Shown here: piece by piece, positions 1-64,000 of the stretch | Layout: every line of letters begins with the position of its first letter | Position numbering within the stretch: the stretch's first letter is position 1 | Source of the DNA: Calditrichia bacterium | GTDB taxonomy: Bacteria; Calditrichota; Calditrichia; JAJRVZ01 | Length of the DNA stretch: 64,000 bases | Assembly (NCBI GenBank): GCA_963777955.1 | Contig: CAVZSQ010000019.1 | Location: forward strand, 128,001-192,000 | Direction of reading: 5' to 3' | Position numbers and translations under genes: made by a program | Notes under the pieces: model-generated | What the model saw: the letters and a program-made list of their open reading frames with translations, nothing else | Databases searched by the model: none | What the model was told of the DNA's origin: nothing

Positions 1-1
1 G

Positions 2-1027
2 GAAATTCCGGAAGCACGGGTCAAAGCCATGCTCGAAGCGGTGCTGAAATCACCCCTTGTACCGAAAGTCGCCGGGATCATCGAGCAACGCCTGGGCCGG
101 AAACTTGAACCATTCGATATCTGGTACAACGGTTTCCGTCCCCGCGGAAAATATTCCGGAGCAGAACTCGACGCTATTGTCAGGAAAAAATATCCCACAG
201 CGGATGCTTATAAAGGTGATATGGTCAATATGTTATTGAAACTTGGTTTTACACCGGAACGGGCAGAATTTTTAGCCGGAGGTATCCTGGTGGATCCCGC
301 GCGGGGTTCCGGTCACGCCGCCGGGGCAGCCATGCGTTCGGCCAAAGCACATCTGCGTACACGCCTGGGCCAGGACGGTATGGATTATAAGGGATTTAAT
401 ATCGCGGTTCATGAAATGGGGCACAACGTGGAACAGACTATCACGCTTAACGATGTCGACCATTACCTTCTGAATGGAGTGCCCAATACGGCATTTACCG
501 AAGCAATAGCCTATGTATTTCAGACCCGTGATATGGACTTGCTAGGACTATCTGCCGCAGATACACAAGCCGAAGCGCTCAAAACACTGAACGAATTCTG
601 GATGACTTATGAAATCGCCGGCGTCTCGCTGCTGGACATGGAAATATGGCACTGGATGTACGATCATCCCAACGCAACTCCGGCCGAGTTGAAGTCGGCG
701 GTGTTGCAGATCGCCGGAGATATCTGGAATACCTATTATGCGCCTGTGTTCAAGAAAAAGGATGTCATTCTGTTAGCAGTCTACTCACATATCATTCATT
801 CATTTCTTTACCTTCCCGATTATGCCATCGGCCATCTGATCTCGCACCAGATTGAAGAGTATCTGCAAGGAAAAGAGAATATCGGGGTTGAACTCGAGCG
901 GATGCTGAAAATCGGCAGTGTCACACCCGATGTCTGGATGAAAAATGCCACCGGTTCAGCGGTCAGTGCCGAACCGTTGCTGCAGGCTACGGAGCGTGCT
1001 GTCAAGGAATATAAGCAGAATAATTAA
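2..1027 (+). CDS. Zinc metallopeptidase-like protein (gluzincin/M3-like), 5'-partial
   Basis: Reading frame open from the window start; HEMGH motif followed by a downstream Glu in NTAFTEA. Confidence 0.6.
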   Translation, partial: EIPEARVKAMLEAVLKSPLVPKVAGIIEQRLGRKLEPFDIWYNGFRPRGKYSGAELDAIVRKKYPTADAYKGDMVNMLLKLGFTPERAEFLAGGILVDPARGSGHAAGAAMRSAKAHLRTRLGQDGMDYKGFNIAVHEMGHNVEQTITLNDVDHYLLNGVPNTAFTEAIAYVFQTRDMDLLGLSAADTQAEALKTLNEFWMTYEIAGVSLLDMEIWHWMYDHPNATPAELKSAVLQIAGDIWNTYYAPVFKKKDVILLAVYSHIIHSFLYLPDYAIGHLISHQIEEYLQGKENIGVELERMLKIGSVTPDVWMKNATGSAVSAEPLLQATERAVKEYKQNN

Positions 1028-1040
1028 CCATAAATCAGAT

Positions 1041-1133
1041 CGTCCCACAGGGACAAGTGAGAATAGCCCGGCAATTTATTGCCGGGCTTAAAAAGCAGGA
1101 ACACATTACATTCATCCCTGCAGGGATGAATGT
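1041..1133. repeat. Cluster of REP-like palindromes
   Basis: GTCCCACAGGGAC; AGCCCGGCAAT-TT-ATTGCCGGGCT hairpin at 1065-1088; perfect 26-bp palindrome ACATTCATCCCTGCAGGGATGAATGT at 1108-1133. Confidence 0.75.
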
Positions 1134-1142
1134 GATTTCTGC

Positions 1143-1855
1143 TTATTTTCCTTTTAATAATTTTATACAAAGATCCTTTATGACCCTGATTTTTCAGAGG
1201 GATTATATTTTGAATCTTTATTAGTATTATAGTTTGACCAAATCACCTTCTTTGATTTTGTTTCAATCATGAAAATCCGTAACTGCAGCCCTGACCATTG
1301 AAAGTCATAGATATAAGGACGATCATAGAATAATTTAAAAGTCTCTGCCTGTAATCAGATCAAATCGTTTTGAATTTTCAGTAGTCCCAAAAGCAATAGC
1401 CTTCAATAAAAATGAAATGTCTGGATTTTACTTGATCGACCAACAGTTGCAGCTCGGGAGTTAAAGGAAATATTCGTTCTTCATTTTTTGATCTTTGGAG
1501 TGAATCAATAATTCGGTGGTAATTCTTTGTCGAGTTGACAAAATGTTTACTTAGCCAGTCATTTATGAATTTTGAGTCACACATATTAATTGCTGATTTG
1601 GATATAAAATTCCCCTCATTGATTGCTTCTTTTAAAACAGCAGCGACATTTATTGATGTTAACATACCGAAGGCATTATTTATTGTCCTGGTTTCACCAT
1701 TTATTATAGTATATTCAACATGAGGCAATATTATTGAGACCGTGTCAATATCAGATTTAATAGCATTAAAATTATTTTGTAAGCCATAACCTCTGGGTGA
1801 CAGCCTGAAAGCAGAGTGGCAAGTAAAAATAGTATAATAATATTTTTTTATTCAT
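1143..1855 (-). CDS. Hypothetical lipoprotein, broken by several frameshifts
   Basis: Correcting an A-run gives MNKKNIIILFLLATLLSGC (lipobox); ORF 1378-1728 is the middle piece; coding-like sequence continues to TAA at 1143; AT-rich. Confidence 0.45.
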
Positions 1856-1940
1856 ATTCAGAACCCGATTTATAACACATAAATGATTTATTTTGGGATT
1901 ATAAATACATTATTAATTACAATGTATATTTAGCCTTACT

Positions 1941-2280
1941 TTAATTTTGATCACTAGTTAAAAAAGGAACAGCCTCTTTAAAGAATTATCCGGTGCTTCA
2001 ACAAAAGCCCAGTGACCACAGTTTTTCAGAACAACTAACCTGGAATTGACTATACCTTTCTGCAGCAAATCTGAACCAATACTTGATAAAAGGGAAGCAT
2101 CACGTCAGGGCCAACCGCAATGAGGGTTGGAACCTTTATATTCCCAAGATCATCTCTGATGTCATAAGTAGTATATTCATGCTGTTCAAAATATTGTGGT
2201 GGCTTGGCTGATACGATGATATGGTCCAATATCTTATCGAAATTTTCTACTGCATTTGAATAATTGTTTCAAATGAAAAA
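1941..2280 (-). pseudogene. C-terminal remnant of an alpha/beta-hydrolase
   Basis: Hand translation gives DIRDDLGNIKVPTLIAVG...LVVLKNCGHWAFVEAP; no N-terminal half; 5' end is cut at the REP cluster near 2300. Confidence 0.55.
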
Positions 2281-2328
2281 ACCGATGATCAATGCATCGA
2301 GTCGCTGAGTATTGCAGCGACTGGCTCT

Positions 2329-2402
2329 CCGCAACTCAAGAGTTGCGGCTACCAATCAGTAATCACCAGAATAAACTGCGTAACCTAAAGGTTACGACTA
2401 CC
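2329..2402 (-). repeat. Two GTAG-family REP hairpins
   Basis: Minus strand TGGTAGCCGCAACTCTTGAGTTGCGG and TGGTAGTCGTAACCTTTAGGTTACG. Confidence 0.75.
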
Positions 2403-2427
2403 AAATTATTTTGACCTCGAAGGTGAT

Positions 2428-2480
2428 CTTTTGCCTCTGTGCCTTTTGCCCTATTTCTTTAATCTTTAATCTTATTTCTT
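2428..2480 (+). repeat. Degenerate pyrimidine-rich heptamer tandem repeat
   Basis: 7-bp periodic units such as CTTTTGC, TCTTTAA, TCTTATT. Confidence 0.6.
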
Positions 2481-3157
2481 ATCCACTCCTCGGCCCAAAC
2501 AAAATCGTCCCCAATCTGATCATATTAGCCCCTTCTTCGATGGCGATTTTGATAACTGTCGCTCATACCCATGGATAGATATCGCATCTGCACTTGCGGA
2601 TGATTGATCCTGGCTAACTGTTCAAAAATTAATCGCGTCTCTTTGAAACAGGGCCGCAAGGCTGCGGGATCGTCCAGGAACGGTCCCATGGTCATCAGTC
2701 CCTGTATTTGCAAATTTGGCAGCGGGAGAATCTGTTCGACAACCTCCTGCACTTTCTCTGGAAACAACCCGGTTTTATTTTCTTCACGGCCGCTGTTTAT
2801 TTCAATTAATACCGGCATTTTTATTTTTGCTGCGGCACATTCTGCGTTTAACGCTTCCGCCAGCACTAACGAATCCAGCGTTTGGATCATATCAAACAAG
2901 CGCACAGCTTTCTTAATTTTGTTTTTCTGCAGATGTCCGATCAGGTGCCATTGTACTTCCCGACCGATCACATTCTGCCTTTGCTCCGTTTCCTGTACAT
3001 AATTATATCCAAGGATCTTAATGCCGGCTTTAATAGCCGCCTGCACTTCTTCCACTGTTCTGGTCTTGGCCGCTGCGACCAGAATTACTCCGGCCGGAAG
3101 TGACTTGATAATACCTTCAATTCGGGTTTCGATATTTACATGATTCGAATTCATCAT
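2479..3157 (-). CDS. yggS: PLP homeostasis protein YggS; one frameshift near the C-terminus
   Basis: WHLIGHLQKNK, GLMTMGP and LSMGMSDSY motifs; shifted frame continues IAIEEGANMIRLGTILFGPRSG to TAA at 2479. Confidence 0.9.
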
Positions 3158-3243
3158 TATTATTTTAAAATTAATTTCTTTAATAGTATAACCGTCATGT
3201 TACAATATATCAATATTTTTCTCGAATTGATTTCTACAAATTG

Positions 3244-3317
3244 GCCGCAACTCAAGAGTTGCGGCTACCAATACGTTACTTCCATATTTCCCCGCGATCT
3301 GATGATCGCGGCTACCA
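3244..3317 (-). repeat. Two GTAG-family REP hairpins
   Basis: GCCGCAACTCAAGAGTTGCGGCTACCA (same core as the copy at 2329) and CCGCGATCTGATGATCGCGGCTACCA. Confidence 0.75.
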
Positions 3318-3360
3318 ATTTTGTTGCGCTCCGGCATTATGAAACTTCTTTGGGGACTCT

Positions 3361-3417
3361 TTTCCCCTTACCCTTTGCCCCTTACCCTTATCCCTTTGTC
3401 CCTTTGTCCCTCTTTAA
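3361..3417 (+). repeat. Degenerate pyrimidine-rich short tandem repeat
   Basis: CCCCTTA/CCCTTTG-like units of about 7 bp. Confidence 0.55.
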
Positions 3418-3419
3418 TA

Positions 3420-3448
3420 TTGACTACAGAAACAGGTGTGGTTAAATT
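3420..3448 (+). promoter_or_regulatory. Putative sigma70 promoter for tRNA-Ala/ffs
   Basis: TTGACT-17 bp-TAAATT ending 12 bp upstream of the tRNA. Confidence 0.55.
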
Positions 3449-3460
3449 GATATTACTAAC

Positions 3461-3536
3461 GGGGCTGTAGCTCAGCTGGGAGAGCGGTACGTTCGCAACG
3501 TACAGGTCAGCGGTTCGATCCCGCTCAGCTCCACCA
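3461..3536 (+). tRNA. tRNA-Ala (anticodon CGC)
   Basis: GGGGCTGTAGCTCAGCTGGGAGAGCG; anticodon arm GTACG-TTCGCAA-CGTAC; GGTTCGATCC T-loop; G3:U70 pair; encoded CCA. Confidence 0.97.
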
Positions 3537-3631
3537 GCCAGGTCCCACGCAATAATACTTCACCCAACCCCGCCAGGTCCGGAAGGAAGCAACGGTCAGT
3601 GAATGCATTATGTGCCGTGGGTTAACCTGGC
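3537..3631 (+). ncRNA. ffs: Signal recognition particle RNA (small 4.5S type)
   Basis: Conserved CAGGTCCGGAAGGAAGCAAC helix-8 motif; GCCAGGT/ACCTGGC terminal stem followed by a T-run; classic position upstream of dnaX. Confidence 0.93.
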
Positions 3632-3730
3632 TTTTTATTTACCATAAATTTATAAAGATATTAATGAAATTTTTTGTATATTTCTACAATATGAAAAACA
3701 TGCAAACTGACAACAGCAAAATGAAGCGAT

Positions 3731-3771
3731 TCTTTTGTCTTTTGTCTTTTGTCTTTAATCTTTAATCTTAA
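3731..3771 (+). repeat. Heptamer tandem repeat
   Basis: (TCTTTTG)3(TCTTTAA)2TCTTAA just upstream of dnaX. Confidence 0.75.
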
Positions 3772-3777
3772 CTTGAT

Positions 3778-5412
3778 ATGACCTACATAGTTTTAGCGCG
3801 CCGCTGGCGTCCACAGCAATTCAACGAACTCATCGGTCAGGAACATGTTTCCAAAACGCTGGCCAATGCCATTGAAACCGGCCGTATTGCTCATTCTTAT
3901 ATCTTTGCCGGACCGCGCGGTATCGGGAAAACCACCACCGCCCGCATCCTGGCCAAAGCCCTGAACTGTGAAAAGGGGCCGACTCCCACTCCGTGCGACG
4001 CTTGCAGTCCCTGCCAGTCTATTATCAAAGGAAATTCACTGGATGTGCTGGAAATCGACGGCGCCTCCAATCGCGGTATAGATGAAATACGAAACCTGCG
4101 CGAGAATATACGTTTCACCCCCAGCCAGGGCAAATACCGGATTTATATAATCGATGAAGTGCACATGCTGACCAAGGAAGCGTTTAATGCCCTGCTTAAA
4201 ACGCTGGAAGAACCACCCAAACATGCCATTTTTATTTTTGCCACGACCGAAATCTTCCGTGTACCGGCTACCATCCTGTCACGCTGTCAGCGCTTTGATT
4301 TTAAACGCATTGCCATAAACACCATAATTGATCAATTGCAACGTATTTGCGCTGCAGAAAATATCCAGGTCGAAGCCGACGCTTTGTTACAAATTGCCAA
4401 AAAGGCCGATGGCTCGATGCGCGATGCGCAGAGTATTCTGGATCAGATCATCTCCTATTCCGGTGAACAGATCAGCAGCGCCCAGGTCAGTACCGCCCTG
4501 GGAATTATTAACCAGGAACTCTATTTCAAGTTCACCGAGAAAATACGCCAGCGCGATATCAATGCCCTGCTGCTGCTTTGCCAGCAGGTCAATAGCGAAG
4601 GGTATGATCTGGGAGAATTCCTGGCCGGCTTCGAAGAACACTTTCGTAATTTGCTGGTTGCCAAATCGCTGCGCAGTATGGAACTGATCCACGTAGCCGA
4701 GCATTATCACCAGCAATATCTGCAGGAAAGCCAGAATTTTGATATTTCCGATCTGTTGATGTATTTACAGATTATCGCTGAAATGCAGAAAGATCTCAAA
4801 TGGACTATACAACCGTACCTGAAATTCGAATTAGGTATGCTCAAGATGGCTCAATCACCATCTACCCTGGACATAGAAAAACTGCTGGATAAATTAAATC
4901 TGCTCAAAAAAAAAGCTGATCCACCCAAATCTGCTGGCCACAATGTATCCCCAACCACGGTTTCGGTCCCGGTCCCCCCTGCTGGGCTGAAAGCGGAGGA
5001 ACCTGTCTCTTTTAATTTTTCGTTGGCCGGTATTCAACAGGTCTGGCCGCAATTGGTCGACAAATTTCGCCTGACCAAGGTGAATTTAGGGACTGCCCTG
5101 GAATTCGGTACACCGGATAAGCTGGAGGATTCAATTCTGACGGTACGCTATGACCGTATCGATTCCTTTCACCATACCTGGTTAAATAAGAACAAGAAGC
5201 ATGTGGAAGATGCGCTGGGCAATATTTTTAAACAATCTGTCCATATCGAAACCCAGCTGCAGAATAATCCTGAAGCACAACCCAGAAAATCTGCGACGGC
5301 GATAAACGAAGATAAAAAAGATCTGCATAAGTTGATGAAAGAAGACGAGTTGCTGAATAAATTGATCAATGATCTGGGACTCGAACTAACCCGGGGAGGA
5401 AATAATTCGTGA
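3778..5412 (+). CDS. dnaX: DNA polymerase III subunit gamma/tau
   Basis: LARRWRP, Walker A GPRGIGKT, Zn-binding cysteines, IIDEVHML, SRC motif. Confidence 0.97.
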   Translation: MTYIVLARRWRPQQFNELIGQEHVSKTLANAIETGRIAHSYIFAGPRGIGKTTTARILAKALNCEKGPTPTPCDACSPCQSIIKGNSLDVLEIDGASNRGIDEIRNLRENIRFTPSQGKYRIYIIDEVHMLTKEAFNALLKTLEEPPKHAIFIFATTEIFRVPATILSRCQRFDFKRIAINTIIDQLQRICAAENIQVEADALLQIAKKADGSMRDAQSILDQIISYSGEQISSAQVSTALGIINQELYFKFTEKIRQRDINALLLLCQQVNSEGYDLGEFLAGFEEHFRNLLVAKSLRSMELIHVAEHYHQQYLQESQNFDISDLLMYLQIIAEMQKDLKWTIQPYLKFELGMLKMAQSPSTLDIEKLLDKLNLLKKKADPPKSAGHNVSPTTVSVPVPPAGLKAEEPVSFNFSLAGIQQVWPQLVDKFRLTKVNLGTALEFGTPDKLEDSILTVRYDRIDSFHHTWLNKNKKHVEDALGNIFKQSVHIETQLQNNPEAQPRKSATAINEDKKDLHKLMKEDELLNKLINDLGLELTRGGNNS

Positions 5413-5750
5413 AACCAAATATGAGCGCGATCTTGAAACAGGCCCAGAAAGTCCAGGAAGAAATGCAGAAGGCACAGGAGAATCTTGAAAATATTACAGT
5501 CGAAGGCAGCGCCGGCGGAGGCATGGTCAAGGTTGTGATCAATTGTAAATATCGCATTCAATCAATCAGCATCGATCCGGAAGTAATCAAGGTTGACGAT
5601 AAAGAAATGCTGGAGGATCTGGTTGTAGCCGCCGTTAATCAGGCCATTTCCATAGCCCAGCAAAAATCCAATGAAGAAATGGAAAAAATCACCGGCGGTC
5701 TGCTGGGGGGAATGAATTTACCGGGTGGTATGAAATTTCCGGGATTATAA
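5409..5750 (+). CDS. ybaB: YbaB/EbfC nucleoid-associated protein
   Basis: GSAGGGMVKV and EMLEDLVVAAVN motifs; dnaX-ybaB-recR synteny. Confidence 0.95.
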   Translation: MKPNMSAILKQAQKVQEEMQKAQENLENITVEGSAGGGMVKVVINCKYRIQSISIDPEVIKVDDKEMLEDLVVAAVNQAISIAQQKSNEEMEKITGGLLGGMNLPGGMKFPGL

Positions 5751-5754
5751 AGTT

Positions 5755-6357
5755 ATGGCCAACACCATTTCCCCTGCCCTGGAAAATCTGATTAATCAAT
5801 TACATCAGTTGCCCGGAATTGGCCGTAAAACGGCACAACGCCTGGCTATATTTCTTTTACGCAGCCCGCAAGAATACAGTTATGAGCTGGCCACAGCTAT
5901 CACCCGCGTAAAAAAAGAGATTAAGTTTTGTGGAACATGTTTTAATATCACCGAAACTGAATTATGCAGTATCTGCTCCGATCCCCGGCGTGAGACCTCC
6001 ACCATTTGTGTGGTGGAAGATATTGTTGACATCATGGCTATTGAAAAGAGTAATGAATATCGCGGACAGTATCATGTCCTGGGGGGTGTGATTTCTCCGC
6101 TGGCCGGTATTTCGGCCGAAGATTTGAAGATCAGGGAATTGCTGCGGCGGACCGACAACGAGTCCGTCAAAGAAATCGTACTGGCCCTCAATCCCAGTAC
6201 CGAGGGCGAAGCGACCATGATTTATTTATCCAAACTGCTGAAACCCCTTGGCAAAACTATAACCCGCATTGCCTCCGGTATCCCGCTGGGCTCCCACCTG
6301 GAATTCATCGACGATGCCACCATCGGCCGCGCAATTTTAAGTCGCCGCGAATTATAA
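5755..6357 (+). CDS. recR: Recombination mediator RecR
   Basis: LPGIGRKTAQRLA HhH, C4 zinc finger, TOPRIM YHVLGG. Confidence 0.97.
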   Translation: MANTISPALENLINQLHQLPGIGRKTAQRLAIFLLRSPQEYSYELATAITRVKKEIKFCGTCFNITETELCSICSDPRRETSTICVVEDIVDIMAIEKSNEYRGQYHVLGGVISPLAGISAEDLKIRELLRRTDNESVKEIVLALNPSTEGEATMIYLSKLLKPLGKTITRIASGIPLGSHLEFIDDATIGRAILSRREL

Positions 6358-7050
6358 GTTCACCGATTCTTCCACCGCTTTTTCAATTAAACGCTGAGAT
6401 TCATCTTCTCCCAGGAACCGGTCAATCAGATTATGTCCCAGGTAAATCAACGGTGTTAACAATACTGCGATTAAAAATTTGTAGGAATAATTGGTTGCTG
6501 CCACTGTAATGAAATCCTGCGTCTGTATCTTACCCGGCAGCCAGAAGGCGATGGCAATGATAACAAAACTATCGATAAATTGAGATACAGCCGTACTGCC
6601 GGTGGCCCGCAACCAGAGCATGCGTCCCTGTGTCTTCGCCCGGAATATCCAGAAAATAACCACATCAACCAGTTGACTGATCATGAAGGCGGTCAGACTG
6701 CCGACGATGATCCACAGCGATTGACCGAACACGGCTCTAAACTGTTCATTATTCACCGGAGAAAAATCCGCTGCCGGTATCTGGATAGCCACATAAAGCA
6801 GAGCAAAAGCATAAACAATCAGGATCGCGGTCAGGAAAGTCAGCCGGCGTACACCGTTGCGGCCGAAATATTCATTGATCAGATCGGTGGTGATAAATAC
6901 AACCGGCCAGGGAATTACTCCCATACTCATGGCAAATGGTCCCAGCTGGATAAGTTTCCCGCCGATCAATTCACCCAGGATGGCATTGGCCACAAAAATC
7001 CCACCCAGTACTATAAATACTATTTCACGTTTGGAAAAAGACTTTAGCAT
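6352..7050 (-). CDS. Queuosine precursor transporter (VUT/YhhQ family)
   Basis: Multi-TM protein with TDLINEYFG, SQLVD and WLRATGSTAVSQFIDS signatures. Confidence 0.85.
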   Translation of the reverse strand: MLKSFSKREIVFIVLGGIFVANAILGELIGGKLIQLGPFAMSMGVIPWPVVFITTDLINEYFGRNGVRRLTFLTAILIVYAFALLYVAIQIPAADFSPVNNEQFRAVFGQSLWIIVGSLTAFMISQLVDVVIFWIFRAKTQGRMLWLRATGSTAVSQFIDSFVIIAIAFWLPGKIQTQDFITVAATNYSYKFLIAVLLTPLIYLGHNLIDRFLGEDESQRLIEKAVEESVNL

Positions 7051-7175
7051 GTCTGTTTAAGTCCTACCGTTAAAACAATGGGAATATAAACATTTTTTTT
7101 ATTCATTAATTCCAATATTTTATTTTCATCAACTATTTACCTATCCCCTATTGGGCTTTTTTAAAAGTGTTGATT

Positions 7176-7274
7176 TGTCATTCCTCATCCCGATTCTTGG
7201 GATGAGGAATCATTTTTTTAAAATAAATATAGATTTTTCCTCGTCCGGCAACAACCGGACTCATCAGGATGACA
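7176..7274. repeat. Palindromic element bounded by TGTCAT...ATGACA
   Basis: Internal 12-bp stem ATTCCTCATCCC/GGGATGAGGAAT and a GTCCGG/CCGGAC stem. Confidence 0.55.
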
Positions 7275-7298
7275 CTTTGGGTACAGATTCTGAGGAGA

Positions 7299-8332
7299 CT
7301 AAAATAAGAAGCAATTTATTTCGTAACTGAGTTCTGATAAATAATATACCAGTGCCGACATGGCCGCCGAAGCCGGTATAGTCAATATCCAGGCGGTTAC
7401 TATTTTACCGGCTATACCCCAGCGTACAGCCGAAAGCCGGCGGGTTGCCCCGACCCCCATGATTGCCCCGGCAATGGTATGGGTAGTACTGACCGGAATA
7501 CCAAATAGTGCAGTACCCAGTAATACTATCGAACCGCCGGTTTCAGCACAAAAACCACCGATGGGTTTTAAATGGGTTAATTTCACCCAAGCGTATGAAT
7601 GACCCGCCAGCCGCCAGTGAGCGTTCCCAGACCGATAGCCGAATAGGCCGCCATTACCACCCACCAGGGAATATAGAAACCGAGCGATTTGTCATAGAAC
7701 CACTTGGGCAGATCGATATTACTGGAGAACAATAAAATTGCAATAATGCCCATTGTTTTCTGGGCATCATTAGTACCATGCCCCAGACTGTAGCATGCCG
7801 AAGAGAATAACTGGCCGATCCGGAAGACACGGTCAACCTTGCGGTTCGTCCAGGAACGGAAAATCCACATTACCGCAATCATTAATATAAAAGATATAAT
7901 CAGGCCGACTAGCAGGTGATAAAACATATAAATATCGATACTTTTAACAATCCTGTCCAGATCAGAGACTCTGTTCCTGCTTTTACCAGTGCGGCTCCCA
8001 CCAAGCCACCGATTAAAGAATGGGATACACTGATTGGCAAACCATAATGGGTGCACAGATATGTCCAGATGATTGCTCCGAAACAATGCGGCAAAAATTA
8101 ATTGTTGGTTGACGATACTCGGATCAATAATTCCCTTACCGATGGTCGTGGCCACGGCTAAACCAAAAATAAAAGCCGCCGCAAAATTAAAGAAAGCAGC
8201 CCACAAAACAGCCAGGCGCGGAGTAAGTACACGGGTAGAAACAACAGTGGCAATGGCATTGGCGGCATCATTCATGCCATTTAAAAAATCAAAGAGTAAT
8301 GCAACCAGGACAAGGATCAGGATTATTGCCAT
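7299..8332 (-). CDS. Inorganic phosphate transporter (PiT family), second copy; frameshifted
   Basis: NGMNDAANAIATVVSTR, GHGTNDAQKTMG and GIPVSTTHTI motifs split across frames. Confidence 0.85.
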
Positions 8333-8432
8333 GATTCTTTCTCCTGCAATTCCCGAGTGTGAGTTTAGTCGTGGTATTAGTAAATTCCTGCTTAATATTC
8401 CTGTTAAAAAATTATTCGGTGGTTACCAGTTA

Positions 8433-8486
8433 ATTATAGCAATACCTGGTTAAAGATATGTTAAGATTATGTTAAGATTTTGTGAA
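8433..8486 (-). promoter_or_regulatory. Pho-box-like promoter of the second PiT gene
   Basis: Minus strand TTCACA-N5-TTAACA-N5-TTAACA-N5-TTAACC (exact 11-bp period), then TATAAT 9 bp downstream. Confidence 0.8.
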
Positions 8487-8606
8487 ATTAATGATCCATC
8501 CCCCTGATCCCTTTCCCCGGTGCCCCATACGCTTGTGCAGAGTATTACAGATGCAAGTCGAAAGAATAAAGCCAGGGGACTAATGGAGGAATGGTTCGGA
8601 TGAATC

Positions 8607-9623
8607 TTATTTACGTAAAATAGTTCTGTTATGTAATAAATTAGCGCAGCAAAAGCGGCAGAAACAGGCAGTGTTAATACCCAGGCGGCTACAATTTTGC
8701 CGGCAATTCCCCAGCGGACTGCTGATAAACGGCGGGTAGCCCCGACACCCATAATGGCCCCGGCAATGGTGTGCGTGGTACTGACGGGAATTCCCATTAA
8801 TGCAGTACTGATCAGGACGATTGACCCCCCGGTCTCGGCGCAGAATCCGCCCATCGGTTTAAGATGAGTCAACTTCATGCCCATGGTACGGATGACATTC
8901 CATCCCCCCAGTCATGGTTCCCAGACTGATCGCGCCGTAGGCGGTTAAAATGACCCAAATGGGGATATAAAATCCCTGTGACTTGTCATACATCCACGGG
9001 GGTATATCGACCGTGCTGGTAAACATCAGGATAACCATGATACCCATTGTTTTCTGGGCGTCGTTCGTTCCATGTCCAAGACTGTACAAAGCCGATGAGA
9101 CCAACTGGCCAATCCTGAAAACATGGTCGACCTTTTTATTTGACCAATCCCTGAACAACCAATTCACCATTATCATCAACAGTAAGGCCAGCACCAGGCC
9201 GAGTGCCGGTGATAAGAAAATAAAAATGACTGTTTTATATATACCGCTCATAATCAGGGATTCACTGCCAGTTTTTATCAGAGCAGCCCCGATTAAGCCC
9301 CCGATCAGCGCATGAGATACGCTGATCGGCATACCGTACTGCGTGCATAGATGCGTCCAGATTATAGCACTGAGCAGCGCCGAAAAAATCAGGGTATTGG
9401 AAACCACTTTAGGGTCGACGATTCCTTTACCGATTGTAGTGGCCACGGCATATCCGAATAAAAAGGCCGCAATAAAATTGAACATGGCTGACCACAGCAC
9501 GGCCTTTTTAGGCGTTAATACTCTGGTCGATACGACCGTGGCAATCGCATTGGCGGCATCATTCATACCATTAAGAAAATTAAACAGCAGGGCTATAAAG
9601 AGAAGGATCAGGATGATAGTCAT
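8607..9623 (-). CDS. Inorganic phosphate transporter (PiT family), first copy; frameshifted
   Basis: Same PiT motifs; frame break at the C-run near 8905; probable true stop near 8607. Confidence 0.87.
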
Positions 9624-9650
9624 ACTTTTCCCGGAACCAGTACCGATACC

Positions 9651-10298
9651 TCAGGCATTTTTAATCAAGATTGATTCAAGAACGTTTGATGCATCTTCAC
9701 ACTTGTCGGTTGCAGTTTCCAGACTGACGTATATCTCCTTTAATTTAATGAGCGTGATTGGATCGGTAACTTTATTGAATAAATCAGCAATAGCCCGGTC
9801 AAATATCTGGTCAGCCTGGTCTTCGTAGTCATTCACCCGTTTTAATACTTCAGTAAAAGATTCAAGATCATGTAAATCCCTCAACAATTTGACTCCCTTA
9901 GCCAGCTCGATGATTGACTTGCAGATAACATCTATCAGTGCAACCATGTTGCCCGGAATATGATCGACATGGTACAAGGAAAACCGGCCGGTGCTGGAAT
10001 TGATATAATCAAGCACATCATCCAGCGCGGAAGCCAGGTAATGGATGTCCTCCCGGTCGAACGGGGTTACAAAAGTAATATTGAGTTCATGGAATATCCG
10101 ATGGGTGATGGAATCGCCCTTGTGCTCCAGGTCTTTGATCTCCTCTACGATCGGTTCCAGTTCCTCCATATTCATCGTTGATGAAATTTTTTTCAGAACT
10201 TCCCCAACTTTAATCAGGTTTTGCGCAGATTCTTCCATCAACCGGTAAAACTTGTCGTCCTTGGGCATTAACTTTCTGATAAACTGGTCAATTTTCAT
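9651..10298 (-). CDS. DUF47/PhoU-like phosphate transport regulator
   Basis: LEHKGD, FVTPFDREDI and LETATDKCED motifs; directly upstream of pit. Confidence 0.9.
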   Translation of the reverse strand: MKIDQFIRKLMPKDDKFYRLMEESAQNLIKVGEVLKKISSTMNMEELEPIVEEIKDLEHKGDSITHRIFHELNITFVTPFDREDIHYLASALDDVLDYINSSTGRFSLYHVDHIPGNMVALIDVICKSIIELAKGVKLLRDLHDLESFTEVLKRVNDYEDQADQIFDRAIADLFNKVTDPITLIKLKEIYVSLETATDKCEDASNVLESILIKNA

Positions 10299-10403
10299 AA
10301 TTATTTAATTCTATTTAAGTTATATTTTTGGTTATCAACTTTCAGGCAAAATAAAGTTAATACAAAATATTTTAAAATACCAATGCATCTTTTCTTTTTC
10401 GAC

Positions 10404-11231
10404 TTAAAACTCGAAGCGGATACCCAGTTGTAAAATCCGGCCGCCGGATGCAGGATTCAGCGATACATTTCTCTTCGAATTGCGATGCAGTAACGGAATC
10501 ACATAACCAATAGTACTACCCACCAGCGCACCGGCCAGGATATCGGTCGGAAAATGTTTACCGCTCTCAAAACGCAGGAAACCTATGGTTGAAGCCACCA
10601 GCAGCGTACCGCTCCACAGATAAGGTTTCCATCTGGATTTGGGGAAATAATCACCGTACACGGTCGAAAGAAATACAGCTGTGGCAAAAGCAGTGGAAGT
10701 ATGACCTGAAAAAAATGAACGGCGGGCCTCTGCGCTGATCTTGTCCTGCCAGGGCGCCTGTGGATTATAAACATACGGCCGGATTCGCTGCACCCGGCCT
10801 TTCACCAGCCTGGGTAAAGCTGTTACCCATAGGGCGGTTTCCAGGGACATGATACCTACCGTGCGCCAGTCCTCCCGGATTTTCGTGGGGAGGAGTAATA
10901 GTAAACCCGCAGCACTGGTTACCTGCAGTCCGACCAGTACATCACTGATCTGTGAAATCGATTTTGAATAATTATAGGTAGCCGCTCTATCGAAAGCATT
11001 CACCTCGCGCCGGGATAGTGTGCTTATTTCCTGTTCGCTTAATGGATTTATGGAGTGCTCGGTCACTAAGGCACTGATGGCCAGGACACCACCGCTGCCG
11101 ATGATCCAGCCATCGGTGGACCAGCATGTCTGGTAAGGATTTTGTGCTGCACTTGGTAAGGCTATCCCCAGAATAATCGAACATCGCAACAATATTGTCT
11201 TTAGCCGGACCATGGGGGATATCGTGTACAT
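10404..11231 (-). CDS. PAP2 family phosphatase
   Basis: KxxxxRxRP, SFFSGH and R...GKHFPTD motifs. Confidence 0.85.
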   Translation of the reverse strand: MYTISPMVRLKTILLRCSIILGIALPSAAQNPYQTCWSTDGWIIGSGGVLAISALVTEHSINPLSEQEISTLSRREVNAFDRAATYNYSKSISQISDVLVGLQVTSAAGLLLLLPTKIREDWRTVGIMSLETALWVTALPRLVKGRVQRIRPYVYNPQAPWQDKISAEARRSFFSGHTSTAFATAVFLSTVYGDYFPKSRWKPYLWSGTLLVASTIGFLRFESGKHFPTDILAGALVGSTIGYVIPLLHRNSKRNVSLNPASGGRILQLGIRFEF

Positions 11232-11334
11232 CTTTTATTTTGCCGGGTTAATATCTTGTCGACACTTCAGTTGCAGAAAATTTAATGTTTCTTTCGAAAA
11301 TCCTGCAAACTCCGGGATGTTCAGATTTATCATT

Positions 11335-12330
11335 TTATTCCAATTCACCGTCTGTTTTGGCCGAACTCTGGTTAAGCGATTCCCTGTAATCAACGACCAG
11401 GGAGACGATAATGCCCGTACCCAGAATGACGACAATTACTAAGAGCGAGATCGGCGTGGGAATGGTAAAATAATGTGAAAGTATCATTTTAGTGCCCACA
11501 TAGGCCAGCACGAATACCAGGCTGAATTTTAAATACCGGAATTTGTTGATCATGGCCACCAGGGCAAAATAGAGCGAGCGTAATCCCAGGATGGCAAATA
11601 TATTGGAAGTGAAAACAATAAACGGATCGGTAGTTACCGCAAAAATCGCCGGAATTGAATCTATGGCAAACAGGACATCCGTACTTTCAATGACCAGCAG
11701 CACCAGGAATAAAGGGGTGATAGCCCGCCTGGTGCCGATGCGGGTAAAAAATTTTGAGCCTTCATAATCACTGGTAACCGGATAAAACTTCCTGACCAGC
11801 CGGACTAAAAAATTTTTACCCGGTTCCATCTCTTCCTGTTTGGTAAACAGCATACGCAGTGCAGTCAGTATTAACAGTCCGCCAAAAACATAAATCATCC
11901 AGGAGAAACGGTGAATCAGGGCGGTACCGGCGCCGATCATGATTCCGCGCATAATCTGGGCCCCGACAATACCCCAGAACAGCACCCGGTGTTGGTGCAA
12001 TTGAGGCACCTTGAAATAGGAAAAAATAATAGCGATAACGAATATATTATCCAGGCTCAGCGACTCTTCAATTATATAACCGGTAAAATACTCCAGAGCC
12101 GCATCAGCCCCTGATTTTATTTCTGCCTGATGTAAGCCGATGCCCAGCCAGTGATGCTCATAGGCAAAATATATAAATAGATTGAATAGTAAGGATAGGC
12201 CAATCCAGAAAGCGGTCCACAAAAGCGCTTCTCTGGGCCCGATAATGTGTTCCTTACGGTGGAAAACACCCAGGTCCAGAGACAGCAGGACCAGGATCAA
12301 TAGAATAAATGCTACCCAGAATACTGCCAT
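11335..12330 (-). CDS. TerC/Alx family membrane protein
   Basis: LSLDNIFV, QHRVLFWG, DVLFAIDSIPA and FAILGLRSLYF motifs; start placed at MAVFW. Confidence 0.9.
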   Translation of the reverse strand: MAVFWVAFILLILVLLSLDLGVFHRKEHIIGPREALLWTAFWIGLSLLFNLFIYFAYEHHWLGIGLHQAEIKSGADAALEYFTGYIIEESLSLDNIFVIAIIFSYFKVPQLHQHRVLFWGIVGAQIMRGIMIGAGTALIHRFSWMIYVFGGLLILTALRMLFTKQEEMEPGKNFLVRLVRKFYPVTSDYEGSKFFTRIGTRRAITPLFLVLLVIESTDVLFAIDSIPAIFAVTTDPFIVFTSNIFAILGLRSLYFALVAMINKFRYLKFSLVFVLAYVGTKMILSHYFTIPTPISLLVIVVILGTGIIVSLVVDYRESLNQSSAKTDGELE

Positions 12331-12337
12331 TACCTGC

Positions 12338-13249
12338 TTATAACTTCCACTCCCAGCTCTCGGTAGCCAGTTCGGTAGCTGGAAAGATTCCCTTGGCCTG
12401 TTTTTCGATCCGCAATAATGCTTCATCGTCATTATTCGGATCATGATGGAACAACAGCAGTTTTTTAGCTTTGGCTTTTAAGGCTAACTGACAGGCCATT
12501 TCAAAATTACTGTGTCCGAAACCCTGAACTTTCAAATATTGTTCCAGATCATACTGGGCATCATGGATCAGGACATCACACCCCTCGGCAAACTTCATCA
12601 GGCGCTGGTCGCTGCCCGCATATTGTTCGACGTCCGTGGCAAAAACCAGCGAATGACCGTTCCATTCAATACGGTAGTTATAACTGCCGTCTTTGGGATG
12701 AAAATAATATTTCATCGTACTGATTACCAGTTCGGCACCATCCGTATTGGTTCTGTTGACCGTACCCAGATGCGGCAGATGATCATCTTCGACAAAATAG
12801 ATGATCATATTTTCATTCACATTATAAAAATCTTTCTCGCTTCTGAATTCGTCCATTGATACCGGGAAATACTGCGGCTCGACTAATGTTCTTAAAATAT
12901 CTTCAAAATCCACCCCCAGGGTGGCCGGGCCGATTAAATGCAAATGAACATTGGGCATATACAAGGGAGCAAAAAATGGAAAACCCAGCAGATGGTCATT
13001 ATGCGTGTGGGTAAAAATGAGGGTGATATTGAGGGGTTCTTTGGATTTCTTGCCGTGTTCCAGTATCTCAGGTACCAACTGCCGCCCTGCTTCAATAATC
13101 CCTGAACCCGCATCAAAAAAAATGATCTGTCGTTTTGTTCTGACCATTAAACAGGTTGTATTACCCCCGATACGTGTACCCTCGCGCGGTGCTATCGGAT
13201 AACTGCCACGGACACCATATAATTTTGCCAGAAAACGATAATCCTTCAT
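12338..13249 (-). CDS. MBL-fold metallo-hydrolase (phosphodiesterase-like)
   Basis: GVRGS, DAGSG, THTHNDH, HDAQY, GHS and FHHDP motifs. Confidence 0.85.
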   Translation of the reverse strand: MKDYRFLAKLYGVRGSYPIAPREGTRIGGNTTCLMVRTKRQIIFFDAGSGIIEAGRQLVPEILEHGKKSKEPLNITLIFTHTHNDHLLGFPFFAPLYMPNVHLHLIGPATLGVDFEDILRTLVEPQYFPVSMDEFRSEKDFYNVNENMIIYFVEDDHLPHLGTVNRTNTDGAELVISTMKYYFHPKDGSYNYRIEWNGHSLVFATDVEQYAGSDQRLMKFAEGCDVLIHDAQYDLEQYLKVQGFGHSNFEMACQLALKAKAKKLLLFHHDPNNDDEALLRIEKQAKGIFPATELATESWEWKL

Positions 13250-13343
13250 AATCCCTCAAATATATGTCGTTGACCTAAAACTATATTATATGCTGGACCT
13301 GTAGTCAGTAGCCTGACCAAGAATTTCAAATTCAAGCAATGAA

Positions 13344-13895
13344 TCAAGATCCGGTTTCTATCCTTCTGATCTCATCCCGCAATTCTGCAGCCTTTTCATA
13401 TTCTTCATCTTCGACCGCTTTTTGAAGATCTTTCTTCAATTTATCCACTTTGCTGGTAGCAGTATTCAGAGGATGCTGTTTGTCTTCTTTTTCCAAATGG
13501 GTCGGATCAAAAGCGCCCATATTCATAACCTCTTCTTCGACAAAAATCGGAATCATCCCGCGTACCGCCATGGCAATTGCATCGCTGGGCCGGGCATCGA
13601 TATCCCAGCTTTCCAGGTTTTTGCGTAAACGGATAATGGCATAATAAGTATTATTCTTTAATTCGGTAATCAACACGCTGTCAATTTTAATACCCACGCT
13701 ATCTAAAATATTCATGGCCAGATCGTGGGTGATCGGCCGGGGAGGTTTTATATTTTCCAGACCTAATGCAATCGACTGGGCTTCATATTCACCAATGACT
13801 ATGGGCAGAGTACGATCCCCGTTTTTTTCTTTCAGGATAATACCGCTCGCTTGTGACTGTGTCAAAAATATACCGTTAACACTAACTTCAATCAT
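13344..13895 (-). CDS. Bifunctional nuclease (DUF151) with C-terminal UVR domain
   Basis: LPIVIGEYEA, RPITHDL, DARPSDAIA and EEYEKAAELRDEI motifs. Confidence 0.88.
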   Translation of the reverse strand: MIEVSVNGIFLTQSQASGIILKEKNGDRTLPIVIGEYEAQSIALGLENIKPPRPITHDLAMNILDSVGIKIDSVLITELKNNTYYAIIRLRKNLESWDIDARPSDAIAMAVRGMIPIFVEEEVMNMGAFDPTHLEKEDKQHPLNTATSKVDKLKKDLQKAVEDEEYEKAAELRDEIRRIETGS

Positions 13896-13918
13896 GACAC
13901 ACACAACCCCGCTTCAAA

Positions 13919-14140
13919 TTAGACCGCTTCAACAGAAGATACTTCCGGTACCTGTGTTTTAATGATTCGCTCAATTCCCTGCTGCAGCGTTATTTTAGAC
14001 ATCGGGCAATCCCCGCAGGTTCCGGTCAGCCGCAGCAATACTTTACCGTTTGCATCAATTTCTACCAATTCAACATCGCCACCATCCGCCTGTAATCCCG
14101 GCCGTACACTTTCCAGTGCCCGCAGAATTCTATCCTTCAT
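13919..14140 (-). CDS. NifU-C/Nfu family Fe-S carrier
   Basis: VRPGLQADGGDVEL and GTCGDCPMS (CxxC). Confidence 0.88.
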   Translation of the reverse strand: MKDRILRALESVRPGLQADGGDVELVEIDANGKVLLRLTGTCGDCPMSKITLQQGIERIIKTQVPEVSSVEAV

Positions 14141-14458
14141 TCAAAAGCCTCTTTTCCTTATATACATAACTATATGAAAATTAAAAATTTTTACCTTAAA
14201 GTCAATGCATTTTTTAATATAAAATCGGTACTTCAAAACCGCCGGACAAATCACCAATTACCAAACTTCCATATTCCAGCTTTTGACTACACATTAAAAC
14301 TGAATTATATCATTTTTCCTTCCCCGGAGCTGATTCCCTCTTCTGATCATGTTAACTAAAATCATTATTGAACTGTATTTACATCACCTATAAATTATTG
14401 GCCGGAATTCTGAATGACTTTGAATTGTCTGGATTTATGAACAAAACGGAAATGTCCC

Positions 14459-15830
14459 ATGATTAATCCGCATATTTTTCGTGAATACGATATTCGCGGC
14501 GTGGTAGACCGTGATTTGAACGATGAAGTGGTCTACCAATTAGCACAGGGATTCGGTACCTACCTGCGGCAGCAGCAATTAAAAAAAATCTCGCTGGGCG
14601 GTGATGTCCGCCTTTCCACGGAACGGTTTCGCGGCATACTGATCAAAGGATTCAGGCAGGTCGGCATCGATGTGATCGACATCGGTATCGTGCCGACTCC
14701 GGTGCAGTATTACAGTATGTATAATTTGCCGGTTGACGGCGGCCTGATGATCACCGGCAGCCATAATCCGGCAGAATATAATGGTTTTAAATTGACGGTT
14801 CAGAATGCTCCTGTTTACGGGGCTGAAATTCAGAAAATTAAACTGATTATCGAGGCGGGAAAATTTGCCTCCGGCCAGGGCACAGTCGAAAAGACAAATC
14901 TGATCCCGGCCTATATCGAGCATATAAAAAAAGATATAAAGATAAAAAAGAAACTAAAAGTCGTACTGGACTCGGGGAATGGTGCCGCGGCTCTGGTGGC
15001 CCACCGCTTATTCAAAGAACTGGGAGTGGAAACTGTTGACCTGTTCGACACACCTGACGGCCGTTTCCCCAATCATCACCCTGATCCGACTGTGCTGGAA
15101 TACCTGCATGACTTGATCGAATCCGTTCGAGCAGACCCACGCCGATCTGGGCATCGCTTATGACGGTGACGGCGACCGTCTGGGAGTTATCGATGAACAC
15201 AGCCAGGTGATCTGGGGCGACCGCCTGTTGATCATTTTTAGCCGCGATATTATCCGGCGTCAGCCCGGAGCAAAAGTTATCTTTGAAGTAAAATGCTCGC
15301 AGGCCTTGCCGGAAATGATTGAAAAATTTGGGGGTCAACCAATCATGTGGAAAACCGGTCATTCCCTGCTGAAGAAAAAAATGAAAGAGACCGGAGCACC
15401 CCTGGCCGGGGAGATGAGCGGACATTTATTTTTTGCCGACCGTTATTATGGTTATGATGATGCTATTTATGCGTCAGCCCGACTGGTAGAGTTGCTCTCC
15501 CATGGTTCCAATCCATTATCCGCCCTGCTCTCGGATGTTCCGCAATATTTTTCGACTCCGGAAATCAGGGTGGACACGGTCAATGATGAAGAGAAATTCA
15601 AAATAGCGCAACAGGCCAGGGATTATTTTTCAACCCGCTATGAGGTTATTGCTATAGATGGAGTACGCATTCTGTTTGGCGATGGCTGGGGACTGGTACG
15701 GGCTTCCAATACGCAGCCGGTACTGGTTTTACGGTTTGAAGCAAGGTCAGCTCAACGCCTGGAAGAGATTAAAAATATGGTCATATCCAAACTAAAAGAA
15801 TTTGGCAAAATAGAGATCAAGAAGTCATGA
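14459..15830 (+). CDS. Phosphomannomutase/phosphoglucomutase (AlgC-like); one frameshift near 15140
   Basis: FREYDIRG, TGSHNP, DGDGDR (shifted frame), GEMSGH and RASNT motifs. Confidence 0.9.
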
Positions 15831-16621
15831 TCGAAATCGCTAAACAGGCTGCCCTGTCCGCAGTGACCATACTTATGGAAAATTTCAGGAAGATCACTGC
15901 CGATCACATCCGCGTCAAAAGAAAAAACGACTTTTTGACCCATGTGGATGAAAGTTCCGAGCATGAGATTATCCGCATCCTGCATCAGGCTTTTCCGGAT
16001 CATGCCATCCTGGCCGAAGAGAGCGGTTTAAAAGATATCGCCGGCGAATACCGCTGGATCATCGATCCTCTGGACGGTACCAAGAATTATATTTCCGGGA
16101 TACCGGTTTTTTCTATCTCTATTGCCCTGCAATTTAAAAAACAGGTCATCCTGGGAGTAGTGTACGATCCCATTCATCAGGAACTTTTTTCGGCGGAAAG
16201 AAACAAGGGAGCCTGCCTGAACGGCCAACCCATACAGGTCAGTCAGACCGGTCATCTGGAGGATTGCTTATTCGCCACCGGTTTTCCGTTCAAATTTAAA
16301 AGTTTTCTGCCGGCATATATGGATTGTTTCGAAGACCTGTTCCGGCACATTACCAGTGCCAGAAGAATGGGCAGTGCCGCCATCGATCTGGCCTATGTTG
16401 CAGCCGGCCGTTTCGAAGCCTTTTGGGAACTCGGCCTCAATCCCTGGGATTGTGCGGCAGGATCGCTGCTGGTCGAAGAAGCAGGTGGAACGGTAACCGA
16501 TTTCTGGGGTCATGAACATTTCTTAGAAAATTCTTATATTGTTGCCAGTAATGGCAGGATTCACGCAGCTGCCCTGGCTATTATTCAGAAACATTTTCCC
16601 GGATATAAAAAAGTAGAATAA
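15827..16621 (+). CDS. suhB: Inositol monophosphatase family protein
   Basis: WIIDPLDGT, GSAAIDL and WDCAAG motifs. Confidence 0.85.
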   Translation: MIEIAKQAALSAVTILMENFRKITADHIRVKRKNDFLTHVDESSEHEIIRILHQAFPDHAILAEESGLKDIAGEYRWIIDPLDGTKNYISGIPVFSISIALQFKKQVILGVVYDPIHQELFSAERNKGACLNGQPIQVSQTGHLEDCLFATGFPFKFKSFLPAYMDCFEDLFRHITSARRMGSAAIDLAYVAAGRFEAFWELGLNPWDCAAGSLLVEEAGGTVTDFWGHEHFLENSYIVASNGRIHAAALAIIQKHFPGYKKVE

Positions 16622-16632
16622 AGGAAACACTG

Positions 16633-17679
16633 ATGAAAACAACCCGTCTCAATAATACCGGCCAAACCAGAGGTGAATTATGCCTGATGAGTTGTGCCTC
16701 CGGATTACCGCTGGCCCGGCGGATTCTGAATAATCTGAACAAGATTATGAAGCAGGAAAAACAATCGGGTGGATTGGAAATCATACGGTCCGAAGAGATA
16801 ACCTTCGCTAACGGAGAAATAAAAACCATTATTAAAGATAACATCCGCGGTGCGGATCTGTATATTGTACAGGCCATCGACGATCCACAATCCCCTAAAA
16901 GTATCAATGATAATTTACTGGCCCTGCTGACGGCCATCAACGCAGCTTACCAGTCCGACGCCGATTCGATCACCGTGATCAGTCCGCAATTCCCTTATTC
17001 CCGGCAGGAACGGAAAAAAACCAGGGAAGGTATCACCGCCAAACAAATTGCTGCCTTCATGGAGATGTCGGGAGCCAACCGCGTGATCACTCTGGATATT
17101 CATGCCGAAGCCATTCAGGGTTTTTTCAACCGCACCCGGCTGGAAGATCTGCATGCTTCCAATCCCCTGATTGGTTATATCCGCAAGCATTTCCCCACAA
17201 ATAACATGGTGGTGGCTGCCGCCGATGTCGGCAGTGCCGAAAAAGCACGCTATTATTCCCAGCGCCTACAGACCGATTTTGCTATTGTCGATAAAGCCCG
17301 CGATTACTCTAAAAGCAGCGTCATCGAGAGCATGCGGCTGGTGGGGAATGTGCGCGATAAGGATATACTTATCCCCGATGACATGATCGGTACAGGCGGG
17401 ACCATTGTCAATGCCGCCAAACTGCTGCGACTTCATCACGCCCGGGATATCTATGCTGCCTGCAGCCTGCCCTTTTTCAATCCCCCGGCCCTGGATGTGC
17501 TGCAGGAAGCCTTCGGCAGAGGAGAGATTAAACGTGTAATCGGAACTGATGCGGTATTCTGGGGTGACGACTTTATCAAAAAAACGCCGTGGTATGTTGA
17601 GGTATCTATTGCGCCGCTGTTCGCTCAGGTGATTTATAATATTAATACCAAGAGGTCGGTGTCGGCGTTATTAAAGTAG
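16633..17679 (+). CDS. prs: Ribose-phosphate pyrophosphokinase
   Basis: FANGEI, YSRQER, LDIHA and DDMIGTGGT PRPP motif. Confidence 0.9.
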   Translation: MKTTRLNNTGQTRGELCLMSCASGLPLARRILNNLNKIMKQEKQSGGLEIIRSEEITFANGEIKTIIKDNIRGADLYIVQAIDDPQSPKSINDNLLALLTAINAAYQSDADSITVISPQFPYSRQERKKTREGITAKQIAAFMEMSGANRVITLDIHAEAIQGFFNRTRLEDLHASNPLIGYIRKHFPTNNMVVAAADVGSAEKARYYSQRLQTDFAIVDKARDYSKSSVIESMRLVGNVRDKDILIPDDMIGTGGTIVNAAKLLRLHHARDIYAACSLPFFNPPALDVLQEAFGRGEIKRVIGTDAVFWGDDFIKKTPWYVEVSIAPLFAQVIYNINTKRSVSALLK

Positions 17680-17729
17680 GGGCAGGTCGCGACCTGCCCC
17701 TACAAAGTGGCGATTCATGAATCGCCACT
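17676..17729. repeat. GTAG-type REP palindrome plus a second palindrome between convergent genes
   Basis: Perfect GTAGGGGCAGGTCGCGACCTGCCCCTAC (17676-17703) and AGTGGCGATTCATGAATCGCCACT (17706-17729). Confidence 0.8.
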
Positions 17730-17730
17730 G

Positions 17731-18576
17731 CTAATTCAAATCTATATACCCATTAATATGCTTACTCTTATCGATAATGTGATTATCCGCGTCAACGACA
17801 GCACCATGACAGTTATTGCAACTTGCTTCGACATCGATGTGCCCCATCGGCGGCAGTAAATGGCAACTACCGCAGACCGCCTGACCTGATCCGGCTTGTG
17901 TCCAGTCCATTTCCTGATTATTGCCCAGCATAGCATCGGTTTCATAGAAATCCGGATTGGCACTGGCTGATTTTCTAAAGATAAAATTCCCATGACAATA
18001 GGTATTACTGCAGGATGCCGTAGCATGATCCCAGCGCGGGGATATCTTGCCCTGCCAGCTGGCCATTCCGCCAAATTGTACGTTAATCCCTTCCTGTTTA
18101 TCAATATGATCAGGATCATCAAAACCGGTGAGTGTGGATGACACAGATCACAAGTTCCGGGTGTAGGCTGTGCTCCAGGTATCGCCGCTGAGGTGAATCT
18201 GATGTGCACCCACACCGATTGCCGTTGTAACCGTATCCCCCATCAAATCCTGCGGAGGAGCCCAGGAAGTGAGGGCCAAAACCGAGGCATTACTATTACC
18301 GTGACAGAGGTTGCATGCTTCCATGCCAGCCGTTTCGCTGTGACAGGCATAACAGGAAGCACCGCTGGAACCACCCCGGTAATCGCTGCCATGGCAGGTG
18401 ATACAGGATTCATAGCCGGCGGCCTTGACTTTATTGCCATGGAATTCCGCTGAACTGAGCGTATTCCAGTCCGCCGGATGAGTGACACTGGGGGGGGGTG
18501 TTATTTCTTCGGTACAGGACCAGATCAGTACCACTAAGAAAAGACTGGCAAAAATAATTAATGCTTTCACAGTCAA
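17731..18576 (-). CDS. Multiheme c-type cytochrome lipoprotein with CxxxxCH/CxxCH domain (about 7 hemes); interrupted by compensating indels near 18150
   Basis: LIWSC lipobox-like signal; CITCH, CYACH, CNLCH, CDLCH (shifted frame), CSNTYCH, CGSCH, CNNCH. Confidence 0.8.
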
Positions 18577-18669
18577 ACCTCGCTTATATAATTTAATGAT
18601 TTTGAATTATTTTCAAAAAAATTCAAAAGATAACCTCACAAACTTTGATTGCGATCTTTATCATTCTGC

Positions 18670-20583
18670 TCAGTTTGTTTTTGTATAAGCCGTATATTCT
18701 TCCGGATGATGATGCCGGAGATCTTCCTCGCTGATTTTACCGTCCAGCCAGGTCAGGTTCATGGGATATTTTTCCGGATGATAAATTACAAAGAACCAGT
18801 GCCAGATAAATATAGCCAGGGTGGCCAGCCAGGCTTCGAAATAATGGATAACTTCGGATGTTTCAAACATCCAGGTCGGCAGATAGTTCATAAAAAATTC
18901 AGGAAACCATAATACCAGACCGGTGAAGGCCATCACCGCAGTACCCCAGATCAAAGCCAGATATTCTGCTTTTTCGGTATAATCCCAGCGGCCGAAGCGG
19001 GGACGGTGCTCAGAGAAACCCAGATAATATTTCATATTCTGCCAGAATCCGGTAACATCGGAAATTTGCGGACGTAAGGCCGATATTTCCTTTCTGCCCT
19101 GGCGATGAAATAAGAAATAAACCAGTTGAATCAGCGATATACTTATCAGTATAACCGCGCCGATCCGGTGCAGTACTGAGCGCAGAGACTCGGTCATTCC
19201 GGCAGAAACCAGTAAACGTACCCAACCGGCATCAGGAAATTTTAGGGCAAAACCTGTTATCACCAGAATAAAAAAACTGAAGATCAGTAAAAAATGCTGG
19301 TACACTTCAAAAGAGCGAAAACGCTGGTATAAACGGTCCTGTTTGCGGGCCTGCCGTTTTTTACGTATATAACTTACCAGGATAATCAGGTTATGCAGAA
19401 CCATGCTGCCGACAATGACAATAATCAGCCACATATAGACGGTTCGTGCATAAAAAGTTACCGGATTACGTTCGGCCAGATTCTTGGGATGTACAGCAAT
19501 ACTGCTGAATTCCTGGCTGATGTTATCATGACACTTGCTGCAGGTTTTTTTCAGATTAGCCGGATTCACACTCGACTCAACCGAGGATTGCTCGCGGATC
19601 GCATGGGTCTCATGGCAACTGGTGCAGTTGGCGGCATCGACAGATCCTTTTAATATAGCCAGACCGTGATAGGTCCGGTTATAGGAAGCGAAGCGCTCGG
19701 CATCTAATCCGAAGCGCGCCATCATTGCCGGCGAAGAATGACATTTGGCGCAGATCTGCGAGGATAAATTCAGACGGTTGGTAATCGCGTCAATTTCCTG
19801 AGGCGACTGAATTTTATGTTCCCCGTGGCAATCATTGCAGGTGGGCGATTCAAAATGACCGCGTTGTACGGCCCGCCAGTGGATACTCTGCAAATATTCC
19901 GCCTTCACCTGCTGATGACAATGACCGCAGGTTTCGCTGCGGTTTAATTTGTTAAAACTGGAGCGCGGATCGGACATTATATAAATGGCGTGAGAACCAT
20001 GACAGTTGGTACAAGTGGGTGCGCCGCGGGCTGGATCTTCGCGCAGGATCCTGGCATGCACACTCTGCTGATAACCGGCCACCGGTCCATCCCCCTGGTA
20101 ACCCAGATATTCAATTACCCGCGGATCCAGATGGCATTTACCGCAGGTAACAGCCATGTTCAGGGGATAGATTGTGGATGCAGAATCAGCAGCCGGCAGC
20201 ATATAATGACTGCCGTGGCAATCCTTGCACTGGGCCGGAGATATATTTTTTCCCCCTGCCGAAGTAGCATGGATACTCCCGGCATATACTTGTTGTACAT
20301 CCTCATGACAACTGCTGCAGTTGACCGGGGGTAATTCCGATTCATGTTCGGGACTCTTGACAGTACTGTGGCAATCCACACAATTGAATCCGCCATGAAT
20401 CGATTTTTCGTATTTGCCCTGATCTACATATAAGGAGATTTCGGTACTATCATCGATACTTTTAGACAGACCCGAGTCGGCATGACATTGTAAACAATCT
20501 TCAACTGATTGGCCGTAGACAAATGCCGTTGAGAATAATCCGCAAATAAATATGAACCGCTTGATTTTTAACCTCCTAATCAT
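18670..20583 (-). CDS. CbcL-like quinol oxidoreductase: 11-heme periplasmic domain fused to a cytochrome b membrane domain
   Basis: 11 CxxCH motifs, then TM helices with His ligands (YQH, LHR, IHY, WHW) and a YTEKAEY-type motif. Confidence 0.82.
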   Translation of the reverse strand: MIRRLKIKRFIFICGLFSTAFVYGQSVEDCLQCHADSGLSKSIDDSTEISLYVDQGKYEKSIHGGFNCVDCHSTVKSPEHESELPPVNCSSCHEDVQQVYAGSIHATSAGGKNISPAQCKDCHGSHYMLPAADSASTIYPLNMAVTCGKCHLDPRVIEYLGYQGDGPVAGYQQSVHARILREDPARGAPTCTNCHGSHAIYIMSDPRSSFNKLNRSETCGHCHQQVKAEYLQSIHWRAVQRGHFESPTCNDCHGEHKIQSPQEIDAITNRLNLSSQICAKCHSSPAMMARFGLDAERFASYNRTYHGLAILKGSVDAANCTSCHETHAIREQSSVESSVNPANLKKTCSKCHDNISQEFSSIAVHPKNLAERNPVTFYARTVYMWLIIVIVGSMVLHNLIILVSYIRKKRQARKQDRLYQRFRSFEVYQHFLLIFSFFILVITGFALKFPDAGWVRLLVSAGMTESLRSVLHRIGAVILISISLIQLVYFLFHRQGRKEISALRPQISDVTGFWQNMKYYLGFSEHRPRFGRWDYTEKAEYLALIWGTAVMAFTGLVLWFPEFFMNYLPTWMFETSEVIHYFEAWLATLAIFIWHWFFVIYHPEKYPMNLTWLDGKISEEDLRHHHPEEYTAYTKTN

Positions 20584-21478
20584 CAACACTGTGCTGGTGG
20601 CATTCAATACAGACATTGCGGGCATAGGCATCGTTATGACAACTCAGACAATAATCCAGATCCCCTTCAGCCTGACGTTTGTGCAATCCGCCATTCCGGG
20701 GATTGGTCCAATTGGCATAGGCATGATTGCGCGGCATGACCATTTCACGCTGATGACACTCAATACAGAATGCGCCTTCCTGATGACAGGTAAGGCAATT
20801 ATCCTTATTGGTCCGGACATCGATTCCATGATTATTTTTATAATTCAGCGGATGAGTCAAGCGGTCCAGATTATCCCCTTCATGACAATCGGTACAGTAG
20901 GAATTCTGATGACAGTGTACACAAGCTTCTTTATTCAGCTGTGCGGTCGGTCCATGATCCTTATTCCAGCCGGTACGGTGATCCGCAGGTTTAAACGGAT
21001 GGTCCTGTTCATGGCAGACCAGGCACTTTGCCTTATCTTCATTATAATCCATACTGCCATGACATTCGCGGCATTTATTTTCGGCAGGAATTTGTCCGAC
21101 GCCGGCCGGGGATTCCCGCAATTCAATCCCGGCATGACAGACCTTACAATCCTGATCCGATTTAACATGTAGCTGGTGAGCAAATTTCGCCCGCAACTGG
21201 ACTATCCGCGGTACCTCTTGTGCCGCGTCCGGATCAGTATGACACACCTTGCATTCGGTATCTTTTTCATCGTGGCAATTGTAGCAGGTCTGCATCGCAG
21301 GCAGCAGATTGTCCTGGGGTGATTGACTGGCGGATACCGGCTGATGACAATCGGCACATTTGGCGCCGGCTTGCTGCAGGTGGAATTTATGCGAAAAGAT
21401 CAGATCTGCTTGCTGGGAAAAACCCGATAAGATCCAGCAGGCCAAACAAACTATAACGAGAATTAGCAGTCTTTTCAT
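20576..21478 (-). CDS. Periplasmic dodecaheme cytochrome c
   Basis: Sec signal; 12 CxxCH motifs; two c7-like FxHxxH tri-heme modules at the N-terminus. Confidence 0.88.
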   Translation of the reverse strand: MKRLLILVIVCLACWILSGFSQQADLIFSHKFHLQQAGAKCADCHQPVSASQSPQDNLLPAMQTCYNCHDEKDTECKVCHTDPDAAQEVPRIVQLRAKFAHQLHVKSDQDCKVCHAGIELRESPAGVGQIPAENKCRECHGSMDYNEDKAKCLVCHEQDHPFKPADHRTGWNKDHGPTAQLNKEACVHCHQNSYCTDCHEGDNLDRLTHPLNYKNNHGIDVRTNKDNCLTCHQEGAFCIECHQREMVMPRNHAYANWTNPRNGGLHKRQAEGDLDYCLSCHNDAYARNVCIECHQHSVDD

Positions 21479-21497
21479 AGTGGTACACCTTCTCATT

Positions 21498-22688
21498 TTA
21501 CCAGATAAAATGAATATGATTTAAAAGACGATTATCGGAGTCCGCAAAGCGGTTATTCAACCACTGGTACTCCAGATCTGCCTTCCAGTGTTTGGTGAAG
21601 TTGTAATGCAACCGGACCGTGTTGGCTAACTGGTTTTCATATTCATAGATTTCTTCAAAACGGTAGCGGGTATAGTTCACACCAACCGAAGCAATCAGGT
21701 TCTTCCAGATTTCATAGCCATAATCGAACATCACCCCGACCTGATCGCCAAGGTCTCCGGTCTCATAAAGCAGATTGATCGCGCCGCGATTGTCATTAAC
21801 TCCCAGCATCAAACGCTGTCCCGAGGCCTCTTCCAGAGAGATATACTGGACTCCGGCCGATAAACCATAGTCGGCGGTCAAAGCATAATTCGTATTCAGA
21901 CCGGCCTGGGTATATGGTTCGATCTCAAAGATTTTGAAATAAGAATCGGCATAAATTTGTGGAGTCTGTTGTTTGGCAAAAACACTGACAGCCAGCTTAT
22001 TGGAGGGGGCGTACCTGGCCGAGGCATACAGACGATGCAGGGTCGAGTTCAAAATATCATAATGTGTCTGCAGGATGAATTGGATCTTTTTAAGTGAATA
22101 ATTATTCAGATTCAAACCCACAATCTGCCATTGGTTCTCATTTTCCCTTAACCTCTGCAGGTAAGCCAGCTGCACATTAGTGTTGTAAAAATGACGATAG
22201 GTCAACGCTGAACCATAAACCGTGGCAGCATCGAATTCGTATACTTTCATTTCACGGAACAGATTGGATTCCACGCCGCCGAAGATCTGCCAGCTGAGAT
22301 CGGCCACTGGTTTCAGGGTCAGGTTTACACCATCCAGGCTACCAAAGGGAATTCCGGCATGCAGGAACTGTCGGCCGATTTCGAAATCCAGCAAATTATC
22401 AAAAAGATTACTGGCTGAGACCGACATCCGGTAAGCCCGCCAGGGCAGCTGACCCGGTTGCGGCTGGCTCAGCCAGCGCATGGAAACATTCAGGTTCAGA
22501 TTGTTCCAATTTTCGGCCAGGGCAGAGAAACGCAGGAATTGATAAACATTGAGAGCCGACTTTGATCCTTCCTGTTCATAGACGTACAGGGAGGAAGTAT
22601 AGCGGCCGCTCGTTTCAATGGTTTGCGCTGTAATACTATGAATACAGAGCAACGTGGCGATGAGTGAAATCAGATAATTTTTCTTCAT
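21498..22688 (-). CDS. Outer-membrane beta-barrel (porin of a porin-cytochrome conduit)
   Basis: Signal peptide; alternating aromatic/polar strands; GRQ..GxxDG motif; C-terminal aromatic residue (HIHFIW); first gene of the cytochrome operon. Confidence 0.75.
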   Translation of the reverse strand: MKKNYLISLIATLLCIHSITAQTIETSGRYTSSLYVYEQEGSKSALNVYQFLRFSALAENWNNLNLNVSMRWLSQPQPGQLPWRAYRMSVSASNLFDNLLDFEIGRQFLHAGIPFGSLDGVNLTLKPVADLSWQIFGGVESNLFREMKVYEFDAATVYGSALTYRHFYNTNVQLAYLQRLRENENQWQIVGLNLNNYSLKKIQFILQTHYDILNSTLHRLYASARYAPSNKLAVSVFAKQQTPQIYADSYFKIFEIEPYTQAGLNTNYALTADYGLSAGVQYISLEEASGQRLMLGVNDNRGAINLLYETGDLGDQVGVMFDYGYEIWKNLIASVGVNYTRYRFEEIYEYENQLANTVRLHYNFTKHWKADLEYQWLNNRFADSDNRLLNHIHFIW

Positions 22689-22745
22689 AGGCAAAACCTA
22701 TTGTTAATTAAAGTTATTGAGGCATTTAAAACTCTCTATAAAACG

Positions 22746-22761
22746 TCAAATATCATGCCAA
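22746..22761 (-). promoter_or_regulatory. Sigma54 (-24/-12) promoter of the porin-cytochrome operon
   Basis: TTGGCATGATATTTGA on the minus strand, about 60 bp upstream of the start. Confidence 0.7.
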
Positions 22762-22913
22762 ATTATAGTTTTTAATCGGTTTATTATAATCACGACTTTT
22801 AGCCGGAATTCGGTAATAAACCGGGCCAATTGAACTAAATTTATTAAAACTTAACAAATTATCGAATATTTATTTGTTTTAACTGGAATCACTTTTACAT
22901 GTTAGAAAAAATA

Positions 22914-22952
22914 TGAGACATGAAAGCGACACTGTGAGAATTTCAGGTCTCA
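22914..22952. promoter_or_regulatory. Putative enhancer (bEBP) sites
   Basis: TGAGACATGAAAGCGACA and TGAGAATTTCAGGTCTCA; the first matches 25441-25458 at 15/18. Confidence 0.6.
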
Positions 22953-23031
22953 AAATAAAACAGCCGAGATAGATAGGGAAATAAAATCGTTCGTATTGAT
23001 GTGATATTAAATCAGAATTTGAGTATTAAAT

Positions 23032-23079
23032 AAAAAAAAGACCTTCCGGAATAATTCTCCCCCAGCTCCGGAAGGTCTT
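23032..23079 (-). terminator. Rho-independent terminator of the 9-heme lipoprotein gene
   Basis: AAGACCTTCCGGA...TCCGGAAGGTCTT followed by a T-run on the minus strand. Confidence 0.8.
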
Positions 23080-23111
23080 CGATCAGAGTATAATATATTT
23101 ATACTCTTTTC

Positions 23112-24824
23112 TTACCAGTTACTGGCTACAGCTTTCCGATCCGAAGTCAGAATGGCAGCACCGGGAACTTTATTATCCATCAAATGCAAATAACTCTGCT
23201 GTAATAATTGTACAGCATAATCGGGATTATGAACACCATGACTGCCGTCCTCCTCGACGAATATTAAATTCCATCCTGCTTCCCGCTGGATGTAGGTGGA
23301 ATTGTTCGTATCGCCCAGAGCCTCAGCCAAGGATATACCGCCGGTAGTGTCCAGGCCGGTAGTGATCAAGGCATCTTCCAGCATAGTCATCAAGCCGGCA
23401 ACTTCGTCCTGAACCCCTTCTACCTGGTTATCGCCATCAAAATCTTCCAGGGCCATAATATCTTTAAACGATGATATAGTACCATGGCAATTGGAGCATG
23501 CTAACACAGTGGGTTCAAAGGTATGACCGGTCTTGGCCGGTTCCGTTTCGCTCACATATTCAACCCGGTTTAAATGGCAGGTTTTGCAACTATTCTGGAC
23601 ATACAGATGGGAAGGTTGTGCCCAGACAAAATCTTCCGCGGCAACAGCCTGGTAGCCGGTTTTGGCAGCCATCATATCCCCCTGCACGCTGCCATGAGGT
23701 CCAAAGTTAGACCGGCCAATGGCAATTTGCGATTCGCCTCCGCGACGGGCATGGTGACATTGCATACAAAGTTTGCCGACACCACCGTCAGTGATCAATG
23801 GAGATTCGCCATTAGCAGTCACCAGCTGAACATCAGCAATGGTCCGTAGCTGCGCCGGATTAGTTGCGTCGTGGGAATCATGACAGGTAGTGCAGCCCAT
23901 CGATTGAAAAGGCGCCACGGTAGTATCCGGTCTGGCGCTTACCGCCCCGCTGCCATAGAATGTACTCAGATCTCCGGATAAACGAACACCCGCGGCAACC
24001 CCTTCATGACAACCCTGGCAAGATACCGCATCGGCTTCGGCCATAGAACTATGAGCAGATTCCTCCCATTCCGAATAATAAGGATGGTGGGTGCCTTCAT
24101 GACATTTCGCACAATTCTCAGCCGACCAGTCAACAGTGTTACCGCCGCCGGTAAGGTGACCTGAAGCGGCACCGTGGCAGTTTTCGCACTGGACGTTTTC
24201 GAACTTGGCAATCGGTGCTTCGTCATAGCCGCTGTTACCCAAAGGTCCCTCATACCCCACGGCATGGCAGGGATTGCAGTAGGAAGCCGGATGACCGCTG
24301 CCCTGCAGAGTTGCCCAGGCACCGGCATGACCGGTTTCAGACCAATCGTTATATTCACTGGAATGGCAACCCGAACAGGCTGAGGAACCCACGTAATAAG
24401 GCGTCTGGTATGGTGCATACATCCCGACACCCATAGTACGCAGACCCAGACCTATAAGTTGTCCCCCGACCACATGTACACTCACTTCATAAGCCCCGGC
24501 GTCATCCGGTGCTTTCCAGACAACTGTATCCCCAGTGGCACTGTTAAAAGTACCGCCGGTGGCGAACCAGTTATAAACCAGCGTTCCAACCTGATATCCG
24601 GTTGGAATCGTGATGTCTGCGGTAAATGTTACTTTACCCCCCTGGGCTACAGAATCATTGCCGCTGACATTAATGATCTCGACTGCGATCGTATCGTGGA
24701 CGACTTTCTCGACTTCCACGATCTTCTCTTTTTCCGATTCGCAGGATGCCAGCAACATCAATCCCAGCAAGGCTACCGGAACGATCAGCGCCAGTAATTT
24801 GTGCATAATAGAGTTTTTATGCAT
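23112..24824 (-). CDS. Nonaheme cytochrome c lipoprotein with an N-terminal Ig/PKD-like domain
   Basis: LLASC lipobox; Y.W..TGG...V.WKAP...G.Y Ig-like segment; 9 CxxCH motifs; C-terminal helices ending DGSHGVHNP. Confidence 0.85.
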   Translation of the reverse strand: MHKNSIMHKLLALIVPVALLGLMLLASCESEKEKIVEVEKVVHDTIAVEIINVSGNDSVAQGGKVTFTADITIPTGYQVGTLVYNWFATGGTFNSATGDTVVWKAPDDAGAYEVSVHVVGGQLIGLGLRTMGVGMYAPYQTPYYVGSSACSGCHSSEYNDWSETGHAGAWATLQGSGHPASYCNPCHAVGYEGPLGNSGYDEAPIAKFENVQCENCHGAASGHLTGGGNTVDWSAENCAKCHEGTHHPYYSEWEESAHSSMAEADAVSCQGCHEGVAAGVRLSGDLSTFYGSGAVSARPDTTVAPFQSMGCTTCHDSHDATNPAQLRTIADVQLVTANGESPLITDGGVGKLCMQCHHARRGGESQIAIGRSNFGPHGSVQGDMMAAKTGYQAVAAEDFVWAQPSHLYVQNSCKTCHLNRVEYVSETEPAKTGHTFEPTVLACSNCHGTISSFKDIMALEDFDGDNQVEGVQDEVAGLMTMLEDALITTGLDTTGGISLAEALGDTNNSTYIQREAGWNLIFVEEDGSHGVHNPDYAVQLLQQSYLHLMDNKVPGAAILTSDRKAVASNW

Positions 24825-24866
24825 TCATTCACCCCCATTGTTAAAAGATTAGTCATTTGTTCCTGT

Positions 24867-25251
24867 TTAATAAATTCTTTTTGCAATCAATTCAATTACT
24901 GAGTTTAGCGAATCGGTCAGCTCCGATTCTGCTATAGGTTTAATAGCATAATATTGAATTCCCAGCTGACTGATCTCTTTACCCAGACTCTATGCCGGTA
25001 TCCGACGTGGCGAAAAAAATATCCACATGCTGGTTAATCTTACGGACCGAACGCAGAATATGTGCTGAATAAGGGCTCAGAAAATCGTCATCAACAATGA
25101 TCAGAGAAGGATTCTGGGCACAGATGGTCGACATGACATCCAGTGGATCTGCAGATCCATCGTAAATCATCAGAGCATTTTTTTGCCTGGGAATTGCGTT
25201 CCCGACCATCTGATTAAGATTTTGATCCCTGGATATTAACATTATTTTCAT
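24867..25251 (-). CDS. Single-domain response-regulator receiver (atypical); one frameshift
   Basis: Receiver pattern LIIVDDD, FATSD and YAIKP (shifted frame); stop at 24867. Confidence 0.65.
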
Positions 25252-25264
25252 TGCAGGCATCCTG

Positions 25265-25281
25265 TGCAATTGATATGCCAA
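25265..25281 (-). promoter_or_regulatory. Sigma54 promoter for the receiver/9-heme lipoprotein unit
   Basis: TTGGCATATCAATTGCA, near-consensus. Confidence 0.82.
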
Positions 25282-25421
25282 ATACTCTGAAAAATACCCT
25301 TATAAATTAAAAATTATGTGTAATATTATATAAATATGTATAATATTTACTAATATTGTATATGATATAATAGGGACAATGGAGCACACTGGCCATTAAT
25401 GTCCCTGATCAGTTCTTAAAG

Positions 25422-25458
25422 TGAGCGTACCTTGTCGCAGTGGGACATGAATGTGACA
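25422..25458. promoter_or_regulatory. Putative enhancer (bEBP) sites
   Basis: TGAGCGTACCTTGTCGCA and TGGGACATGAATGTGACA. Confidence 0.6.
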
Positions 25459-25503
25459 AATCCCTTATTTAATCTTACCAGCTTTTTGCTTATATTTGTC
25501 ATT

Positions 25504-26979
25504 ATGTTCAGGACCATCAACAGTAAATTTATTTTCTTCACTATCATCTTTATCATGCTAAGTGTTGGTCTGCCCACTACTTTTTTGATCCGCCAGTTCA
25601 GGGCTAATTTTGAACAACGTACCAGCGCCTTGCTGGAAACCACCATGGAAGTGGTTCATGGCGACGTAGTCAACGTAATGTTGAAATATGATCACAAAAG
25701 GGTTCAGGACATTATCGATAAAATAATGCGCTATAAAATCATCCGGCATCTGCGTTTTTTCGATACGGTGGGCAATATACGATTTGCTACCGATACCACC
25801 GAGATCGGTAGAAACATCGATGATGTAGATAAGGGACACGTCCAGATCGGCGAAATAGATCACAAGGTTATCCTGTTACTGGAAAATAAAAAAGTATACA
25901 CCTCCACCCGTGCTATTGTAAATCTGCCGGAGTGTCAATCCTGTCACGGGATTAATCCGGTCATAGGTTATCTGGATATCGATGTTAATCTGACCCGGGC
26001 CGAGAGATATTTTTATACCGGCTCATTTCATATCATCTTTCTGGCTATCGCTATAGTGCTGTTGTTATTTTTCGGATTTTATTACCTGTTCAACCGCTTC
26101 ATCAGAAAACCGCTGGACCGTTTAACCCTGGCGCTTAACCAGGTGGATGAGGGACAGCTGGATACCCGCCTGCCGGCAAAAAAAGCAGATGAAATCGGCA
26201 TTCTGGAACGACAGTTCAACACCATGGTTTCCAACCTGCAGGCTTCCCAGCAGAAGATCGAAGAACTGCACTTCGAACAACTGCAGCGGGCGGATAAACT
26301 GGTAACCCTGGGTGAATTGGCCGCCGAAATGGCTCATGAGATCAACAACCCTGCCGGTATTGTCATGTCCCGCGCTGATTATCTGCACATCAAGGCTGAT
26401 GAGAATTTGGCCTTAAAAAAATACCAGGATGACCTGCAGGTGATCATCAATCAGGTCAATAAAATATCGCGGATTACCGGTAATATTTTAAAGTACAGCA
26501 AAAAATTACCCAAGCAATTTCATACTGTGGATTTAAAGCAGGTTCTTGAAGAAAGTCTCAATGTACTGGAACCGCGCCTGGCTATGAAAAAAATTGATCT
26601 GCACAAAGAATTCAAAGATAATGATTGTCAGATTTCAGGCGATGCCCAGCAACTGGAACAGGTTTTTACCAATTTGATCAACAATGCCGTTGACGCGATG
26701 TCCCAGGGCGGATTTTTAACCTTAAGCCTGGAGCGCAATGAACAGCATCAAATTCAAATTAAAATCAGCGACAGCGGTAGCGGTATCAGTGCGGATCTGC
26801 TGGACCAGATCTTTACTCCATTCTATACCACCAAGCCCCCCGATAAAGGTACGGGTCTGGGACTGTATATTGTCAAAAATATCTGCAAAAACCATAATGC
26901 CGATATTCATTGTACCAGTTCACCCGGCCTGGGGACTACTTTTACGGTAACTTTCAGAGGGAATGATTTGAAAAAATGA
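25504..26979 (+). CDS. HAMP sensor histidine kinase with a periplasmic heme-c motif
   Basis: Two TMs flanking CQSCH; HAMP; AHEINNP H-box; N, G1, F and G2 boxes. Confidence 0.9.
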   Translation: MFRTINSKFIFFTIIFIMLSVGLPTTFLIRQFRANFEQRTSALLETTMEVVHGDVVNVMLKYDHKRVQDIIDKIMRYKIIRHLRFFDTVGNIRFATDTTEIGRNIDDVDKGHVQIGEIDHKVILLLENKKVYTSTRAIVNLPECQSCHGINPVIGYLDIDVNLTRAERYFYTGSFHIIFLAIAIVLLLFFGFYYLFNRFIRKPLDRLTLALNQVDEGQLDTRLPAKKADEIGILERQFNTMVSNLQASQQKIEELHFEQLQRADKLVTLGELAAEMAHEINNPAGIVMSRADYLHIKADENLALKKYQDDLQVIINQVNKISRITGNILKYSKKLPKQFHTVDLKQVLEESLNVLEPRLAMKKIDLHKEFKDNDCQISGDAQQLEQVFTNLINNAVDAMSQGGFLTLSLERNEQHQIQIKISDSGSGISADLLDQIFTPFYTTKPPDKGTGLGLYIVKNICKNHNADIHCTSSPGLGTTFTVTFRGNDLKK

Positions 26980-28346
26980 AAAAGATCTTGATCGTTGACG
27001 ACGAAGAAGATATGCTGCAAAGTTTACGCAAAATTTTATTGCAGCGGCAGTCCTACCAGGTAACGACCATAAAGGACAGCAGGCAGGCTTTACAACTGGC
27101 CGGTCATGAAAAATTTGATCTGATTATAACCGATTTCAAAATGGGCGATATTTCCGGAATCGATATATTAAAAGCGGCCTCCGGTAAATTTCCCGATGCC
27201 AAGGTGATCATGATCTCCGGGTACGGCACAATCGAAGCCAGCGTGCAGGCGATGCAGGAAGGCGCCTTCGATTTTATCGAAAAACCATTTACCTCTAAAA
27301 AATTATTCGCCTGCATTGACCGCGTATTCGGACCGCAGCTTGAAGCAAAAACCTTCGGCAGTGATGCCGGGGGGAAGGTGGTCGAACTGCCGGGTATTAT
27401 CTTTAAAAGCAAACAGATGTCCGAGATAATAACTCTGGTCGGCAAAATTTCTTCCGGAGATTTAAATATACTGCTTACCGGTGAAAGCGGCACCGGCAAG
27501 GAATTAATAGCACGGGCAATCCATAATCTGAGCAAGCGCAGTATCCATCCCTTCGTGCCGGTGAACTGCGGTGCCCTGCCGGAGAATCTGTTTGAAAGTG
27601 AATTATTCGGCCACGAGAAAGGGGCTTTTACCGGTGCCATCAAGACCAAACCGGGATTGCTGGAATTTGCCAACCAGGGTACTTTTTTCTTTGACGAGAT
27701 CGGCGATCTCAGTTTGACCCTGCAGGTAAAACTATTACGCATGCTGGAACAACGCCAGATCCGGCGGGTCGGCGGCCAGAAAGAAATTGATATTGATGTA
27801 AGGATTATTGCCGCCACCAATAAGCAACTGGCCGAAGCCGTCAAAGAAAACAAATTTCGTGAAGATCTGTATTATCGTCTGAATACCATGCAGATCGAGA
27901 TTCCACCCTTGCGCGAACGGACTGATGATATTCTGCCGCTGGCCAATAATTTTCTCGCCGAGTTATGCCGCAAGAATGAAAAAATCGTTACCCGCTACTC
28001 CTCCGAAGCGGAAGAATCCCTCAAATTATATAACTGGCCGGGAAATGTCCGGGAGTTGCAGAATATGATAAGCCGGGCTTATTTTCTCACCTCCTCCCGG
28101 GTAATTCAAAAAGCAGATTTACCGCTGCCGGTCAGCGAGAAAACTTTTTATATCGATCAGCAGATGTTTGATCTATCCTATAAGCAGGCCAAAGATGCGG
28201 TCCTGGAAAAATTTGAAATCGAATATCTGACCGGCCAGTTGCGTAAATATAAAGGTAATATTTCCATAACTGCTGCCAAATGCGGAATTGACCGGCGTTC
28301 GATTCATCGCTTAATTAAAAAATACAACATTATGTATAAAGACTAG
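26976..28346 (+). CDS. Sigma54-dependent (NtrC-family) response regulator
   Basis: Receiver domain, GESGTGKE, GAFTGA, WPGNVREL, Fis-type HTH. Confidence 0.95.
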   Translation: MKKILIVDDEEDMLQSLRKILLQRQSYQVTTIKDSRQALQLAGHEKFDLIITDFKMGDISGIDILKAASGKFPDAKVIMISGYGTIEASVQAMQEGAFDFIEKPFTSKKLFACIDRVFGPQLEAKTFGSDAGGKVVELPGIIFKSKQMSEIITLVGKISSGDLNILLTGESGTGKELIARAIHNLSKRSIHPFVPVNCGALPENLFESELFGHEKGAFTGAIKTKPGLLEFANQGTFFFDEIGDLSLTLQVKLLRMLEQRQIRRVGGQKEIDIDVRIIAATNKQLAEAVKENKFREDLYYRLNTMQIEIPPLRERTDDILPLANNFLAELCRKNEKIVTRYSSEAEESLKLYNWPGNVRELQNMISRAYFLTSSRVIQKADLPLPVSEKTFYIDQQMFDLSYKQAKDAVLEKFEIEYLTGQLRKYKGNISITAAKCGIDRRSIHRLIKKYNIMYKD

Positions 28347-28356
28347 GGGGTGGATT

Positions 28357-29865
28357 ATGAAACTTAAGATTCCTGCTTCCATGCGAAATTGGATTTCATT
28401 AATCGGCACTATGATTGCGCTGATCTGCTTTTTTATGATCGTTTTCCTCTTCTTTATCACCATGATCCTGGGTCAGGGCGGCTCTTATATCGGCCTGGTA
28501 ATTTATGTGCTGTTACCGGCGGTGATGATTATGGGATTATTGTTAGTCCCCATAGGTATGTATTTCCAGCTGCACCGTCGAAAAAAATCGGGACAAATTC
28601 AGGAGCTGACCTGGCCGCGGCTAGATTTAAATGACTTGAAACAACGCCGCTTCTTCTTCAACTTTGCCATTGTAACTACTATTTTTCTGTTTATCTCGGC
28701 TGTAGGCAGTTATGAAGCTTTTCATTTTACCGAGTCGGTCCCCTTCTGCGGTACCATTTGTCATGAAGTCATGAAACCCGAATATACGGCGTACCAGCAT
28801 TCGGCCCATGCCCGCGTGGCTTGCGTCGACTGCCATGTAGGTGAAGGAGCAAACTGGTACATGCGGTCGAAATTATCCGGATTGTACCAGATTTACGCCG
28901 TGACCACCAACATCTTCCCCCGGCCCATTCCGACTCCGGTTAAAAACCTGCGCCCGGCCCGCGAAACCTGCGAACGCTGCCACTGGCCGCAGAAGTTTTA
29001 TGCCCAGAAATTCAGGGCCGAACGGCATTACCTGAATGACGAGCAGAATACCGAATGGGATTATCAGCTGATTATGAAAATCGGTGCAGAATATTCAGCC
29101 CTCGGACTGGTCGAAGGTATTCACTGGCATATCAATCCCGATGTGAAGATCGAATACCTGGCCAATAATGAAAAAAATCTGGAGATACCGTGGGTACGCT
29201 ATACCGATCAAAAAAATAACCGGGTGATCACTTATCTTAACGAAGAAAATCCCATCGATCCCGACACGGTCAAAAACCAAAACATACGCACCATGGATTG
29301 CATGGATTGTCATAACCGGCCATCGCACAGTTACAAACCGCCTGCATTTTTCGTCAATGAGGCGCTGACTTCCGGTTTAATTCCCAAAGAATTACCCCAG
29401 ATCAAATCACTGAGTATGCAGATCTGTGCCATTGAGTTCAATCAGACCGATTCCGCCCGGCAGTACATTCAAAAATCTGTCAGCGAGTTCTACCAGAGTA
29501 ATTATCCGCAAATTTATCAGGAGAAAATGCAGCTGGTTGAGAAAGCCTGGACTGGCTTACAGGAAGCGTATCTGCAAAACATCTTTCCGGAAATGAAAGT
29601 GCGCTGGAATGCTTATCCCAACCATATCGGACATGTAGAATTTCAGGGATGTTTCCGCTGCCATGATGATAAACATAAAAGCTCTGACGGGTATACAATC
29701 GCCAAGGACTGCAATCAGTGTCATCATATCATTGCCCAGGGTAGTCCCGGCCAGATGTCTATTTCAACTCTGGATAAACCCCTGGAGTTTAAGCATCCGG
29801 TTGATGTGGGCGATGCCTGGCGGGAAGGATACTGTACCGATTGTCATACAGGCTTAAATCCCTGA
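28357..29865 (+). CDS. ImcH-like NapC/NirT-family membrane cytochrome c (7 hemes)
   Basis: 3 N-terminal TMs; CGTICH plus 6 CxxCH; LRPARETCERCHWP, GIHWH and CMDCHNRPSH motifs. Confidence 0.85.
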   Translation: MKLKIPASMRNWISLIGTMIALICFFMIVFLFFITMILGQGGSYIGLVIYVLLPAVMIMGLLLVPIGMYFQLHRRKKSGQIQELTWPRLDLNDLKQRRFFFNFAIVTTIFLFISAVGSYEAFHFTESVPFCGTICHEVMKPEYTAYQHSAHARVACVDCHVGEGANWYMRSKLSGLYQIYAVTTNIFPRPIPTPVKNLRPARETCERCHWPQKFYAQKFRAERHYLNDEQNTEWDYQLIMKIGAEYSALGLVEGIHWHINPDVKIEYLANNEKNLEIPWVRYTDQKNNRVITYLNEENPIDPDTVKNQNIRTMDCMDCHNRPSHSYKPPAFFVNEALTSGLIPKELPQIKSLSMQICAIEFNQTDSARQYIQKSVSEFYQSNYPQIYQEKMQLVEKAWTGLQEAYLQNIFPEMKVRWNAYPNHIGHVEFQGCFRCHDDKHKSSDGYTIAKDCNQCHHIIAQGSPGQMSISTLDKPLEFKHPVDVGDAWREGYCTDCHTGLNP

Positions 29866-29972
29866 TCCCCGCCTGCACTATATTCAAGCGAGGCGCCCCC
29901 TGTGCGGGGATGACTGCTAATGTCATACCCGATTGATAAAGTACGAGCATGATCGTATGTAATCGGGTATCT
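29865..29972. repeat. Palindromic elements between convergent genes
   Basis: ATCCCCGC...GCGGGGAT stem ending in ATGAC, then TGTCATACCCGATT...AATCGGGTAT. Confidence 0.55.
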
Positions 29973-29975
29973 GCT

Positions 29976-30500
29976 TCATCGCAAATTAATTTGGTCTGAA
30001 CAGACGGTACAAAAACTATCCCCTTTCACATCCAGATCGTCGACCGTATTGGAACTGGCCATGACGCATTTATAATTATGACAATGGCGCAGATTCTGTA
30101 AATGGCCATATTCATGAATGGTTTCTTTGACTAAGCGCCCGATCAGTTTATGTTCATCGGCCGGCAATCCGTAAAATTCATTGATCAACCGGCAACTGGA
30201 TACGATTGCCGCGCTGCCCCCCAGACCGGCCAGACCGAAGACAAAGGTCAAAACGGGGATATATAAATCCAGGCTGGTATAGATTATGACTTTATTTTGC
30301 TGTGTGGAAGGTCTGCTGACCTTTTTAATAATTTTTATCGCATCGTATTGTTCCCGGTTCTGATCGTAACAATCCTGAACCGTTAGTTCCGTATCGTAGC
30401 GGGCAGCTATTAAACCGCTGCGCTCACACAGCAGGGAGATCAGATTATCGAGCAGATTATTATGATTGAATTGGACGGTAATAATTTCGAGTTCAGGCAT
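29976..30500 (-). CDS. Archaemetzincin-family (M54) Zn metalloprotease
   Basis: FVFGLA, HEYGHLQNLRHC, CVM Met-turn, FCxxC. Confidence 0.85.
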   Translation of the reverse strand: MPELEIITVQFNHNNLLDNLISLLCERSGLIAARYDTELTVQDCYDQNREQYDAIKIIKKVSRPSTQQNKVIIYTSLDLYIPVLTFVFGLAGLGGSAAIVSSCRLINEFYGLPADEHKLIGRLVKETIHEYGHLQNLRHCHNYKCVMASSNTVDDLDVKGDSFCTVCSDQINLR

Positions 30501-31851
30501 TTTCCGGGCGTTTTATTCCGTACTTCTGCAATTTTTTATAGATGGTAACCCGATCTATGTCCAGTACTCGGGCAGCATTAGAAATATTCCAGTTATTTTT
30601 TTCCAGTACACTGATAATATGCGCTTTTTCAACATCGTCCAGTGACAGGGTGGTTTTAAACGAAGTCTGCAATTCAACATGGTTAAGCAGGAAATCTGCG
30701 CCGTTCAGAACATCGTCCTGTGTTACCACCATAGCCCTTTCGATGGCGTTTTCCAGTTCCCGCACATTCCCTTTCCAGGGATATTTCATCAGCATTTGCA
30801 AAGCAGCAGGGGCAATGCCTTCCACCGCTTTGTTCATTTTGGCGCGGTAATGGGCGATAAAATGCTCAACTAATTCAGGAATGTCTTCCGGCCGCTCACG
30901 TAAAGGTTTAATGTTGATCGTATACACCTGTAAGCGGTAATACAGATCTTCGCGGAATTTTCCATCCTTCACGAATTCTTCCAGATTGGTATTGGTAGCC
31001 GAAATCACCCTGAAATCCGATTGAATGATTTCATTGCCGCCCAGACGGGTGAATTCCCTGGTTTCGATTGCCCGCAGCAAATCCACCTGCGTTTTGGGTC
31101 CGATAGTACCGATCTCATCCAGGAATAAAGTTCCGCCGTTGGCAATTTCTAGTTTCCCTTTGCGCCGGTACATAGCCCCGGTAAAGGCTCCTTTTTCATG
31201 TCCGAATAATTCACTCTCCAGCAGGGTTTCGGTCATCGCCCCGCAATTAACCGTAACGATGGGAAAGAAACGTCGATCGCTCTGGGCATGAATGGCCTGG
31301 GCTACCAGTTCTTTGCCGGTGCCGCTTTCGCCGCGGATCATCACCGTTGTCGAAGTCTTAGCCACGGTTTCGATCAGTTTCTTGACCTCGGCAATATAAC
31401 GGCTTTTGCCGATTATCTCCGGCGGCCGGGTCAACTCTTCCAGACTTCCTTTCAAACCGATGTTCTCAATGGTCAGGCGCCGCTGTTTTTCCGCATTACG
31501 GACCAGATGACTTAAACTATCGGGATCGAACGGCTTGGTGATATAATCAAAAGCCCCTTCTTTTAAAGCCTGTACGGCAGTATCTACCGCTGCGTAGGCC
31601 GTGATCATGATTACCACGGCATCTTTGTCAATTTCTCTGATGCGCCGGTGCAATTCCATGCCATCCATTCCCGGCATTTTAATATCGATAAAATAAATAT
31701 CCCAGCGGGTCGTACTCATTTTGTTCAGGGCTTCTACCGCATCCCGCGCTGTATCGACCTGATAACCATCTTCCGTAAACCAGCCGGACAATGACTCGCG
31801 GACGATTTCTTCATCATCCACTATCAGTATTTTTACATCATTCTTAGCCAT
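30493..31851 (-). CDS. Sigma54-dependent response regulator
   Basis: Receiver domain, GESGTGKE, GAFTGA, HTH. Confidence 0.95.
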   Translation of the reverse strand: MAKNDVKILIVDDEEIVRESLSGWFTEDGYQVDTARDAVEALNKMSTTRWDIYFIDIKMPGMDGMELHRRIREIDKDAVVIMITAYAAVDTAVQALKEGAFDYITKPFDPDSLSHLVRNAEKQRRLTIENIGLKGSLEELTRPPEIIGKSRYIAEVKKLIETVAKTSTTVMIRGESGTGKELVAQAIHAQSDRRFFPIVTVNCGAMTETLLESELFGHEKGAFTGAMYRRKGKLEIANGGTLFLDEIGTIGPKTQVDLLRAIETREFTRLGGNEIIQSDFRVISATNTNLEEFVKDGKFREDLYYRLQVYTINIKPLRERPEDIPELVEHFIAHYRAKMNKAVEGIAPAALQMLMKYPWKGNVRELENAIERAMVVTQDDVLNGADFLLNHVELQTSFKTTLSLDDVEKAHIISVLEKNNWNISNAARVLDIDRVTIYKKLQKYGIKRPENA

Positions 31852-31853
31852 AC

Positions 31854-33452
31854 TCAGGACGCCTTTAATTGTTTAACCGGAATTTTGATGATAAAGGTAG
31901 AACCTTGATTAACTGCTGATTCGACCCAGATTTCTCCGCGGTGCCGTTGCACGATGGCATATACCGCCGAAAGTCCCAGACCCACCCCCTTAACTGCATT
32001 TTTAGTGGTGAAGAAAGGTTCAAATATCTGTGTTTTCAGATCTTCCGGTATTCCTTTACCTGTATCTTTAACATACAGGTATACCGCTTGCTCAGACAAT
32101 TTCAACTCCGTTTTGACCGTGAGCACCCCTTCATTCTCCATTGCTTCCACCGCATTGACGTACAAAGCCAATAAAGCCTGTTTGATCTGACTGTCATCAA
32201 TCTCTATGGCCGGCAGGTCGGTTTGGAATTCACGAATCAGTTTGATATTATGTAATTTCAGATGATGGGCAATCAAGTCGATGGAATTATCAATAACATG
32301 GTTAAGGTCATGGGCTTTGATCTCGATCGCTTCCTGACGGGAGAACAGCAACATATTTTTTACGATCGTACCGCTGCGCTCGCTTTCTGTTTCGATCATC
32401 CGCAGATACTTGAGCATGGCTTCTTTTTCAGGGATAGGTGTATTTTCTTTGATTAATTTTTTCTGGATTAATTTGCTGTAAGTAAGTATGCCGGCGATGG
32501 GATTATTCAGCTCATGGGCTACGGTCGCCGATAATTGTCCCAGTGAAGCCATTTTTTCAATCTGCAGATTACGTTTCTGCGTTCGTTCCAGTTCCTGTGT
32601 CTTTTCCTGAACCCGGTTTTCCAATTGATTGGACCAGCTGGTGATCTCCCGTTTTGCTTCGCGCAGATCCGCAGTCATTCGATTAAAGGAACGGGCCAGA
32701 CTGCCCATTTCATCGCCGGACGTGGATTTAATCTGATAACCGAGATTGCCGTTGGAAACTTCCCTGGTACCAAGGATCAGTCTTTTTACCGGTACATGTA
32801 CAAAAAACCAGATCATTATCCCCACGGTCAGGGCCAGGGCCAGCGTGATGGCAATATTGGTCGAGATCATGCGCGAGCGGTTTTGTTCAACAATAGTATC
32901 CATCTTTTCCAGGGAAAGACTTATGCGCAATAATCCCAGATAACTATCCGCCTGTTGATGCGCATGACAGTCCGCTGTATAACAACTTGGTTCGTTGGCA
33001 ATCGGTCTGACATAAACCATCAGGCGTTTTCCCCGGGCATCAAAAAAAATATGATGCCAGGCTTCGACAGGTTTTTTTCTCAGTTCGCCCGAGGATTCAT
33101 GACAGGGTGAACATTCCCGTTCGGCAAAGTCGGCTGTGCGATTTATTTCTTCTTCGGCAGTCGAGAAGGCAATCCTGCCGGTTTTATCAAAAAGGGTAAC
33201 TTTCTGGATTCCTTCCTTTTGGACGATCCCTTTCATAATGGAATTAGTCGATTCCGTGGCATTCAGCAGCATAGAATTTCTCATAGACCCGGCGACCACT
33301 TCGCTGGTCCGGTAAGCGCATTGGCGGGCGATCTCGGCATATTGCTCGGATTCTGTTTTGATATAATAGAGTGAAAAACCAACGGTCAGGATGATCAGAA
33401 CCACAAAGACAAGCACAAAGAGTTTAAAACTGAGCAGGCGATAAAAATACAT
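31854..33452 (-). CDS. HAMP sensor histidine kinase with two periplasmic heme-c motifs
   Basis: CSPCH and CYTADCH between the TMs; AHELNNP H-box. Confidence 0.9.
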   Translation of the reverse strand: MYFYRLLSFKLFVLVFVVLIILTVGFSLYYIKTESEQYAEIARQCAYRTSEVVAGSMRNSMLLNATESTNSIMKGIVQKEGIQKVTLFDKTGRIAFSTAEEEINRTADFAERECSPCHESSGELRKKPVEAWHHIFFDARGKRLMVYVRPIANEPSCYTADCHAHQQADSYLGLLRISLSLEKMDTIVEQNRSRMISTNIAITLALALTVGIMIWFFVHVPVKRLILGTREVSNGNLGYQIKSTSGDEMGSLARSFNRMTADLREAKREITSWSNQLENRVQEKTQELERTQKRNLQIEKMASLGQLSATVAHELNNPIAGILTYSKLIQKKLIKENTPIPEKEAMLKYLRMIETESERSGTIVKNMLLFSRQEAIEIKAHDLNHVIDNSIDLIAHHLKLHNIKLIREFQTDLPAIEIDDSQIKQALLALYVNAVEAMENEGVLTVKTELKLSEQAVYLYVKDTGKGIPEDLKTQIFEPFFTTKNAVKGVGLGLSAVYAIVQRHRGEIWVESAVNQGSTFIIKIPVKQLKAS

Positions 33453-33534
33453 CTTCGACCTTATTAAATATTTGAATCAAATTAACAAAATATTTAAAAA
33501 AGACAAATTTGATTTTTACATTTATAGCTAAACG

Positions 33535-33563
33535 AAAAAGGCACGAGGATTTCGTGCCTTCTT
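33535..33563 (-). terminator. Rho-independent terminator
   Basis: AAGGCACGAAATCCTCGTGCCTTTTT on the minus strand. Confidence 0.75.
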
Positions 33564-33591
33564 GTATTCATATTTTTCACGCCCTGGTTGA

Positions 33592-34308
33592 TTACTCATT
33601 ATGAGCCAGCTCTTTGCTCAACAAGAATTCCTCTGCCATTCCATGCCAGTTCTGGGGTGCGATTTCCCGTAAAAAACAGTCCTTGATTTGCCCTCCATCG
33701 GCCAGTACCGGTATCGTATCAGCGCTGATCAGTTGGTTCAATTTGTCCACAGTGTGTTGCAGCCAGGTATAGGCGATTTTCCCGGTGAGCAGATTTTTCA
33801 GATGAGTGCTCAAGCTGGGCACCCGCATCAACATGAACCAGCCATTTTCATAAGGATCTGTTTGCCGAAACTCACCGGGTTTATTCACTTTTTCATTTAC
33901 CTGCATTACTTCTCCGCTGACCGGCGCCAGGAATGAAAGCGATTTACCGTCAATCTCCGCGCTCCAGGCTTTTGAACCCTGCTGCAGATATTGTCCTTTT
34001 TCAGGTAAATTCCAGCGCGCTTCGGCACCTACTAACTTGCGGGCAAAATCATCGATTCCAATTTTAACGATATCGCCTTTTTCCGGTTTGACCCAGGTAT
34101 GACCCTGGTGGTAAAAATAACTGCCATCAAGATAAAACCAATCGATCAGTCTGATTCTTTTTTTACTTCCGGCCACAGCCAGTGCTGCTCCGGTAACCGG
34201 TGTATTCATCCAGCGCAGGAAGAAGTACATCAGGATTAAGAAAAAGATAACCAGGACATATTCGAATCCTTTGGTCGAAAAGATATCTATATATTTGAAA
34301 CCTTCCAT
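33592..34308 (-). CDS. Membrane-anchored glycine-cleavage-H-like protein
   Basis: N-terminal TM; YHQGHTWV, IGIDDFA, APVSGEV..VN and DPYENGW motifs; C-terminal ADGG. Confidence 0.8.
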   Translation of the reverse strand: MEGFKYIDIFSTKGFEYVLVIFFLILMYFFLRWMNTPVTGAALAVAGSKKRIRLIDWFYLDGSYFYHQGHTWVKPEKGDIVKIGIDDFARKLVGAEARWNLPEKGQYLQQGSKAWSAEIDGKSLSFLAPVSGEVMQVNEKVNKPGEFRQTDPYENGWFMLMRVPSLSTHLKNLLTGKIAYTWLQHTVDKLNQLISADTIPVLADGGQIKDCFLREIAPQNWHGMAEEFLLSKELAHNE

Positions 34309-35594
34309 GTTTCCAACTCCTTTTCTTTGAGATCATAAATATTATCAAATTTGCCATTCTTGCCAGCGCTGGCCCACAGCGGGGATTCACTCAACACCGG
34401 CATACGATTTACTATCCAGCGCAATACGACGATCTCGACAAAGATTACAGCCAGAGTAACTTCTATTTCCATCCAGGAGGGTATATATCTTTGTAGCGCC
34501 TGCCAGTTATAGGCGATAACCGAGATATTCAGACGGTTCAGAACAATACCGATCAGCGTAGTGACGGCCGCAAATTTTATCAGCTGCATGTTGCGATGCC
34601 GGAAGGCCTGTACGAATAAGATAAGCGGAACTACCACAAAACCAATCATTTCTACCAGATACCAGTAGCCCCAGCCGGTATCGATATAAGTCCAGTGCTT
34701 CTCATGAATGAACATCAGGACTTTCAGAAAAGCATAAACAAACATGCTGCCGGCGCAGATTTTGGTCAGGCTGAAAACGATATTATCATGTGATTGCTCG
34801 ATCCTGGGACTGAGCAGGTTTCTGAATACTTTATGGCTGATACTTCCTTCGAGAATCACCATGGACAGACCGGCAAAGATGCTGGAGATGAAGAACAGAA
34901 TGGGAATGAATTCTGAATACCACAGCGGGTGTATCTTGCTCTTGGCCATCAGGAACAACGCCCCCAAACCAGCCTGATGCAGGGTGGAGAGGGTGATGCC
35001 AATCACCACCGTGCCCAGGGTCAGGGAATGCAGAATTTTACGGATTCTTTTCCAGCCCAGCCATTCGGCAATGGCTGGTGAAAATTCAATAAATTCAGCC
35101 AGCATATACAGTAAAAAATGCCAGGCCACCAGAAACATTACCGAACTTACCCCGAATGAATTGCCGATGATCGGATTGACCACATTCCAGGGACGGCCCA
35201 GATCGAGTAACAGCGCTCCTGTGTAAAACACATAAGCCAGCAGCCCGTTGAGTACTGTTATCCTGGCGATCGGATGGTATTTTTCCAGATTCAGGACATA
35301 AACCAGGAACACCAGCACATAGGCACCGCCGGCGAAGGCGACGCCGGTGATCACATCAAATCCGATCCAGATCCCCCAGGGAAAATCCTGGGACAGATTG
35401 GTGACTGAACTCAGTCCGAAGATGAAACGAATAATGATCAGCACGGCTCCGACACCAATAATTATTGCCGACAGAACATTGAACGGGGTGATTAGTTTAC
35501 CCTTGGGTTTGAGTTCCTGCCGCAGGAATTTGAAAAATCTATGTCCTTCCGACTTGAGTAATAATTTTGAATCGACTGCTGTTTCCATCTTCAC
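34287..35594 (-). CDS. NrfD/PsrC-family membrane subunit (HybB/HmcC-like)
   Basis: TNLSQDFPWGIWIGFDV, DLGRPW, STLHQAGLGALF and HPLWY motifs. Confidence 0.88.
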   Translation of the reverse strand: MKMETAVDSKLLLKSEGHRFFKFLRQELKPKGKLITPFNVLSAIIIGVGAVLIIIRFIFGLSSVTNLSQDFPWGIWIGFDVITGVAFAGGAYVLVFLVYVLNLEKYHPIARITVLNGLLAYVFYTGALLLDLGRPWNVVNPIIGNSFGVSSVMFLVAWHFLLYMLAEFIEFSPAIAEWLGWKRIRKILHSLTLGTVVIGITLSTLHQAGLGALFLMAKSKIHPLWYSEFIPILFFISSIFAGLSMVILEGSISHKVFRNLLSPRIEQSHDNIVFSLTKICAGSMFVYAFLKVLMFIHEKHWTYIDTGWGYWYLVEMIGFVVVPLILFVQAFRHRNMQLIKFAAVTTLIGIVLNRLNISVIAYNWQALQRYIPSWMEIEVTLAVIFVEIVVLRWIVNRMPVLSESPLWASAGKNGKFDNIYDLKEKELETWKVSNI

Positions 35595-36446
35595 TCCTCC
35601 CCCTCAGATTTTTCCTTCCTGTCTTTGGTAGCAGCATGCAAAGCCAGCAGGAAAGCCGGTAACAGAATATCTACCACAGGCACACTATATAGAAACGTTT
35701 TGGTATGTTCCGGATACGGCTTTTCACCCAGATCGGTGCGGAATCCGATCTTTTCAAAAGGAACGGCCGAGAGGTATAACACGGAACTTCCCCCCACCTC
35801 CTGTTCGCCATATATATAATGAAGATAGGAATCGGGTTGCGTATAAATTCGCTTGTACGCTTCCTCTAATAAATCCCTGCGGCGCCCAAAAACGATTGCT
35901 TGTTCCGGGCATTCAGTGGCACAAGCCGGCTGATTACCGGTTTGCAGCCGGTCCCAGCATAAAATGCACTTCTGTATTTTGGGTATCGCTTTATCATATT
36001 CGAATTTTGGAATTTCATAAGGGCAGGATATCATACAAAACCGGCAGCCCAGACATTTACTTTCACGCCAGATTACAGCTCCGTCAGTCCGATTTATATA
36101 AGGCCTTGGAAACACAGGCAGCCACACAGGCTGGTTGATTGCAGTGCATGCATTGTTTCTTGACAAATATTTCCTGTCCCTCAACTTCAAACCGGTTAAC
36201 CAGGGTCCACTGTGTCGCCGAAGTATTACGCGGACCCTGAAACATGGCATCCAGGTCGGGTTCCGGCAGATCATGGGCTTCGGCACAGGCAACGGAACAG
36301 GTCTGGCAGCCCACACAGCGGGTCGTATCGATTAACAACCCTGAAAACTCTTTTTCAGATTCACTCTCCTGTGCACGAATCTGATCCAGCGGGAGAGCCG
36401 ACAGGCCGATCACCCCCAGAGTTTTGACAAAGTTTCTCCTATCCAT
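35591..36446 (-). CDS. Tat-exported 4Fe-4S dicluster protein (HybA/HmcB-like) with C-terminal TM; one frameshift near 36090
   Basis: MDRRNF; CVGCQTCSVAC, CMHCNQPACVAAC, CLGCRFCMISCP, KCILC...PACATECP. Confidence 0.88.
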
Positions 36447-36497
36447 AAATTGTATGCTCCTTATTTCAGCTGTCGCTGTAAGTTTCAGTGGTTCAGT

Positions 36498-36578
36498 TTA
36501 ATGAACTGTTTTGGAATGATGGACCAGATCAAAAGACAGTAGCAATATAATGGCCAGGATAAGACAAAGAATTACCAT
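36498..36578 (-). CDS. Putative 26-aa membrane micro-protein
   Basis: AAGGGGGA RBS-like site, then MVILCLILAIILLLSFDLVHHSKTVH; lies inside the operon. Confidence 0.45.
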   Translation of the reverse strand: MVILCLILAIILLLSFDLVHHSKTVH

Positions 36579-36597
36579 GATTTCCCCCTTTTGAATT

Positions 36598-37275
36598 TTA
36601 CTTTAAGTTTTGGTGATATGGGAAAAATTTTTGTACGATCAGGGCCCAATCCTGATTGGACATCTGCCTGATATACTCCGGATCGATCTTACCGCCGTCA
36701 TTCAAATAATGTCCCTGCTGGGCATACAGATACAAATCGTCGCGTAATTTTGTGTTAAGCAGTGCCGCCTGGGCATGTGGTAATAGATTATTAGCCTCAC
36801 TGTTCAGACTATCTGCTTTAATTTTGAGGATCCATGATTTTTCAACCTGTGACGACGGCAGGGGCAGATTCATTTTACAGGCCGGATTAATGCCGACAAC
36901 CTCCCCGGACAGCGGTGCCAGTTGCGCCAGAGCATGTTCGCCCAGCTGCACATCCCAGATTTTAGTTCCCTGGGTAAGATGGGATCCTACCAGAGGTAAT
37001 TGCTGTATCTTTACCTGGTCAGTAAACAGGCTGGAAATAAAGTCATCATATCCCACATATAGATATCCCTGATCCGAAGGAACCACCCAGGTGTGGCTAA
37101 GATGATACAGCCGGTTTAATTCATTACCTAGCGGTAGCAGGGCTTTATCCGGACTTAAAAATATCGGCGATTTATCCGATTTGTCTTTTTCTTTTAAAAT
37201 TCTTTCTTCACGGCGGGTCAACCAGTCTATCCCCAGGAAGACCAGAATAGTCAAAAGAACCAGCGCGAATACCAT
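36598..37275 (-). CDS. Membrane-anchored glycine-cleavage-H-like protein
   Basis: N-terminal TM; YHLSHTWV, VGYDDF, APLSGEVVGIN and NDGG motifs. Confidence 0.78.
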   Translation of the reverse strand: MVFALVLLTILVFLGIDWLTRREERILKEKDKSDKSPIFLSPDKALLPLGNELNRLYHLSHTWVVPSDQGYLYVGYDDFISSLFTDQVKIQQLPLVGSHLTQGTKIWDVQLGEHALAQLAPLSGEVVGINPACKMNLPLPSSQVEKSWILKIKADSLNSEANNLLPHAQAALLNTKLRDDLYLYAQQGHYLNDGGKIDPEYIRQMSNQDWALIVQKFFPYHQNLK

Positions 37276-37316
37276 TTTTTACTCCTTTCAAACTACTTTC
37301 TTCACTTTTCAGTATC

Positions 37317-37332
37317 TCAAAATCTATGCCAG
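37317..37332 (-). promoter_or_regulatory. Sigma54 promoter of the GcvH-like/FeS/NrfD operon
   Basis: CTGGCATAGATTTTGA on the minus strand, about 40 bp upstream of the start. Confidence 0.7.
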
Positions 37333-37418
37333 TAAATTTCACAATAAAATGATCTATCTAACCAAATGATTATGTTTAAATTAGCAGAATACTAAGAGAT
37401 ATAGTGAAATTAATGATG

Positions 37419-37520
37419 TGTTGAATATAATTACATATATTTGGATATTTTATATAATTATAACAATATTAATAGGTTATAATTGTTGATTATAATTACA
37501 TTATGTTGTATTATACAACA
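37419..37520. promoter_or_regulatory. Three TGT-N11-ACA enhancer-like sites
   Basis: TGTTGAATATAATTACA (37419), TGTTGATTATAATTACA (37484), TGTTGTATTATACAACA (37504). Confidence 0.7.
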
Positions 37521-37613
37521 TATATAATTTGAACTAAGGCAATAGGCAGGTCAATCTGCATTTATATAAGTTATTTATATTGTGGCTACGCTAAACTGTA
37601 ATTTTTTTCAACA

Positions 37614-38508
37614 TTAAATCAAAATATCATCTGACCAGCCAATTTTAATCAATTCAATTTTGGTTGGATCTGCTGTACCCAGATGGTGACGTGTGTCGGC
37701 TAGAAATATATGTTTTGGCGGAGGATTGATCGGGCGATCTTCCTTAAAAAATAGTCTGCGTTTGGTCTGAATTATGCGTACACCTGTGGCATCCACGGCT
37801 ACCGGATCAAATCCCACTAATAAACCTTTATACGCCCAGGTGTATTTGGCACTGAAATGATGGGGACCGACACCGTGAAATAAGGGGGTAAGCATTACCA
37901 GAATATTTAGGCGGGTTTTATTCTGGACCAGCGGTAATTTCCAGATTGCAGCCAGATCAGCGCAGGAATCATCATGATAATCCCAGGGTCTCTCTACAAA
38001 CATTATATAATTCTTGATCAGAGTACCGACTCCCGACCAATCATGGGTACGCATCGGCCGGATATTGATCAAAGCCGTGGCTTTCATAAAGACCGGATCA
38101 GTAAGCAAACTTCGATCATTAATACTGATATTTGCGGGAGTCACACCGCAATCTGTAACCCGCATTTTAATATGTGATTCTAATTCGGGAGGAGTGGCCA
38201 GGCGCGACCAGATATTGGTCTTGATTCCCACCACATCGTCCCGATGTAATGATCTGCTTCCAGGCTGCAGCTGCATCCGCTTGATCAGTCAATGCGGAAA
38301 CGGCCTGATCAAGCATGCCCCTGAGCAGGTCAGCGTTCAGCTTATTATTGGCATCAATCACAGCTGCGTCGCGGATCAGTACCACTCTGCTTTTCGTCGC
38401 AGTTTGCGCAAATCCCTTTGCCGGCAGATTCAAATAAAGCGCACCGGCAATTGCAGCAGCGGAGGTATTTTGCATAAATTCACGCCGGGTATAGACTTTC
38501 TTCTTCAT
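37614..38508 (-). CDS. DUF362-family protein with Tat signal; one frameshift
   Basis: TRREF signal; VVGIKTN, RTHDWSG...IKN and DPVAVDA motifs. Confidence 0.75.
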
Positions 38509-38523
38509 AAGTGCTCTCCTGGC

Positions 38524-39441
38524 TTATTCTGATTCTGAAAAACCGATTAAATTATTCTCTACCTGTTTACAGATCTTTTCGACACTGCTTTTACTTTCAC
38601 TCCTGAAGACAATCACCAATACCGACCGGTCGAGTTTATAACCGGTCCAATATTTATCTTCAATCTGCAGCACACTTCGCTCTCCGGCATCAGCCAGAAA
38701 AGTCTTCTTGAAATCCCGGGTGGCGCTTAGCGCCTGCTGCGGATCCGGATATTTGATCACCAGCAGCAGGAGCGGACTGCTTTCCCCCTGCTTATACTGG
38801 GCCAGCATGGCTTCGCAGTTTTGATCGATATGCAGGATGTTCTGATCGGCGATATAATAATACGTGTTCAGCCAGATATGATGATGAAAGTACCGGATGC
38901 TGCTCTGGATCAATCCTTCGGGCGGTAACAGCGAGAGTAGTGCCGGCAGTGTCCCTGACCTGGGTATGGTCTGCTCTATTTTTTTTGCCAACTCCTCTAT
39001 GACCTGCCTGGACCGTTCTGTTTCCGGACTGGCCAGCAGGGAAACCAGGTAATGATCTTTCCAGAACAGCAACAGTCCTTCGATGTACTGACTGCCCTGA
39101 CCGAAGCTACTGTCTATCGATTCGCGGGTATGCGCAAAAACTCCATAGGCATTGGCCGAGGTCTCCATATCGAAAACTTCGACGATCAATTCCGGCTGGC
39201 CCGGGTAATTATAGCTGCGGCTGAACAAACTCCTGAAACCATATGATAAATATAATTCGGCTCCACCATTGATATGCCGATAAAGATTTTCACGATTAAA
39301 TATTTTATCTTCAGTTTTCTGCCAGCCGGAAATGCCTGGGGGTAAAATTCCGCTCCAATTGATTTCCGTGTTATTCTGTCCAATTCCCGATTCAGGTAAA
39401 AATACGAACATATTTAAAATTAATGAAATAATTGCAAACAT
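38524..39441 (-). CDS. Exported hypothetical protein (DUF6599-like)
   Basis: LYRHINGGAELYLSYGF and VEVFDM...AYGVF motifs; adjacent to DUF362. Confidence 0.6.
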   Translation of the reverse strand: MFAIISLILNMFVFLPESGIGQNNTEINWSGILPPGISGWQKTEDKIFNRENLYRHINGGAELYLSYGFRSLFSRSYNYPGQPELIVEVFDMETSANAYGVFAHTRESIDSSFGQGSQYIEGLLLFWKDHYLVSLLASPETERSRQVIEELAKKIEQTIPRSGTLPALLSLLPPEGLIQSSIRYFHHHIWLNTYYYIADQNILHIDQNCEAMLAQYKQGESSPLLLLVIKYPDPQQALSATRDFKKTFLADAGERSVLQIEDKYWTGYKLDRSVLVIVFRSESKSSVEKICKQVENNLIGFSESE

Positions 39442-39469
39442 ACATATTCCTTATGATTTATTTGAATTT

Positions 39470-39499
39470 TGTAGGGACAGGTCGCGACCTGTCCCTACA
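39470..39499. repeat. GTAG-type REP palindrome
   Basis: Perfect 30-bp TGTAGGGACAGGTCGCGACCTGTCCCTACA; sister copy of 17676-17703. Confidence 0.8.
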
Positions 39500-40869
39500 T
39501 ATTTTTATCTACAATCATATTTTCAACCCGTGGCGGTAAATACTTTTTAATCCAGCTTTCATAATCCCCGTCATAACCGACCTTCTGCTGTAAGTTCTTA
39601 ATCCGGTTATGTATAGCCTGTATCTGTTCCGTCGTCAGTAAACTTTTTCTGGCCAATTTGCGTTGAATCTGGTCTATTTTAGCCTGGCTGTTGCGTTCGG
39701 CTCTCTCGAAAATTTCCTGGTAATCCTGTTCCTGCCAGGCCAGGTATTCATCCATCACCTTTTCCGAAACCTGCCGCCCATGCAGTTGAGATTCTTTTAT
39801 ATTCCCCCTGCCGGTAACAGCATTGCCCGAGGACAAAAACATTCTCAAATCCTTCCATTTGTCCGCTTTCAGTATTTTTGACTTAAATACTCCATCTGCA
39901 AAGGGCAGCATCCGCAATTGGCTCCGGCAAACTGCCGATCGCCGAGATAACCAGGGGAGATTTAACCATGTAGCGACTGTCCGGTATTGTAGTTAATTTT
40001 CCTGCTGATGACACCGTGGTCTTTTCAAAAATCAGACCAGTCAACCTGTCCCTGTCTGCTGTAAAATCGACCGGATAGTGACATTCCCTGAAGCGGAAAA
40101 AGTACTTGCTTTGAAAATTATCCATGATCTTATGACGTACGCGGGAAGCTATTTCAAGTTCCTGCGCTGATGGCCAGGCAGGCAGATTGGTCAGGGGCAT
40201 CTCGCTCAAGCGGCGCCGGTAATATAAGGTACATCCCTGTAAATCCAGTTGGGCCGGAGTAAGGTTTAACTGTTTCAACACTGCCCATACACCTGTTTTC
40301 TCCAGGGTAAGCACATCGAAATAGTAGCCCTGACGTTCCAGTTTTTGCCGCGCTGTTTCGATCGATAAAATCTTGATCACATCCAGGGAGGCCAATCCGC
40401 CGCCAATGACAATTGTACCATCGCTGATATCAAACCGGGGACCCTGATAATCAGGATCGTGATTTTGATTGAACCAGGCTACAAACGGATTCTGATAATA
40501 AAGACCTTTATTGATATAGGCATCGATCCCCTTTACGGGTAAGGGCCGATCCTGCCAGGCCCCGGTGGCCAGCAGGATAGCGCTGAAGTTCCAATTCGTG
40601 ATCAGGTCGGTGAAGGACAGGTCTTTACCCAGACGTACAGAGGGGACATAATGGATCAAGGGGTGCTTGAGTTTAGCGTCGATTTTCTCTTCCTGGCTGT
40701 TGCGCAGGTTGACATGCCATTTGGGTAAACCCGTTTCCAGTTTACCATAAGGCAGGGGATTCTGTTCGAAGATTACACAATTTATATTCCGTTCACTTAA
40801 TCTGGAAGCAGCTTCGGAGCCGGCGACGGCTCCGCCTATAATAGCGACAAAGTGTCCGGGAGAGATCAT
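39495..40869 (-). CDS. FAD/NAD(P)-dependent oxidoreductase (ferredoxin-NADP reductase/GltD-like); one frameshift near 39915
   Basis: IIGGAVAG, ATGA, IGGGLASLD and GNAVTG motifs. Confidence 0.75.
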
Positions 40870-40880
40870 GGGGGAATGCG

Positions 40881-41135
40881 TTACTTTTCTACGACTTCCC
40901 TGTTCTTCAATTCATACTGGCGGCCGGCTTTAACAAACTCATTGATTTCTTCCAGTGAATACTTGTATTCCAGCAACAACTTAACCATACTTTTAGCCCG
41001 GGCATTCTGTTTCTTCTCCTTGCTGCTGCCTTTCTTCTCTTCGGTCAGTGATTTCTCCAGCACATCCTGAAATTCGGTGATAGATCCTTCTTCGTGAGTT
41101 ACTTTCTTTTCTTTGCTTTTGCTGAACCAACCCAT
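40881..41135 (-). CDS. Hypothetical protein
   Basis: 84-aa ORF with AAGGA RBS, co-oriented with the oxidoreductase. Confidence 0.55.
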   Translation of the reverse strand: MGWFSKSKEKKVTHEEGSITEFQDVLEKSLTEEKKGSSKEKKQNARAKSMVKLLLEYKYSLEEINEFVKAGRQYELKNREVVEK

Positions 41136-41198
41136 CGTTTTAATCCTTTCCTTACAAGATTATATTTTCTTTCTAAATGCTGTTTCTTCCTGTAGTTC

Positions 41199-41228
41199 TG
41201 CAGGGACAATCCCAGGATTGTCCCTGCA
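41199..41228. repeat. REP-like palindrome
   Basis: TGCAGGGACAATCC-CA-GGATTGTCCCTGCA. Confidence 0.7.
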
Positions 41229-41313
41229 ATGTAAAAAATATAATTAATTTATATATTTCAGGCGAATTTAAAATAGGTTTATTTAATCGGCGCCAATGAA
41301 GTGATTGTTATGG

Positions 41314-42036
41314 TTAATATCCAAAACAACGGTTACTGAACTCGTTGAAAACACTTATCATTTTTTGCTCCAGGTGTTTGCCCATATCTTCACTGCTCTC
41401 CGGAAACTCTATTTGCTTTGAGACGGTATATTGATGCTGGTAGTGGCCATATGAAATTAACTGTATAATAAACGTGATTTTTAAACGCTGAATTGTTCTT
41501 CCGGGACTGCCTGGAACAAATACCTGATGCTTAGGAGGACCCATCCAGTGACCCGGCGTTCCGGGTGTACTGTAGGATTTATCTTCAAGATCTGTCGATG
41601 ATATATAAAGTACACATGGATCCCAGCCATGGCTCTCGAGAAGATAGGCATCAGGTCGGTTATCAGCGTCAAATTCTTCAATTGATGAAATTCTTTTTTT
41701 CGAGCAAAAAAACTCTGGGATAAGGCCTTTCGCAGCAAAATAGAATAATCACTATCAAATAGAAACTTCTCCCCGGAGTATAAAAAAGATGTTTGAGGAT
41801 ATTTTAACGGATGCCCTTTGGTATTGATAACGAACATGAATTCTTTCTGCAAGCGCAGTTGCGCTTTATACTCCGTATCAGTCTCCTGTATCCTGTATAG
41901 TGATTTCATCGCTTATACTACTCCAGATAGTGATTTCATCGCTGATATTACTCAAGCCAGTATTCTTCATGTCCATATAACAGGCGCATAAACCGGTCAT
42001 CATCAATGCCAATAATCCATAGTATATTCTTGACAT
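41314..42036 (-). CDS. Hypothetical lipoprotein, frameshifted
   Basis: MSRIYYGLLALMMTGLCAC signal; three overlapping ORF pieces. Confidence 0.45.
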
Positions 42037-42172
42037 GCTATTTTCCCTACTAAACATTTTGATCAACAGATTACATTTCCAGTAAAATATGTCTATTTTA
42101 ATTCCGGCTGTCAATAAAAAATATGAGATTTTTTTACAAAATAGTTCTACAGTACCAATTTCTTTTTAAATT

Positions 42173-44023
42173 ATGCCTGCTATGAGAAGTTTACGCACCG
42201 AATTCGGATCTGTTTTTATTGTTTTGTTTATACTGATTATTCTGCTGGCCACCTTTATTGCCTATAATTTTATCCGGTCGGAGCGGGCCCTGGAGCGGTT
42301 GTTAAAACAAAACACTCCGATCGTTAATGCATCGGTACACATGATGGCTGCGCTGGTTGACCTGGAGAGCAGTCAGTTATTGATGAAAACAAGATTTGAT
42401 TCCACGATATATTACAGATTCCACAGTCATCGCGATCAGTTCCTGCGCTGGTATGAAGAAGCTCAGAAGTATTCCGTCCTGCCCATCGAGACATCTTATC
42501 TGGACAGTATTATTACTATTTACCGGACCTACCTGCATGATACAGAATATTACATTAACCTGGCCGGTTACAATAATCCCAGTACAGATCTGTTTTATAT
42601 GTCGCACATTTTACCTGCCGAAGAGCAATTACGCATTTTGACTTTAAAACTACTAGAAGTAAACCAGGATGAAATTATCCAGACCAATCAGGAAATCAGG
42701 GAGATTGTAGGGGCCGAATCAATAATCGCCACCATCAGTTTAGTTGCCTTCGCAATCCTGATCGTCATTGCCTTTAATATCCAATTGACCCACTATTTCA
42801 TTAAACCGACTAAAACATTAATCGAGACTTTCAAGCAGATTGAACGGGGCCGGTTCAAATACAAAATCGATATCACCACGGATGATGAATTCGCTGAATT
42901 GATCAGAGAGTTCAATAAGATGACCGAACGCCTGAGTGAATACGAAAACCTGAATATTCAGCAGTTGCTGACCGAAAAACGCAAGGCCGAAGTGGTGGTT
43001 GACAGCATACTGGAACCGATCATTGTGACCAATATTGAAAATAATATTATACTGATGAACCAGGCCGCCCGGGAACTGCTCAATTTGAATAACAGACAGT
43101 GGCAGGACCAGCTGGTTACTGATTTTATTACAGAACCGAATATAATCAAACTTTTAACTGCCGATACCGTGCAAAGAAAAGAATACGAACAGAATGACTT
43201 TTTACTGACCATAGCCCGGCCCAATAATACCCAGTATTATAAACCGCGCCAGAATGTAATCCAGGATGACCAGGGCAAGATCCAGGGGGTGGTCACAATT
43301 TTCAAAGATGTCACCCAGTTTAAGAATATCGACCGGCTCAAATCTGAATTTATTTCCACTGTTTCGCATGAGTTCCGCACCCCCCTTACTTCCATCAATA
43401 TGGCTGTGGAAATTCTGCTCAGAAAAATAGTAGGTCCGCTCAATGCCGATCAACTTGAACTTTTACAGGCGGTCAAAAACGATACCGAACGCCTGATCAA
43501 AATGGTAAAAAACCTGCTGGATATGTCCAAACTGGAATCCGGGGAATTATTACCGGCCATGGAAGAAATAAATACCGCGGCGATCATCAAATCTACCATA
43601 GATCCCCTGAAATTATTATTTGCCGATAAAAAAATTCAATTTGGTCTGGACTTGCCGGAAAATTTACCGAATACCGTAGGTGAAGCCCAGCAGATATCAT
43701 GGGTCATTTCCAATTTAATCAATAATGCCGTCCGCTACACACCGGCAGGCGGAAAAATAACGGTTAAGGCCGTTCAACAGTTGAATTTTATCAAGATATC
43801 AATCACCGACACTGGTCGCGGCATTCCCCGCGAGGCCTTTGAAAATATTTTCGAAAAATTTGTCCAGGTCAATGAGAAAACCGATTCCACCAGCGGCAGT
43901 GTCGGGTTGGGCCTGGCAATCGCCAAAAAAGTGGTTGAAGCCCACGGCGGAAAGATCTGGGTGGAGAGCGAACTGGGTCAGGGCAGTGTATTTAATTTCA
44001 CCATACCGATCAAAGGGAAATAA
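42173..44023 (+). CDS. HAMP/PAS sensor histidine kinase (KinB-like architecture)
   Basis: Helical periplasmic domain, HAMP, PAS-like region, SHEFRTPL H-box. Confidence 0.9.
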
Positions 44024-45351
44024 TGGAAACTCAAACTCCTAAGGTCATTGTTGTCGATGATGAGGAGAATATTTTAAAGACAATCGGTATCTGTTTCAAA
44101 TCTCTTGGTTTTGACACCCAGCTTTTTACCAATCCGGTAGAAGCCCTGCAAAAAATTCATACCGTAAAATTCGACCTGGCTTTTATCGACCTGAAGATGA
44201 TACCGCTGGACGGCCTGGAAATGCTGGCCGAGATTAAAAGGATTTCACCGGATACCACCGTGACCATAATTACCGCCCATGGCAGTATCGAAAGTGCGGT
44301 TGAAGCAATCAAGAAAGGCGCTTATCACTATTTACAGAAACCCTTTAATTATACCGAGCTGCAGATCTTTGCCCAAAAAACCTGGGAATATCACCAGCTG
44401 GCTACCGAAGTGAAAGAGCTGCGCCAGATCATAACACCTGATGAACATGGAATTAAATTCATCACCCGTAATGCCAAAACCCGCGAGATCCTGGATTTAG
44501 CCGAACGGATGGCCGACAGCAATCTGACCATCCTGATCGAGGGCGAGAGCGGGACCGGCAAGGAGTTGATTGCACAATTAATTCATGATAAAAGTTCCCG
44601 GGCCGCTAAACCGCTGGTTAAAATCAATTGTGCAGCCTTGCCCGCAGAATTACTGGAAAGCGAATTATTCGGACATGTGAAGGGATCCTTTACCGGAGCG
44701 GTACAGGATCGGATCGGCCGGTTTGAAATGGCTGACGGGGGTACTATTTTTCTTGATGAAATTGCCGAGATCGCCATGAACATACAGGTCAAATTGCTGC
44801 GGATTCTGCAAACCAAGGAGTTTGAACGGGTGGGAGAAAGCGTCACCCGCAAAGTCGATGTACGCATTCTGGCCGCCACCAATCGTAATCTGGATGAAGC
44901 GCTGCGCGAGGGCATTTTCCGGGATGATCTGTTCTACCGGCTGAATGCTGTACGCTTAAAGTTGTTACCGCTGCGGAACAGGCCCGAGGATATACCGTTA
45001 CTGATTCAACATTTTCTATACAAGCATGATCCTACCAATTCCATAGATATCGCACCGGAATCGATGCGGTTATTCCGGCTGTATCCCTGGCCGGGAAATG
45101 TCCGGGAGATTGAGAATGTCATACAACGGGCTATATTACTTGCTCAAAAAGGTACACTTGAACCACAACATCTGCCGGAAGAAATAAGCCGCCTGGCCGA
45201 ATCCCCGAAACGAATCCCCTCTCTGGAAGAAATGGAAAAGCATCATATCCAGCGGGTTCTTACTCAAACCAGGGATTTTAATGAAGCTGCCAGGATTCTG
45301 GGTATTGATATTGCCACGCTCTGGCGGAAAAGGAAAAAATTCGGTATATGA
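44023..45351 (+). CDS. Sigma54-dependent response regulator (AlgB-like)
   Basis: GESGTGKE, GSFTGA and LGIDIATLWRKRK HTH. Confidence 0.92.
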   Translation: METQTPKVIVVDDEENILKTIGICFKSLGFDTQLFTNPVEALQKIHTVKFDLAFIDLKMIPLDGLEMLAEIKRISPDTTVTIITAHGSIESAVEAIKKGAYHYLQKPFNYTELQIFAQKTWEYHQLATEVKELRQIITPDEHGIKFITRNAKTREILDLAERMADSNLTILIEGESGTGKELIAQLIHDKSSRAAKPLVKINCAALPAELLESELFGHVKGSFTGAVQDRIGRFEMADGGTIFLDEIAEIAMNIQVKLLRILQTKEFERVGESVTRKVDVRILAATNRNLDEALREGIFRDDLFYRLNAVRLKLLPLRNRPEDIPLLIQHFLYKHDPTNSIDIAPESMRLFRLYPWPGNVREIENVIQRAILLAQKGTLEPQHLPEEISRLAESPKRIPSLEEMEKHHIQRVLTQTRDFNEAARILGIDIATLWRKRKKFGI

Positions 45352-45363
45352 TCTTCCGGTATA

Positions 45364-45455
45364 TTGCATATTGCAAAGTTATATAACTCCATCATTTATT
45401 TAAATTAAAACTATCCAATTCAATTATCTCCCTTAATGGCATTGCAATTTGCAAT
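45364..45455. promoter_or_regulatory. Two TTGCA-N3-TGCAA enhancer-like palindromes
   Basis: TTGCATATTGCAA (45364-45376) and ATTGCAATTTGCAAT (45441-45455). Confidence 0.65.
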
Positions 45456-45528
45456 ACCAGGCACAGGCAGTCAGAAAACAGATTTTTACAACCACTTATT
45501 TTTATTTAAGTTATAAATTGGCAGTTAT

Positions 45529-45544
45529 TTGGCATGAGGTTTGA
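45529..45544 (+). promoter_or_regulatory. Sigma54 promoter of the STAS-Exb-TonB operon
   Basis: TTGGCATGAGGTTTGA, about 40 bp upstream of AAGGAGG-ATG. Confidence 0.7.
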
Positions 45545-45582
45545 TGAACGATATGTAGCAACAAAAAAGATAAGGAGGTTTA

Positions 45583-45933
45583 ATGCACATCAAGATGCAT
45601 ACCTACAATAACATGGACGTGGCCGTTTTAGAACTGAAAGGTAATTTTATCGGTGGTAAAGAAACCGATGAACTAAAGGAAAAAGCGGATCAACTCTATG
45701 ACCAGGGGAATCGTAAACTGATTCTCGATTTAGGAGATGTAAGTTATTTAAACAGTAGCGGGATTGGAACACTTATGCACATCTACACGCATTATGTGAA
45801 TGGTAATGGGCGGTTGAAATTGTGCAACATCAGTAAAAACATTCAGAATGCGTTTGTGATTACTCAACTGGTAAAGATCTTTGATATTGAAGACACCCAG
45901 GCCAAGGCTCTGGCCAATTTTGGGAAGGCTTAA
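45583..45933 (+). CDS. STAS-domain anti-sigma-factor antagonist
   Basis: ILDLGDVSYLNSSGIG motif. Confidence 0.88.
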   Translation: MHIKMHTYNNMDVAVLELKGNFIGGKETDELKEKADQLYDQGNRKLILDLGDVSYLNSSGIGTLMHIYTHYVNGNGRLKLCNISKNIQNAFVITQLVKIFDIEDTQAKALANFGKA

Positions 45934-45985
45934 AACAGCCGCTTGGTATGATAAATGTACAATAACCATTAACAAGGAGAAAAAG

Positions 45986-46708
45986 ATGAGACAATCAATT
46001 TTCATGACGGTACTGATCATCGTCGCATTCGCAGTTTCTTATGTTATTTTTCAGTTTATGCCGGATTATATTCAAAAAGGCGGACCGCTGGTAATCTTAT
46101 TGATCATGATGTCACTTATTGTTGTGACTTATATTATCGAAAGACTTTTTGCCCTGCGCGCGGCTCGTGGCAAAGCTTCCTTATTATCTTTCCTGCGGGA
46201 TATTAAAAAATTTATCGATAACGAACAGATAGATGAAGCGCTGGCTGCTTGTGACCGTCAACGCGGTTCCTGCGCCAATGTATTACGCTCTGGTCTGGAA
46301 AAATACAGAACCCTGAAAAGTTCCGGAAGGGCCCTGGAACAAAAACAAACCATGGAAGAAATACAGAGATCCATCGATGAGGCCATGATGCTGGAAGTTC
46401 CTCTGCTGGAAAAAAATCTGGTGGTACTGTCCACTGTTGCTTCCATCGCTACTCTGACCGGTTTACTGGGAACCACCATCGGTATGATCCGTGCCTTCAA
46501 AGCCCTGGCTAAATCAGGTGCTCCGGATGCAATCGCCTTGTCACTCGGTATTTCGGAAGCTCTGATCAATACCGCCGGTGGATTGATTTGCGCCGTCATG
46601 GGTATTATTGCCTATAATTATTTCGCTACCAGGATCGATAATTTCACATACATGATTGATGAAGCCAGTTATTCCATGATTCAGACCCTCGGTCTGACCA
46701 AACGCTAA
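45986..46708 (+). CDS. MotA/TolQ/ExbB proton-channel protein
   Basis: GLLGTTIGMIRAF and GISEALINTA motifs. Confidence 0.92.
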   Translation: MRQSIFMTVLIIVAFAVSYVIFQFMPDYIQKGGPLVILLIMMSLIVVTYIIERLFALRAARGKASLLSFLRDIKKFIDNEQIDEALAACDRQRGSCANVLRSGLEKYRTLKSSGRALEQKQTMEEIQRSIDEAMMLEVPLLEKNLVVLSTVASIATLTGLLGTTIGMIRAFKALAKSGAPDAIALSLGISEALINTAGGLICAVMGIIAYNYFATRIDNFTYMIDEASYSMIQTLGLTKR

Positions 46709-46735
46709 CATTTAATAATATAAAGGAATTAAATC

Positions 46736-47197
46736 ATGGTTCACAAAAAAGGTCGCATCAATATCTTCATCGACATGACTCCCATGGTGGACGTCACCTT
46801 CTTATTGCTGACCTTCTTCATGCTGACCACCCAGTTCCGGCCGCCCCAGGAAGCCGAAGTGATTCTGCCCTTTTCACATTCGTCTTTCAAATTACCCGAG
46901 TCGGATGTCATGACCATTTCGGTGACCAAAGATAATAAAATTTTCCTTGGTCTTGACTCCCAGAAACTGCGCGAAGAGATATTCGGAGTAGAAAATAAAC
47001 TGCGTTCAGGAATAGAAGTGGAAAAGGGAGCCCTGGCCAATATGATGGTCCAGGCCCGCATGAGGAATCCGCGCTTACGTACCGTAATCCGCGGCGATAA
47101 GGGTGCCCCCTTCGGACCGATTGAAGATATCATGGATATTCTGCAAAAAGCAAATATCACCAAATTTAATTTGGTGACCGAACTAGAAAAAAGTTAA
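46736..47197 (+). CDS. ExbD/TolR family protein
   Basis: DMTPMVDVTFLLLTFFM motif. Confidence 0.92.
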   Translation: MVHKKGRINIFIDMTPMVDVTFLLLTFFMLTTQFRPPQEAEVILPFSHSSFKLPESDVMTISVTKDNKIFLGLDSQKLREEIFGVENKLRSGIEVEKGALANMMVQARMRNPRLRTVIRGDKGAPFGPIEDIMDILQKANITKFNLVTELEKS

Positions 47198-47208
47198 TGA
47201 GGTGAAAT

Positions 47209-47722
47209 ATGGCTGGTGCAACAGTTGCCGAGCCTAAAAGTTCGGCAAAAAAAGGAAAAAAACAGAAAAAATCTAAAAAAAGAATCCCGGTTCGTATTGA
47301 TATGACACCTATGGTCGATGTGGTTATGTTATTGATTACCTTTTTCATGTTGACAACGGTTTTCAATACACCGCAAACCATGGAGATCAATCTGCCCCCT
47401 AATAATATGGATACCAGTGTTCGAGTCGGTGAATCTAGATCTGTTGACTTTGCGGATTATTACCGATGGAACCATTATGTGGAATTTCGGATATCGAGCC
47501 ACCGGTGATTATTGAATTTAAAGATCTGCGACAGATGTTGGTCGCGAAATCTGAAGGACAAACCTAAAAACTTGTTACCTGGTAAAAGTGGAACGGGAAA
47601 GTACCTATGAAATGATGGTCAATCTCATGGATGAATTGAATCTGGTCGGTATTCCGCGTTTCAGTATTGCTCCTTTTAAACAATACGACCAGGATATCGT
47701 TAAACGTGTACTGGGTACATAA
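47209..47722 (+). CDS. Second ExbD/TolR family protein; frameshifted
   Basis: DMTPMVDVVMLLITFFM; shifted frame gives YEMMVNLMDEL to TAA at 47722. Confidence 0.85.
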
Positions 47723-47740
47723 ATAAAGGAGTTATAAACA

Positions 47741-48478
47741 ATGACTCAGAATATTGCTGTACTAAATCCTCTAACCTATCCGGGTTCCGTTGAATTCAAG
47801 CAAAAATTACGCAAATATACCTCCTGGGCGCTATGGTATTGCAGCTTCGATTCATGTTGTTCTTTTGCGTGCCTATTGGGGTTCGGTATGGTGGGAAAGT
47901 TTGGAGGAACCACCGCAAAGAACCATCCGTATCATGAAATATACGGATCTGGGACCGCCCCCTTCTATTGCCGGTTCTGCTAACGTGGCGCCTTCGGTGT
48001 CGGTGGCCAGTCCAACCGCAAAACCAAGCGTCGGTGTACCTGTACCGGTTCCTGATGCGGAAGTAAGTCCGGAACAGACTCTGGCTACTCAGCAGGAAAT
48101 GAGTACGGCAGGGAGCAGTCGGTGAAGGTAGCGGAGAAGGAGGAGCAGTCGAGATTGAGGATGACCTTAATATCGATGATCAACCTCCACCCGGATTTTG
48201 TACCGTTCCAGAAAGGACCGACTATAGTTAAACGCGTTGATCCGGCCTATCCCGAAATCGCCCGCAAAGCGGAGATCGAGGGAAAAGTCTGGGCCAAGGT
48301 CTGGATTGACAAAGAAGGGAAAATCCGCCAGGTGGTTATTATCAAGAGTGATTCGGAAATTTTTAACCAGGCGGTTATCGACGCGGTCAACAAATGGACT
48401 TTCACACCGGCCTTGATGAGTACCGGTCCGGTCGCGGTTTGGTTGTCTTTACCTTTTGTCTTTAAGTTGAATAAATAG
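47741..48478 (+). CDS. Energy transducer TonB; frameshifted
   Basis: Pro-rich linker VPVPVPD; TonB-C domain YPEIARKAEIEGKV...WTFTPA. Confidence 0.85.
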
Positions 48479-48495
48479 ATAGTAATATAAAGACC

Positions 48496-48537
48496 TACTT
48501 TCTCTCCCCCCGGCTTTGTCGGGGGGAGCAGGAGTAG
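48496..48537 (+). other. Strong intergenic hairpin between the tonB paralogues
   Basis: CTCCCCCCGGC-TTT-GTCGGGGGGAG core with flanking CTACT/AGTAG pairing. Confidence 0.55.
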
Positions 48538-48608
48538 AAAGTGAAGGATGAACCGAGCGCGCTGAGCAGGATTGCGCAGCATAAACATAAACCAGGGAGG
48601 AACAAAAA

Positions 48609-49352
48609 ATGACACATCAAATGATTTTGTCAGCCCCTCTATCCGGTTATGGTGCCTGCGAACTGAAGCAAAAATTGCACAAAAATGTCATGACGGGGCT
48701 CACGCTGGCGACTATTATTTATAGTATGCTTACTTGAGTTCGTACTGGTCATCTGTTTATCTGACCAGTGCAGATTATGACTCGACAATATGCTCACTGT
48801 CGCCAAAAGCCGTCCTGTTGATTGATTGGCCACATCCAGGTATAGGTCCGATAAGATCCGCTGATCGACTGGGCGTGGCCGTGGCTGCTACATCCAGGTA
48901 AACCAAATTTTGGGACACCTGTACCGGTACCGGAAGTAACTTTAAAAAGCGACATACCATTCGCTAAACAGACAGAAGTCAGTGCTGCAGGCCAACCGGG
49001 AGAAGGAACCGATCAAGGCGATATAATTATACCGCCTGCAACACCCGTTGGCGATGAACCCCCTCCTCCATTTGTTCCTGTAGAAAAACTGCCGATTATC
49101 GTCAAACGCGTAAATCCCGTGTACCCTGAACTTGCCCGCAGGATGGAACTGGAAGGCAGAGTCTGGGCTAAGGTTTGGATTGACAAAAAAGGCAAGGTAC
49201 GCCAGGTAGTCATCATTAAAAGTGATTCGGAATTATTCAACGAATCTGTGATTAAGGCAGTTGAACAATGGAGTTTTGCACCGGCCCTGATGAACAATGG
49301 ACCGGTAGATGTATGGATGTCTTTACCTTTTGTCTTTAAACTGAATAAATAA
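48609..49352 (+). CDS. Second TonB paralogue; N-terminal half heavily disrupted
   Basis: GGAGG RBS and ATG at 48609; intact TonB-C domain YPELARRMELEGRV...FKLNK. Confidence 0.7.
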
Positions 49353-49357
49353 ATACT

Positions 49358-49573
49358 ATGAAAAAGTTTGATATACCAAGGTTGCTTGGATATGCCGTCG
49401 GTTCTGTGTCGTTGCTGTTCGGACTGTCTATTATCCTGAACTTGTGGGATTTACCTGTGCCTGCTCTCACCAGGAACATATTCGGTTTTGTACTAATCCT
49501 TCTGGGTATCTATCGTTTTTCTGTTACCAGTTTGCAAAAACGACAAGAAAGGAGGAGATATGGTGATGACTAA
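49358..49573 (+). CDS. Small two-TM membrane protein
   Basis: Two hydrophobic segments ending GIYRF; overlaps the next gene. Confidence 0.65.
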   Translation: MKKFDIPRLLGYAVGSVSLLFGLSIILNLWDLPVPALTRNIFGFVLILLGIYRFSVTSLQKRQERRRYGDD

Positions 49574-50487
49574 AAAATCATTAATCTTCTTAATCGCTTT
49601 GATGTTAAGCAGTTGTTACGTCGAGAAGCAGGAAACGGCCACCAGCGGCCGGCTGACCGTCCAGGCATCCGACGGGTATCAGGATCTGACCCAGCGGGAA
49701 GCCAATCGTTTCCAGGAGTTATATCCCCAGGCAAAATTTACGGTTATCCCGGCCAGTACCCGCGAAACTATTGTTAATATGCTCAATGACAGTATCAACC
49801 TCATTGTGGTCGACCGGGCCATGAATAATGAAGAACGTCAGGTTTATAAACAGGCTCAACTGGCCGTACAGGAGGTCAAAATTGCACTGGACGCGCTGGT
49901 GATCCTGGTCAATGCCGATAATAGCATTAATAATATATCTTTAGAAAATCTTAAAAGAGTACTGCAGGGTCAAATCAGTAATTGGAATATTGTTAGAAGG
50001 ATCCAATCTATCGAGTGAAATCGAGGTGACCTGCACCGGCAGAAACTCAGGCAGTTTTGAGTTAATTCAGAAACATCTGCTGGACAGTACTTTTACTTTT
50101 TTCCCTGATACAATTTTAACTAAACAGATTGATATTGTGCAGCATACGATAAAAAATAAATCCGCCCTGGGCATCATTTCCCATGCCTGTTACAGTTCCA
50201 TCCGATCAACTGCAGATTCTGCAGCCGTGCGCCTGTTGTCAATCGAAGTTGTAGACTCCCTTAACCAAGTACATAATTATTATCCTTATCAAGCCTATAT
50301 ATATGGCGGAGAATATCCGCTTCATTATCCCGTATATGTATATGTCCGGTCCGATAAATCGGAATTAGCCTTAGGTTTCAGTGCGTTTATTGCCAGTGCA
50401 GAGGGTCAGAAAATAATTCTGAATTATGGATTAGTACCGGCGACGCAGCCTGTCCGTTTGGTTCAATTAACTCAGGAGCAATTGTAA
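49560..50487 (+). CDS. PstS-like substrate-binding lipoprotein (PBP2 fold); one frameshift
   Basis: LSSC lipobox; IALDALVILVN, YPL..PVY and GQKIIL motifs. Confidence 0.75.
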
Positions 50488-50488
50488 A

Positions 50489-52157
50489 ATGAAAAAACAG
50501 CACACGCTGATTTATGTCATCCTAGGTATTTTCCTCATGGCACTGTGGTGCGGAGCGCAGGTCGATTATAACAAGGCCAAAGCGTTATTGAATGAAAATA
50601 AAAAAGACGAAGCCATTGTCCTGCTCAAACAGACCATCCAGAATTTTCCGTCCAATCTGGATGCTTATTATCTGCTGGGGCAAATCTATCTGGAAAAAAA
50701 TCAGCTCGACTCGGCCGAGTTCTGGGGCAGAAAAATGCTGGAAGTTGAAAAAGATTCACCGAAGAGTTATATCATCAGTCACCCAGGTACTCGCCCAGAA
50801 AAAAAATTTCAAAGAAGCCCTGATCCTGATTGATAAAGGACTGAAAAGAACCAAAAACAGTACGCAATTATTACTGCAAAAAGGCAGTATCTATGTGCTG
50901 GCGGATTCCGCCGAGAACGCCATCGCTGCTTATACCATGGCCAGGGACGCGGAACCGCAAAATGTCAATGCTTATAAGGGACTATATGATGCCTATCTGA
51001 AATTAGGCGCTGAAGCCATGGCGGTAATGCAACTGGAAAAAGGCATTGAACTCGATTCGACCCAGGTGGAGATGTCCTATAAATTAGCCAAACATTACTA
51101 TAAAGCCCGCCGCTATAATGAAGCGGCTAAATGTTATCAACGGGTCTTGAATATGGATCAGGCCAATGACCAGGCCGCCTGGGAATTGGGACAATTATAT
51201 TATGCGGCCAAGAAGCCGGAACTGGCTGTAAAGATCCTCGAACCGTTTGTCAAACGTCAACCTGACAATCATAAAGCCTGGCTGATCTATCTGGAGTCGT
51301 TAATAAAAATCGACCAATACGGCGAGGCGAAAACAACAGCCGAACATATTTTAACCAAGGAGGAAAATTCGGTTGAGGCCATCCGCGCTCTGGCCAAAGC
51401 GGAATATCATCTAAGAGAATATGACCTGGCGATCAAAACCTATCAAAGCCTGGCCAAAGTAGATACCCTCTCCGCTGAAGATTATAGATTATATGGTAAA
51501 TCATATCTGGAATTAAAGACGGATACAACGGCAGTTAAATATTTTGAGTTATCGCTGAGAAAAGACCGCAACCAGAAAGATGTCTGGACTGATCTGGGCG
51601 CTGCTTATATGCGCATGAAAAAGTGGGATCTGGCTGCTGATGCTTTTCAACAGCGTATACTGATCGATTCGACCTCCGCCGCAGGGTATGTAAATTACGC
51701 ATTATCGAACATGGCCATTTCCAAATGGGAAAACGCCCGTAAAGCCCTGTACAAAGCGCTCAGCCTGCAGCCAACCTATCTCAATGGCCATTTAAACCTG
51801 GCTCGCTGTTTATCGCAGATGGATTCCGTGGCTGCGGCCAGGACACAGTATCTGCAAACCGCTGAACTGGCCGAAAAACAACAACCCGTTAATTCTAAAG
51901 CGATCTTAGGCGAAGTCTATAAATCAATCAGTTTCTCATACCTGCTGGAAAAGAATTATCCCAGGGCTCTGGATGCCTTGACCAAAACAGTTGAATATAA
52001 AAACGATGATTCCGAAGTGCATCTGTGGCGAGCCCAAACCCTGCATGCACTGGATAAACGAAAAGAAGCCGAAGCTGAATATCAAAAGGTACTGAAACTC
52101 GATCCGAACAACAAGGATGCCAAAAAGGGACTGGAAATTTTAGCTCAATATAACTGA
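50489..52157 (+). CDS. Exported TPR-repeat protein; one frameshift
   Basis: Signal peptide followed by many TPR repeats. Confidence 0.85.
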
Positions 52158-52223
52158 TCTGAGTTCCGTTTAGAAAAGTAAATATATAATCAAGATGCTA
52201 TCAATCATTGGGGAGGGATTATC

Positions 52224-53243
52224 ATGCACCGAAAAATTTTGAAAAGTGTATTAATGTCTTTGCTGATCACGCTGATGCTGCTGGCCTGCGAGAAAAAAGC
52301 AGAGGTAGTGACTATCACAGGGTGGGAAAAATTTGATGACTTCATTTCCAAGGTCTGCCTTTACATATCCCCAGGGTTGGACCCTCACCCAGGATCAAAC
52401 AGGTGTAATGGTCTATTCAATTCCGGAAATTGTTTCCCGCTTCACCGATCTGACACCCACCGGTCCCGATGGCGTACGCCTGGTGGTCAGCAGGATCAGG
52501 ATGGATTCCCTTTCGACCTTCGATCAATATGTCGAAAAAATACGGGATGATTTGTCGGTTTCGGGTTATGATGTAAAACCTATAGAAGAAAAAATCCTGG
52601 CTGGCGTACCGGGAAAATCTTTCGAGTGTTCCGGATACCTGGATAACCGTAATAAACTATCTTCGACCAGAATATTTGCTTTGAAGGATACCTTGCTCTA
52701 TACAGCCAGTTATGAAGGTTTCAATAAAGCATATGCACTGAATAAATTTGTCCTGGATACCCTGCTCAGCACACTGAAGTTTACCGAAGCTGCACCAAAG
52801 GTGGTGGGAGACGATCCGGCTATGCCCTCCTCCAATTTCGCGGACTTCAGCAATAGTTATCTGAGTCTTAAAGTATCCCGACAACTTTGATCTGGCTAAC
52901 ACCTGCTGCCAAAGCCCCCGCCGAATTCTCGCTGGATATCCGCGGATATCGCCAGGACAGCAATGTTCACCTGGATATTATCCCGGCCAAAGGTTTATCG
53001 CTGGAAAAAGTCGTCGAACAAAATTCCAAAAACTATAAAGCAGTATCAAAAGGAAGCGTCAATATTGATGGAGTAAATACAACCTATCTTGATTATCGTC
53101 CGGTCAGGGAGATTAACAGCCGGGTTTATTTTCTGGTTAAAAACGATCGCATTTACCGCGTAATTTTTAACTATTATGCCCCGATGAAAGAAAAATATAT
53201 TTCGACTTTCGAAAAAGTGGTTACGTCAATTAAAGTCAAATAA
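52224..53243 (+). CDS. Lipoprotein with PsbP/DUF1795-like domains; frameshifted
   Basis: LLAC lipobox; FTYPQGW and F..LLSTLKF / FEKVVTSIKV-type endings. Confidence 0.6.
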
Positions 53244-53267
53244 TCGCTATTAATCAATGCCTTCATG

Positions 53268-53317
53268 GCCTGCTTTTCCACTACCTGACAGGAAGTGGAA
53301 AAGCAGGCATTTTTTTT
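53268..53317 (+). terminator. Rho-independent terminator
   Basis: 15-bp stem GCCTGCTTTTCCACT/AGTGGAAAAGCAGGC followed by a T-run. Confidence 0.85.
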
Positions 53318-53319
53318 GT

Positions 53320-55740
53320 TCATTTTATTATTATTTTAAATTTCCGGACTTCCTGCTCGCCGTTCTCGTCCACCAGGGTCAGAATATGTTCACCGGCATC
53401 CGCTACCAGGGCCAGTTCATGTATATCGCGGGTAGCTCCCATATAAACATTGTCCAGATGCCAGTACAGGGTGGATTGCTGATTGCGGGCTGCCGCCTTA
53501 AAAACGGTTCGCCCTCTTTGCCCGTCTAATTCCAACGGGATGAAGATTGTACTGTTTTTCTCCGGATAAATAATGGAAAAAGAGGATGAAGTCATACTCT
53601 CCACCAGTCCACGGCAATCTTCACGCAGCTGCGGCAACGGCAGGTAATCGGAATGTTTGCGGATATAATACCATTCCATAGTCGGCGGCAAAACAAACCA
53701 GTTTTTGTTTACGATCCCGTGCAATGGTTCGCAATCCGCATGCACCTGCCAGCGCAAACTGCGATCAAGATGTACAATCTGGCAATAGGGACAAACTGTA
53801 GTTTGAACTCCAGCCGGCGGGACCCGGATCATCAGACCTGCGGCGCAATCCGGTCCACGACGGTAACCGCTCCGGCTGCATACTTCGATCAGTTCCAGAT
53901 CCCCTTCCGGACAGTTAAACCATTCTGCCGACGGTAATAAACCGAAAATTTCAAATAAAATGGGGGCTGCCGTTTTAAGTCCAACTAAATCCGGCCGACC
54001 TTCTCCATCAGCATTTCCCACCCACACCCCCACCGCATACAGAGGCGTTACACCGATAGCCCAGGCATCGCGGTAACCGTAACTGGTCCCGGTTTTCCAG
54101 GCAATCTCACGGTTGGAAAGAAAATCCCGCCAGGCACTCTCTTCATCAGGACGGGTGACTTCCAGCATAGCCTGCAGGGTCAGCCAGCAGGAACCTGCCC
54201 GTAAAGGACTATCCGGATTGGATTTGTTCGGAATAAGCTTCCGGTCAGCAGTGTTCTTATTTTGTTCCTCGTCCAGGAACAGTTCGGGAGCAAAAAATGC
54301 CGAGGCTTCAGCCGAGGCTGAATCTGCCTCATCTTCAAAATAACGATTGACCGTACGGGCCATACTGGCATAAATGCCGGTCAGGTCCCATAATTTTCCT
54401 TCTGCCCCGCCCAGGATCAGAGTTAGGCCATACTCATGCGCCGGCCGGTATAGTGTAGTCATCCCCAGTTTTTCCAGCAGGTTTTGAAAACGGTCGACAC
54501 TGAAACGCTGCAGCATACGAACAGCAGGAACATTCAGGGAGCGGGCCAGTGCCATGCAGGCCGGTACAGCTCCCTGATACTCCCGGCTGTAATTCTGCGG
54601 GGCAAATCCACCCATGCGGGTCGGGACATCGGCTACCAACTGTGTGGGCAGTATATCACCGCTCTGCAGCATACCGGCATACAACAACGGTTTTAAAATA
54701 CTACCGGTACTGCGCGGCGCAGAAATAATATCCACAAAACGGTCATGTCCGGAATTATCGGGATCGAAGACATTGCCCACATAGGCAAGTACCTGTCCGC
54801 TGTTCACCTCCATGACCAGGGCCGCGCCATTGAATATTCCGTTGGCTGCCAGACGCTCGTGATGCCGGCGGATAATCTGATCCGTCTGCAGTTGCAGGTC
54901 TTTACGCATCGTGGTATGTACAGGTCCCGGTGCAGCGCGCCCCCATTTTTTTGTGGTAAGGCCGGAATTGCGCACATGGCTGTAAATATGCGGAGCCAGT
55001 ACAGGTAAGGGATATGGTTCCGGCGGCAGTGGTTCCATTTTAGCCAGAGTACCACTCAGCGAGTCCAGAACATTCTGTTCGATCAACTTATCAAGTAGAA
55101 CATTACGTTTCCGCAGCAACAGATCGCGGTTGCGGCCGGGATGGATCAGAGCCGGATTATTAGGCAGAACGGTAAGCATGGCCACTTCAGCCCAGGATAA
55201 TTGTTCGGGCTGCCGCCCAAAATACCGCCAGGAAGCTGCAGACAATCCGACCACATTACCGCCATAGGGGGCATGGGCGGCGTACATGGAAAATATTTCC
55301 TGTTTATTATAAAAAGATTCAAGCCGCAGAGCCTCGAAGATCTCCACGGTTTTTTCCAGGATAGTGCGCGGTTTCCCCGGCCGGGATAGCCGCACTACCT
55401 GCATGGTCAGCGTGCTGCCACCACTGACTACTTTGCCGGCCCGGACATCACTCCAGGCGGCCCGCAGCAGCGCCAGCGGATCAACACCGCGATGCCTGAA
55501 AAAACGTTTGTCTTCAAAAATAACGGCGCTCTGGATATATTTGGCCGGTATAGAATCTGCCGGTGGAAAGCGCCATTGTCCATCCTTTGCCACACCAGCA
55601 TTCAACAATTCTCCCGTACGATCCAGAATAACTAAAGAGTAAGGATTCCTGAATTCCGTTAATGGCAAAAAAAACCAGAAAACTGCCCAAAAGACCAGAA
55701 ATGTAAAAAAACACCGCGGTGAAGTCAGAAACCTTTTCAT
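53320..55740 (-). CDS. pbpC: Penicillin-binding protein 1C
   Basis: FEDKRF, GGSTLTMQ, GSILKP, SLN and WKTGTS motifs; BiPBP-C tail; follows alpha-2-macroglobulin. Confidence 0.93.
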   Translation of the reverse strand: MKRFLTSPRCFFTFLVFWAVFWFFLPLTEFRNPYSLVILDRTGELLNAGVAKDGQWRFPPADSIPAKYIQSAVIFEDKRFFRHRGVDPLALLRAAWSDVRAGKVVSGGSTLTMQVVRLSRPGKPRTILEKTVEIFEALRLESFYNKQEIFSMYAAHAPYGGNVVGLSAASWRYFGRQPEQLSWAEVAMLTVLPNNPALIHPGRNRDLLLRKRNVLLDKLIEQNVLDSLSGTLAKMEPLPPEPYPLPVLAPHIYSHVRNSGLTTKKWGRAAPGPVHTTMRKDLQLQTDQIIRRHHERLAANGIFNGAALVMEVNSGQVLAYVGNVFDPDNSGHDRFVDIISAPRSTGSILKPLLYAGMLQSGDILPTQLVADVPTRMGGFAPQNYSREYQGAVPACMALARSLNVPAVRMLQRFSVDRFQNLLEKLGMTTLYRPAHEYGLTLILGGAEGKLWDLTGIYASMARTVNRYFEDEADSASAEASAFFAPELFLDEEQNKNTADRKLIPNKSNPDSPLRAGSCWLTLQAMLEVTRPDEESAWRDFLSNREIAWKTGTSYGYRDAWAIGVTPLYAVGVWVGNADGEGRPDLVGLKTAAPILFEIFGLLPSAEWFNCPEGDLELIEVCSRSGYRRGPDCAAGLMIRVPPAGVQTTVCPYCQIVHLDRSLRWQVHADCEPLHGIVNKNWFVLPPTMEWYYIRKHSDYLPLPQLREDCRGLVESMTSSSFSIIYPEKNSTIFIPLELDGQRGRTVFKAAARNQQSTLYWHLDNVYMGATRDIHELALVADAGEHILTLVDENGEQEVRKFKIIIK

Positions 55741-58700
55741 TGACCCGGTTCAATTACTTCGATCCACTGCCCGGCCTGTCGTGCATAAATGGTCGCATCG
55801 TACATGGGTTCAACGATGATCATTGGCAGATAGAATCGACCTAAATATGCGGCGTGTAGTTGAAAACGAAAAGACTTTTGGTCGTTCATATTCAGGTCGA
55901 AATAGGTCATGATCCGGTCGTCACGGATATCCATGTAATCATAACCTATATTTCTGTCTTTCATCTGCTTCGCTGGATCAAGACGGGTATTCCGTATTTC
56001 CCACCCCGGTGGAAAGATGGCTGTAAGGGCCAGTTCTTCATATTTTCCTTCTGTGCCGGTATTTCTGGTTTTAATTTCAACTTCAAAATCCGTGCCCTGT
56101 TCGACTCGTACAGGATCAAAGGTTCTCCGCTCAGCGTAAAATAATCCACCTTGATGGTCATCCCATTTTGGCCGCTCTTTTCCTGACCTGCAGCCGGGAG
56201 CCCTTCCATGATCAAACTTGGGTAGATAGTACTCTGCCCTTTGTTTTCCAGGGCGAATGCAATTTGCATCTTTTCGCCAGGTGCCAGGGTTTGTTGGTAG
56301 ACCGGAGAAGTTGTTTCCACAGTAGTACGGGCATTACCATTCCATTCATAGGAAAAATTCCATTTAGTACCACCACCGACCACCCCGCTGTAAGTTGCAA
56401 TTGCTATCAGGGAATAGGCTGTAGTCTGGGTACTGAGCCATTTTTCATTGCTTAATTCCGCAGCTATCTCCTTTACCAGGCTTTCGGCGCGGTCATTTTG
56501 TTTCAGTAAACATAATGCTTCTACTACCATGGCTTTATCCCGTAGATCAGAACCAAAAGTAAAGGAAAATTCCCTGAAGAACGGAAATGTGAAAATTCCT
56601 TTAGCAGCCAGAGCTGCGGCCGCTTCCGGTTGTCCGGCCAGTTGATAAGCGGCGGCCAACCGCCAGCGGGCTTCGTTACTAACACTGCCCTGCTCGCGCA
56701 GACGGTTCATTGCTCCCAGTTCCGCTTTCCCGGCCAGGGCCAGGGTGTACAGGCGGTAAGCCTGGACTAGATCGGATCGTAATGGTCCGGTAACGTAACC
56801 CTGTGCCTTTTTAGTTTGATATTTTTGCCACTGGTCCAGCAGACCCTGCGGTACGGGGTAACCCGCTCTTTTAGCTTCGACCAAAAAATGACCGGCATAG
56901 TTACTGGCCCAATCGTCAGTACCTTGCCAACCGCCCGGCCAATATGTAAATCCGCCATCCGAAGCCTGGAACAGACGCAGACGCTCGAGGCCTGCCTTGA
57001 CATTTTTTTCAATCTCAGTCTGCCGCTCAGGTGAAAGGTCCATCAGGCGGTTAAGATAAAGTTGGGGAAATACCGCCGAGGTAATCTGTTCCACACAACC
57101 ATGCGGATAGCGAATCAGAAATCTGAGTCGTTTGCCCAGGTTCATCGGGGGAATCCGCGATACTTCCAGAGTGACCGTATTAGTGCCAATCATTCCCGGC
57201 AGAGTGATTTGCTGGGACCATTCCTTGCCACTATCCAGGGTTTTCGATACCACATCCGTGATGGCAAAACTTGATGAACGGACCTGCAACTCGATGGTTT
57301 GCCGCGAGGATTCACCGTTGCCGAAGGCTTCCATACTGATCCTGGCAACTCCCTCCTGGGCTTTCGCTTTTATCTTGAATATTACTACCTGGTCACCCGG
57401 ACTGCTAAAATTTATTTTCTTTTCTGGTGAATCGGTAAGCATCACCGGGCCTTCGGTATTAACTTTGACCGCCACATTTTTAATATTTTCCTGCAAGGCA
57501 AAAATCGTAATTGGTAAATCGCAACTCTCATCCAGTCCCAGCACCCGCGGCAGGGTACCCAGCAGCATCAACGGATTACGGACTTTGACCTCTTTCTCCG
57601 CTGAACCAAAAGCACCACCCTGTCCGGCCACAACCATCAACCTCACAGCCCCTACATACTGGGGAATATCTATATCGTGCGATCTGGTTTCACGGCCTTT
57701 TAATTCAAATGGTCCCAAAAATTTTACCATCGGCGGAAATCTATCCGCTTTTTTCTGACCTTCCTCTTTTTGAAATTCTCCACCGCCGATCGCCAGCAAC
57801 TGTTCTAACCTTGCACCGTAGGCGCCGGTAATTTGATCAAACAAATCCCAGGTTTTTACTCCCAGGGCCTCCCGGGCATAAAAATTCGTCCAGGGATCGG
57901 GTGTTTGAAAGCGGGTTATATCCAGCAGACCTTCATCAACCAGAGCCAGGGTATACGTCATCGGACGGCCGTTGGCTTCGCTGATTTTTATAACCTCTTT
58001 ATGTTCCGGTCGGTAGACATCCGTAGTTTGAATTTTTGGTTCCAGGCGTGAATCAGGATTAAAAATTTTGACCGGCACCACACCATACATGCGGATCGGC
58101 AGATCATTGGCCGCCTGTAGATGCGGCTGCATGAAGGTTATATGTACATACACATTAGGAGCCATTTCGGGTGCTGCGGTAAATTCGAACCGCACCGGTT
58201 TATCTGCTCCTGCAATCCAGTGAGTGCTCAGCACTTTACTGCCGGATTCAATACTGACCAATCCTCTCCCGGTACGGGCTACCGGGATGGTGACCATAAC
58301 CTTTTCACCGACCTTGTACTCCGTTTTATCCGTGGAAAAACTGAGTACAGCAGCGCCACCCGGCGCTTCACGGTTTCCCCGTCCGGCCCAACCCGGCCAG
58401 TCAATGTAGACTATAGTGCCCGTAATATGACCTCCGTTCAGATCCCGGGCCCTGATCAGATAGCGACCCCAATCCGGATATTTTATACTGAATTTCCAGG
58501 AACCTTTTCCACCACTCACCTGGATCGTGTCTGCATACAATGATTTATAATGACTGGAACCAATATAATCAGCACGCTTTTCGCTGCCCTGTTCCCACCA
58601 CCAGCGCCAATCGATCCGGTACATTTTGATTTCGACGTTAGTGCGGGGAATGGCAGTTCCGTTCCTGTCCACAGCAACAAGTTGAGCGGTATAGACCGAA

Positions 58701-61328
58701 TCCGTGACCAGCATCCTGTGTCGCGCTTTATCACCGCGCGGAGACTTGATCCCGATATACTGTTGAAATGGGTGCAGGGGAATACTAAAACGGTCGGTAC
58801 TGAAAGCACCACCGGGTTCGAATACCCGGGTGCGGAAAGAAGCCTGTAAAACACCGGGAGCGGTACGGTCAGTTTCCACGGCTGCACTCATGGCCACAGC
58901 GCCGTTCGCATCTAACTGTCCTTCAAAGACCATCCGGTTTTCCGGTTCAAACTTATGGAACGGATCATTGAATTCAAATCCCTCCAGACCGGGAAAGGAA
59001 GTTCCGCTTGATGTCAATCCCAGTTCCACATCCGCTCGCAAATTTTTAGCCGGTGCCCCGTGCAACCATTCTGCTGATAATCGCGCCTGAACCGGTCCGG
59101 CCATTAAACTTGTTACTCCCTTGCCGAAATCAAGATCGATTTTCAACCGGTTCGGCATGATCGTTTCCACTCTCAGTACTTTTTCAAAAGTGACACCCCC
59201 AACTTTCACTTTAGCTACCCAGTTACCGGTAAGTGCATCCGGATCGGTGGACAATTTCAGATCATAAAAACCGTTAAGCGATTTTAACCGTCGGATTGTT
59301 TTGATCAGTTGACCGCGCGGATTATAGAATTCACAAATCAGCGGGTGCGTTTCCGGGATCAGTTTTTCTGGATCATATAATATGAAGGTCAGATAAATGG
59401 GATCACCGGGACGCCAGACTCCGCGTTCTCCATATAGAAATCCTTTCAAACCGGATTGTACATTTTCTCCGCCCACATCAAAGTGACTGATTGGTAAGGC
59501 TAATCCACCATCCAATTTCAGATAACCGTTTTGACCGGCATTACGGGCAATAATCAAAAATGGTTTCCGCTCCAGATCGAATAGGACGCAGCCGTCTTTA
59601 TCCGCTGTTCCCTTACCGATACTCTGCTGTTGAAAATCTAACACTTCTATTTCGGCTCCGGACAGGGGTTGTGCCGACTTGAGATCGGTAGCCATCACAA
59701 ACAATTTCTGATCAAGACCCTGTTTGGCCAGCAGTCCGATATCCGAAATCATTACATTGCGGTACACATTTATATTATGATCGTAATATTCCCGGTAATA
59801 GGCGGGATGGCAGGGATTCAGGCGTTGTTCATAATAATCATAATAACCGCCTCCCTCATACTCGTCGTCTTCCCAATAACCTCTCTCTTCATCCTCTGAC
59901 TCTTCACTGCCGGAAACACTTTCTTCACTGACCAGCGGAGTTGTCGCCGCGGTCAGGCTTTCCCCGCAATCATATAAAATATGCCGGCGTTTGAAAGATA
60001 ATTTGATGCGGTAGATCCCGCCCGGATTTTTTTCAAGCAGGGGTTTTAAATCCAGGCCATAGCGCATCCAGCGGTTCTGTTTATCGGGAGTTATATTCAG
60101 ATCGATTGTTTTTTTCCAGACCGTTTGTGCCACCCGCCGGAGTTCATTATCACCATCCAGTTTATTAACCTGCAAAAATTGCGGAATATTCTGTTCATAA
60201 ATCTTACTTACTTCCACAATCACCGAGCGCAGGTTTACCGCTTCCACTGGCAGGGCTAAGTCCTGAGTTGTGGGCAGTATAACACCTTTACCCACAAATC
60301 GTACAGCTGGTTTTAATTCTTCGAAGGTAATATCGAATGTCTTGGAAATATTCAATCGATACCCCAGGCTGTTACGTATCCCGGGAGATACAGTCACGGA
60401 ATTGGTTCCTTCCCATGGTGTAGCGCTGTAAATACGCAGAATACTCCGGTCGATATCCAGGCGCAGATCATCGCGTTTTTCTACGGTGACCAATCCCTGC
60501 AGGTTTTGATTTTTATCCAGCGGATCCGAAAAACGGATCTCGATATATTCCGTTTCTGTGCGTACCGGTCTGACACTGTCGATAGTAAAATAGGAGCGGG
60601 AGTGAACCGTATAGGAACTTTTACCTTTCTTGTCAACATTCATATATTTGCCATCCCAGGCCAGTGTTACCTGTGATGAATCTTCACCGCGCACGATGCC
60701 ATCGATGCTGAACTGATGTTCACGGCCGTCGGGCTTATGCTGCCAGGTGATCGGTAATTCTTTCCCCTGCTGGGTTGCAGTCAGGATTTTTTCCACTGCC
60801 TGATCGTCATCCACATCAGCTGTAACAAATATTCCACTGATCTGCTGCAGTTCGGGTCTTTGTTCATTAACTGATTGCAGACCAAAGATGTTAATTTCAA
60901 AAGTTTGTTTCATCGAGGAAAAAGTAAAAGAAAAAGAGCTCTTCCCCTCTGACTGTTTCCACCAGATTTTTCAGATTTAAGGTGGCCTGATAATCCTGAC
61001 CATCAGGTAAACGCGTTTCCGGTCGGAATTCGACGGTGCGGTAATCGGACCAGACCGTAATTCCTTTGATGCCTGGTTTGAAACTGAATGGTGATCTGTC
61101 CAGGGGCAGATTGATATTGCTGGAATCGACAATATCTTCCGTAAAAACGACCCTGATCGGCGATTCCCGTGAGATCATTCCGGAGGTATAAGCGGAAATC
61201 AGCCCGCTATCGATTGATGATCGTTTAAAGGTCGGAGGGACTTTTTCTTCGCAACCGGAACTGATTATCAGTAATGTTGATAATAGAAATACCATAATCA
61301 TTCCGCTAAACCGATAGTTTTTAAACAT
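55737..61328 (-). CDS. Bacterial alpha-2-macroglobulin lipoprotein; two frameshifts
   Basis: SSGC lipobox; ERGVWRPG; VDEG; thioester YPHGCVEQ; DIRDDR C-terminal motif. Confidence 0.92.
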
Positions 61329-61568
61329 TTCACTCTCCTTATGAATTATATTTATTTAAGAAAACAGCAAGTGATTGCAGGGCAGTACAAATTAAATTTC
61401 CCTTCCCGGCAAACTGTTCAGGAAAACCGAATATAAATATATCAATTGAATAAATAAGTACGCCTTATTTTCATTACTTGAAAAATATGATCATCGGATC
61501 CATAAAAATTGGGGTAATAAAATATTTCAGTTCCAATTTAAAGCAGGTATGACTAATTAGCAATCAGA

Positions 61569-61605
61569 ATCCACCTCCGAGGTTCGGATAACCTCGGAGG
61601 TGGAT
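61569..61605. repeat. REP-like palindrome
   Basis: ATCCACCTCCGAGGTT-CGGAT-AACCTCGGAGGTGGAT. Confidence 0.75.
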
Positions 61606-61708
61606 ATTGCACACAAATTAGTGTAATATAACCCGGCATTAATATATATTTGGGCCGAAACAATAATTTACAGCAATCATGTGTTCTATGTTAAAAAGGG
61701 GAATAGAT

Positions 61709-64000
61709 ATGGCCCGCTATCTTTTCGTATTCTTGAGTATTTTATTAATTCTTTCTGCTTTAGCGTTGCAGGAATACGGCTTGCAGGAACGCATCCCTAA
61801 TACATCTTTCCGCATCTCCAGCGGCGGTGATACCCTGGCTTCGATGCAACTGGTGCAGGTTTTTAATGACATTTCTTTTAATTTGCCTGTACATCTGTTT
61901 CATGCCGGCGATAGCACAAACCGTATTTTTGTGGTGGAAAAAGCAGGAATAATCAAATCGTTACCCAACCGGGATTCCACTACTGCTTTTAAAATATTTA
62001 TGGATATTACCGAACGAGTCAATGCCGAACCCAATGAAGCAGGTTTGCTTAGTCTTGCCTTTCATCCTGATTACAGGAATAACGGGAAATTGTACGTCTA
62101 TTATACTTATGGAAATCTTTTCTCGCGTATTTCCGAATTTACCGTTTCTAACGATGCGGATTCGGTGGATAAATCCAGTGAACGTATTCTGCTGGAAATC
62201 CAGCAGCCGTACTCTAATCATAATGGAGGCCAACTGGCTTTCGGCCCTGACGGATATTTATACATCGGACTTGGCGATGGCGGCAGCGGCGGGGATCCCC
62301 AGAGTAATGGACAAAACCGGGCTACCTTGCTGGGTAAAATCCTGCGCATTAATATTGACAGTACCACTCAGGGATTGGAGTACACCATTCCTGCAGATAA
62401 TCCCCTGGCCGGCAACAGCAATAATTGGCGCACAGAGATCTGGGCCTGGGGATTGCGCAATCCCTGGCGGTTTAGTTTTGACCGTCTTAACGGTGATTTG
62501 TGGACTGCTGATGTGGGACAAAATCTATGGGAAGAGGTCGACCTGATTGAGGGCGGGCGAAATTATGGTTGGAACATAATGGAAGGATTCCATTGTTATA
62601 AACCTTCTATTGATTGTGATACCGCCGGTCTGACGCTGCCCATCATCGAGTACGATCACTCCACCGGAAATTCCATTACCGGCGGGTATGTATACCGGGG
62701 CAACCGCCTGGTCCGATTAAACGGTGTTTATCTATATGGTGATTATGTTACACGTAAAATCTGGGGCTTAAGATACAGCGGGGGCCGGTTAGTCGAAAAT
62801 AAAATTATTGCCGAAAGTCCTGCGGCAATTTCCAGTTTCGGCGAGGATGAATCGGGCGAGGTTTATGTAGTCGGCTTTGACGGCCGTATCTATATATTCG
62901 AAGAGAAACCTGGTAATCCTCCACCGGTCAAGATTCCCCGAACGATCTCATCATCAGGATTGTTTAGCGAGATCGATTCACTCAGGTATTCACCCGGTAT
63001 CATTCCCTATAGCATTAATGCCCCCTTCTGGTCTGACGGTGCTTATAAAACCAGGGCGCTGGCTCTGCCTGATACCAGTAAAATAGTTTTTTCACGGGAC
63101 GGATTCTGGGTTTTTCCGCCCGGCGCCGTATTGGTCAAAAATTTCTTTATGGAGCTTGAGCAGGGCAATCCTGACAGTCGCATAATCATTGAAACCCGGT
63201 TTCTGGTTAAGCATGAGCAGGATGAACAATGGGACGGTTTCAGTTATTTATGGAATGAAGCAGAAACCGACGCCATGTTACTGGAAGGCAGCTACCGCAG
63301 GGCCTTTAATATTAAATCTGGCGACAGTATAAAAAGCCAAAGTTATTATTATCCCAGCCGTATGGAGTGTCTGGATTGTCATACTCCGGCAGCTGGTTTT
63401 GTACTGGGAGTTCGCACTGCCCAGATCAATAAACAACATCTGTATGGTGCAGTATCGGACAACCAGTTGCGGAGTTATAATCATATTCGGCTGTTCACGG
63501 AAGATATCGGTGAGGATTATATTGCTTTTCCCCGGCTACCCTCCTACCAGGATAGCACGGTAGCTATCAATCAGCGGGCCAGGGCTTACCTGGATGCCAA
63601 TTGTGCCAATTGCCACCGGCCTGGCGGTTCCGGTCGTACTAATATGGATTTACGCTATGAGACGCCGCTAGAGCAGATGTACCTGATTAATGAAGATGCC
63701 AGCCTGGGAGATATGAACATTACCGGCGCAAAGCGTATAAAACCGGGGGCTGCCGATAGTTCAATTGTCTATTTACGTATGCGTGATCTGGGCGAATTCC
63801 GTATGCCGCCGCTGGCCAGTTCGGTGGTTGATGAAGAGGGATCGGAGCTGGTCCGTCAATGGATCGACACCTTAACGGTTATACTTTATCAGGACAGATC
63901 TGGTTTTGGGGATCCGCACCAACCTATCAAGTTTTATCTCTATCCTGTATATCCCAATCCCTTTAATCCCACTACCAGTATAAAATTCTCTTTACCTGTC
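61709..64000 (+). CDS. Secreted glucose/sorbosone-dehydrogenase-type beta-propeller + diheme cytochrome c domain + C-terminal sorting domain; 3'-partial, absent from the ORF track
   Basis: Frame from ATG 61709: GLLSLAFHP, NHNGG, GDGG, GLRNPWR, CLDCH (63368), CANCH (63602), MPP, YPNPFNP. Confidence 0.85.
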   Translation, partial: MARYLFVFLSILLILSALALQEYGLQERIPNTSFRISSGGDTLASMQLVQVFNDISFNLPVHLFHAGDSTNRIFVVEKAGIIKSLPNRDSTTAFKIFMDITERVNAEPNEAGLLSLAFHPDYRNNGKLYVYYTYGNLFSRISEFTVSNDADSVDKSSERILLEIQQPYSNHNGGQLAFGPDGYLYIGLGDGGSGGDPQSNGQNRATLLGKILRINIDSTTQGLEYTIPADNPLAGNSNNWRTEIWAWGLRNPWRFSFDRLNGDLWTADVGQNLWEEVDLIEGGRNYGWNIMEGFHCYKPSIDCDTAGLTLPIIEYDHSTGNSITGGYVYRGNRLVRLNGVYLYGDYVTRKIWGLRYSGGRLVENKIIAESPAAISSFGEDESGEVYVVGFDGRIYIFEEKPGNPPPVKIPRTISSSGLFSEIDSLRYSPGIIPYSINAPFWSDGAYKTRALALPDTSKIVFSRDGFWVFPPGAVLVKNFFMELEQGNPDSRIIIETRFLVKHEQDEQWDGFSYLWNEAETDAMLLEGSYRRAFNIKSGDSIKSQSYYYPSRMECLDCHTPAAGFVLGVRTAQINKQHLYGAVSDNQLRSYNHIRLFTEDIGEDYIAFPRLPSYQDSTVAINQRARAYLDANCANCHRPGGSGRTNMDLRYETPLEQMYLINEDASLGDMNITGAKRIKPGAADSSIVYLRMRDLGEFRMPPLASSVVDEEGSELVRQWIDTLTVILYQDRSGFGDPHQPIKFYLYPVYPNPFNPTTSIKFSLPV

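Follow-up and report, generated by a model that had tools for sequence, protein, structure and literature searches.

Gene clusters that encode a porin, a periplasmic multiheme cytochrome, an outer-membrane cytochrome and a bc-type quinone oxidoreductase together are known from the pcc loci (Dester_0351/Theam_0871) and from mtr/mto clusters with MtrH/MtoC (PMC4245776, PMC6295460). Homologs of CbcL/MtrH/MtoC, in which a multiheme N-terminal domain (3 to 23 motifs, with 11-heme members among those tabulated) is joined to a HydC/FdnI-like cytochrome b, lie in mtrAB/mtoAB clusters in several species (PMC6295460), and c-type cytochromes with a formate dehydrogenase cytochrome b-like part also lie in pcc clusters (PMC4245776). 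PCC3 and PCC4 likewise span the whole envelope, and their clusters encode a cytochrome b-like protein of the inner membrane; in PCC3 the median heme numbers of the cytochromes are 21 and 34, and the membrane protein of about 300 aa is separate, and PCC4 has no extracellular cytochrome (PMC5566968). The ExtABCD conduit of Geobacter sulfurreducens combines a periplasmic dodecaheme and small lipoprotein cytochromes with a barrel of 18 predicted strands, in an operon without a quinol oxidoreductase (PMC6148476).

We analyzed a window of 64,000 nucleotides from the genome of a Calditrichia bacterium, an assignment that agrees with the FCB-related host proposed from the sequence. The original prediction was a self-contained cluster of four co-oriented genes for a porin, a dodecaheme, an 11-heme/cytochrome b fusion and a lipoprotein cytochrome. 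All four genes exist and lie on the minus strand, but the lipoprotein gene is broken as assembled and the cluster is larger, reaching upstream past 22761 to about 29865. A quinol oxidoreductase and a conduit in one cluster are a known design, and two features that had been taken as new, 11 instead of 9 hemes and a cbcL gene within a conduit operon, both have precedents (PMC6295460, PMC4245776). Compared with the pcc and mtr/mto clusters, the porin is not MtrB-like (398 aa, no PF11854 match), the host is a member of the Calditrichia, and ImcH-like and OcwA-like genes adjoin. Unlike in PCC3, the cytochromes have 12 and 7 hemes, and the cytochrome b shares one polypeptide with an 11-heme domain. 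The locus shares with ExtABCD the periplasmic dodecaheme, the small lipoprotein cytochromes and a similar number of strands, but its gene order is different. Of the hallmarks of porin-cytochrome conduits (PMC6148476), the periplasmic multiheme cytochrome and the outer-membrane barrel are present, insertion of the cytochrome into the barrel is seen in a model, and two cytochromes with a lipobox were found, one of them in the gene broken as assembled.

The porin and its dodecaheme partner

The gene at 21498..22694 (minus strand) encodes a protein of 398 aa without heme motifs. The AlphaFold model of residues 1-376 (pLDDT 90) has 21 strands, with the C-terminal strand outside the model, and as modeled the protein is a barrel of about 22 strands without a plug domain. 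Its best structural matches are outer-membrane barrels of 18 to 24 strands (Z 18.5); the MtrB chain 6R2Q_B, which has 649 residues versus 398, came at rank 36 (Z 13.9). Pfam and NCBIfam contained no matching family, a search of 48,161 structure representatives gave no close match, although a relative may still exist, and porin profiles matched nothing among PDB sequences apart from one weak stretch of TbuX. The MtrB/PioB family PF11854 matched neither the porin nor anything else in the source genome, which rules out MtrB. DUF3373 was also tried as the porin family and gave no match in 5 genomes, but the controls were silent too, which makes this search uninformative. None of the 80 hits of a broad-profile search was Geobacter-named, and the names in 20 porin clusters were only those of Ignavibacteria, Zixibacteria, FCB or unnamed bacteria; the closest cluster in the Atlas consists mainly of Thermodesulfobacteriota (0.97), with a recognition below the mark. 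A Geobacter-like pcc porin has been reported in Caldithrix abyssi, without being mapped to the present porin gene (PMC6137239). What appears new at this locus, judged against Pfam, NCBIfam and PDB, is the unnamed porin family with its swappable caps. Surveys that rely on marker families are likely to overlook this porin, for which no family model exists.

Directly downstream, at 20576..21496 (minus strand), lies the gene for a periplasmic c-type cytochrome of 306 aa, whose 12 CxxCH motifs confirm the predicted dodecaheme. Its N terminus resembles a signal peptide, and the heme ligands are conserved in 27 homologs. The 12 motifs in 306 aa here and the 11 in the 653 aa of the fusion, with distal His/Met ligands conserved in homologs, are far beyond chance. 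The dodecaheme profile matched the c7 polymers 3OV0 only across positions 20-159, which suggests a c7-like N-terminal half; the DmsE/MtrA decaheme model TIGR03508 gave 18.4 bits, against a cut-off of 192.2.

Complex modeling of the porin with the dodecaheme, carried out without hemes, with self-made alignments and with porin residues 24-398, gave a score of 0.70, compared with 0.00 for the best of three controls, although the score may owe something to likeness with solved MtrAB-type complexes. Of 157 solved complexes, 116 reached the mark set for this score, as did 2 of 215 mismatched pairs. The runs shared at least 73% of contacts, and the pLDDT of the partner was at least 71. In the model, hemes 6-12 are threaded through the barrel, and alternating barrel residues all round face dodecaheme residues 148-297. 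The C-terminal half of the dodecaheme is thus predicted to sit inside the barrel, and the expectation that the 398-aa protein is a barrel able to hold a cytochrome is supported by the two models.

The arrangement is conserved. In 39 of 40 related loci a dodecaheme-type gene comes after the porin, and 37 of the 40 have a lipoprotein cytochrome, all misses being contig edges. The 11-heme fusion is present in 10 of 13 close-type loci (two of the three misses are contig edges), and a genome of the same genus has the identical cap-porin-dodecaheme order. Promoter and terminator scans stayed near their shuffled means (28 versus 24.0 and 16 versus 11.9, respectively).

Quinol oxidoreductases and lipoprotein cytochromes

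The fusion protein of 653 aa is encoded at 18670..20631 (minus strand), with a likely true start at about 20583. It has 11 CxxCH motifs in its N-terminal domain and a cytochrome b561/FdnI-like domain (Pfam PF01292, 48.6 bits versus a cut-off of 30.1) that aligns with FdnI (1KQF_C). H446, H488, H596 and H611 are invariant in all 14 11-heme and all 9 longer homologs (23/23) and are the putative ligands of a diheme cytochrome b. The fusion thereby shares the multiheme N-terminal domain, the FdnI-like cytochrome b and the conserved His of CbcL/MtrH/MtoC (PMC6295460), and its description as CbcL-like held up. Its motif spacing is near that of the tabulated 11-heme protein Oter_2603; Geobacter CbcL has 9 hemes. 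A simple hydropathy scan of the fusion found five hydrophobic helices, one fewer than the six typical of the family, of which members with five or four helices are also listed (PMC6295460). None of the Caldithrix entries located in the table of PMC6295460 belongs to the 11-heme Calditrichia clade. A role as quinol oxidoreductase is predicted, and the source genome contains a menaquinone gene of the futalosine pathway. Genes of the heme-lyase family, for cytochrome c maturation, are present in the genome too.

In the lipoprotein cytochrome gene at 17731..18576 (minus strand), a TGA in frame (18148-18150) leaves two open reading frames, of 142 aa (lipobox IWSC, 3 CxxCH) and 137 aa (2 CxxCH and 1 CX4CH, TIGR01904 over the cut-off). 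A further motif, CDLCH, lies at 18138-18152 in another frame. A near-strain contig (298 nt, 14 mismatches) carries a pair of indels, at 18157 and 18135, that compensate each other, and the indel at 18135 is also present in a contig from a second sequencing run; the depth of both contigs is below 5. Reads from four more runs gave no coverage of the broken site. Together, the motif in the other frame and the indels indicate that the intact gene encodes seven motifs (6 CxxCH and 1 CX4CH). The seven hemes of the original prediction therefore stand for the intact gene, but not as an open reading frame in the assembly. Relatives carry intact homologs with 7-12 hemes. Since 29 of 149 orthologs shared with the same genus are frameshifted in the source assembly and 3 more contain a stop, indels are systemic there, and the break is most likely an assembly error. 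Selenocysteine read-through of the TGA was ruled out by the CxxCH in the other frame and the two near-strain indels.

Two further cytochromes upstream had been overlooked. The first, encoded at 23112..24824 (minus strand), 417 nt upstream of the porin, is a lipoprotein (lipobox LASC) with 9 CxxCH. A terminator-like hairpin at 23046-23065 parts this gene from the porin, an observation that counts against the outward reading of the locus. The best PDB match of its profile was 6I5B (E 1.8e-27), which is OcwA of Thermincola potens (PMC6703420), and the two share, at the level of sequence, nine hemes and c554-like and NrfA-like regions. OcwA resides on a Gram-positive cell wall, whereas the Calditrichia protein is a lipoprotein, encoded beside a porin, that has an additional Ig-like region at its N terminus. 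The substrates of OcwA are solid acceptors, shuttles and oxyanions, including nitrite and hydroxylamine (PMC6703420), and the 9-heme lipoprotein is likely the terminal reductase cap.

The second cytochrome, encoded at 28357..29865 (plus strand), has three N-terminal membrane helices, a NapC/NirT domain (PF03264 over the cut-off) and seven heme motifs at 131, 156, 205, 315, 432, 452 and 493, a spacing that fits tabulated ImcH homologs (for example, 129, 153, 202, 311, 428, 448 and 488; PMC6295460, Table S3). By domain, helices and motif spacing, it was assigned as an ImcH-like inner-membrane quinol oxidase. Between the two, at 25432..28346 (plus strand), are genes for a sensor kinase with one periplasmic CxxCH (HisKA/HAMP/HATPase) and a sigma-54 response regulator (Response_reg/Sigma54_activat), which are candidate regulators of the locus; family-level relatives have this pair beside the locus as well.

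Direction of electron flow and acceptor

The cluster is probably a porin-cytochrome conduit that carries electrons outward from menaquinol to extracellular acceptors, for instance humics or Fe(III)/Mn(IV) minerals. Menaquinol would be oxidized by the CbcL-type 11-heme/diheme-b protein at low potential or, alternatively, by its ImcH-like neighbor at high potential, as in Geobacter, in which ImcH serves for high and CbcL for low potentials (bioRxiv 2021.04.15.440034). From the c-heme domain of the CbcL-type protein electrons would enter the dodecaheme at its c7-like half, and would go from its C-terminal half in the barrel to the 7-heme and the OcwA-like 9-heme lipoproteins, both presumed to be exposed on the surface.

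The conduit could instead serve envelope reduction of sulfur or oxyanions (S0/polysulfide, selenite, nitrite or hydroxylamine) as an electron sink of fermentation, rather than of metal oxides. A rhodanese and a likely selenocysteine cytochrome, always as a pair, are present in 14 of 40 related loci, recalling the rhodanese lipoprotein, selenocysteine multiheme cytochrome and porin of Geobacter extHIJKL/MccSep (bioRxiv 2025.11.18.688581). The cap cytochrome of the relatives has 10-11 hemes, with selenocysteine near the N terminus, and did not match NF040886. Because 11 of 13 close-type loci carry this cap, sulfur chemistry may be the usual job of the family, which counts against an outward metal reading. 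C. abyssi, a cultured species with a sulfur-capped version of the operon, forms sulfide from thiosulfate and S0 when supplied with peptone (PMC5317091), and OcwA reduces nitrite and hydroxylamine (PMC6703420). However, the likeness to extHIJKL is found in relatives only: neither the rhodanese nor the selenocysteine cytochrome is present in the window, and tblastn (1e-8) detected no such cytochrome in the source genome. C. abyssi, moreover, did not respire S0 with H2 or acetate (PMC5317091). For the present locus, we consider this alternative rather unlikely.

Electrons could also flow inward. A partner cell, Fe(II), reduced humics or sulfide minerals would then supply them, via the lipoproteins and the barrel, to the FdnI-like cytochrome b, which would reduce menaquinone in an MtoC-like manner and feed an oxidase or nitrite reductases. 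A heme-copper oxidase is indeed encoded in the source genome and would permit electron uptake to O2, which counts against outward flow. In formate dehydrogenase-N, a cytochrome b of the same fold conserves energy with inward electron flow. CbcL/MtrH/MtoC homologs occur in reducers and oxidizers, MtoC homologs being found in Fe(II) oxidizers, and according to PMC6295460 no sequence feature tells them apart. On the other hand, the ImcH-like gene is 5.7 kb away and PMC6295460 reports ImcH homologs from Fe(III) reducers alone, OcwA acts as a terminal reductase (PMC6703420), and neither RuBisCO nor acetyl-CoA synthase was found in the source genome (92% complete), so that inward flow appears unlikely.

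A decaying remnant, which lost its Sec/rhodanese cap and a 19-heme partner and whose terminal lipoprotein is truly broken, would fit the in-frame TGA and the 19-heme bc gene and Sec cap kept at the locus in four family-level relatives, but is very improbable given the systemic indels, the frame kept in near-strain contigs, the full length of the other five genes and the gene order shared with the same-genus genome.

Distribution and significance

The porin was matched in 46 of 61 genomes searched; plasmid records gave no match. By its own terms, the original prediction would be refuted if this exact operon had already been described in the host lineage, and the literature goes half of that way. 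A pcc-like system in Caldithrix is mentioned in a single passage (PMC6137239), and Cabys_319 (19 hemes), which belongs to the operon as found in C. abyssi, is tabulated (PMC6295460), but a description of the operon itself was not found in the open-access literature. According to PMC6137239, Caldithrix species are not known to reduce Fe(III), a further point against the outward reading; the accepted picture of the Calditrichia is one of fermentation and nitrate reduction.

Tentatively, the locus may belong to a family of wires across Calditrichia and other FCB groups, with a fixed barrel-dodecaheme core and swappable caps. In most Calditrichia the cap would be rhodanese/Sec and would act on extracellular sulfur, whereas the lineage studied here would use an OcwA-like protein, with an ImcH/CbcL two-potential pair, on minerals. 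A profile of the porin would detect the family across Ignavibacteria, Zixibacteria and other FCB groups. With the conduit in three quarters of the sampled genomes, Calditrichia would be candidates for a part in the sedimentary cycling of sulfur, iron and humics and, if the reading as wires with caps is true, a common sediment group seen as fermenters and nitrate reducers would be electroactive.

Genes of the predicted conduit cluster

All four predicted genes lie on the minus strand. The motif counts originally given for the two central ones were recovered: the dodecaheme cytochrome (20576-21496, 306 aa) has 12 CxxCH motifs, and the gene at 18670-20631, a 653-aa open reading frame (ORF) whose true start is likely near 20583 as judged from homologs, combines 11 CxxCH motifs with a cytochrome b domain. 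This fusion aligns with FdnI of formate dehydrogenase-N, has five helices in a hydropathy scan, and carries four His residues (446, 488, 596 and 611) that never vary among the homologs aligned, 14 with eleven hemes and 9 longer ones. Eleven other His residues and a single Met, all as distal ligands, are likewise conserved. The fusion was rightly called CbcL-like, and by its sequence it falls within the CbcL/MtrH/MtoC family as defined. The porin (21498-22694, minus strand, 398 aa) is devoid of heme motifs, and the lipoprotein cytochrome gene (17731-18576, minus strand) is broken as assembled.

The cluster extends beyond the four genes, and two cytochrome genes upstream had been overlooked. The gene directly upstream of the porin (23112-24824) encodes a lipoprotein of 570 aa and nine heme motifs, whose top PDB match is 6I5B (E 4.5e-15 with the single sequence, 1.8e-27 with a nine-sequence profile), described as the surface reductase OcwA (PMC6703420). 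A kinase/sigma-54 regulator pair separates it from an ImcH-like protein of 502 aa (28357-29865), in which three helices are combined with a NapC/NirT domain and with seven motifs whose spacing is that of tabulated ImcH homologs; a division between ImcH and CbcL by potential has been reported (bioRxiv 2021.04.15.440034). At 30493-37275, genes for HmcB/HmcC-like iron-sulfur proteins and for membrane proteins of the NrfD type are flanked by two GcvH-like proteins and by a sigma-54 regulator with a kinase that has both CxxCH and CX4CH motifs; comparable genes lie beside the conduit in several relatives. Two genes at 53320-60913, of 806 and 1650 aa, putatively encode penicillin-binding protein 1C paired with an alpha-2-macroglobulin.

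The barrel and its predicted complex with the dodecaheme

The 398-aa protein had been predicted to be a barrel able to hold a cytochrome. An AlphaFold model of residues 1-376 (pLDDT 90) bears out the barrel, with 21 strands and no plug domain; about 22 strands would be expected once the absent C-terminal strand is counted. Its top structural matches were outer-membrane barrels of 18 to 24 strands (Z 17 to 18.5, rmsd 4.5 to 6). MtrB was only the 36th match (Z 13.9), and membership of the conduit in MtrAB was rejected. No Pfam or NCBIfam model matched the porin family, and no PDB relative was found by sequence. The family comprises 823 clusters at 50% identity, with named members including Ignavibacteria and Zixibacteria; the porin shares 46% identity with a protein carrying the name Caldithrix abyssi, and 14 of 18 loci from species genomes, among them the closest at 81%, have titles with Calditrichota, Calditrichia, Calditrichaceae or Caldithrix. 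The source is thus assigned to Calditrichia.

The capacity to hold a cytochrome is supported by a complex model of porin residues 24-398 and dodecaheme residues 28-306, which scored 0.70 versus 0.00 for the best control, with at least 73% of contacts agreeing between runs and a partner pLDDT of at least 71. Of 157 solved complexes, 116 reach the mark that it passes, compared with 2 among 215 mismatched pairs; for the alignments built in this analysis, these counts are only approximate. Modelled contacts link alternating residues around the whole barrel to dodecaheme residues 148-297, and hemes 6 to 12 are predicted to lie in the lumen, with the c7-like N-half left in the periplasm. The model supports binding without showing it, and its score may stem from likeness to solved MtrAB-type complexes.

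Conservation and modular caps in relatives

The porin profile matched in 46 of 61 genomes (source genome G000 counted; some matches partial or weak). We compared 40 loci from 38 genomes, 13 close-type and 27 distant-type; since kin are not independent, the counts express conservation, not statistics. A dodecaheme-type gene accompanied the porin in 39 loci and a lipoprotein cytochrome in 37, the missing cases stopping at contig edges. The 11-heme fusion was in the operon in 10 close-type loci, 7 of which had a 19-heme fusion in addition; among distant-type loci, a bc-type gene was nearby in 7 and an ImcH-like gene in 10. The exact four-gene order was found only in the window. In family-level relatives, a 19-heme gene is inserted between fusion and lipoprotein; a contig from run X3 spans this junction and lacks that gene. 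Close-type loci also occur in records titled Gemmatimonadota, Cytophagia and Cloacimonetes (L046, L047, L048), two of them with the cap described below, and one distant-type conduit (L076, genome G023) has as neighbors two ORFs that contain 31 and 16 heme motifs.

In 14 of the 40 loci (11 of 13 close-type), the porin is preceded by a cap made of a tandem rhodanese lipoprotein and a 10-11-heme lipoprotein, as at L055:10532-12994, never one without the other. All 17 intact, nonredundant loci examined have an in-frame TGA within G-x-G-[TGA]-G-G of the cap cytochrome, and two homologs have Cys at this position. A 6-bp hairpin begins 12 nt past the TGA, with both sides changed in 4 of 6 pairs; its covariation score was reached by 0 of 500 shuffles (relatedness not controlled), and it agrees with the bacterial SECIS model (PMC13188914). 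SelA was found in 5 of 5 genomes tested. The cap cytochrome is therefore likely a selenoprotein on the same conduit. It had 891 homologs, of which 118 of the best 120 span only 75 to 84% of the query; no NCBIfam family exceeded its cutoff, and the protein was not seen in the examined portion of a review table that counts 119 families. In homolog P0098, the CxxCH...GEG segment recurs at the end of the protein, which hints at an additional TGA and domain repetition. The source genome lacks this cap, which therefore informs on the family rather than on the window.

Precedents and probable direction of electron flow

Both features put forward as novel are already in print: 11-heme members, including Oter_2603, are tabulated in a family of 3 to 23 hemes (PMC6295460), so 11 versus 9 hemes is not new, and neither is a CbcL-type gene inside a conduit cluster. 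MtrH/MtoC occurs within mtr clusters, and pcc clusters with an inner-membrane c-cytochrome like formate dehydrogenase cytochrome b are described (PMC4245776); the family also adjoins mtrAB/mtoAB in several species (PMC6295460). Cabys_319 is listed there as a member, and the 920-aa protein at the operon end in related genome G013 has the same 19 motif positions at a constant offset of one. PCC3/4 were described as whole-envelope conduits (PMC5566968), and a pcc-like system was noted in a Caldithrix MAG and C. abyssi, without an Fe(III) test (PMC6137239). The passages found in PMC5317091 do not discuss the operon, and no description of the Calditrichia operon was found in open-access text. New here are a porin family that has no name, the range of Calditrichia genomes that carry it, and its modular caps.

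The source genome encodes heme-lyase family proteins, a futalosine-pathway menaquinone gene, SelA and a heme-copper oxidase. A second candidate conduit (G000:C18:50256-61406), PCC3-like in heme numbers, comprises cytochromes of 20 and 25 hemes together with a membrane protein and a 602-aa protein with an aromatic last residue, with a rhodanese-like gene nearby. Two near-identical multiheme gene pairs (G000:C3:19109-21199 and C5:8327-10435), putatively NrfH/NrfA, may reflect duplication or strain mixing.

We consider it most likely, with moderate confidence, that the conduit carries electrons outward from menaquinol to external acceptors. A role in sulfur or oxyanion reduction appears unlikely; the relatives' cap resembles Geobacter extHIJKL, whose MccSep is described as a polysulfide reductase (bioRxiv 2025.11.18.688581), and C. 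abyssi was reported to reduce S0 on peptone without respiration (PMC5317091). Electron uptake is likewise unlikely. CbcL/MtrH/MtoC proteins are present in reducers and oxidizers alike (PMC6295460). Neither RuBisCO nor acetyl-CoA synthase was found in the 92%-complete source genome. That the locus is decaying we regard as very improbable, the break in the lipoprotein gene being likely due to assembly error.

The lipoprotein gene had been predicted to encode seven hemes, which is correct for the intact gene; as assembled, TGA at 18148-18150 divides it into a lipobox half with three CxxCH motifs and a half where one CX4CH accompanies two CxxCH. The CDLCH motif at 18138-18152 is read in another frame. 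A contig of near-strain run X2 (298 nt, 14 mismatches, depth 2.1) crosses the site with both compensating indels visible, and one of X1 (depth 4.8) has the second; these came from the first four runs, and four further runs yielded no contig over the site. The assembly is rich in indels: in a same-genus comparison, 149 of 181 long ORFs (20 contigs) had orthologs in the source genome, 29 of these frameshifted and 3 with a stop. Other split or frame-broken window genes (7583-9623, 14459-15830 and 35591-36316) fit such an assembly; that at 14459-15830 is a single 454-aa ORF in related genome G002.

For outward flow, the conduit would work like Mtr and Pcc conduits. Menaquinol would be oxidized through the CbcL-type fusion or the ImcH-like protein, electrons would cross the periplasm on heme domains and then traverse the outer membrane by way of the dodecaheme within the barrel, and the lipoproteins would hand them to external acceptors.

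Follow-up and report, generated by a model that had tools for sequence, protein, structure and literature searches.

In Geobacter, ImcH is needed for high-potential extracellular acceptors and CbcL serves lower-potential ones, CbcL proper being active only below about -0.1 V. Genes resembling both lie close together in the genome of an uncultured Calditrichota bacterium, and this locus raises the question whether they form a compact system switched by redox potential, as the sequence-only reading had proposed, with a basal ImcH branch and an inducible branch composed of CbcL and a conduit. Within 12 kb of the window, i.e. the whole 64,000-nucleotide stretch of DNA analyzed, an ImcH relative, a sister protein of CbcL, a putative conduit and a haem-motif sensor are encoded. 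The bc-cytochrome gene and imcH are divergent, with starts 7,726 bp apart. The genes between them encode a porin resembling OmbB, a 12-haem cytochrome resembling OmaB and a 9-haem lipoprotein resembling OcwA. A role in extracellular electron transfer is likely because these intervening genes look like a porin-cytochrome conduit, and the island, as judged from its sequence, probably constitutes one co-regulated route passing electrons from menaquinol to cell-surface acceptors. The specific switch is unlikely, and turn-taking of the two quinol modules by potential is not supported.

The Pfam-type domain scan of the window covered 43 ORFs, and contigs from four of 17 sequencing runs were compared with it, no single piece of which spans the island. 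The genome is 91.8% complete and contains rpoN. Scans of the window for sigma70 promoters (31 against 24.8 expected by chance) and for terminators (16 against 12.3) were not informative.

The two quinol dehydrogenase-like proteins

Both genes exist as ORFs, about 7.7 kb apart, at 18670-20631 (- strand) and 28357-29865 (+ strand). Motif and domain scans of the 502-aa product of the latter show PF03264, three hydrophobic segments near the N-terminus and, as haem motifs, six CxxCH and one CX3CH. It is 42% identical over 494 aa, i.e. full length, to G. sulfurreducens ImcH (GSU3259; P0136, named ImcH by UniRef), with which it forms a reciprocal best hit, and the two proteins are alike in length (502 and 507 aa), in having three helices and in the nearly identical positions of their haem motifs. 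E127, H137, K173 and Q179 are kept in all 23 aligned rows. When the His/Gln ligands of haem 1 and the quinol-site residues E127, K173 and Y188, as defined in the accessible part of 10.1101/2023.05.03.539133, were compared, four of five were identical in the window protein, the difference being the replacement of Y188, which is Y in 17 of the 23 rows, by F (F187). In the tree, for which the program printed a long-branch warning, the protein stands apart from NrfH with 99 SH-aLRT. The proposed ImcH-like identity is borne out by these comparisons, and the window protein is a genuine ortholog of Geobacter ImcH. Geobacter imcH and cbcL are ~3.3 Mb apart, whereas in the window island a kinase-regulator pair precedes imcH, whose ATG follows the regulator stop (28346) by 10 bp. 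This gap is as had been described, but it is a genus feature and not a designed basal branch.

The gene on the opposite strand (18670..20631, -; 653 aa, with a likely start at 20583 that overlaps the upstream stop) encodes a cytochrome in which CxxCH occurs 11 times and residues 438-620 match the cytochrome b561 domain PF01292 (E 1e-12). It shares with G. sulfurreducens CbcL (GSU0274; P0121) the fusion of a multihaem c domain to a HydC/FdnI-like dihaem b domain, four aligned candidate b-haem His (H446, H488, H596 and H611), 29% identity and a reciprocal best match in this genome, and the tree places both in one clade against FdnI, HydC and CbcB (support 99/99). On this evidence it belongs to the CbcL/MtrH/MtoC superfamily of multihaem c domains fused to dihaem b domains (Zhong and Shi 2018, PMC6295460). 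However, it has 11 haems against nine and five helices against six, since the last 30 residues, which follow the motif tail, include no hydrophobic segment, and a sixth-helix segment is present in none of 119 motif-bearing homologs. The motif itself reads HYFEAWLA...WH instead of HSDEALLA...HF. Both CbcL gating residues are replaced (V205 by E312 and F525 by A606), as are H350 by E and H535 by I; in Geobacter, changes of F525 to Y and of V205 to A or G abolish shut-off. Geobacter-type CbcL and 19-haem six-helix proteins form one clade (100/100) that excludes the window protein, whose grouping with Geobacter CbcL is rejected by the AU test (p 4e-11). The CbcL-like identity thus holds for the superfamily, the reciprocal best hit and the b-haem His and fails for helix number, clade and V205/F525, and the sequence comparisons identify a five-helix ('B5' type) sister paralog, not a CbcL ortholog. 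MtrH and MtoC, set against the window protein by description and not by alignment, have six helices as listed.

Nine relatives carry a 19-haem six-helix protein in tandem with the five-helix type. This genome has none in that place, two queries found no six-helix CbcL elsewhere in its 91.8% complete sequence, and G043, with identical gene order, likewise lacks one. The five- versus six-helix split of CbcL homologs was not found in the literature, and a plasmid search with the b-domain gave no match. A role as an NrfH, FdnI or HydC partner subunit was rejected, since 57 bits for TIGR03153, 53 for TIGR01583 and 37 for TIGR02125 all fall below the cut-offs of 134, 116 and 122, and no nrfA, fdnG or hydrogenase gene is among the 43 scanned ORFs. 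For both proteins, family cut-offs and trees rule out partnership with nitrite reductase (as NrfH) or formate dehydrogenase, a grouping against which the earlier proposal had been staked; they fall into the ImcH and CbcL/MtrH/MtoC superfamilies instead.

Conduit candidates, sensor and promoter-like sites

The predicted outer-membrane porin (21498..22694, -) is related (22% over 317 aa, E 6e-15) to a Geobacter protein adjoining a conduit cytochrome of G. sulfurreducens, which we take to be OmbB/OmbC. The window protein itself is matched by nothing in Pfam, NCBIfam or PDB, PF13609 (Porin_4) being found only in five of 22 aligned homologs; the porin profile also lacks a PDB sequence relative, and a single-sequence structure model with pLDDT 35 is unusable for the fold. 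The 12-haem periplasmic cytochrome (20576..21496, -) resembles in its C-terminal half a duplicated 231-aa G. sulfurreducens conduit cytochrome (27%, E 2e-13), presumably OmaB/OmaC. A CxxxxCH/CxxCH lipoprotein cytochrome (17731..18576, -; TIGR01904) with five CxxCH and one CX4CH motifs is likely the outer-membrane part of the conduit. A one-base indel near 18134, where a contig from run X1 has an extra base, breaks its gene into two ORFs; in G043 the gene is a single 281-aa ORF. The 9-haem lipoprotein cytochrome (23112..24824, -), OcwA/OmhA-like and a candidate surface terminal reductase, has 6I5B as best PDB match (E 4.5e-15; 4e-29 by profile search) and also matches MccA, NrfA, c554 and octahaem nitrite reductases. 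In Geobacter even its best match is distant (E 6e-4), and a protein atlas search returned only automatic names; the paralogs that take its place in G041 and G044 carry a C-terminal T9SS sorting domain. The adjacency of porin-like, periplasmic multihaem and outer-membrane cytochrome genes points to a likely porin-cytochrome conduit; a protein that would act as its periplasmic shuttle was not found.

The histidine kinase (25432..26979, +; likely start 25504) with HAMP, HisKA and HATPase domains has one periplasmic CxxCH at residues 168-172, which is kept in 21 of 21 aligned kinases, comprising both window kinases, relatives and three Desulfuromonadia homologs. Its sensor domain has no PDB sequence relative, HAMP hits only being obtained. 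Of the 'heme-sensing' system proposed earlier, only the periplasmic c-type haem motif is supported. A related c-haem Cache sensor, of a family to which the kinase may belong, binds NO according to the accessible text of 10.64898/2026.02.01.703092. The kinase gene is followed by that of an NtrC-type sigma54 response regulator (26976..28346, +) with receiver, sigma54-activator and HTH domains.

A sigma54-like -24/-12 site, TTGGCATGATATTTGAC (22745..22761, -), precedes the porin operon. It has two mismatches to TGGCAC-N5-TTGC and is missed for that reason by a one-mismatch scan, which found two sites across the window where chance would give 4.2 and is uninformative alone. The case for this site rests on its conservation, similar sites being present in four of seven porin-upstream regions of relatives. 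The claim of a cbcL-like gene behind a sigma54 promoter is retained to that extent, with the qualification that the site lies before the porin, two genes upstream of the bc gene. Another site, TTGGCATATCAATTGCA (25265..25281, -), precedes the 9-haem gene and the gene of a stand-alone receiver-like protein (24867..25260, -) that is frameshifted near 24987, where a run X2 contig has one base fewer; all seven receiver-upstream regions of relatives have a similar site. As compared with the consensus, the sigma54-like sites of the island are degenerate. In the window, no such site was detected before imcH or before the kinase gene. In families f4/f7, such a site points into the kinase/regulator-bc-imcH operon in six of six cases, and among 35 imcH upstream regions six have one and 29 lack a strong one. 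A palindrome, TGTCGCAGTGGGACA (25433..25447, strand unassigned), just upstream of the likely kinase start and 152 bp from the receiver-side site, is a candidate binding site of the sigma54 activator, and hence kinase, regulator and imcH may be autoregulated. It is the best match in the genome to a pattern derived from the window site and that of L010, and related sites occupy the matching spacer in G040, G041, G044, G035, G036 and L010; at up to four mismatches none was found before the window porin or before imcH in relatives.

A flanking module (29976..37275, -) encodes a GcvH-like protein, a HybA/HmcB-like Fe-S protein (frameshifted near 36087), an NrfD/HmcC-like membrane protein and a second GcvH-like protein, along with a second haem-motif kinase and sigma54 regulator and an archaemetzincin. 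It is also found beside imcH in L001, L011, L026, L034, G040 and G044.

Occurrence in the phylum and competing readings

Among 86 genomes of the phylum, imcH is present in 68, the bc-cytochrome in 68 and a porin homolog in 55. The co-occurrence proposed earlier is thereby upheld, imcH and a bc-cytochrome gene being common as a pair (61 genomes, within 25 kb of each other in 20). Clustering is not required, because in the single-contig genomes G006 and G082 more than 1 Mb separates imcH from the nearest bc-cytochrome. In families f1, f4 and f7 the pair is accompanied by the kinase-regulator, porin, 12-haem, CxxxxCH and 9-haem genes. Most parts are already reported for Caldithrix, among them both cytochrome families and the porin, a pcc porin having been noted in C. 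abyssi and in Ignavibacteriales (PMC6137239). ImcH and bc-cytochromes of both the five-helix and the six-helix type are among the C. abyssi proteins. Caldithrix is not known to reduce Fe(III), which the accessible part of that paper calls untested and that of the C. abyssi genome paper does not mention; ImcH and pcc-like genes occur, from partially accessible sources, in Fe(III) reducers such as Melioribacter. Calditrichota are a further group in which the gene set for extracellular electron transfer is near-complete and phylum-wide.

In the preferred reading, ImcH and the bc-cytochrome would take electrons from menaquinol, with differing proton yields, and the electrons would leave via the porin-like protein and three further multihaem cytochromes to acceptors at the cell surface, under co-regulation by the haem-motif kinase and the sigma54 activator. 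It is very unlikely that the island is instead wired as a basal ImcH branch for high-potential and a sigma54-induced CbcL/conduit branch for low-potential acceptors. Such wiring draws on the absence of a sigma54-like site before a window imcH that closely follows the regulator, on the bc gene lying in a sigma54-type operon, on a kinase haem motif that could read potential and on the Geobacter sigma54 regulator BccR, which induces cbcBA at low potential. However, both imcH and cbcL are expressed constitutively in Geobacter, where the switch resides within the CbcL protein, and the window bc gene, which is not a CbcL ortholog, has E312/A606 at the gating positions. Neither is the wiring conserved, as the two genes are side by side on one strand in 14 of the 61 genomes with both, and in five close relatives (G045, G044, G040, G035 and G036) a sigma54-type site stands before imcH itself. 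A conduit within the 'inducible' operon would also leave a basal ImcH without this exit, and the possible autoregulation noted above fits poorly with a basal branch.

Joint use of ImcH and the five-helix type is suggested by nine of the 14 adjacent pairs being five-helix, which would suit a redox loop in series, in which electrons from the conduit or from a donor in the periplasm reach the bc-cytochrome and are passed, in an FdnI-like manner, to menaquinone on the cytoplasmic side, and ImcH re-oxidizes the quinol at the periplasmic face toward a higher-potential acceptor. This loop is considered improbable. Of the outgroups, FdnI comes closest to the b-domain, although its position is unsure because of its long branch; MtoC relatives have been proposed as quinone reductases, but Zhong and Shi (PMC6295460) found no feature separating oxidases from reductases and direction is unreadable from sequence. 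According to partially accessible sources, proton release by ImcH is periplasmic and the CbcL-type site is proposed to lie on the cytoplasmic side, yet the sole tested member, Geobacter CbcL, exports electrons, and the island contains no low-potential donor enzyme. It is equally doubtful that five-helix bc-cytochromes are an unnamed CbcL sister subfamily running in the FdnI direction and forming with ImcH, often in one operon, a proton-pumping loop between two extracellular/periplasmic redox pools under a haem-sensor sigma54 regulon in most Calditrichota; if true, Calditrichota with their Ignavibacteria and Bacteroidota neighbours would be overlooked bidirectional electroactive bacteria. Somewhat less remote, though still unlikely, is the use of soluble or periplasmic acceptors (nitrite, hydroxylamine, sulfur or selenium oxyanions) or a fermenter's electron disposal, with the OcwA/NrfA-fold lipoprotein as the enzyme. 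The nitrite reductase matches of this lipoprotein, the slow reduction of nitrite and hydroxylamine by OcwA, the NO-binding Cache sensor and the presence of pcc clusters in non-metal reducers, including S0 and selenate reducers (accessible part of PMC4245776), are consistent with it. Against it, the genome already has two separate nrfHA pairs for nitrite, porin, 12-haem and lipoprotein cytochromes are unneeded for periplasmic substrates, and the T9SS tails of the 9-haem paralogs point to the cell surface, as the preferred export route would have it.

Two subfamilies that differ in their membrane domains are subsumed under 'CbcL homolog', and hence best-hit annotation over-calls Geobacter's low-potential switch. 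The five-helix type without F525 and the six-helix type with it are a natural pair for comparing how CbcL shuts off at high potential.

Comparison with known systems

Proximity of imcH and cbcL within a few kb is already in print for 'Desulfuromonas soudanensis' (DSOUD_0207 and DSOUD_0214), whose gene is a true six-helix CbcL, with 71% to Geobacter in the accessible text of PMC4914508, whereas the window gene is five-helix. The two genes are close in G214 too, with a 4-haem and an Fe-S gene between them and no conduit homolog in the 20 kb examined. BccR-controlled cbcBA, as described in the accessible part of 10.1101/2021.04.15.440034, is similar in having a sigma54 response regulator divergent from a bc-cytochrome operon that starts with a small regulator gene; CbcB differs in belonging to another b-domain clade. 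The possibility that CbcBA completes a Geobacter triad here was raised by the C27 cytochrome b, which is 30% identical to CbcB and near it in the tree, and was rejected given its Otr-like octahaem and YeeE neighbours and a CbcA query without a separate match, which hit only the c-domain of the window bc gene. OcwA of Thermincola potens (6I5B; PMC6703420) shares with the 9-haem protein nine haems, a c554-like front and NrfA-like C-terminal helices; the window protein is a Gram-negative lipoprotein with an extra N-terminal domain, and the similarity is patchy. Pcc conduits of the OmbB-OmaB-OmcB type (PMC4245776, accessible part) likewise have a porin-like gene followed by periplasmic multihaem and lipoprotein cytochromes with atypical motifs, and the window porin and periplasmic cytochrome are similar in sequence to the Geobacter pair. 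Unlike in these conduits, a quinone-linked bc-cytochrome lies inside the window operon and the 9-haem lipoprotein is OcwA-like.

Organization of the island and identity of ImcH

The bc-cytochrome ORF (18670-20631, minus strand; 11 CxxCH motifs and a PF01292 b-domain) and the imcH ORF (28357-29865, plus strand; three N-terminal hydrophobic segments, one CX3CH and six CxxCH motifs) were found where the sequence-only reading had placed them, and are divergent with 7,726 bp from start to start. The rightward unit comprises a kinase, whose CxxCH motif is kept in 21/21 aligned kinases, a sigma54 regulator and imcH, which indeed begins 10 bp past the regulator. Leftward, a receiver-like gene and a 9-haem lipoprotein gene lie behind a sigma54-like site at 25265-25281, and the porin, 12-haem cytochrome, bc-cytochrome and CxxxxCH lipoprotein genes behind another at 22745-22761. 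The earlier claim that a sigma54 promoter precedes the cbcL-like gene stands as to the existence of such a site, but the site is that of the porin operon and is separated from the bc gene by the two genes in between. With two mismatches, it falls outside a one-mismatch scan, which gave two sites versus 4.2 expected by chance; the case for it comes from its conservation in relatives. The rpoN gene was found in the genome. A palindrome at 25433-25447 has a counterpart in the same spacer of five relatives and is the best match in the genome to a pattern that was itself derived from this site and locus L010.

One-base differences between the assembly and related contigs occur at 18134, 24987 and 36087-36088, and the CxxxxCH gene is unbroken in G043, a relative with the same gene order, so the frame breaks at these positions are likely assembly errors. 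One-base shifts split many genes of the window (14459-15830, 17731-18576, 24867-25260, 35591-36446 and 47209-50487), including phosphomannomutase-like, cytochrome, receiver, Fe-S protein, ExbD/TonB and PstS-like genes; these splits, too, are likely assembly errors.

Reference proteins taken from the G. sulfurreducens genome G124 are identical to the public GSU3259 (ImcH) and GSU0274 (CbcL) products, with lengths and haem spacing matching those in the supplement of PMC6295460. The window protein is the reciprocal best hit of GSU3259, with 42% identity over 494 aa, and residues E127, H137, K173 and Q179 are conserved in 23/23 rows, while Y188 is replaced by F. In a quick tree (27 rows, NapC-like part only), it groups with ImcH apart from four NrfH rows (SH-aLRT 99, with a long-branch warning), and its closest named relatives are from Calditrichota. 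It is a genuine ImcH. Two separate nrfHA pairs are present elsewhere in the genome (G000:C3:19109-21199 and G000:C5:8327-10435); they are near-identical, one lies on a 16-kb contig, and the duplication may reflect the 5% contamination of the assembly.

Placement of the bc-cytochrome

The designation of the second oxidoreductase as CbcL was not upheld: the reciprocal best hit with GSU0274 holds (29% identity), but the protein falls in a separate clade, lacks a sixth hydrophobic segment and has the gating residues replaced. The fused bc proteins all fall together, apart from FdnI, HydC and CbcB (99/99), and within this group Geobacter-type CbcL clusters with the six-helix, 19-haem proteins found in Calditrichota and Bacteroidota (100/100). 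The careful tree comprised 27 of 51 rows, and a clade uniting the window's 11-haem group, as defined after the quick tree was viewed, with Geobacter CbcL was rejected (AU p 4e-11). Among 62 proteins collected from the loci, all of the HSDEALLA...H type and none of the HxxEAxLA...WH type carry the sixth segment; of the window protein's 120 listed homologs, 119 are of the latter type, and none of these 119 has this segment. In GSU0274 numbering, V205, F525, H350 and H535 align with E312, A606, E442 and I616 of the window protein, in which four candidate b-haem histidines are conserved; six-helix FCB proteins keep F525 and have a gap at V205. Judged from its sequence, the bc gene is a paralog and not CbcL proper.

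No 19-haem six-helix gene was found in the window's genome or in G043. Such a gene lies directly 3' of the 11-haem five-helix gene in at least nine relatives (G045, G040, G041, G044, G006, G038, G015, G004 and G036; tandem loci L123:5050-10210, L126:13522-18276, L180:10774-15721 and L139:6551-11320), with frameshifts in G041 and G044. Each type is also found alone, and the tandem proteins could act together. WP_006928297.1 of C. abyssi and the 11-haem protein of G006 have the same sequence, and the adjoining accession, WP_006928296.1, is the C. abyssi CbcL homolog of Zhong and Shi (PMC6295460), whose listing gives MtrH and MtoC six helices. In a Desulfuromonadia genome (G161, L084:1420-4499), the sole match is an 11-haem five-helix bc-cytochrome adjoining an 8-haem gene, with no six-helix CbcL.

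Conduit proteins and neighbouring modules

The porin matches a G. sulfurreducens protein (22% over 317 aa, E 6e-15), presumably OmbB, adjoining a duplicated 231-aa conduit cytochrome, which we take to be OmaB and which is matched by the 12-haem protein (E 2e-13). The best solved relative of the 9-haem lipoprotein is 6I5B (E 4.5e-15; profile E 4e-29), tied to OcwA via PMC6703420. Its paralogs at the equivalent position in G041 and G044 bear a C-terminal T9SS sorting domain. OcwA-like 9-haem cytochromes with a terminal T9SS type A sorting domain are encoded at L128:16989-19001, L130:18011-19987 and L205:1195-3300, and the multihaem cytochromes of these loci are likely exported by type IX secretion. 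About 3 kb past the conduit genes of G035 (L133:9171-14553), three consecutive ORFs contain 16, 31 and 20 CxxCH motifs.

A third quinone-linked module is located at 29976-37275 (minus strand), with HybA/HmcB-like and NrfD/HmcC-like genes between two GcvH-like genes (membrane-anchored or signal-bearing), a second haem-motif kinase (CxxCH and CX4CH), a sigma54 regulator, archaemetzincin and sigma54-like sites at 37332 and 36557; this block again adjoins imcH in the Ignavibacteria-type loci L011, L026 and L034. At 42173-52157 (plus strand), a PAS kinase and sigma54 regulator precede a sigma54-like site (45529) and a set of STAS, ExbB, ExbD, TonB, phosphate-binding and TPR genes, and 53320-60913 (minus strand) holds a bacterial alpha-2-macroglobulin and PBP1C gene pair. 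Elsewhere in the genome, a second multihaem cluster (L176:6305-16031, contig C18) encodes a membrane protein, a 20-haem protein, an asparagine-synthase-like protein, a 25-haem protein, a 554-aa porin-like protein and an Fe-S flavoprotein. L175:6681-10661 (contig C27) encodes an Otr-like octahaem cytochrome (shortened in the assembly), a PhsC-like cytochrome b and two YeeE/YedE proteins; this set may correspond to the so-called cbcBA homolog of Caldithrix.

Wiring across the phylum and comparison with known systems

Among 86 sampled Calditrichota genomes (threshold E 1e-30), imcH was found in 68, a bc-cytochrome in 68 and both in 61. The two lie within 25 kb on one contig in 20/61 and are adjacent on the same strand in 14/61 (22-532 bp between matched parts), counts that leave out four unlisted bc matches, are lower bounds owing to fragmented assemblies and include non-independent kin. 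The neighbour of imcH is of the five-helix type in 9/14 adjacent pairs; in G006 and G082, both single contigs, the genes are more than 1 Mb apart. A strong sigma54-like site is present in 6/35 imcH upstream regions, five of them in relatives of locus families f1 and f4 at 71-130 bp; this 4.24-Mb genome contains 97 copies of the strict motif. A looser site is directed into the kinase/regulator-bc-imcH operon in 6/6 f4/f7 spacers. The two genes are often co-located, in wiring that is not conserved.

The island is probably a single regulated path that carries electrons from menaquinol to the cell surface, in which, drawing on 10.1101/2023.05.03.539133 and 10.1101/2022.08.31.506072, ImcH would deliver protons to the periplasm and the bc protein would operate on the cytoplasmic side. 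That its acceptors are soluble N, S or Se compounds, or that it works as an electron sink, is unlikely, and a redox loop in series, in which the bc protein reduces quinone, is somewhat less likely still. Least probable is the switch between a basal ImcH branch and an inducible CbcL/conduit branch put forward by the sequence-only reading. In its favour, no sigma54-like site was found before imcH or the kinase in this genome, so imcH may well be under looser control here; however, the adjacent same-strand pairs and the imcH sites of relatives show that such wiring is not general, and Geobacter expresses both imcH and cbcL constitutively, with the switch residing in the protein. In the window's genus, only 10-12 bp precede imcH. 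The sigma54-induced oxidase in Geobacter is CbcBA (10.1101/2021.04.15.440034).

No description of the five-/six-helix split or of this regulon was found in full-text searches of openly available articles, which did not name the split and did not extend to bioRxiv supplements (the Joshi et al. CbcL alignments among them). PMC6295460 already lists homologs of ImcH and of CbcL from Calditrichaeota and Ignavibacteriae and remarks on their co-occurrence, and in PMC4914508 the locus numbers of imcH and cbcL differ by seven. A pcc porin with cytochromes was reported in C. abyssi (PMC6137239), and pcc clusters of Ignavibacterium, along with a seven-gene cluster of an anode-enriched Bacteroidetes, were described in PMC4245776 and PMC8258643; further related work is in PMC5317091, PMC9769843, PMC4251993 and 10.64898/2026.02.01.703092. 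The island is real, well conserved and composed of known kinds of parts, partly in print, and the chief correction is that its bc gene is not CbcL proper.

Follow-up and report, generated by a model that had tools for sequence, protein, structure and literature searches.

A HmcB-HmcC-HmcD-type quinone module with lysine-less GcvH-like proteins and an adjoining haem-motif sigma-54 system in a Calditrichia bacterium

Gene order and redox core

A locus of a Calditrichia bacterium raises the question of what an FeS/NrfD quinone module is doing between two membrane-anchored GcvH-like proteins that lack the lipoyl lysine. The locus lies in a stretch of 64,000 nucleotides, here referred to as the window. 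A sequence-only reading had placed five genes on the minus strand in the order GcvH-like, micro-ORF, Tat 4Fe-4S, NrfD and GcvH-like, and this order was correct. The conserved unit extends over the next three genes, which that reading had missed and which encode a kinase, an activator and an archaemetzincin (29976-33452). The features are as follows.

37317-37331, minus strand: predicted sigma-54 (-24/-12)-type promoter motif, TGGCAT-N5-TTGA
37275-36598, minus strand: H_up, 225 aa; N-terminal TM helix, Lys-less GcvH-like domain and helical NDGG tail
36578-36498, minus strand: micro-ORF, 26 aa, hydrophobic
36446-35591, minus strand: Tat 4Fe-4S gene, HmcB/HybA-type; 4x[4Fe-4S], twin-arginine signal, C-terminal TM tail
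35588-34287, minus strand: NrfD membrane quinone subunit, HmcC/HybB-type
34308-33592, minus strand: H_down, 238 aa; HmcD-like TM segment, Lys-less GcvH-like domain and DGG tail
33452-31854, minus strand: sensor histidine kinase; periplasmic domain with haem-binding-type motifs (CxxCH, Cx4CH), HAMP, HisKA, HATPase
31851-30493, minus strand: sigma-54-dependent response regulator, REC-AAA+-HTH, GAFTGA intact
30500-29976, minus strand: archaemetzincin-family Zn-metalloprotease-fold protein, HExxH Glu present

Among the 35 metagenome loci of at least 7 kb, 32 contained NrfD, 32 contained two or more GcvH-like genes and 30 contained the FeS gene; the activator was present in 25 of these loci, the archaemetzincin in 23 and the kinase in 22. 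The block had been described as having no hydrogenase, molybdoenzyme, cytochrome or gcvP/T/L gene. This holds for the block, but 4- or 13-haem cytochromes are encoded in the operon of many relatives, so that the label 'orphan' is not general. Nor was that label borne out for the module itself, as its core corresponds to one arm of the known Hmc/Nhc family, HmcB-HmcC-HmcD. The homologous operons were also checked for a catalytic subunit that might have been lost here, and none was there: 89 cluster representatives of unlabelled neighbours (at least 250 aa, NrfD-type loci) gave no Pfam match to NiFe-hydrogenase or molybdopterin-oxidoreductase, and a lost catalytic subunit of Hydrogenase-2 or CISM type was rejected on this ground. 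The same 89 included no gcvP/T/L, sHdr or ligase genes, and in the neighbour survey no cytoplasmic redox partner proved to be conserved in the operon. The block encodes no HmcA (16-haem), HmcE or HmcF, and relatives do not conserve them either. At one locus (L109), NarI-like and CCG/FeS genes lie a few genes downstream.

For the FeS protein, the top NCBIfam models were HmcB and then HybA for both halves of the gene, which is split, making the cut-off inapplicable; the HmcB-type twin-arginine signal and C-terminal tail are present. NrfD matched the HmcC model best (413 bits, under the cut-off of 550), followed by HybB at 258 bits, and was 29% identical to E. coli HybB, with an ungapped alignment across residues 30-222. 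The quinone-site and proton-path residues D78, R109, Y119, D129, S149, Y161, E168, E175 and H204 are kept; the HybB residues, as given in the available text of PMC8076601, map onto NrfD without gaps. The exception is HybB E133, which is Leu in this NrfD subgroup (16/16). With HmcB/HmcC-like subunits and the HybB/QrcD quinone and proton residues kept, the proposed periplasm-facing FeS/NrfD quinone module was supported. According to the portion of PMC6303296 available to us, NrfD has no cofactor able to pass electrons to the cytoplasmic face.

The literature searched, which excluded subscription journals, yielded no publication on the operon, and the earlier statement that no characterised complex resembles this one agrees with what turned up there. 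A Dissulfuribacter proteomics paper (PMC13490349, available in part) mentions an orphan NrfD, regulator-like genes, a tetrahaem cytochrome and an FeS gene, a likeness by description.

The GcvH-like proteins and their topology

Both H-like proteins passed the Pfam GCV_H (PF01597) cut-off (H_down 68.4 bits, H_up 38.4 bits) and scored far below the NCBIfam GcvH cut-off of 117 bits (69 and 41). Ungapped HMMER alignments to solved H-proteins confirmed the by-eye placement of G (H_down G121, EIDGKSL) and E (H_up, QLGEHAL) at the lipoyl Lys. The AlphaFold model of H_down (pLDDT 82.5) has a predicted GcvH fold (Foldseek E 7e-11; TM 0.86 by target length, target 1onl), in which D120-G121 lie in a hairpin turn and K122 is the first residue of the strand that follows. 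The lipoyl Lys was present in 2/54, 11/103 (H_up), 0/22, 1/25 and 9/70 scored relatives; the canonical GcvH of the same genome, encoded on another contig beside gcvP, served as a control and keeps it. Its absence from both proteins and most relatives supports the idea of repurposed, non-lipoylatable H-protein folds.

The TM anchor and DGG tail that had been pointed out are both present, and the combination of N-terminal TM helix and DGG tail is family-wide: a DGG-type motif was found in 53/56 and 104/108 relatives, on a helical tail of about 65 residues. Small TM peptides with nothing but the LG[LF]TMADGG motif also exist. Pfam and NCBIfam gave no credible match for the DGG tail, the small DGG peptides or the Cys-motif N-terminus, the ESM Atlas search returned only GcvH-named clusters, and the plasmid search only partial GcvH-like matches. 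The GcvH-fold family comprised 514 clusters at 50% identity (profile E up to 1e-30), which may include some canonical GcvH.

The NCBIfam HmcD model NF045712 matched 40/56 members of the H_down family (E up to 1, best 3e-7), and gave no match to the window's own H_down. A model built on columns 1-38 of the family found free-standing HmcD peptides of ~48 aa (E 2e-14 and 1.6e-7). Because the N-terminus of H_down is, by family-level profile comparison with matches in both directions, a HmcD homologue, the core is HmcB-C-D without HmcA, HmcE or HmcF.

A positive-inside bias was found in 47/54 and 105/105 sequences; in H_up, K and R were more numerous after than before the TM helix in 105/105. In the fusions P0188, P0228, P0326 and P0327 the TM helix follows a sensor-like domain and precedes GcvH, and such fusions have the form tetrahaem-HmcD-GcvH or periplasmic-binding-protein-TM-GcvH. 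Residue bias and domain order place the GcvH-like domains on the cytoplasmic side of the membrane, opposite the multihaem network; a periplasmic location was rejected.

The micro-ORF consists of MV, a hydrophobic stretch and D, resembles the TM helix of H_up and has a strong Shine-Dalgarno-like run before its ATG; no credible Pfam or NCBIfam family match was obtained for it. Of 25 rows, the window among them, 11 have a similar hydrophobic peptide in the gap that separates the H and FeS genes (L004 and L042 represent the same locus), and most other H-FeS gaps are too short for a micro-ORF.

Regulatory genes and the candidate role of the module

The kinase sensor matched PF21563 weakly (E 1.4e-4, under the cut-off; E 1.3 in another search), the family of the Geobacter haem-PAS sensors GSU0582/GSU0935 (PDB 3b42). 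Residues M61, C114, C117, H118, C157, C162, H163 and H165 were invariant in 31/31 aligned kinases. The kinase and activator genes are 2 bases apart, and the archaemetzincin gene overlaps the regulator gene by 8 bases. The archaemetzincin scored 152.7 bits with NF033823 (over the cut-off of 145) and no signal peptide was seen; HExGHxx[GN]LxHC, a predicted zinc motif with Cys-rich extension, occurs in 21/23 sequences. In the available text of PMC3427221, the natural substrates of archaemetzincins are unknown, structures suggest triggered activity, and CarG is a precedent for a regulatory archaemetzincin fold.

The promoter motif sits 56 bases upstream of the first start codon. The pattern TGGYAY-N5-TTGH occurred at most 150 bases upstream of the first gene in 17/22 loci (expected 0.04), the loci from which it was derived, and in 11/58 metagenome positions (expected 0.1), many of them not operon starts and a few of them overlapping the first set. 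The strict sigma-54 consensus (2 mismatches), after which this looser pattern was derived, was found in only 2/22 upstream regions and in 0/17 for the REC-GcvH module. The genome has rpoN. It also encodes a second haem kinase/activator pair at 25432-28346, which is a further candidate for acting on the sigma-54 promoter.

GcvH-like domains recur in other contexts. Receiver fusions comprised 22 soluble and 25 TM-anchored REC-GcvH proteins, besides P0201, and P0055 is a haemerythrin fusion. Another phylum-level set, 39 loci of Desulfobacterota-type genomes, contained 17 without an NrfD match (L177 is probably a gene-calling miss), where an archaemetzincin (9) or an activator (11) lies beside the GcvH-like gene and several loci adjoin HdrA-like or formate-dehydrogenase-like genes. 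These NrfD-less loci involve a soluble Cys-motif paralogue, not H_down or H_up, and the haem-motif kinase was found in 18/22 NrfD loci versus 1/17 others. An archaemetzincin was present in 15/15 genomes with a strong H_down match and in 0/20 examined with only the tail-less REC-GcvH module, counts in which kin genomes are not independent; it adjoins the activator in 12/13 loci. Its association with the activator is no looser than that with the DGG tail, so that the tail-protease link is confounded. L202, L203 and L205 had no GcvH-like gene in the stretch read, and L171, L172 and L173 have FeS, NrfD and GcvH-like genes without an archaemetzincin nearby.

The explanation we favour, at slightly better than even confidence and from genomic context and homology throughout, is that a HmcB-C-D-type quinone module uses Lys-less GcvH domains not as electron carriers but for cytoplasmic docking or signalling to its own haem-sensing sigma-54 system. 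It draws on the receiver, haemerythrin, tetrahaem and periplasmic-binding fusions and on the loci that combine GcvH-like, kinase, activator and archaemetzincin genes without FeS/NrfD. By analogy with HybAB and QrcCD, the Tat-exported, tail-anchored FeS protein and NrfD would pass electrons to and fro between the quinone pool and partners in the periplasm. These would be c-type cytochromes, which many relatives encode within the operon and for which the genes here lie in the adjacent multihaem cluster. Judging by the homology to HmcD and the order of the genes, H_down would be seated on NrfD by its HmcD helix and have its GcvH fold in the cytoplasm; it would probably pair with H_up. The kinase may read the periplasmic haem redox state and phosphorylate the activator, which would switch on the sigma-54 promoter of the operon. 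Most speculatively, the DGG tail might be a short docking motif for the archaemetzincin or the activator, through which the membrane complex, by being present or by its state, might feed back on transcription.

More tentatively, the Lys-less GcvH fold with its DGG tail could be an undescribed signal-transduction module that, together with the archaemetzincin, couples redox complexes to sigma-54 transcription. Its inputs (receiver, haemerythrin, cytochrome, periplasmic-binding or HmcD) would be interchangeable, and the coupled complexes would be NrfD-type here and HdrA-type elsewhere. In that case a bacterial archaemetzincin would for the first time have a natural target or ligand, namely the DGG tail.

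The sequence-only reading had proposed adaptors of the redox module. The Lys-less, repurposed fold stands, but the domains are predicted to be cytoplasmic and also occur with kinase, activator and archaemetzincin genes without FeS/NrfD. Closest to that idea is a rival that we consider a less probable though serious one, in which the GcvH-like proteins are structural subunits or adaptors that cover the cytoplasmic face of NrfD and provide a docking site for a soluble redox partner in place of HmcE/HmcF, while the two-component system merely regulates. The HmcD fusion, the position directly after NrfD and the two or more paralogues per locus (32/35) fit this rival, as do the HdrA-like enzymes often adjoining NrfD-less relatives, which are possible docking partners, and the genes downstream at L109. 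It is opposed by the lack of a conserved cytoplasmic redox partner in the operon and of a conserved cofactor site in the GcvH-like domain, by an NrfD without a cofactor for electrons to the cytoplasmic face (PMC6303296, in part), and by the recurring receiver and sensor fusions.

It is unlikely that the module is decaying here and the complex not made. A single additional base near 36087-36088 interrupts the reading frame of the FeS gene, a frameshift that had been overlooked, but the base is missing from the congener, whose FeS gene is intact (284 aa), and from near-identical contigs of 3/4 runs (2 studies). Unrelated nearby genes are similarly split (~24985, ~39820 and the DUF362 gene 37614-38508), as assembly indels predict, and the remaining genes are all intact and 77-95% identical to the congener. 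The frameshift is probably an assembly error.

HybD processes hydrogenase large subunits. By the same model the archaemetzincin might be a dedicated protease that cuts the DGG tail for maturation or assembly of the complex, with no feedback on transcription, and we regard this as slightly less probable still than decay. The catalytic motif is kept in 21/23, no archaemetzincin occurs where the tail is absent, small TM peptides with just the DGG-type motif exist, and the structures hint at triggered activity on substrates that are unknown (PMC3427221, in part). Against this, the gene is coupled to the activator and often lies on the opposite strand from the H genes, and tail cleavage is putative.

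Lipoylation of a neighbouring Lys (K122 in H_down), with sulfur or electrons shuttled as by LbpA or GcvH-L, is very improbable: a +1 Lys in 43/54 H_down relatives and ligase-family genes in the genome speak for it, but a shifted lipoyl Lys was rejected since K122 begins the next strand of the model rather than lying in the turn, +1 is His or Arg in 94/103 H_up relatives, only 13/54 keep the -3 Glu, the HEW-cleft Glu is Ser/Thr in 51/56 and 108/108, no ligase gene was among the 89 unlabelled neighbours, and the tested acceptors in the available text of bioRxiv 10.64898/2026.10.01.755906 all share one strictly conserved Lys.

Comparison with known systems

The redox core is of a familiar, ordinary type, and the Lys-less GcvH-fold family attached to it is large; annotated as glycine-cleavage protein H, this family misleads metabolic reconstructions of anaerobes. 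If signalling is its function, a cofactor carrier fold would have been reused for regulation, a role would be suggested for the small HmcD subunit, and archaemetzincins, with natural substrates unknown in the text available (PMC3427221), would gain a specific candidate substrate.

Desulfovibrio HmcABCDEF and NhcABCD share with the window a tail-anchored Tat FeS protein (HmcB), an NrfD-type HmcC and a HmcD-type hydrophobic peptide in the same order, and the available text of bioRxiv 10.1101/2023.11.02.564894 places the regulators rrf1/rrf2 alongside hmc, as regulators are here. In contrast to them, the operon has no HmcA/NhcA, HmcE or HmcF, its HmcD forms one protein with a GcvH-like domain, the HmcC score is under the cut-off, and a second anchored GcvH-like protein, the haem-motif kinase, the activator and the archaemetzincin are added. 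By gene content, Nhc (multihaem cytochrome, FeS, NrfD and small hydrophobic subunit, without HmcE/F) has its B, C and D represented in this operon, and a cytochrome only in the many relatives that encode one. E. coli HybB has ungapped equivalents at D58, R89, Y99, D109, S129, Y141, E148 and H184, and the tested QrcD residues D70, Y110, S138 and Y150 appear to correspond by spacing (PMC13059093, in part); unlike HybA-HybB and QrcC-QrcD, the neighbourhoods scanned have no hydrogenase or QrcA/B genes, and E133 is replaced by Leu.

GcvH (PF01597), LbpA and GcvH-L have the same fold as predicted for H_down (TM 0.86 to 1onl), but the proteins described here lack the lipoyl Lys, carry a TM anchor and a DGG tail of ~65 residues, and have neighbourhoods without gcvP/T/L, sHdr or ligase genes. 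The likeness of the kinase sensor to the Geobacter haem sensor family (PF21563) is a weak match only; the Geobacter sensors have one haem motif in a chemoreceptor, whereas two haem-type motifs occur here in a histidine kinase. M. xanthus CarG likewise places an archaemetzincin fold in transcription control, but the catalytic Glu is kept here.

The locus and its redox core

The five-ORF order and the positions proposed in the sequence-only reading were reproduced, and three further genes follow H_down:

33592-37332, minus strand: H_up (membrane-anchored GcvH-like protein), micro-ORF, FeS protein, NrfD and H_down (second membrane-anchored GcvH-like protein)
29976-33452, minus strand: kinase, GAFTGA activator and archaemetzincin
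17742-29865: multihaem cluster with 9-, 12- and 11-haem cytochromes, the 11-haem one fused to cytochrome b, a 398-aa probable porin, a 6-haem NapC/NirT-like protein and a second haem kinase/sigma-54 activator pair; it looks like a porin-cytochrome conduit

In the NCBIfam ranking the FeS protein was best matched by HmcB and then HybA, and NrfD by HmcC and then HybB. The HmcD model weakly matched the N-terminus in 40 of 56 H_down family members, and a model of those N-terminal columns recovered free-standing HmcD peptides of 48-53 aa, one of which exceeds the HmcD cut-off. The N-terminus of H_down is thus identified as HmcD, and the redox core is HmcB-HmcC-HmcD-like. In a single case (L109:5120-7086), a few genes downstream of an HmcD-GcvH locus, NarI-like and CCG/FeS genes (HmcE/F- or DsrMK-like) were found with MarR, DsrE-like and TusA-like genes.

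The GcvH-like domains are predicted to lie on the cytoplasmic side, because basic residues come after the TM helix and because, in natural fusions, the part preceding the helix is a tetrahaem cytochrome or a periplasmic binding protein, with the GcvH domain in the part that follows. Among relatives, the domain was seen fused to a periplasmic phosphate-binding-type domain (one from an organism named Mariniphaga), haemerythrin or c-type cytochromes (P0326-P0329, P0055, P0188, P0228, P0304), and as three repeats with FAD-linked oxidase and CCG/FeS domains (P0250, 1391 aa). One such operon contained an acetate-CoA ligase with a C-terminal GcvH-like domain and a QDG tail (L162:5173-7815), a single case that could be an assembly artefact. 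A third, soluble paralogue (L046:7486-8271, L182-L196 and others) carries an N-terminal C[IV]WMxAG..KLC..C..C motif, a possible metal site; it has no family model and is not present at the window's locus.

We lean towards a reading in which the sigma-54 operon would yield a module leading from quinone to periplasmic cytochrome, with the GcvH-fold domain attached to its HmcD subunit on the cytoplasmic side; this domain, H_up and the archaemetzincin may together signal back to the haem kinase/activator pair what state the complex is in. Given the multihaem and probable porin genes close by (18148-24824, 28357-29865), it is plausible that quinol is oxidised and extracellular acceptors are reduced, and quinone reduction fits equally, as the residues are HybB/QrcD-like. 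That the GcvH-like proteins act as a structural adaptor is considered unlikely.

Conservation, putative promoters and the FeS frameshift

Loci were read from genomes (47, plus the window), metagenomes (80), genomes related to a deltaproteobacterial match (40) and by choice of archaemetzincin (13). The relatives that carry a name are Calditrichota and Calditrichia, which would point to the phylum of the host. Among the metagenome loci, the 35 that span 7 kb or more, some of them duplicates and many of them stopping at contig edges, contained NrfD (32), FeS (30), two or more GcvH-like genes (32), activator (25), archaemetzincin (23) and kinase (22), and the conserved unit therefore exceeds the five ORFs. 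The CxxCH and Cx4CH motifs of the kinase periplasmic domain are invariant. As the sequence-only reading had claimed, no hydrogenase or molybdoenzyme accompanies the operon. None occurred among 89 unlabelled neighbour proteins of the loci read, and the genome's NiFe and molybdopterin genes are located elsewhere.

In 17 of 22 loci (0.04 expected from shuffling) the first gene has a sigma-54-type motif upstream, as do 11 of 58 further positions (0.1 expected). Cytochrome genes of the window at 25280 and 22760 have the motif ahead of them too, isolated matches being weak at about 4 per 100 kb genome-wide. Another match, at 45530 (plus strand), lies ahead of genes resembling an anti-sigma antagonist and exbB/exbD.

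One extra base near 36087-36088 splits the FeS gene. The gene is intact in a same-genus genome, and three of four runs gave low-depth contigs without the base; the split is most probably an assembly error, with a strain lesion as the alternative. Apparent frameshifts also split unrelated genes (about 24985, 37614-38508, about 39820, 14459-15830 and 8450-9623), which suggests indel errors of the assembly. Local decay of the module in this host, compatible with the other explanations, is improbable.

Archaemetzincin, the DGG tail and the lipoyl site

Most of one 20-locus set contained a paralogous module (FeS, NrfD, 13-haem cytochrome, haem kinase, and soluble and TM-anchored receiver/GcvH fusions), in which the GcvH-like domain is the output of the receiver. 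None of its 47 receiver/GcvH proteins has the C-terminal DGG tail, and the query used found no archaemetzincin in those 20 genomes. Each of the 15 genomes that matched H_down strongly had an archaemetzincin, as did 21 of the 26 loci whose H proteins are tailed (the five misses stop at or near contig edges); these counts come from related, non-independent genomes. Archaemetzincin follows the activator in 12 of the 13 loci chosen by it, some without a GcvH-like gene in view. A role as tail-processing protease appears quite doubtful.

Matches at 1e-45 came from 45 of the 301 genomes in the deltaproteobacterial-type set. Of 39 such loci read, a selection that included weaker matches, 17 had no NrfD match, one probably through a gene-calling error. 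Next to a soluble Cys-motif GcvH-like gene, nine of the 17 contained archaemetzincin and eleven the activator; their kinases have no haem motif, and HdrA-like or formate-dehydrogenase-like genes are often nearby. Since archaemetzincin and activator are retained there beside the GcvH-like gene, the tailed family appears to co-travel with kinase, activator and archaemetzincin, while sensor type and redox enzyme are exchanged. Small TM peptides with the LG[LF]TMADGG motif alone were found in these operons, and the tail therefore looks like a portable motif. TM peptides of 76-102 aa without a GcvH domain end in LG[LF]T[ML]ADGG (L002:9668-9937, L113:393-701, L197:9517-9747). No description of the GcvH-fold/DGG/archaemetzincin combination was found in the open-access literature.

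Both flanking proteins exceed the Pfam GCV_H cut-off and fall far below that of NCBIfam GcvH, and H_down is modelled with the GcvH fold. Ungapped alignments with solved H-proteins bore out the proposed loss of the lipoyl Lys, with Gly and Glu at the site. The site was taken as the residue seven positions before the AP/SP motif, rows without the motif being excluded; this rule yields Lys for the genome's own GcvH, whose normal gene adjoins gcvP elsewhere. Lys occupied the site in 2/54 H_down relatives, 11/103 H_up relatives, 0/22 soluble and 1/25 TM-anchored receiver fusions, and 9/70 of a later-scored set. Lipoylation of a neighbouring Lys is extremely improbable: 43 of 54 H_down relatives carry Lys one position downstream, but in the predicted structure of H_down it falls in the next strand, and in H_up relatives that position is His or Arg.

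Comparison with known systems

NrfD aligns without gaps to E. coli HybB over residues 30-222. Twelve of 16 HybB positions drawn from PMC8076601 are identical, including R89, Y99, E148 and H184, replacement of which reduces hydrogen oxidation in HybB; HybB E133 is Leu in the window NrfD's subgroup. The missing catalytic subunit is not new in itself, because dimeric FeS/NrfD-type modules may work alone with soluble periplasmic partners (PMC6303296). FeS/NrfD/multihaem clusters are described in PMC9386147, the available portion of which does not mention H-like genes. The hmc operon has the same B-C-D gene order (bioRxiv 10.1101/2023.11.02.564894), and the core can be classed as an Hmc/Nhc variant. 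The GcvH-fold/DGG/archaemetzincin system is a real, widespread and unstudied addition, with a testable putative mechanism, to a familiar redox core.
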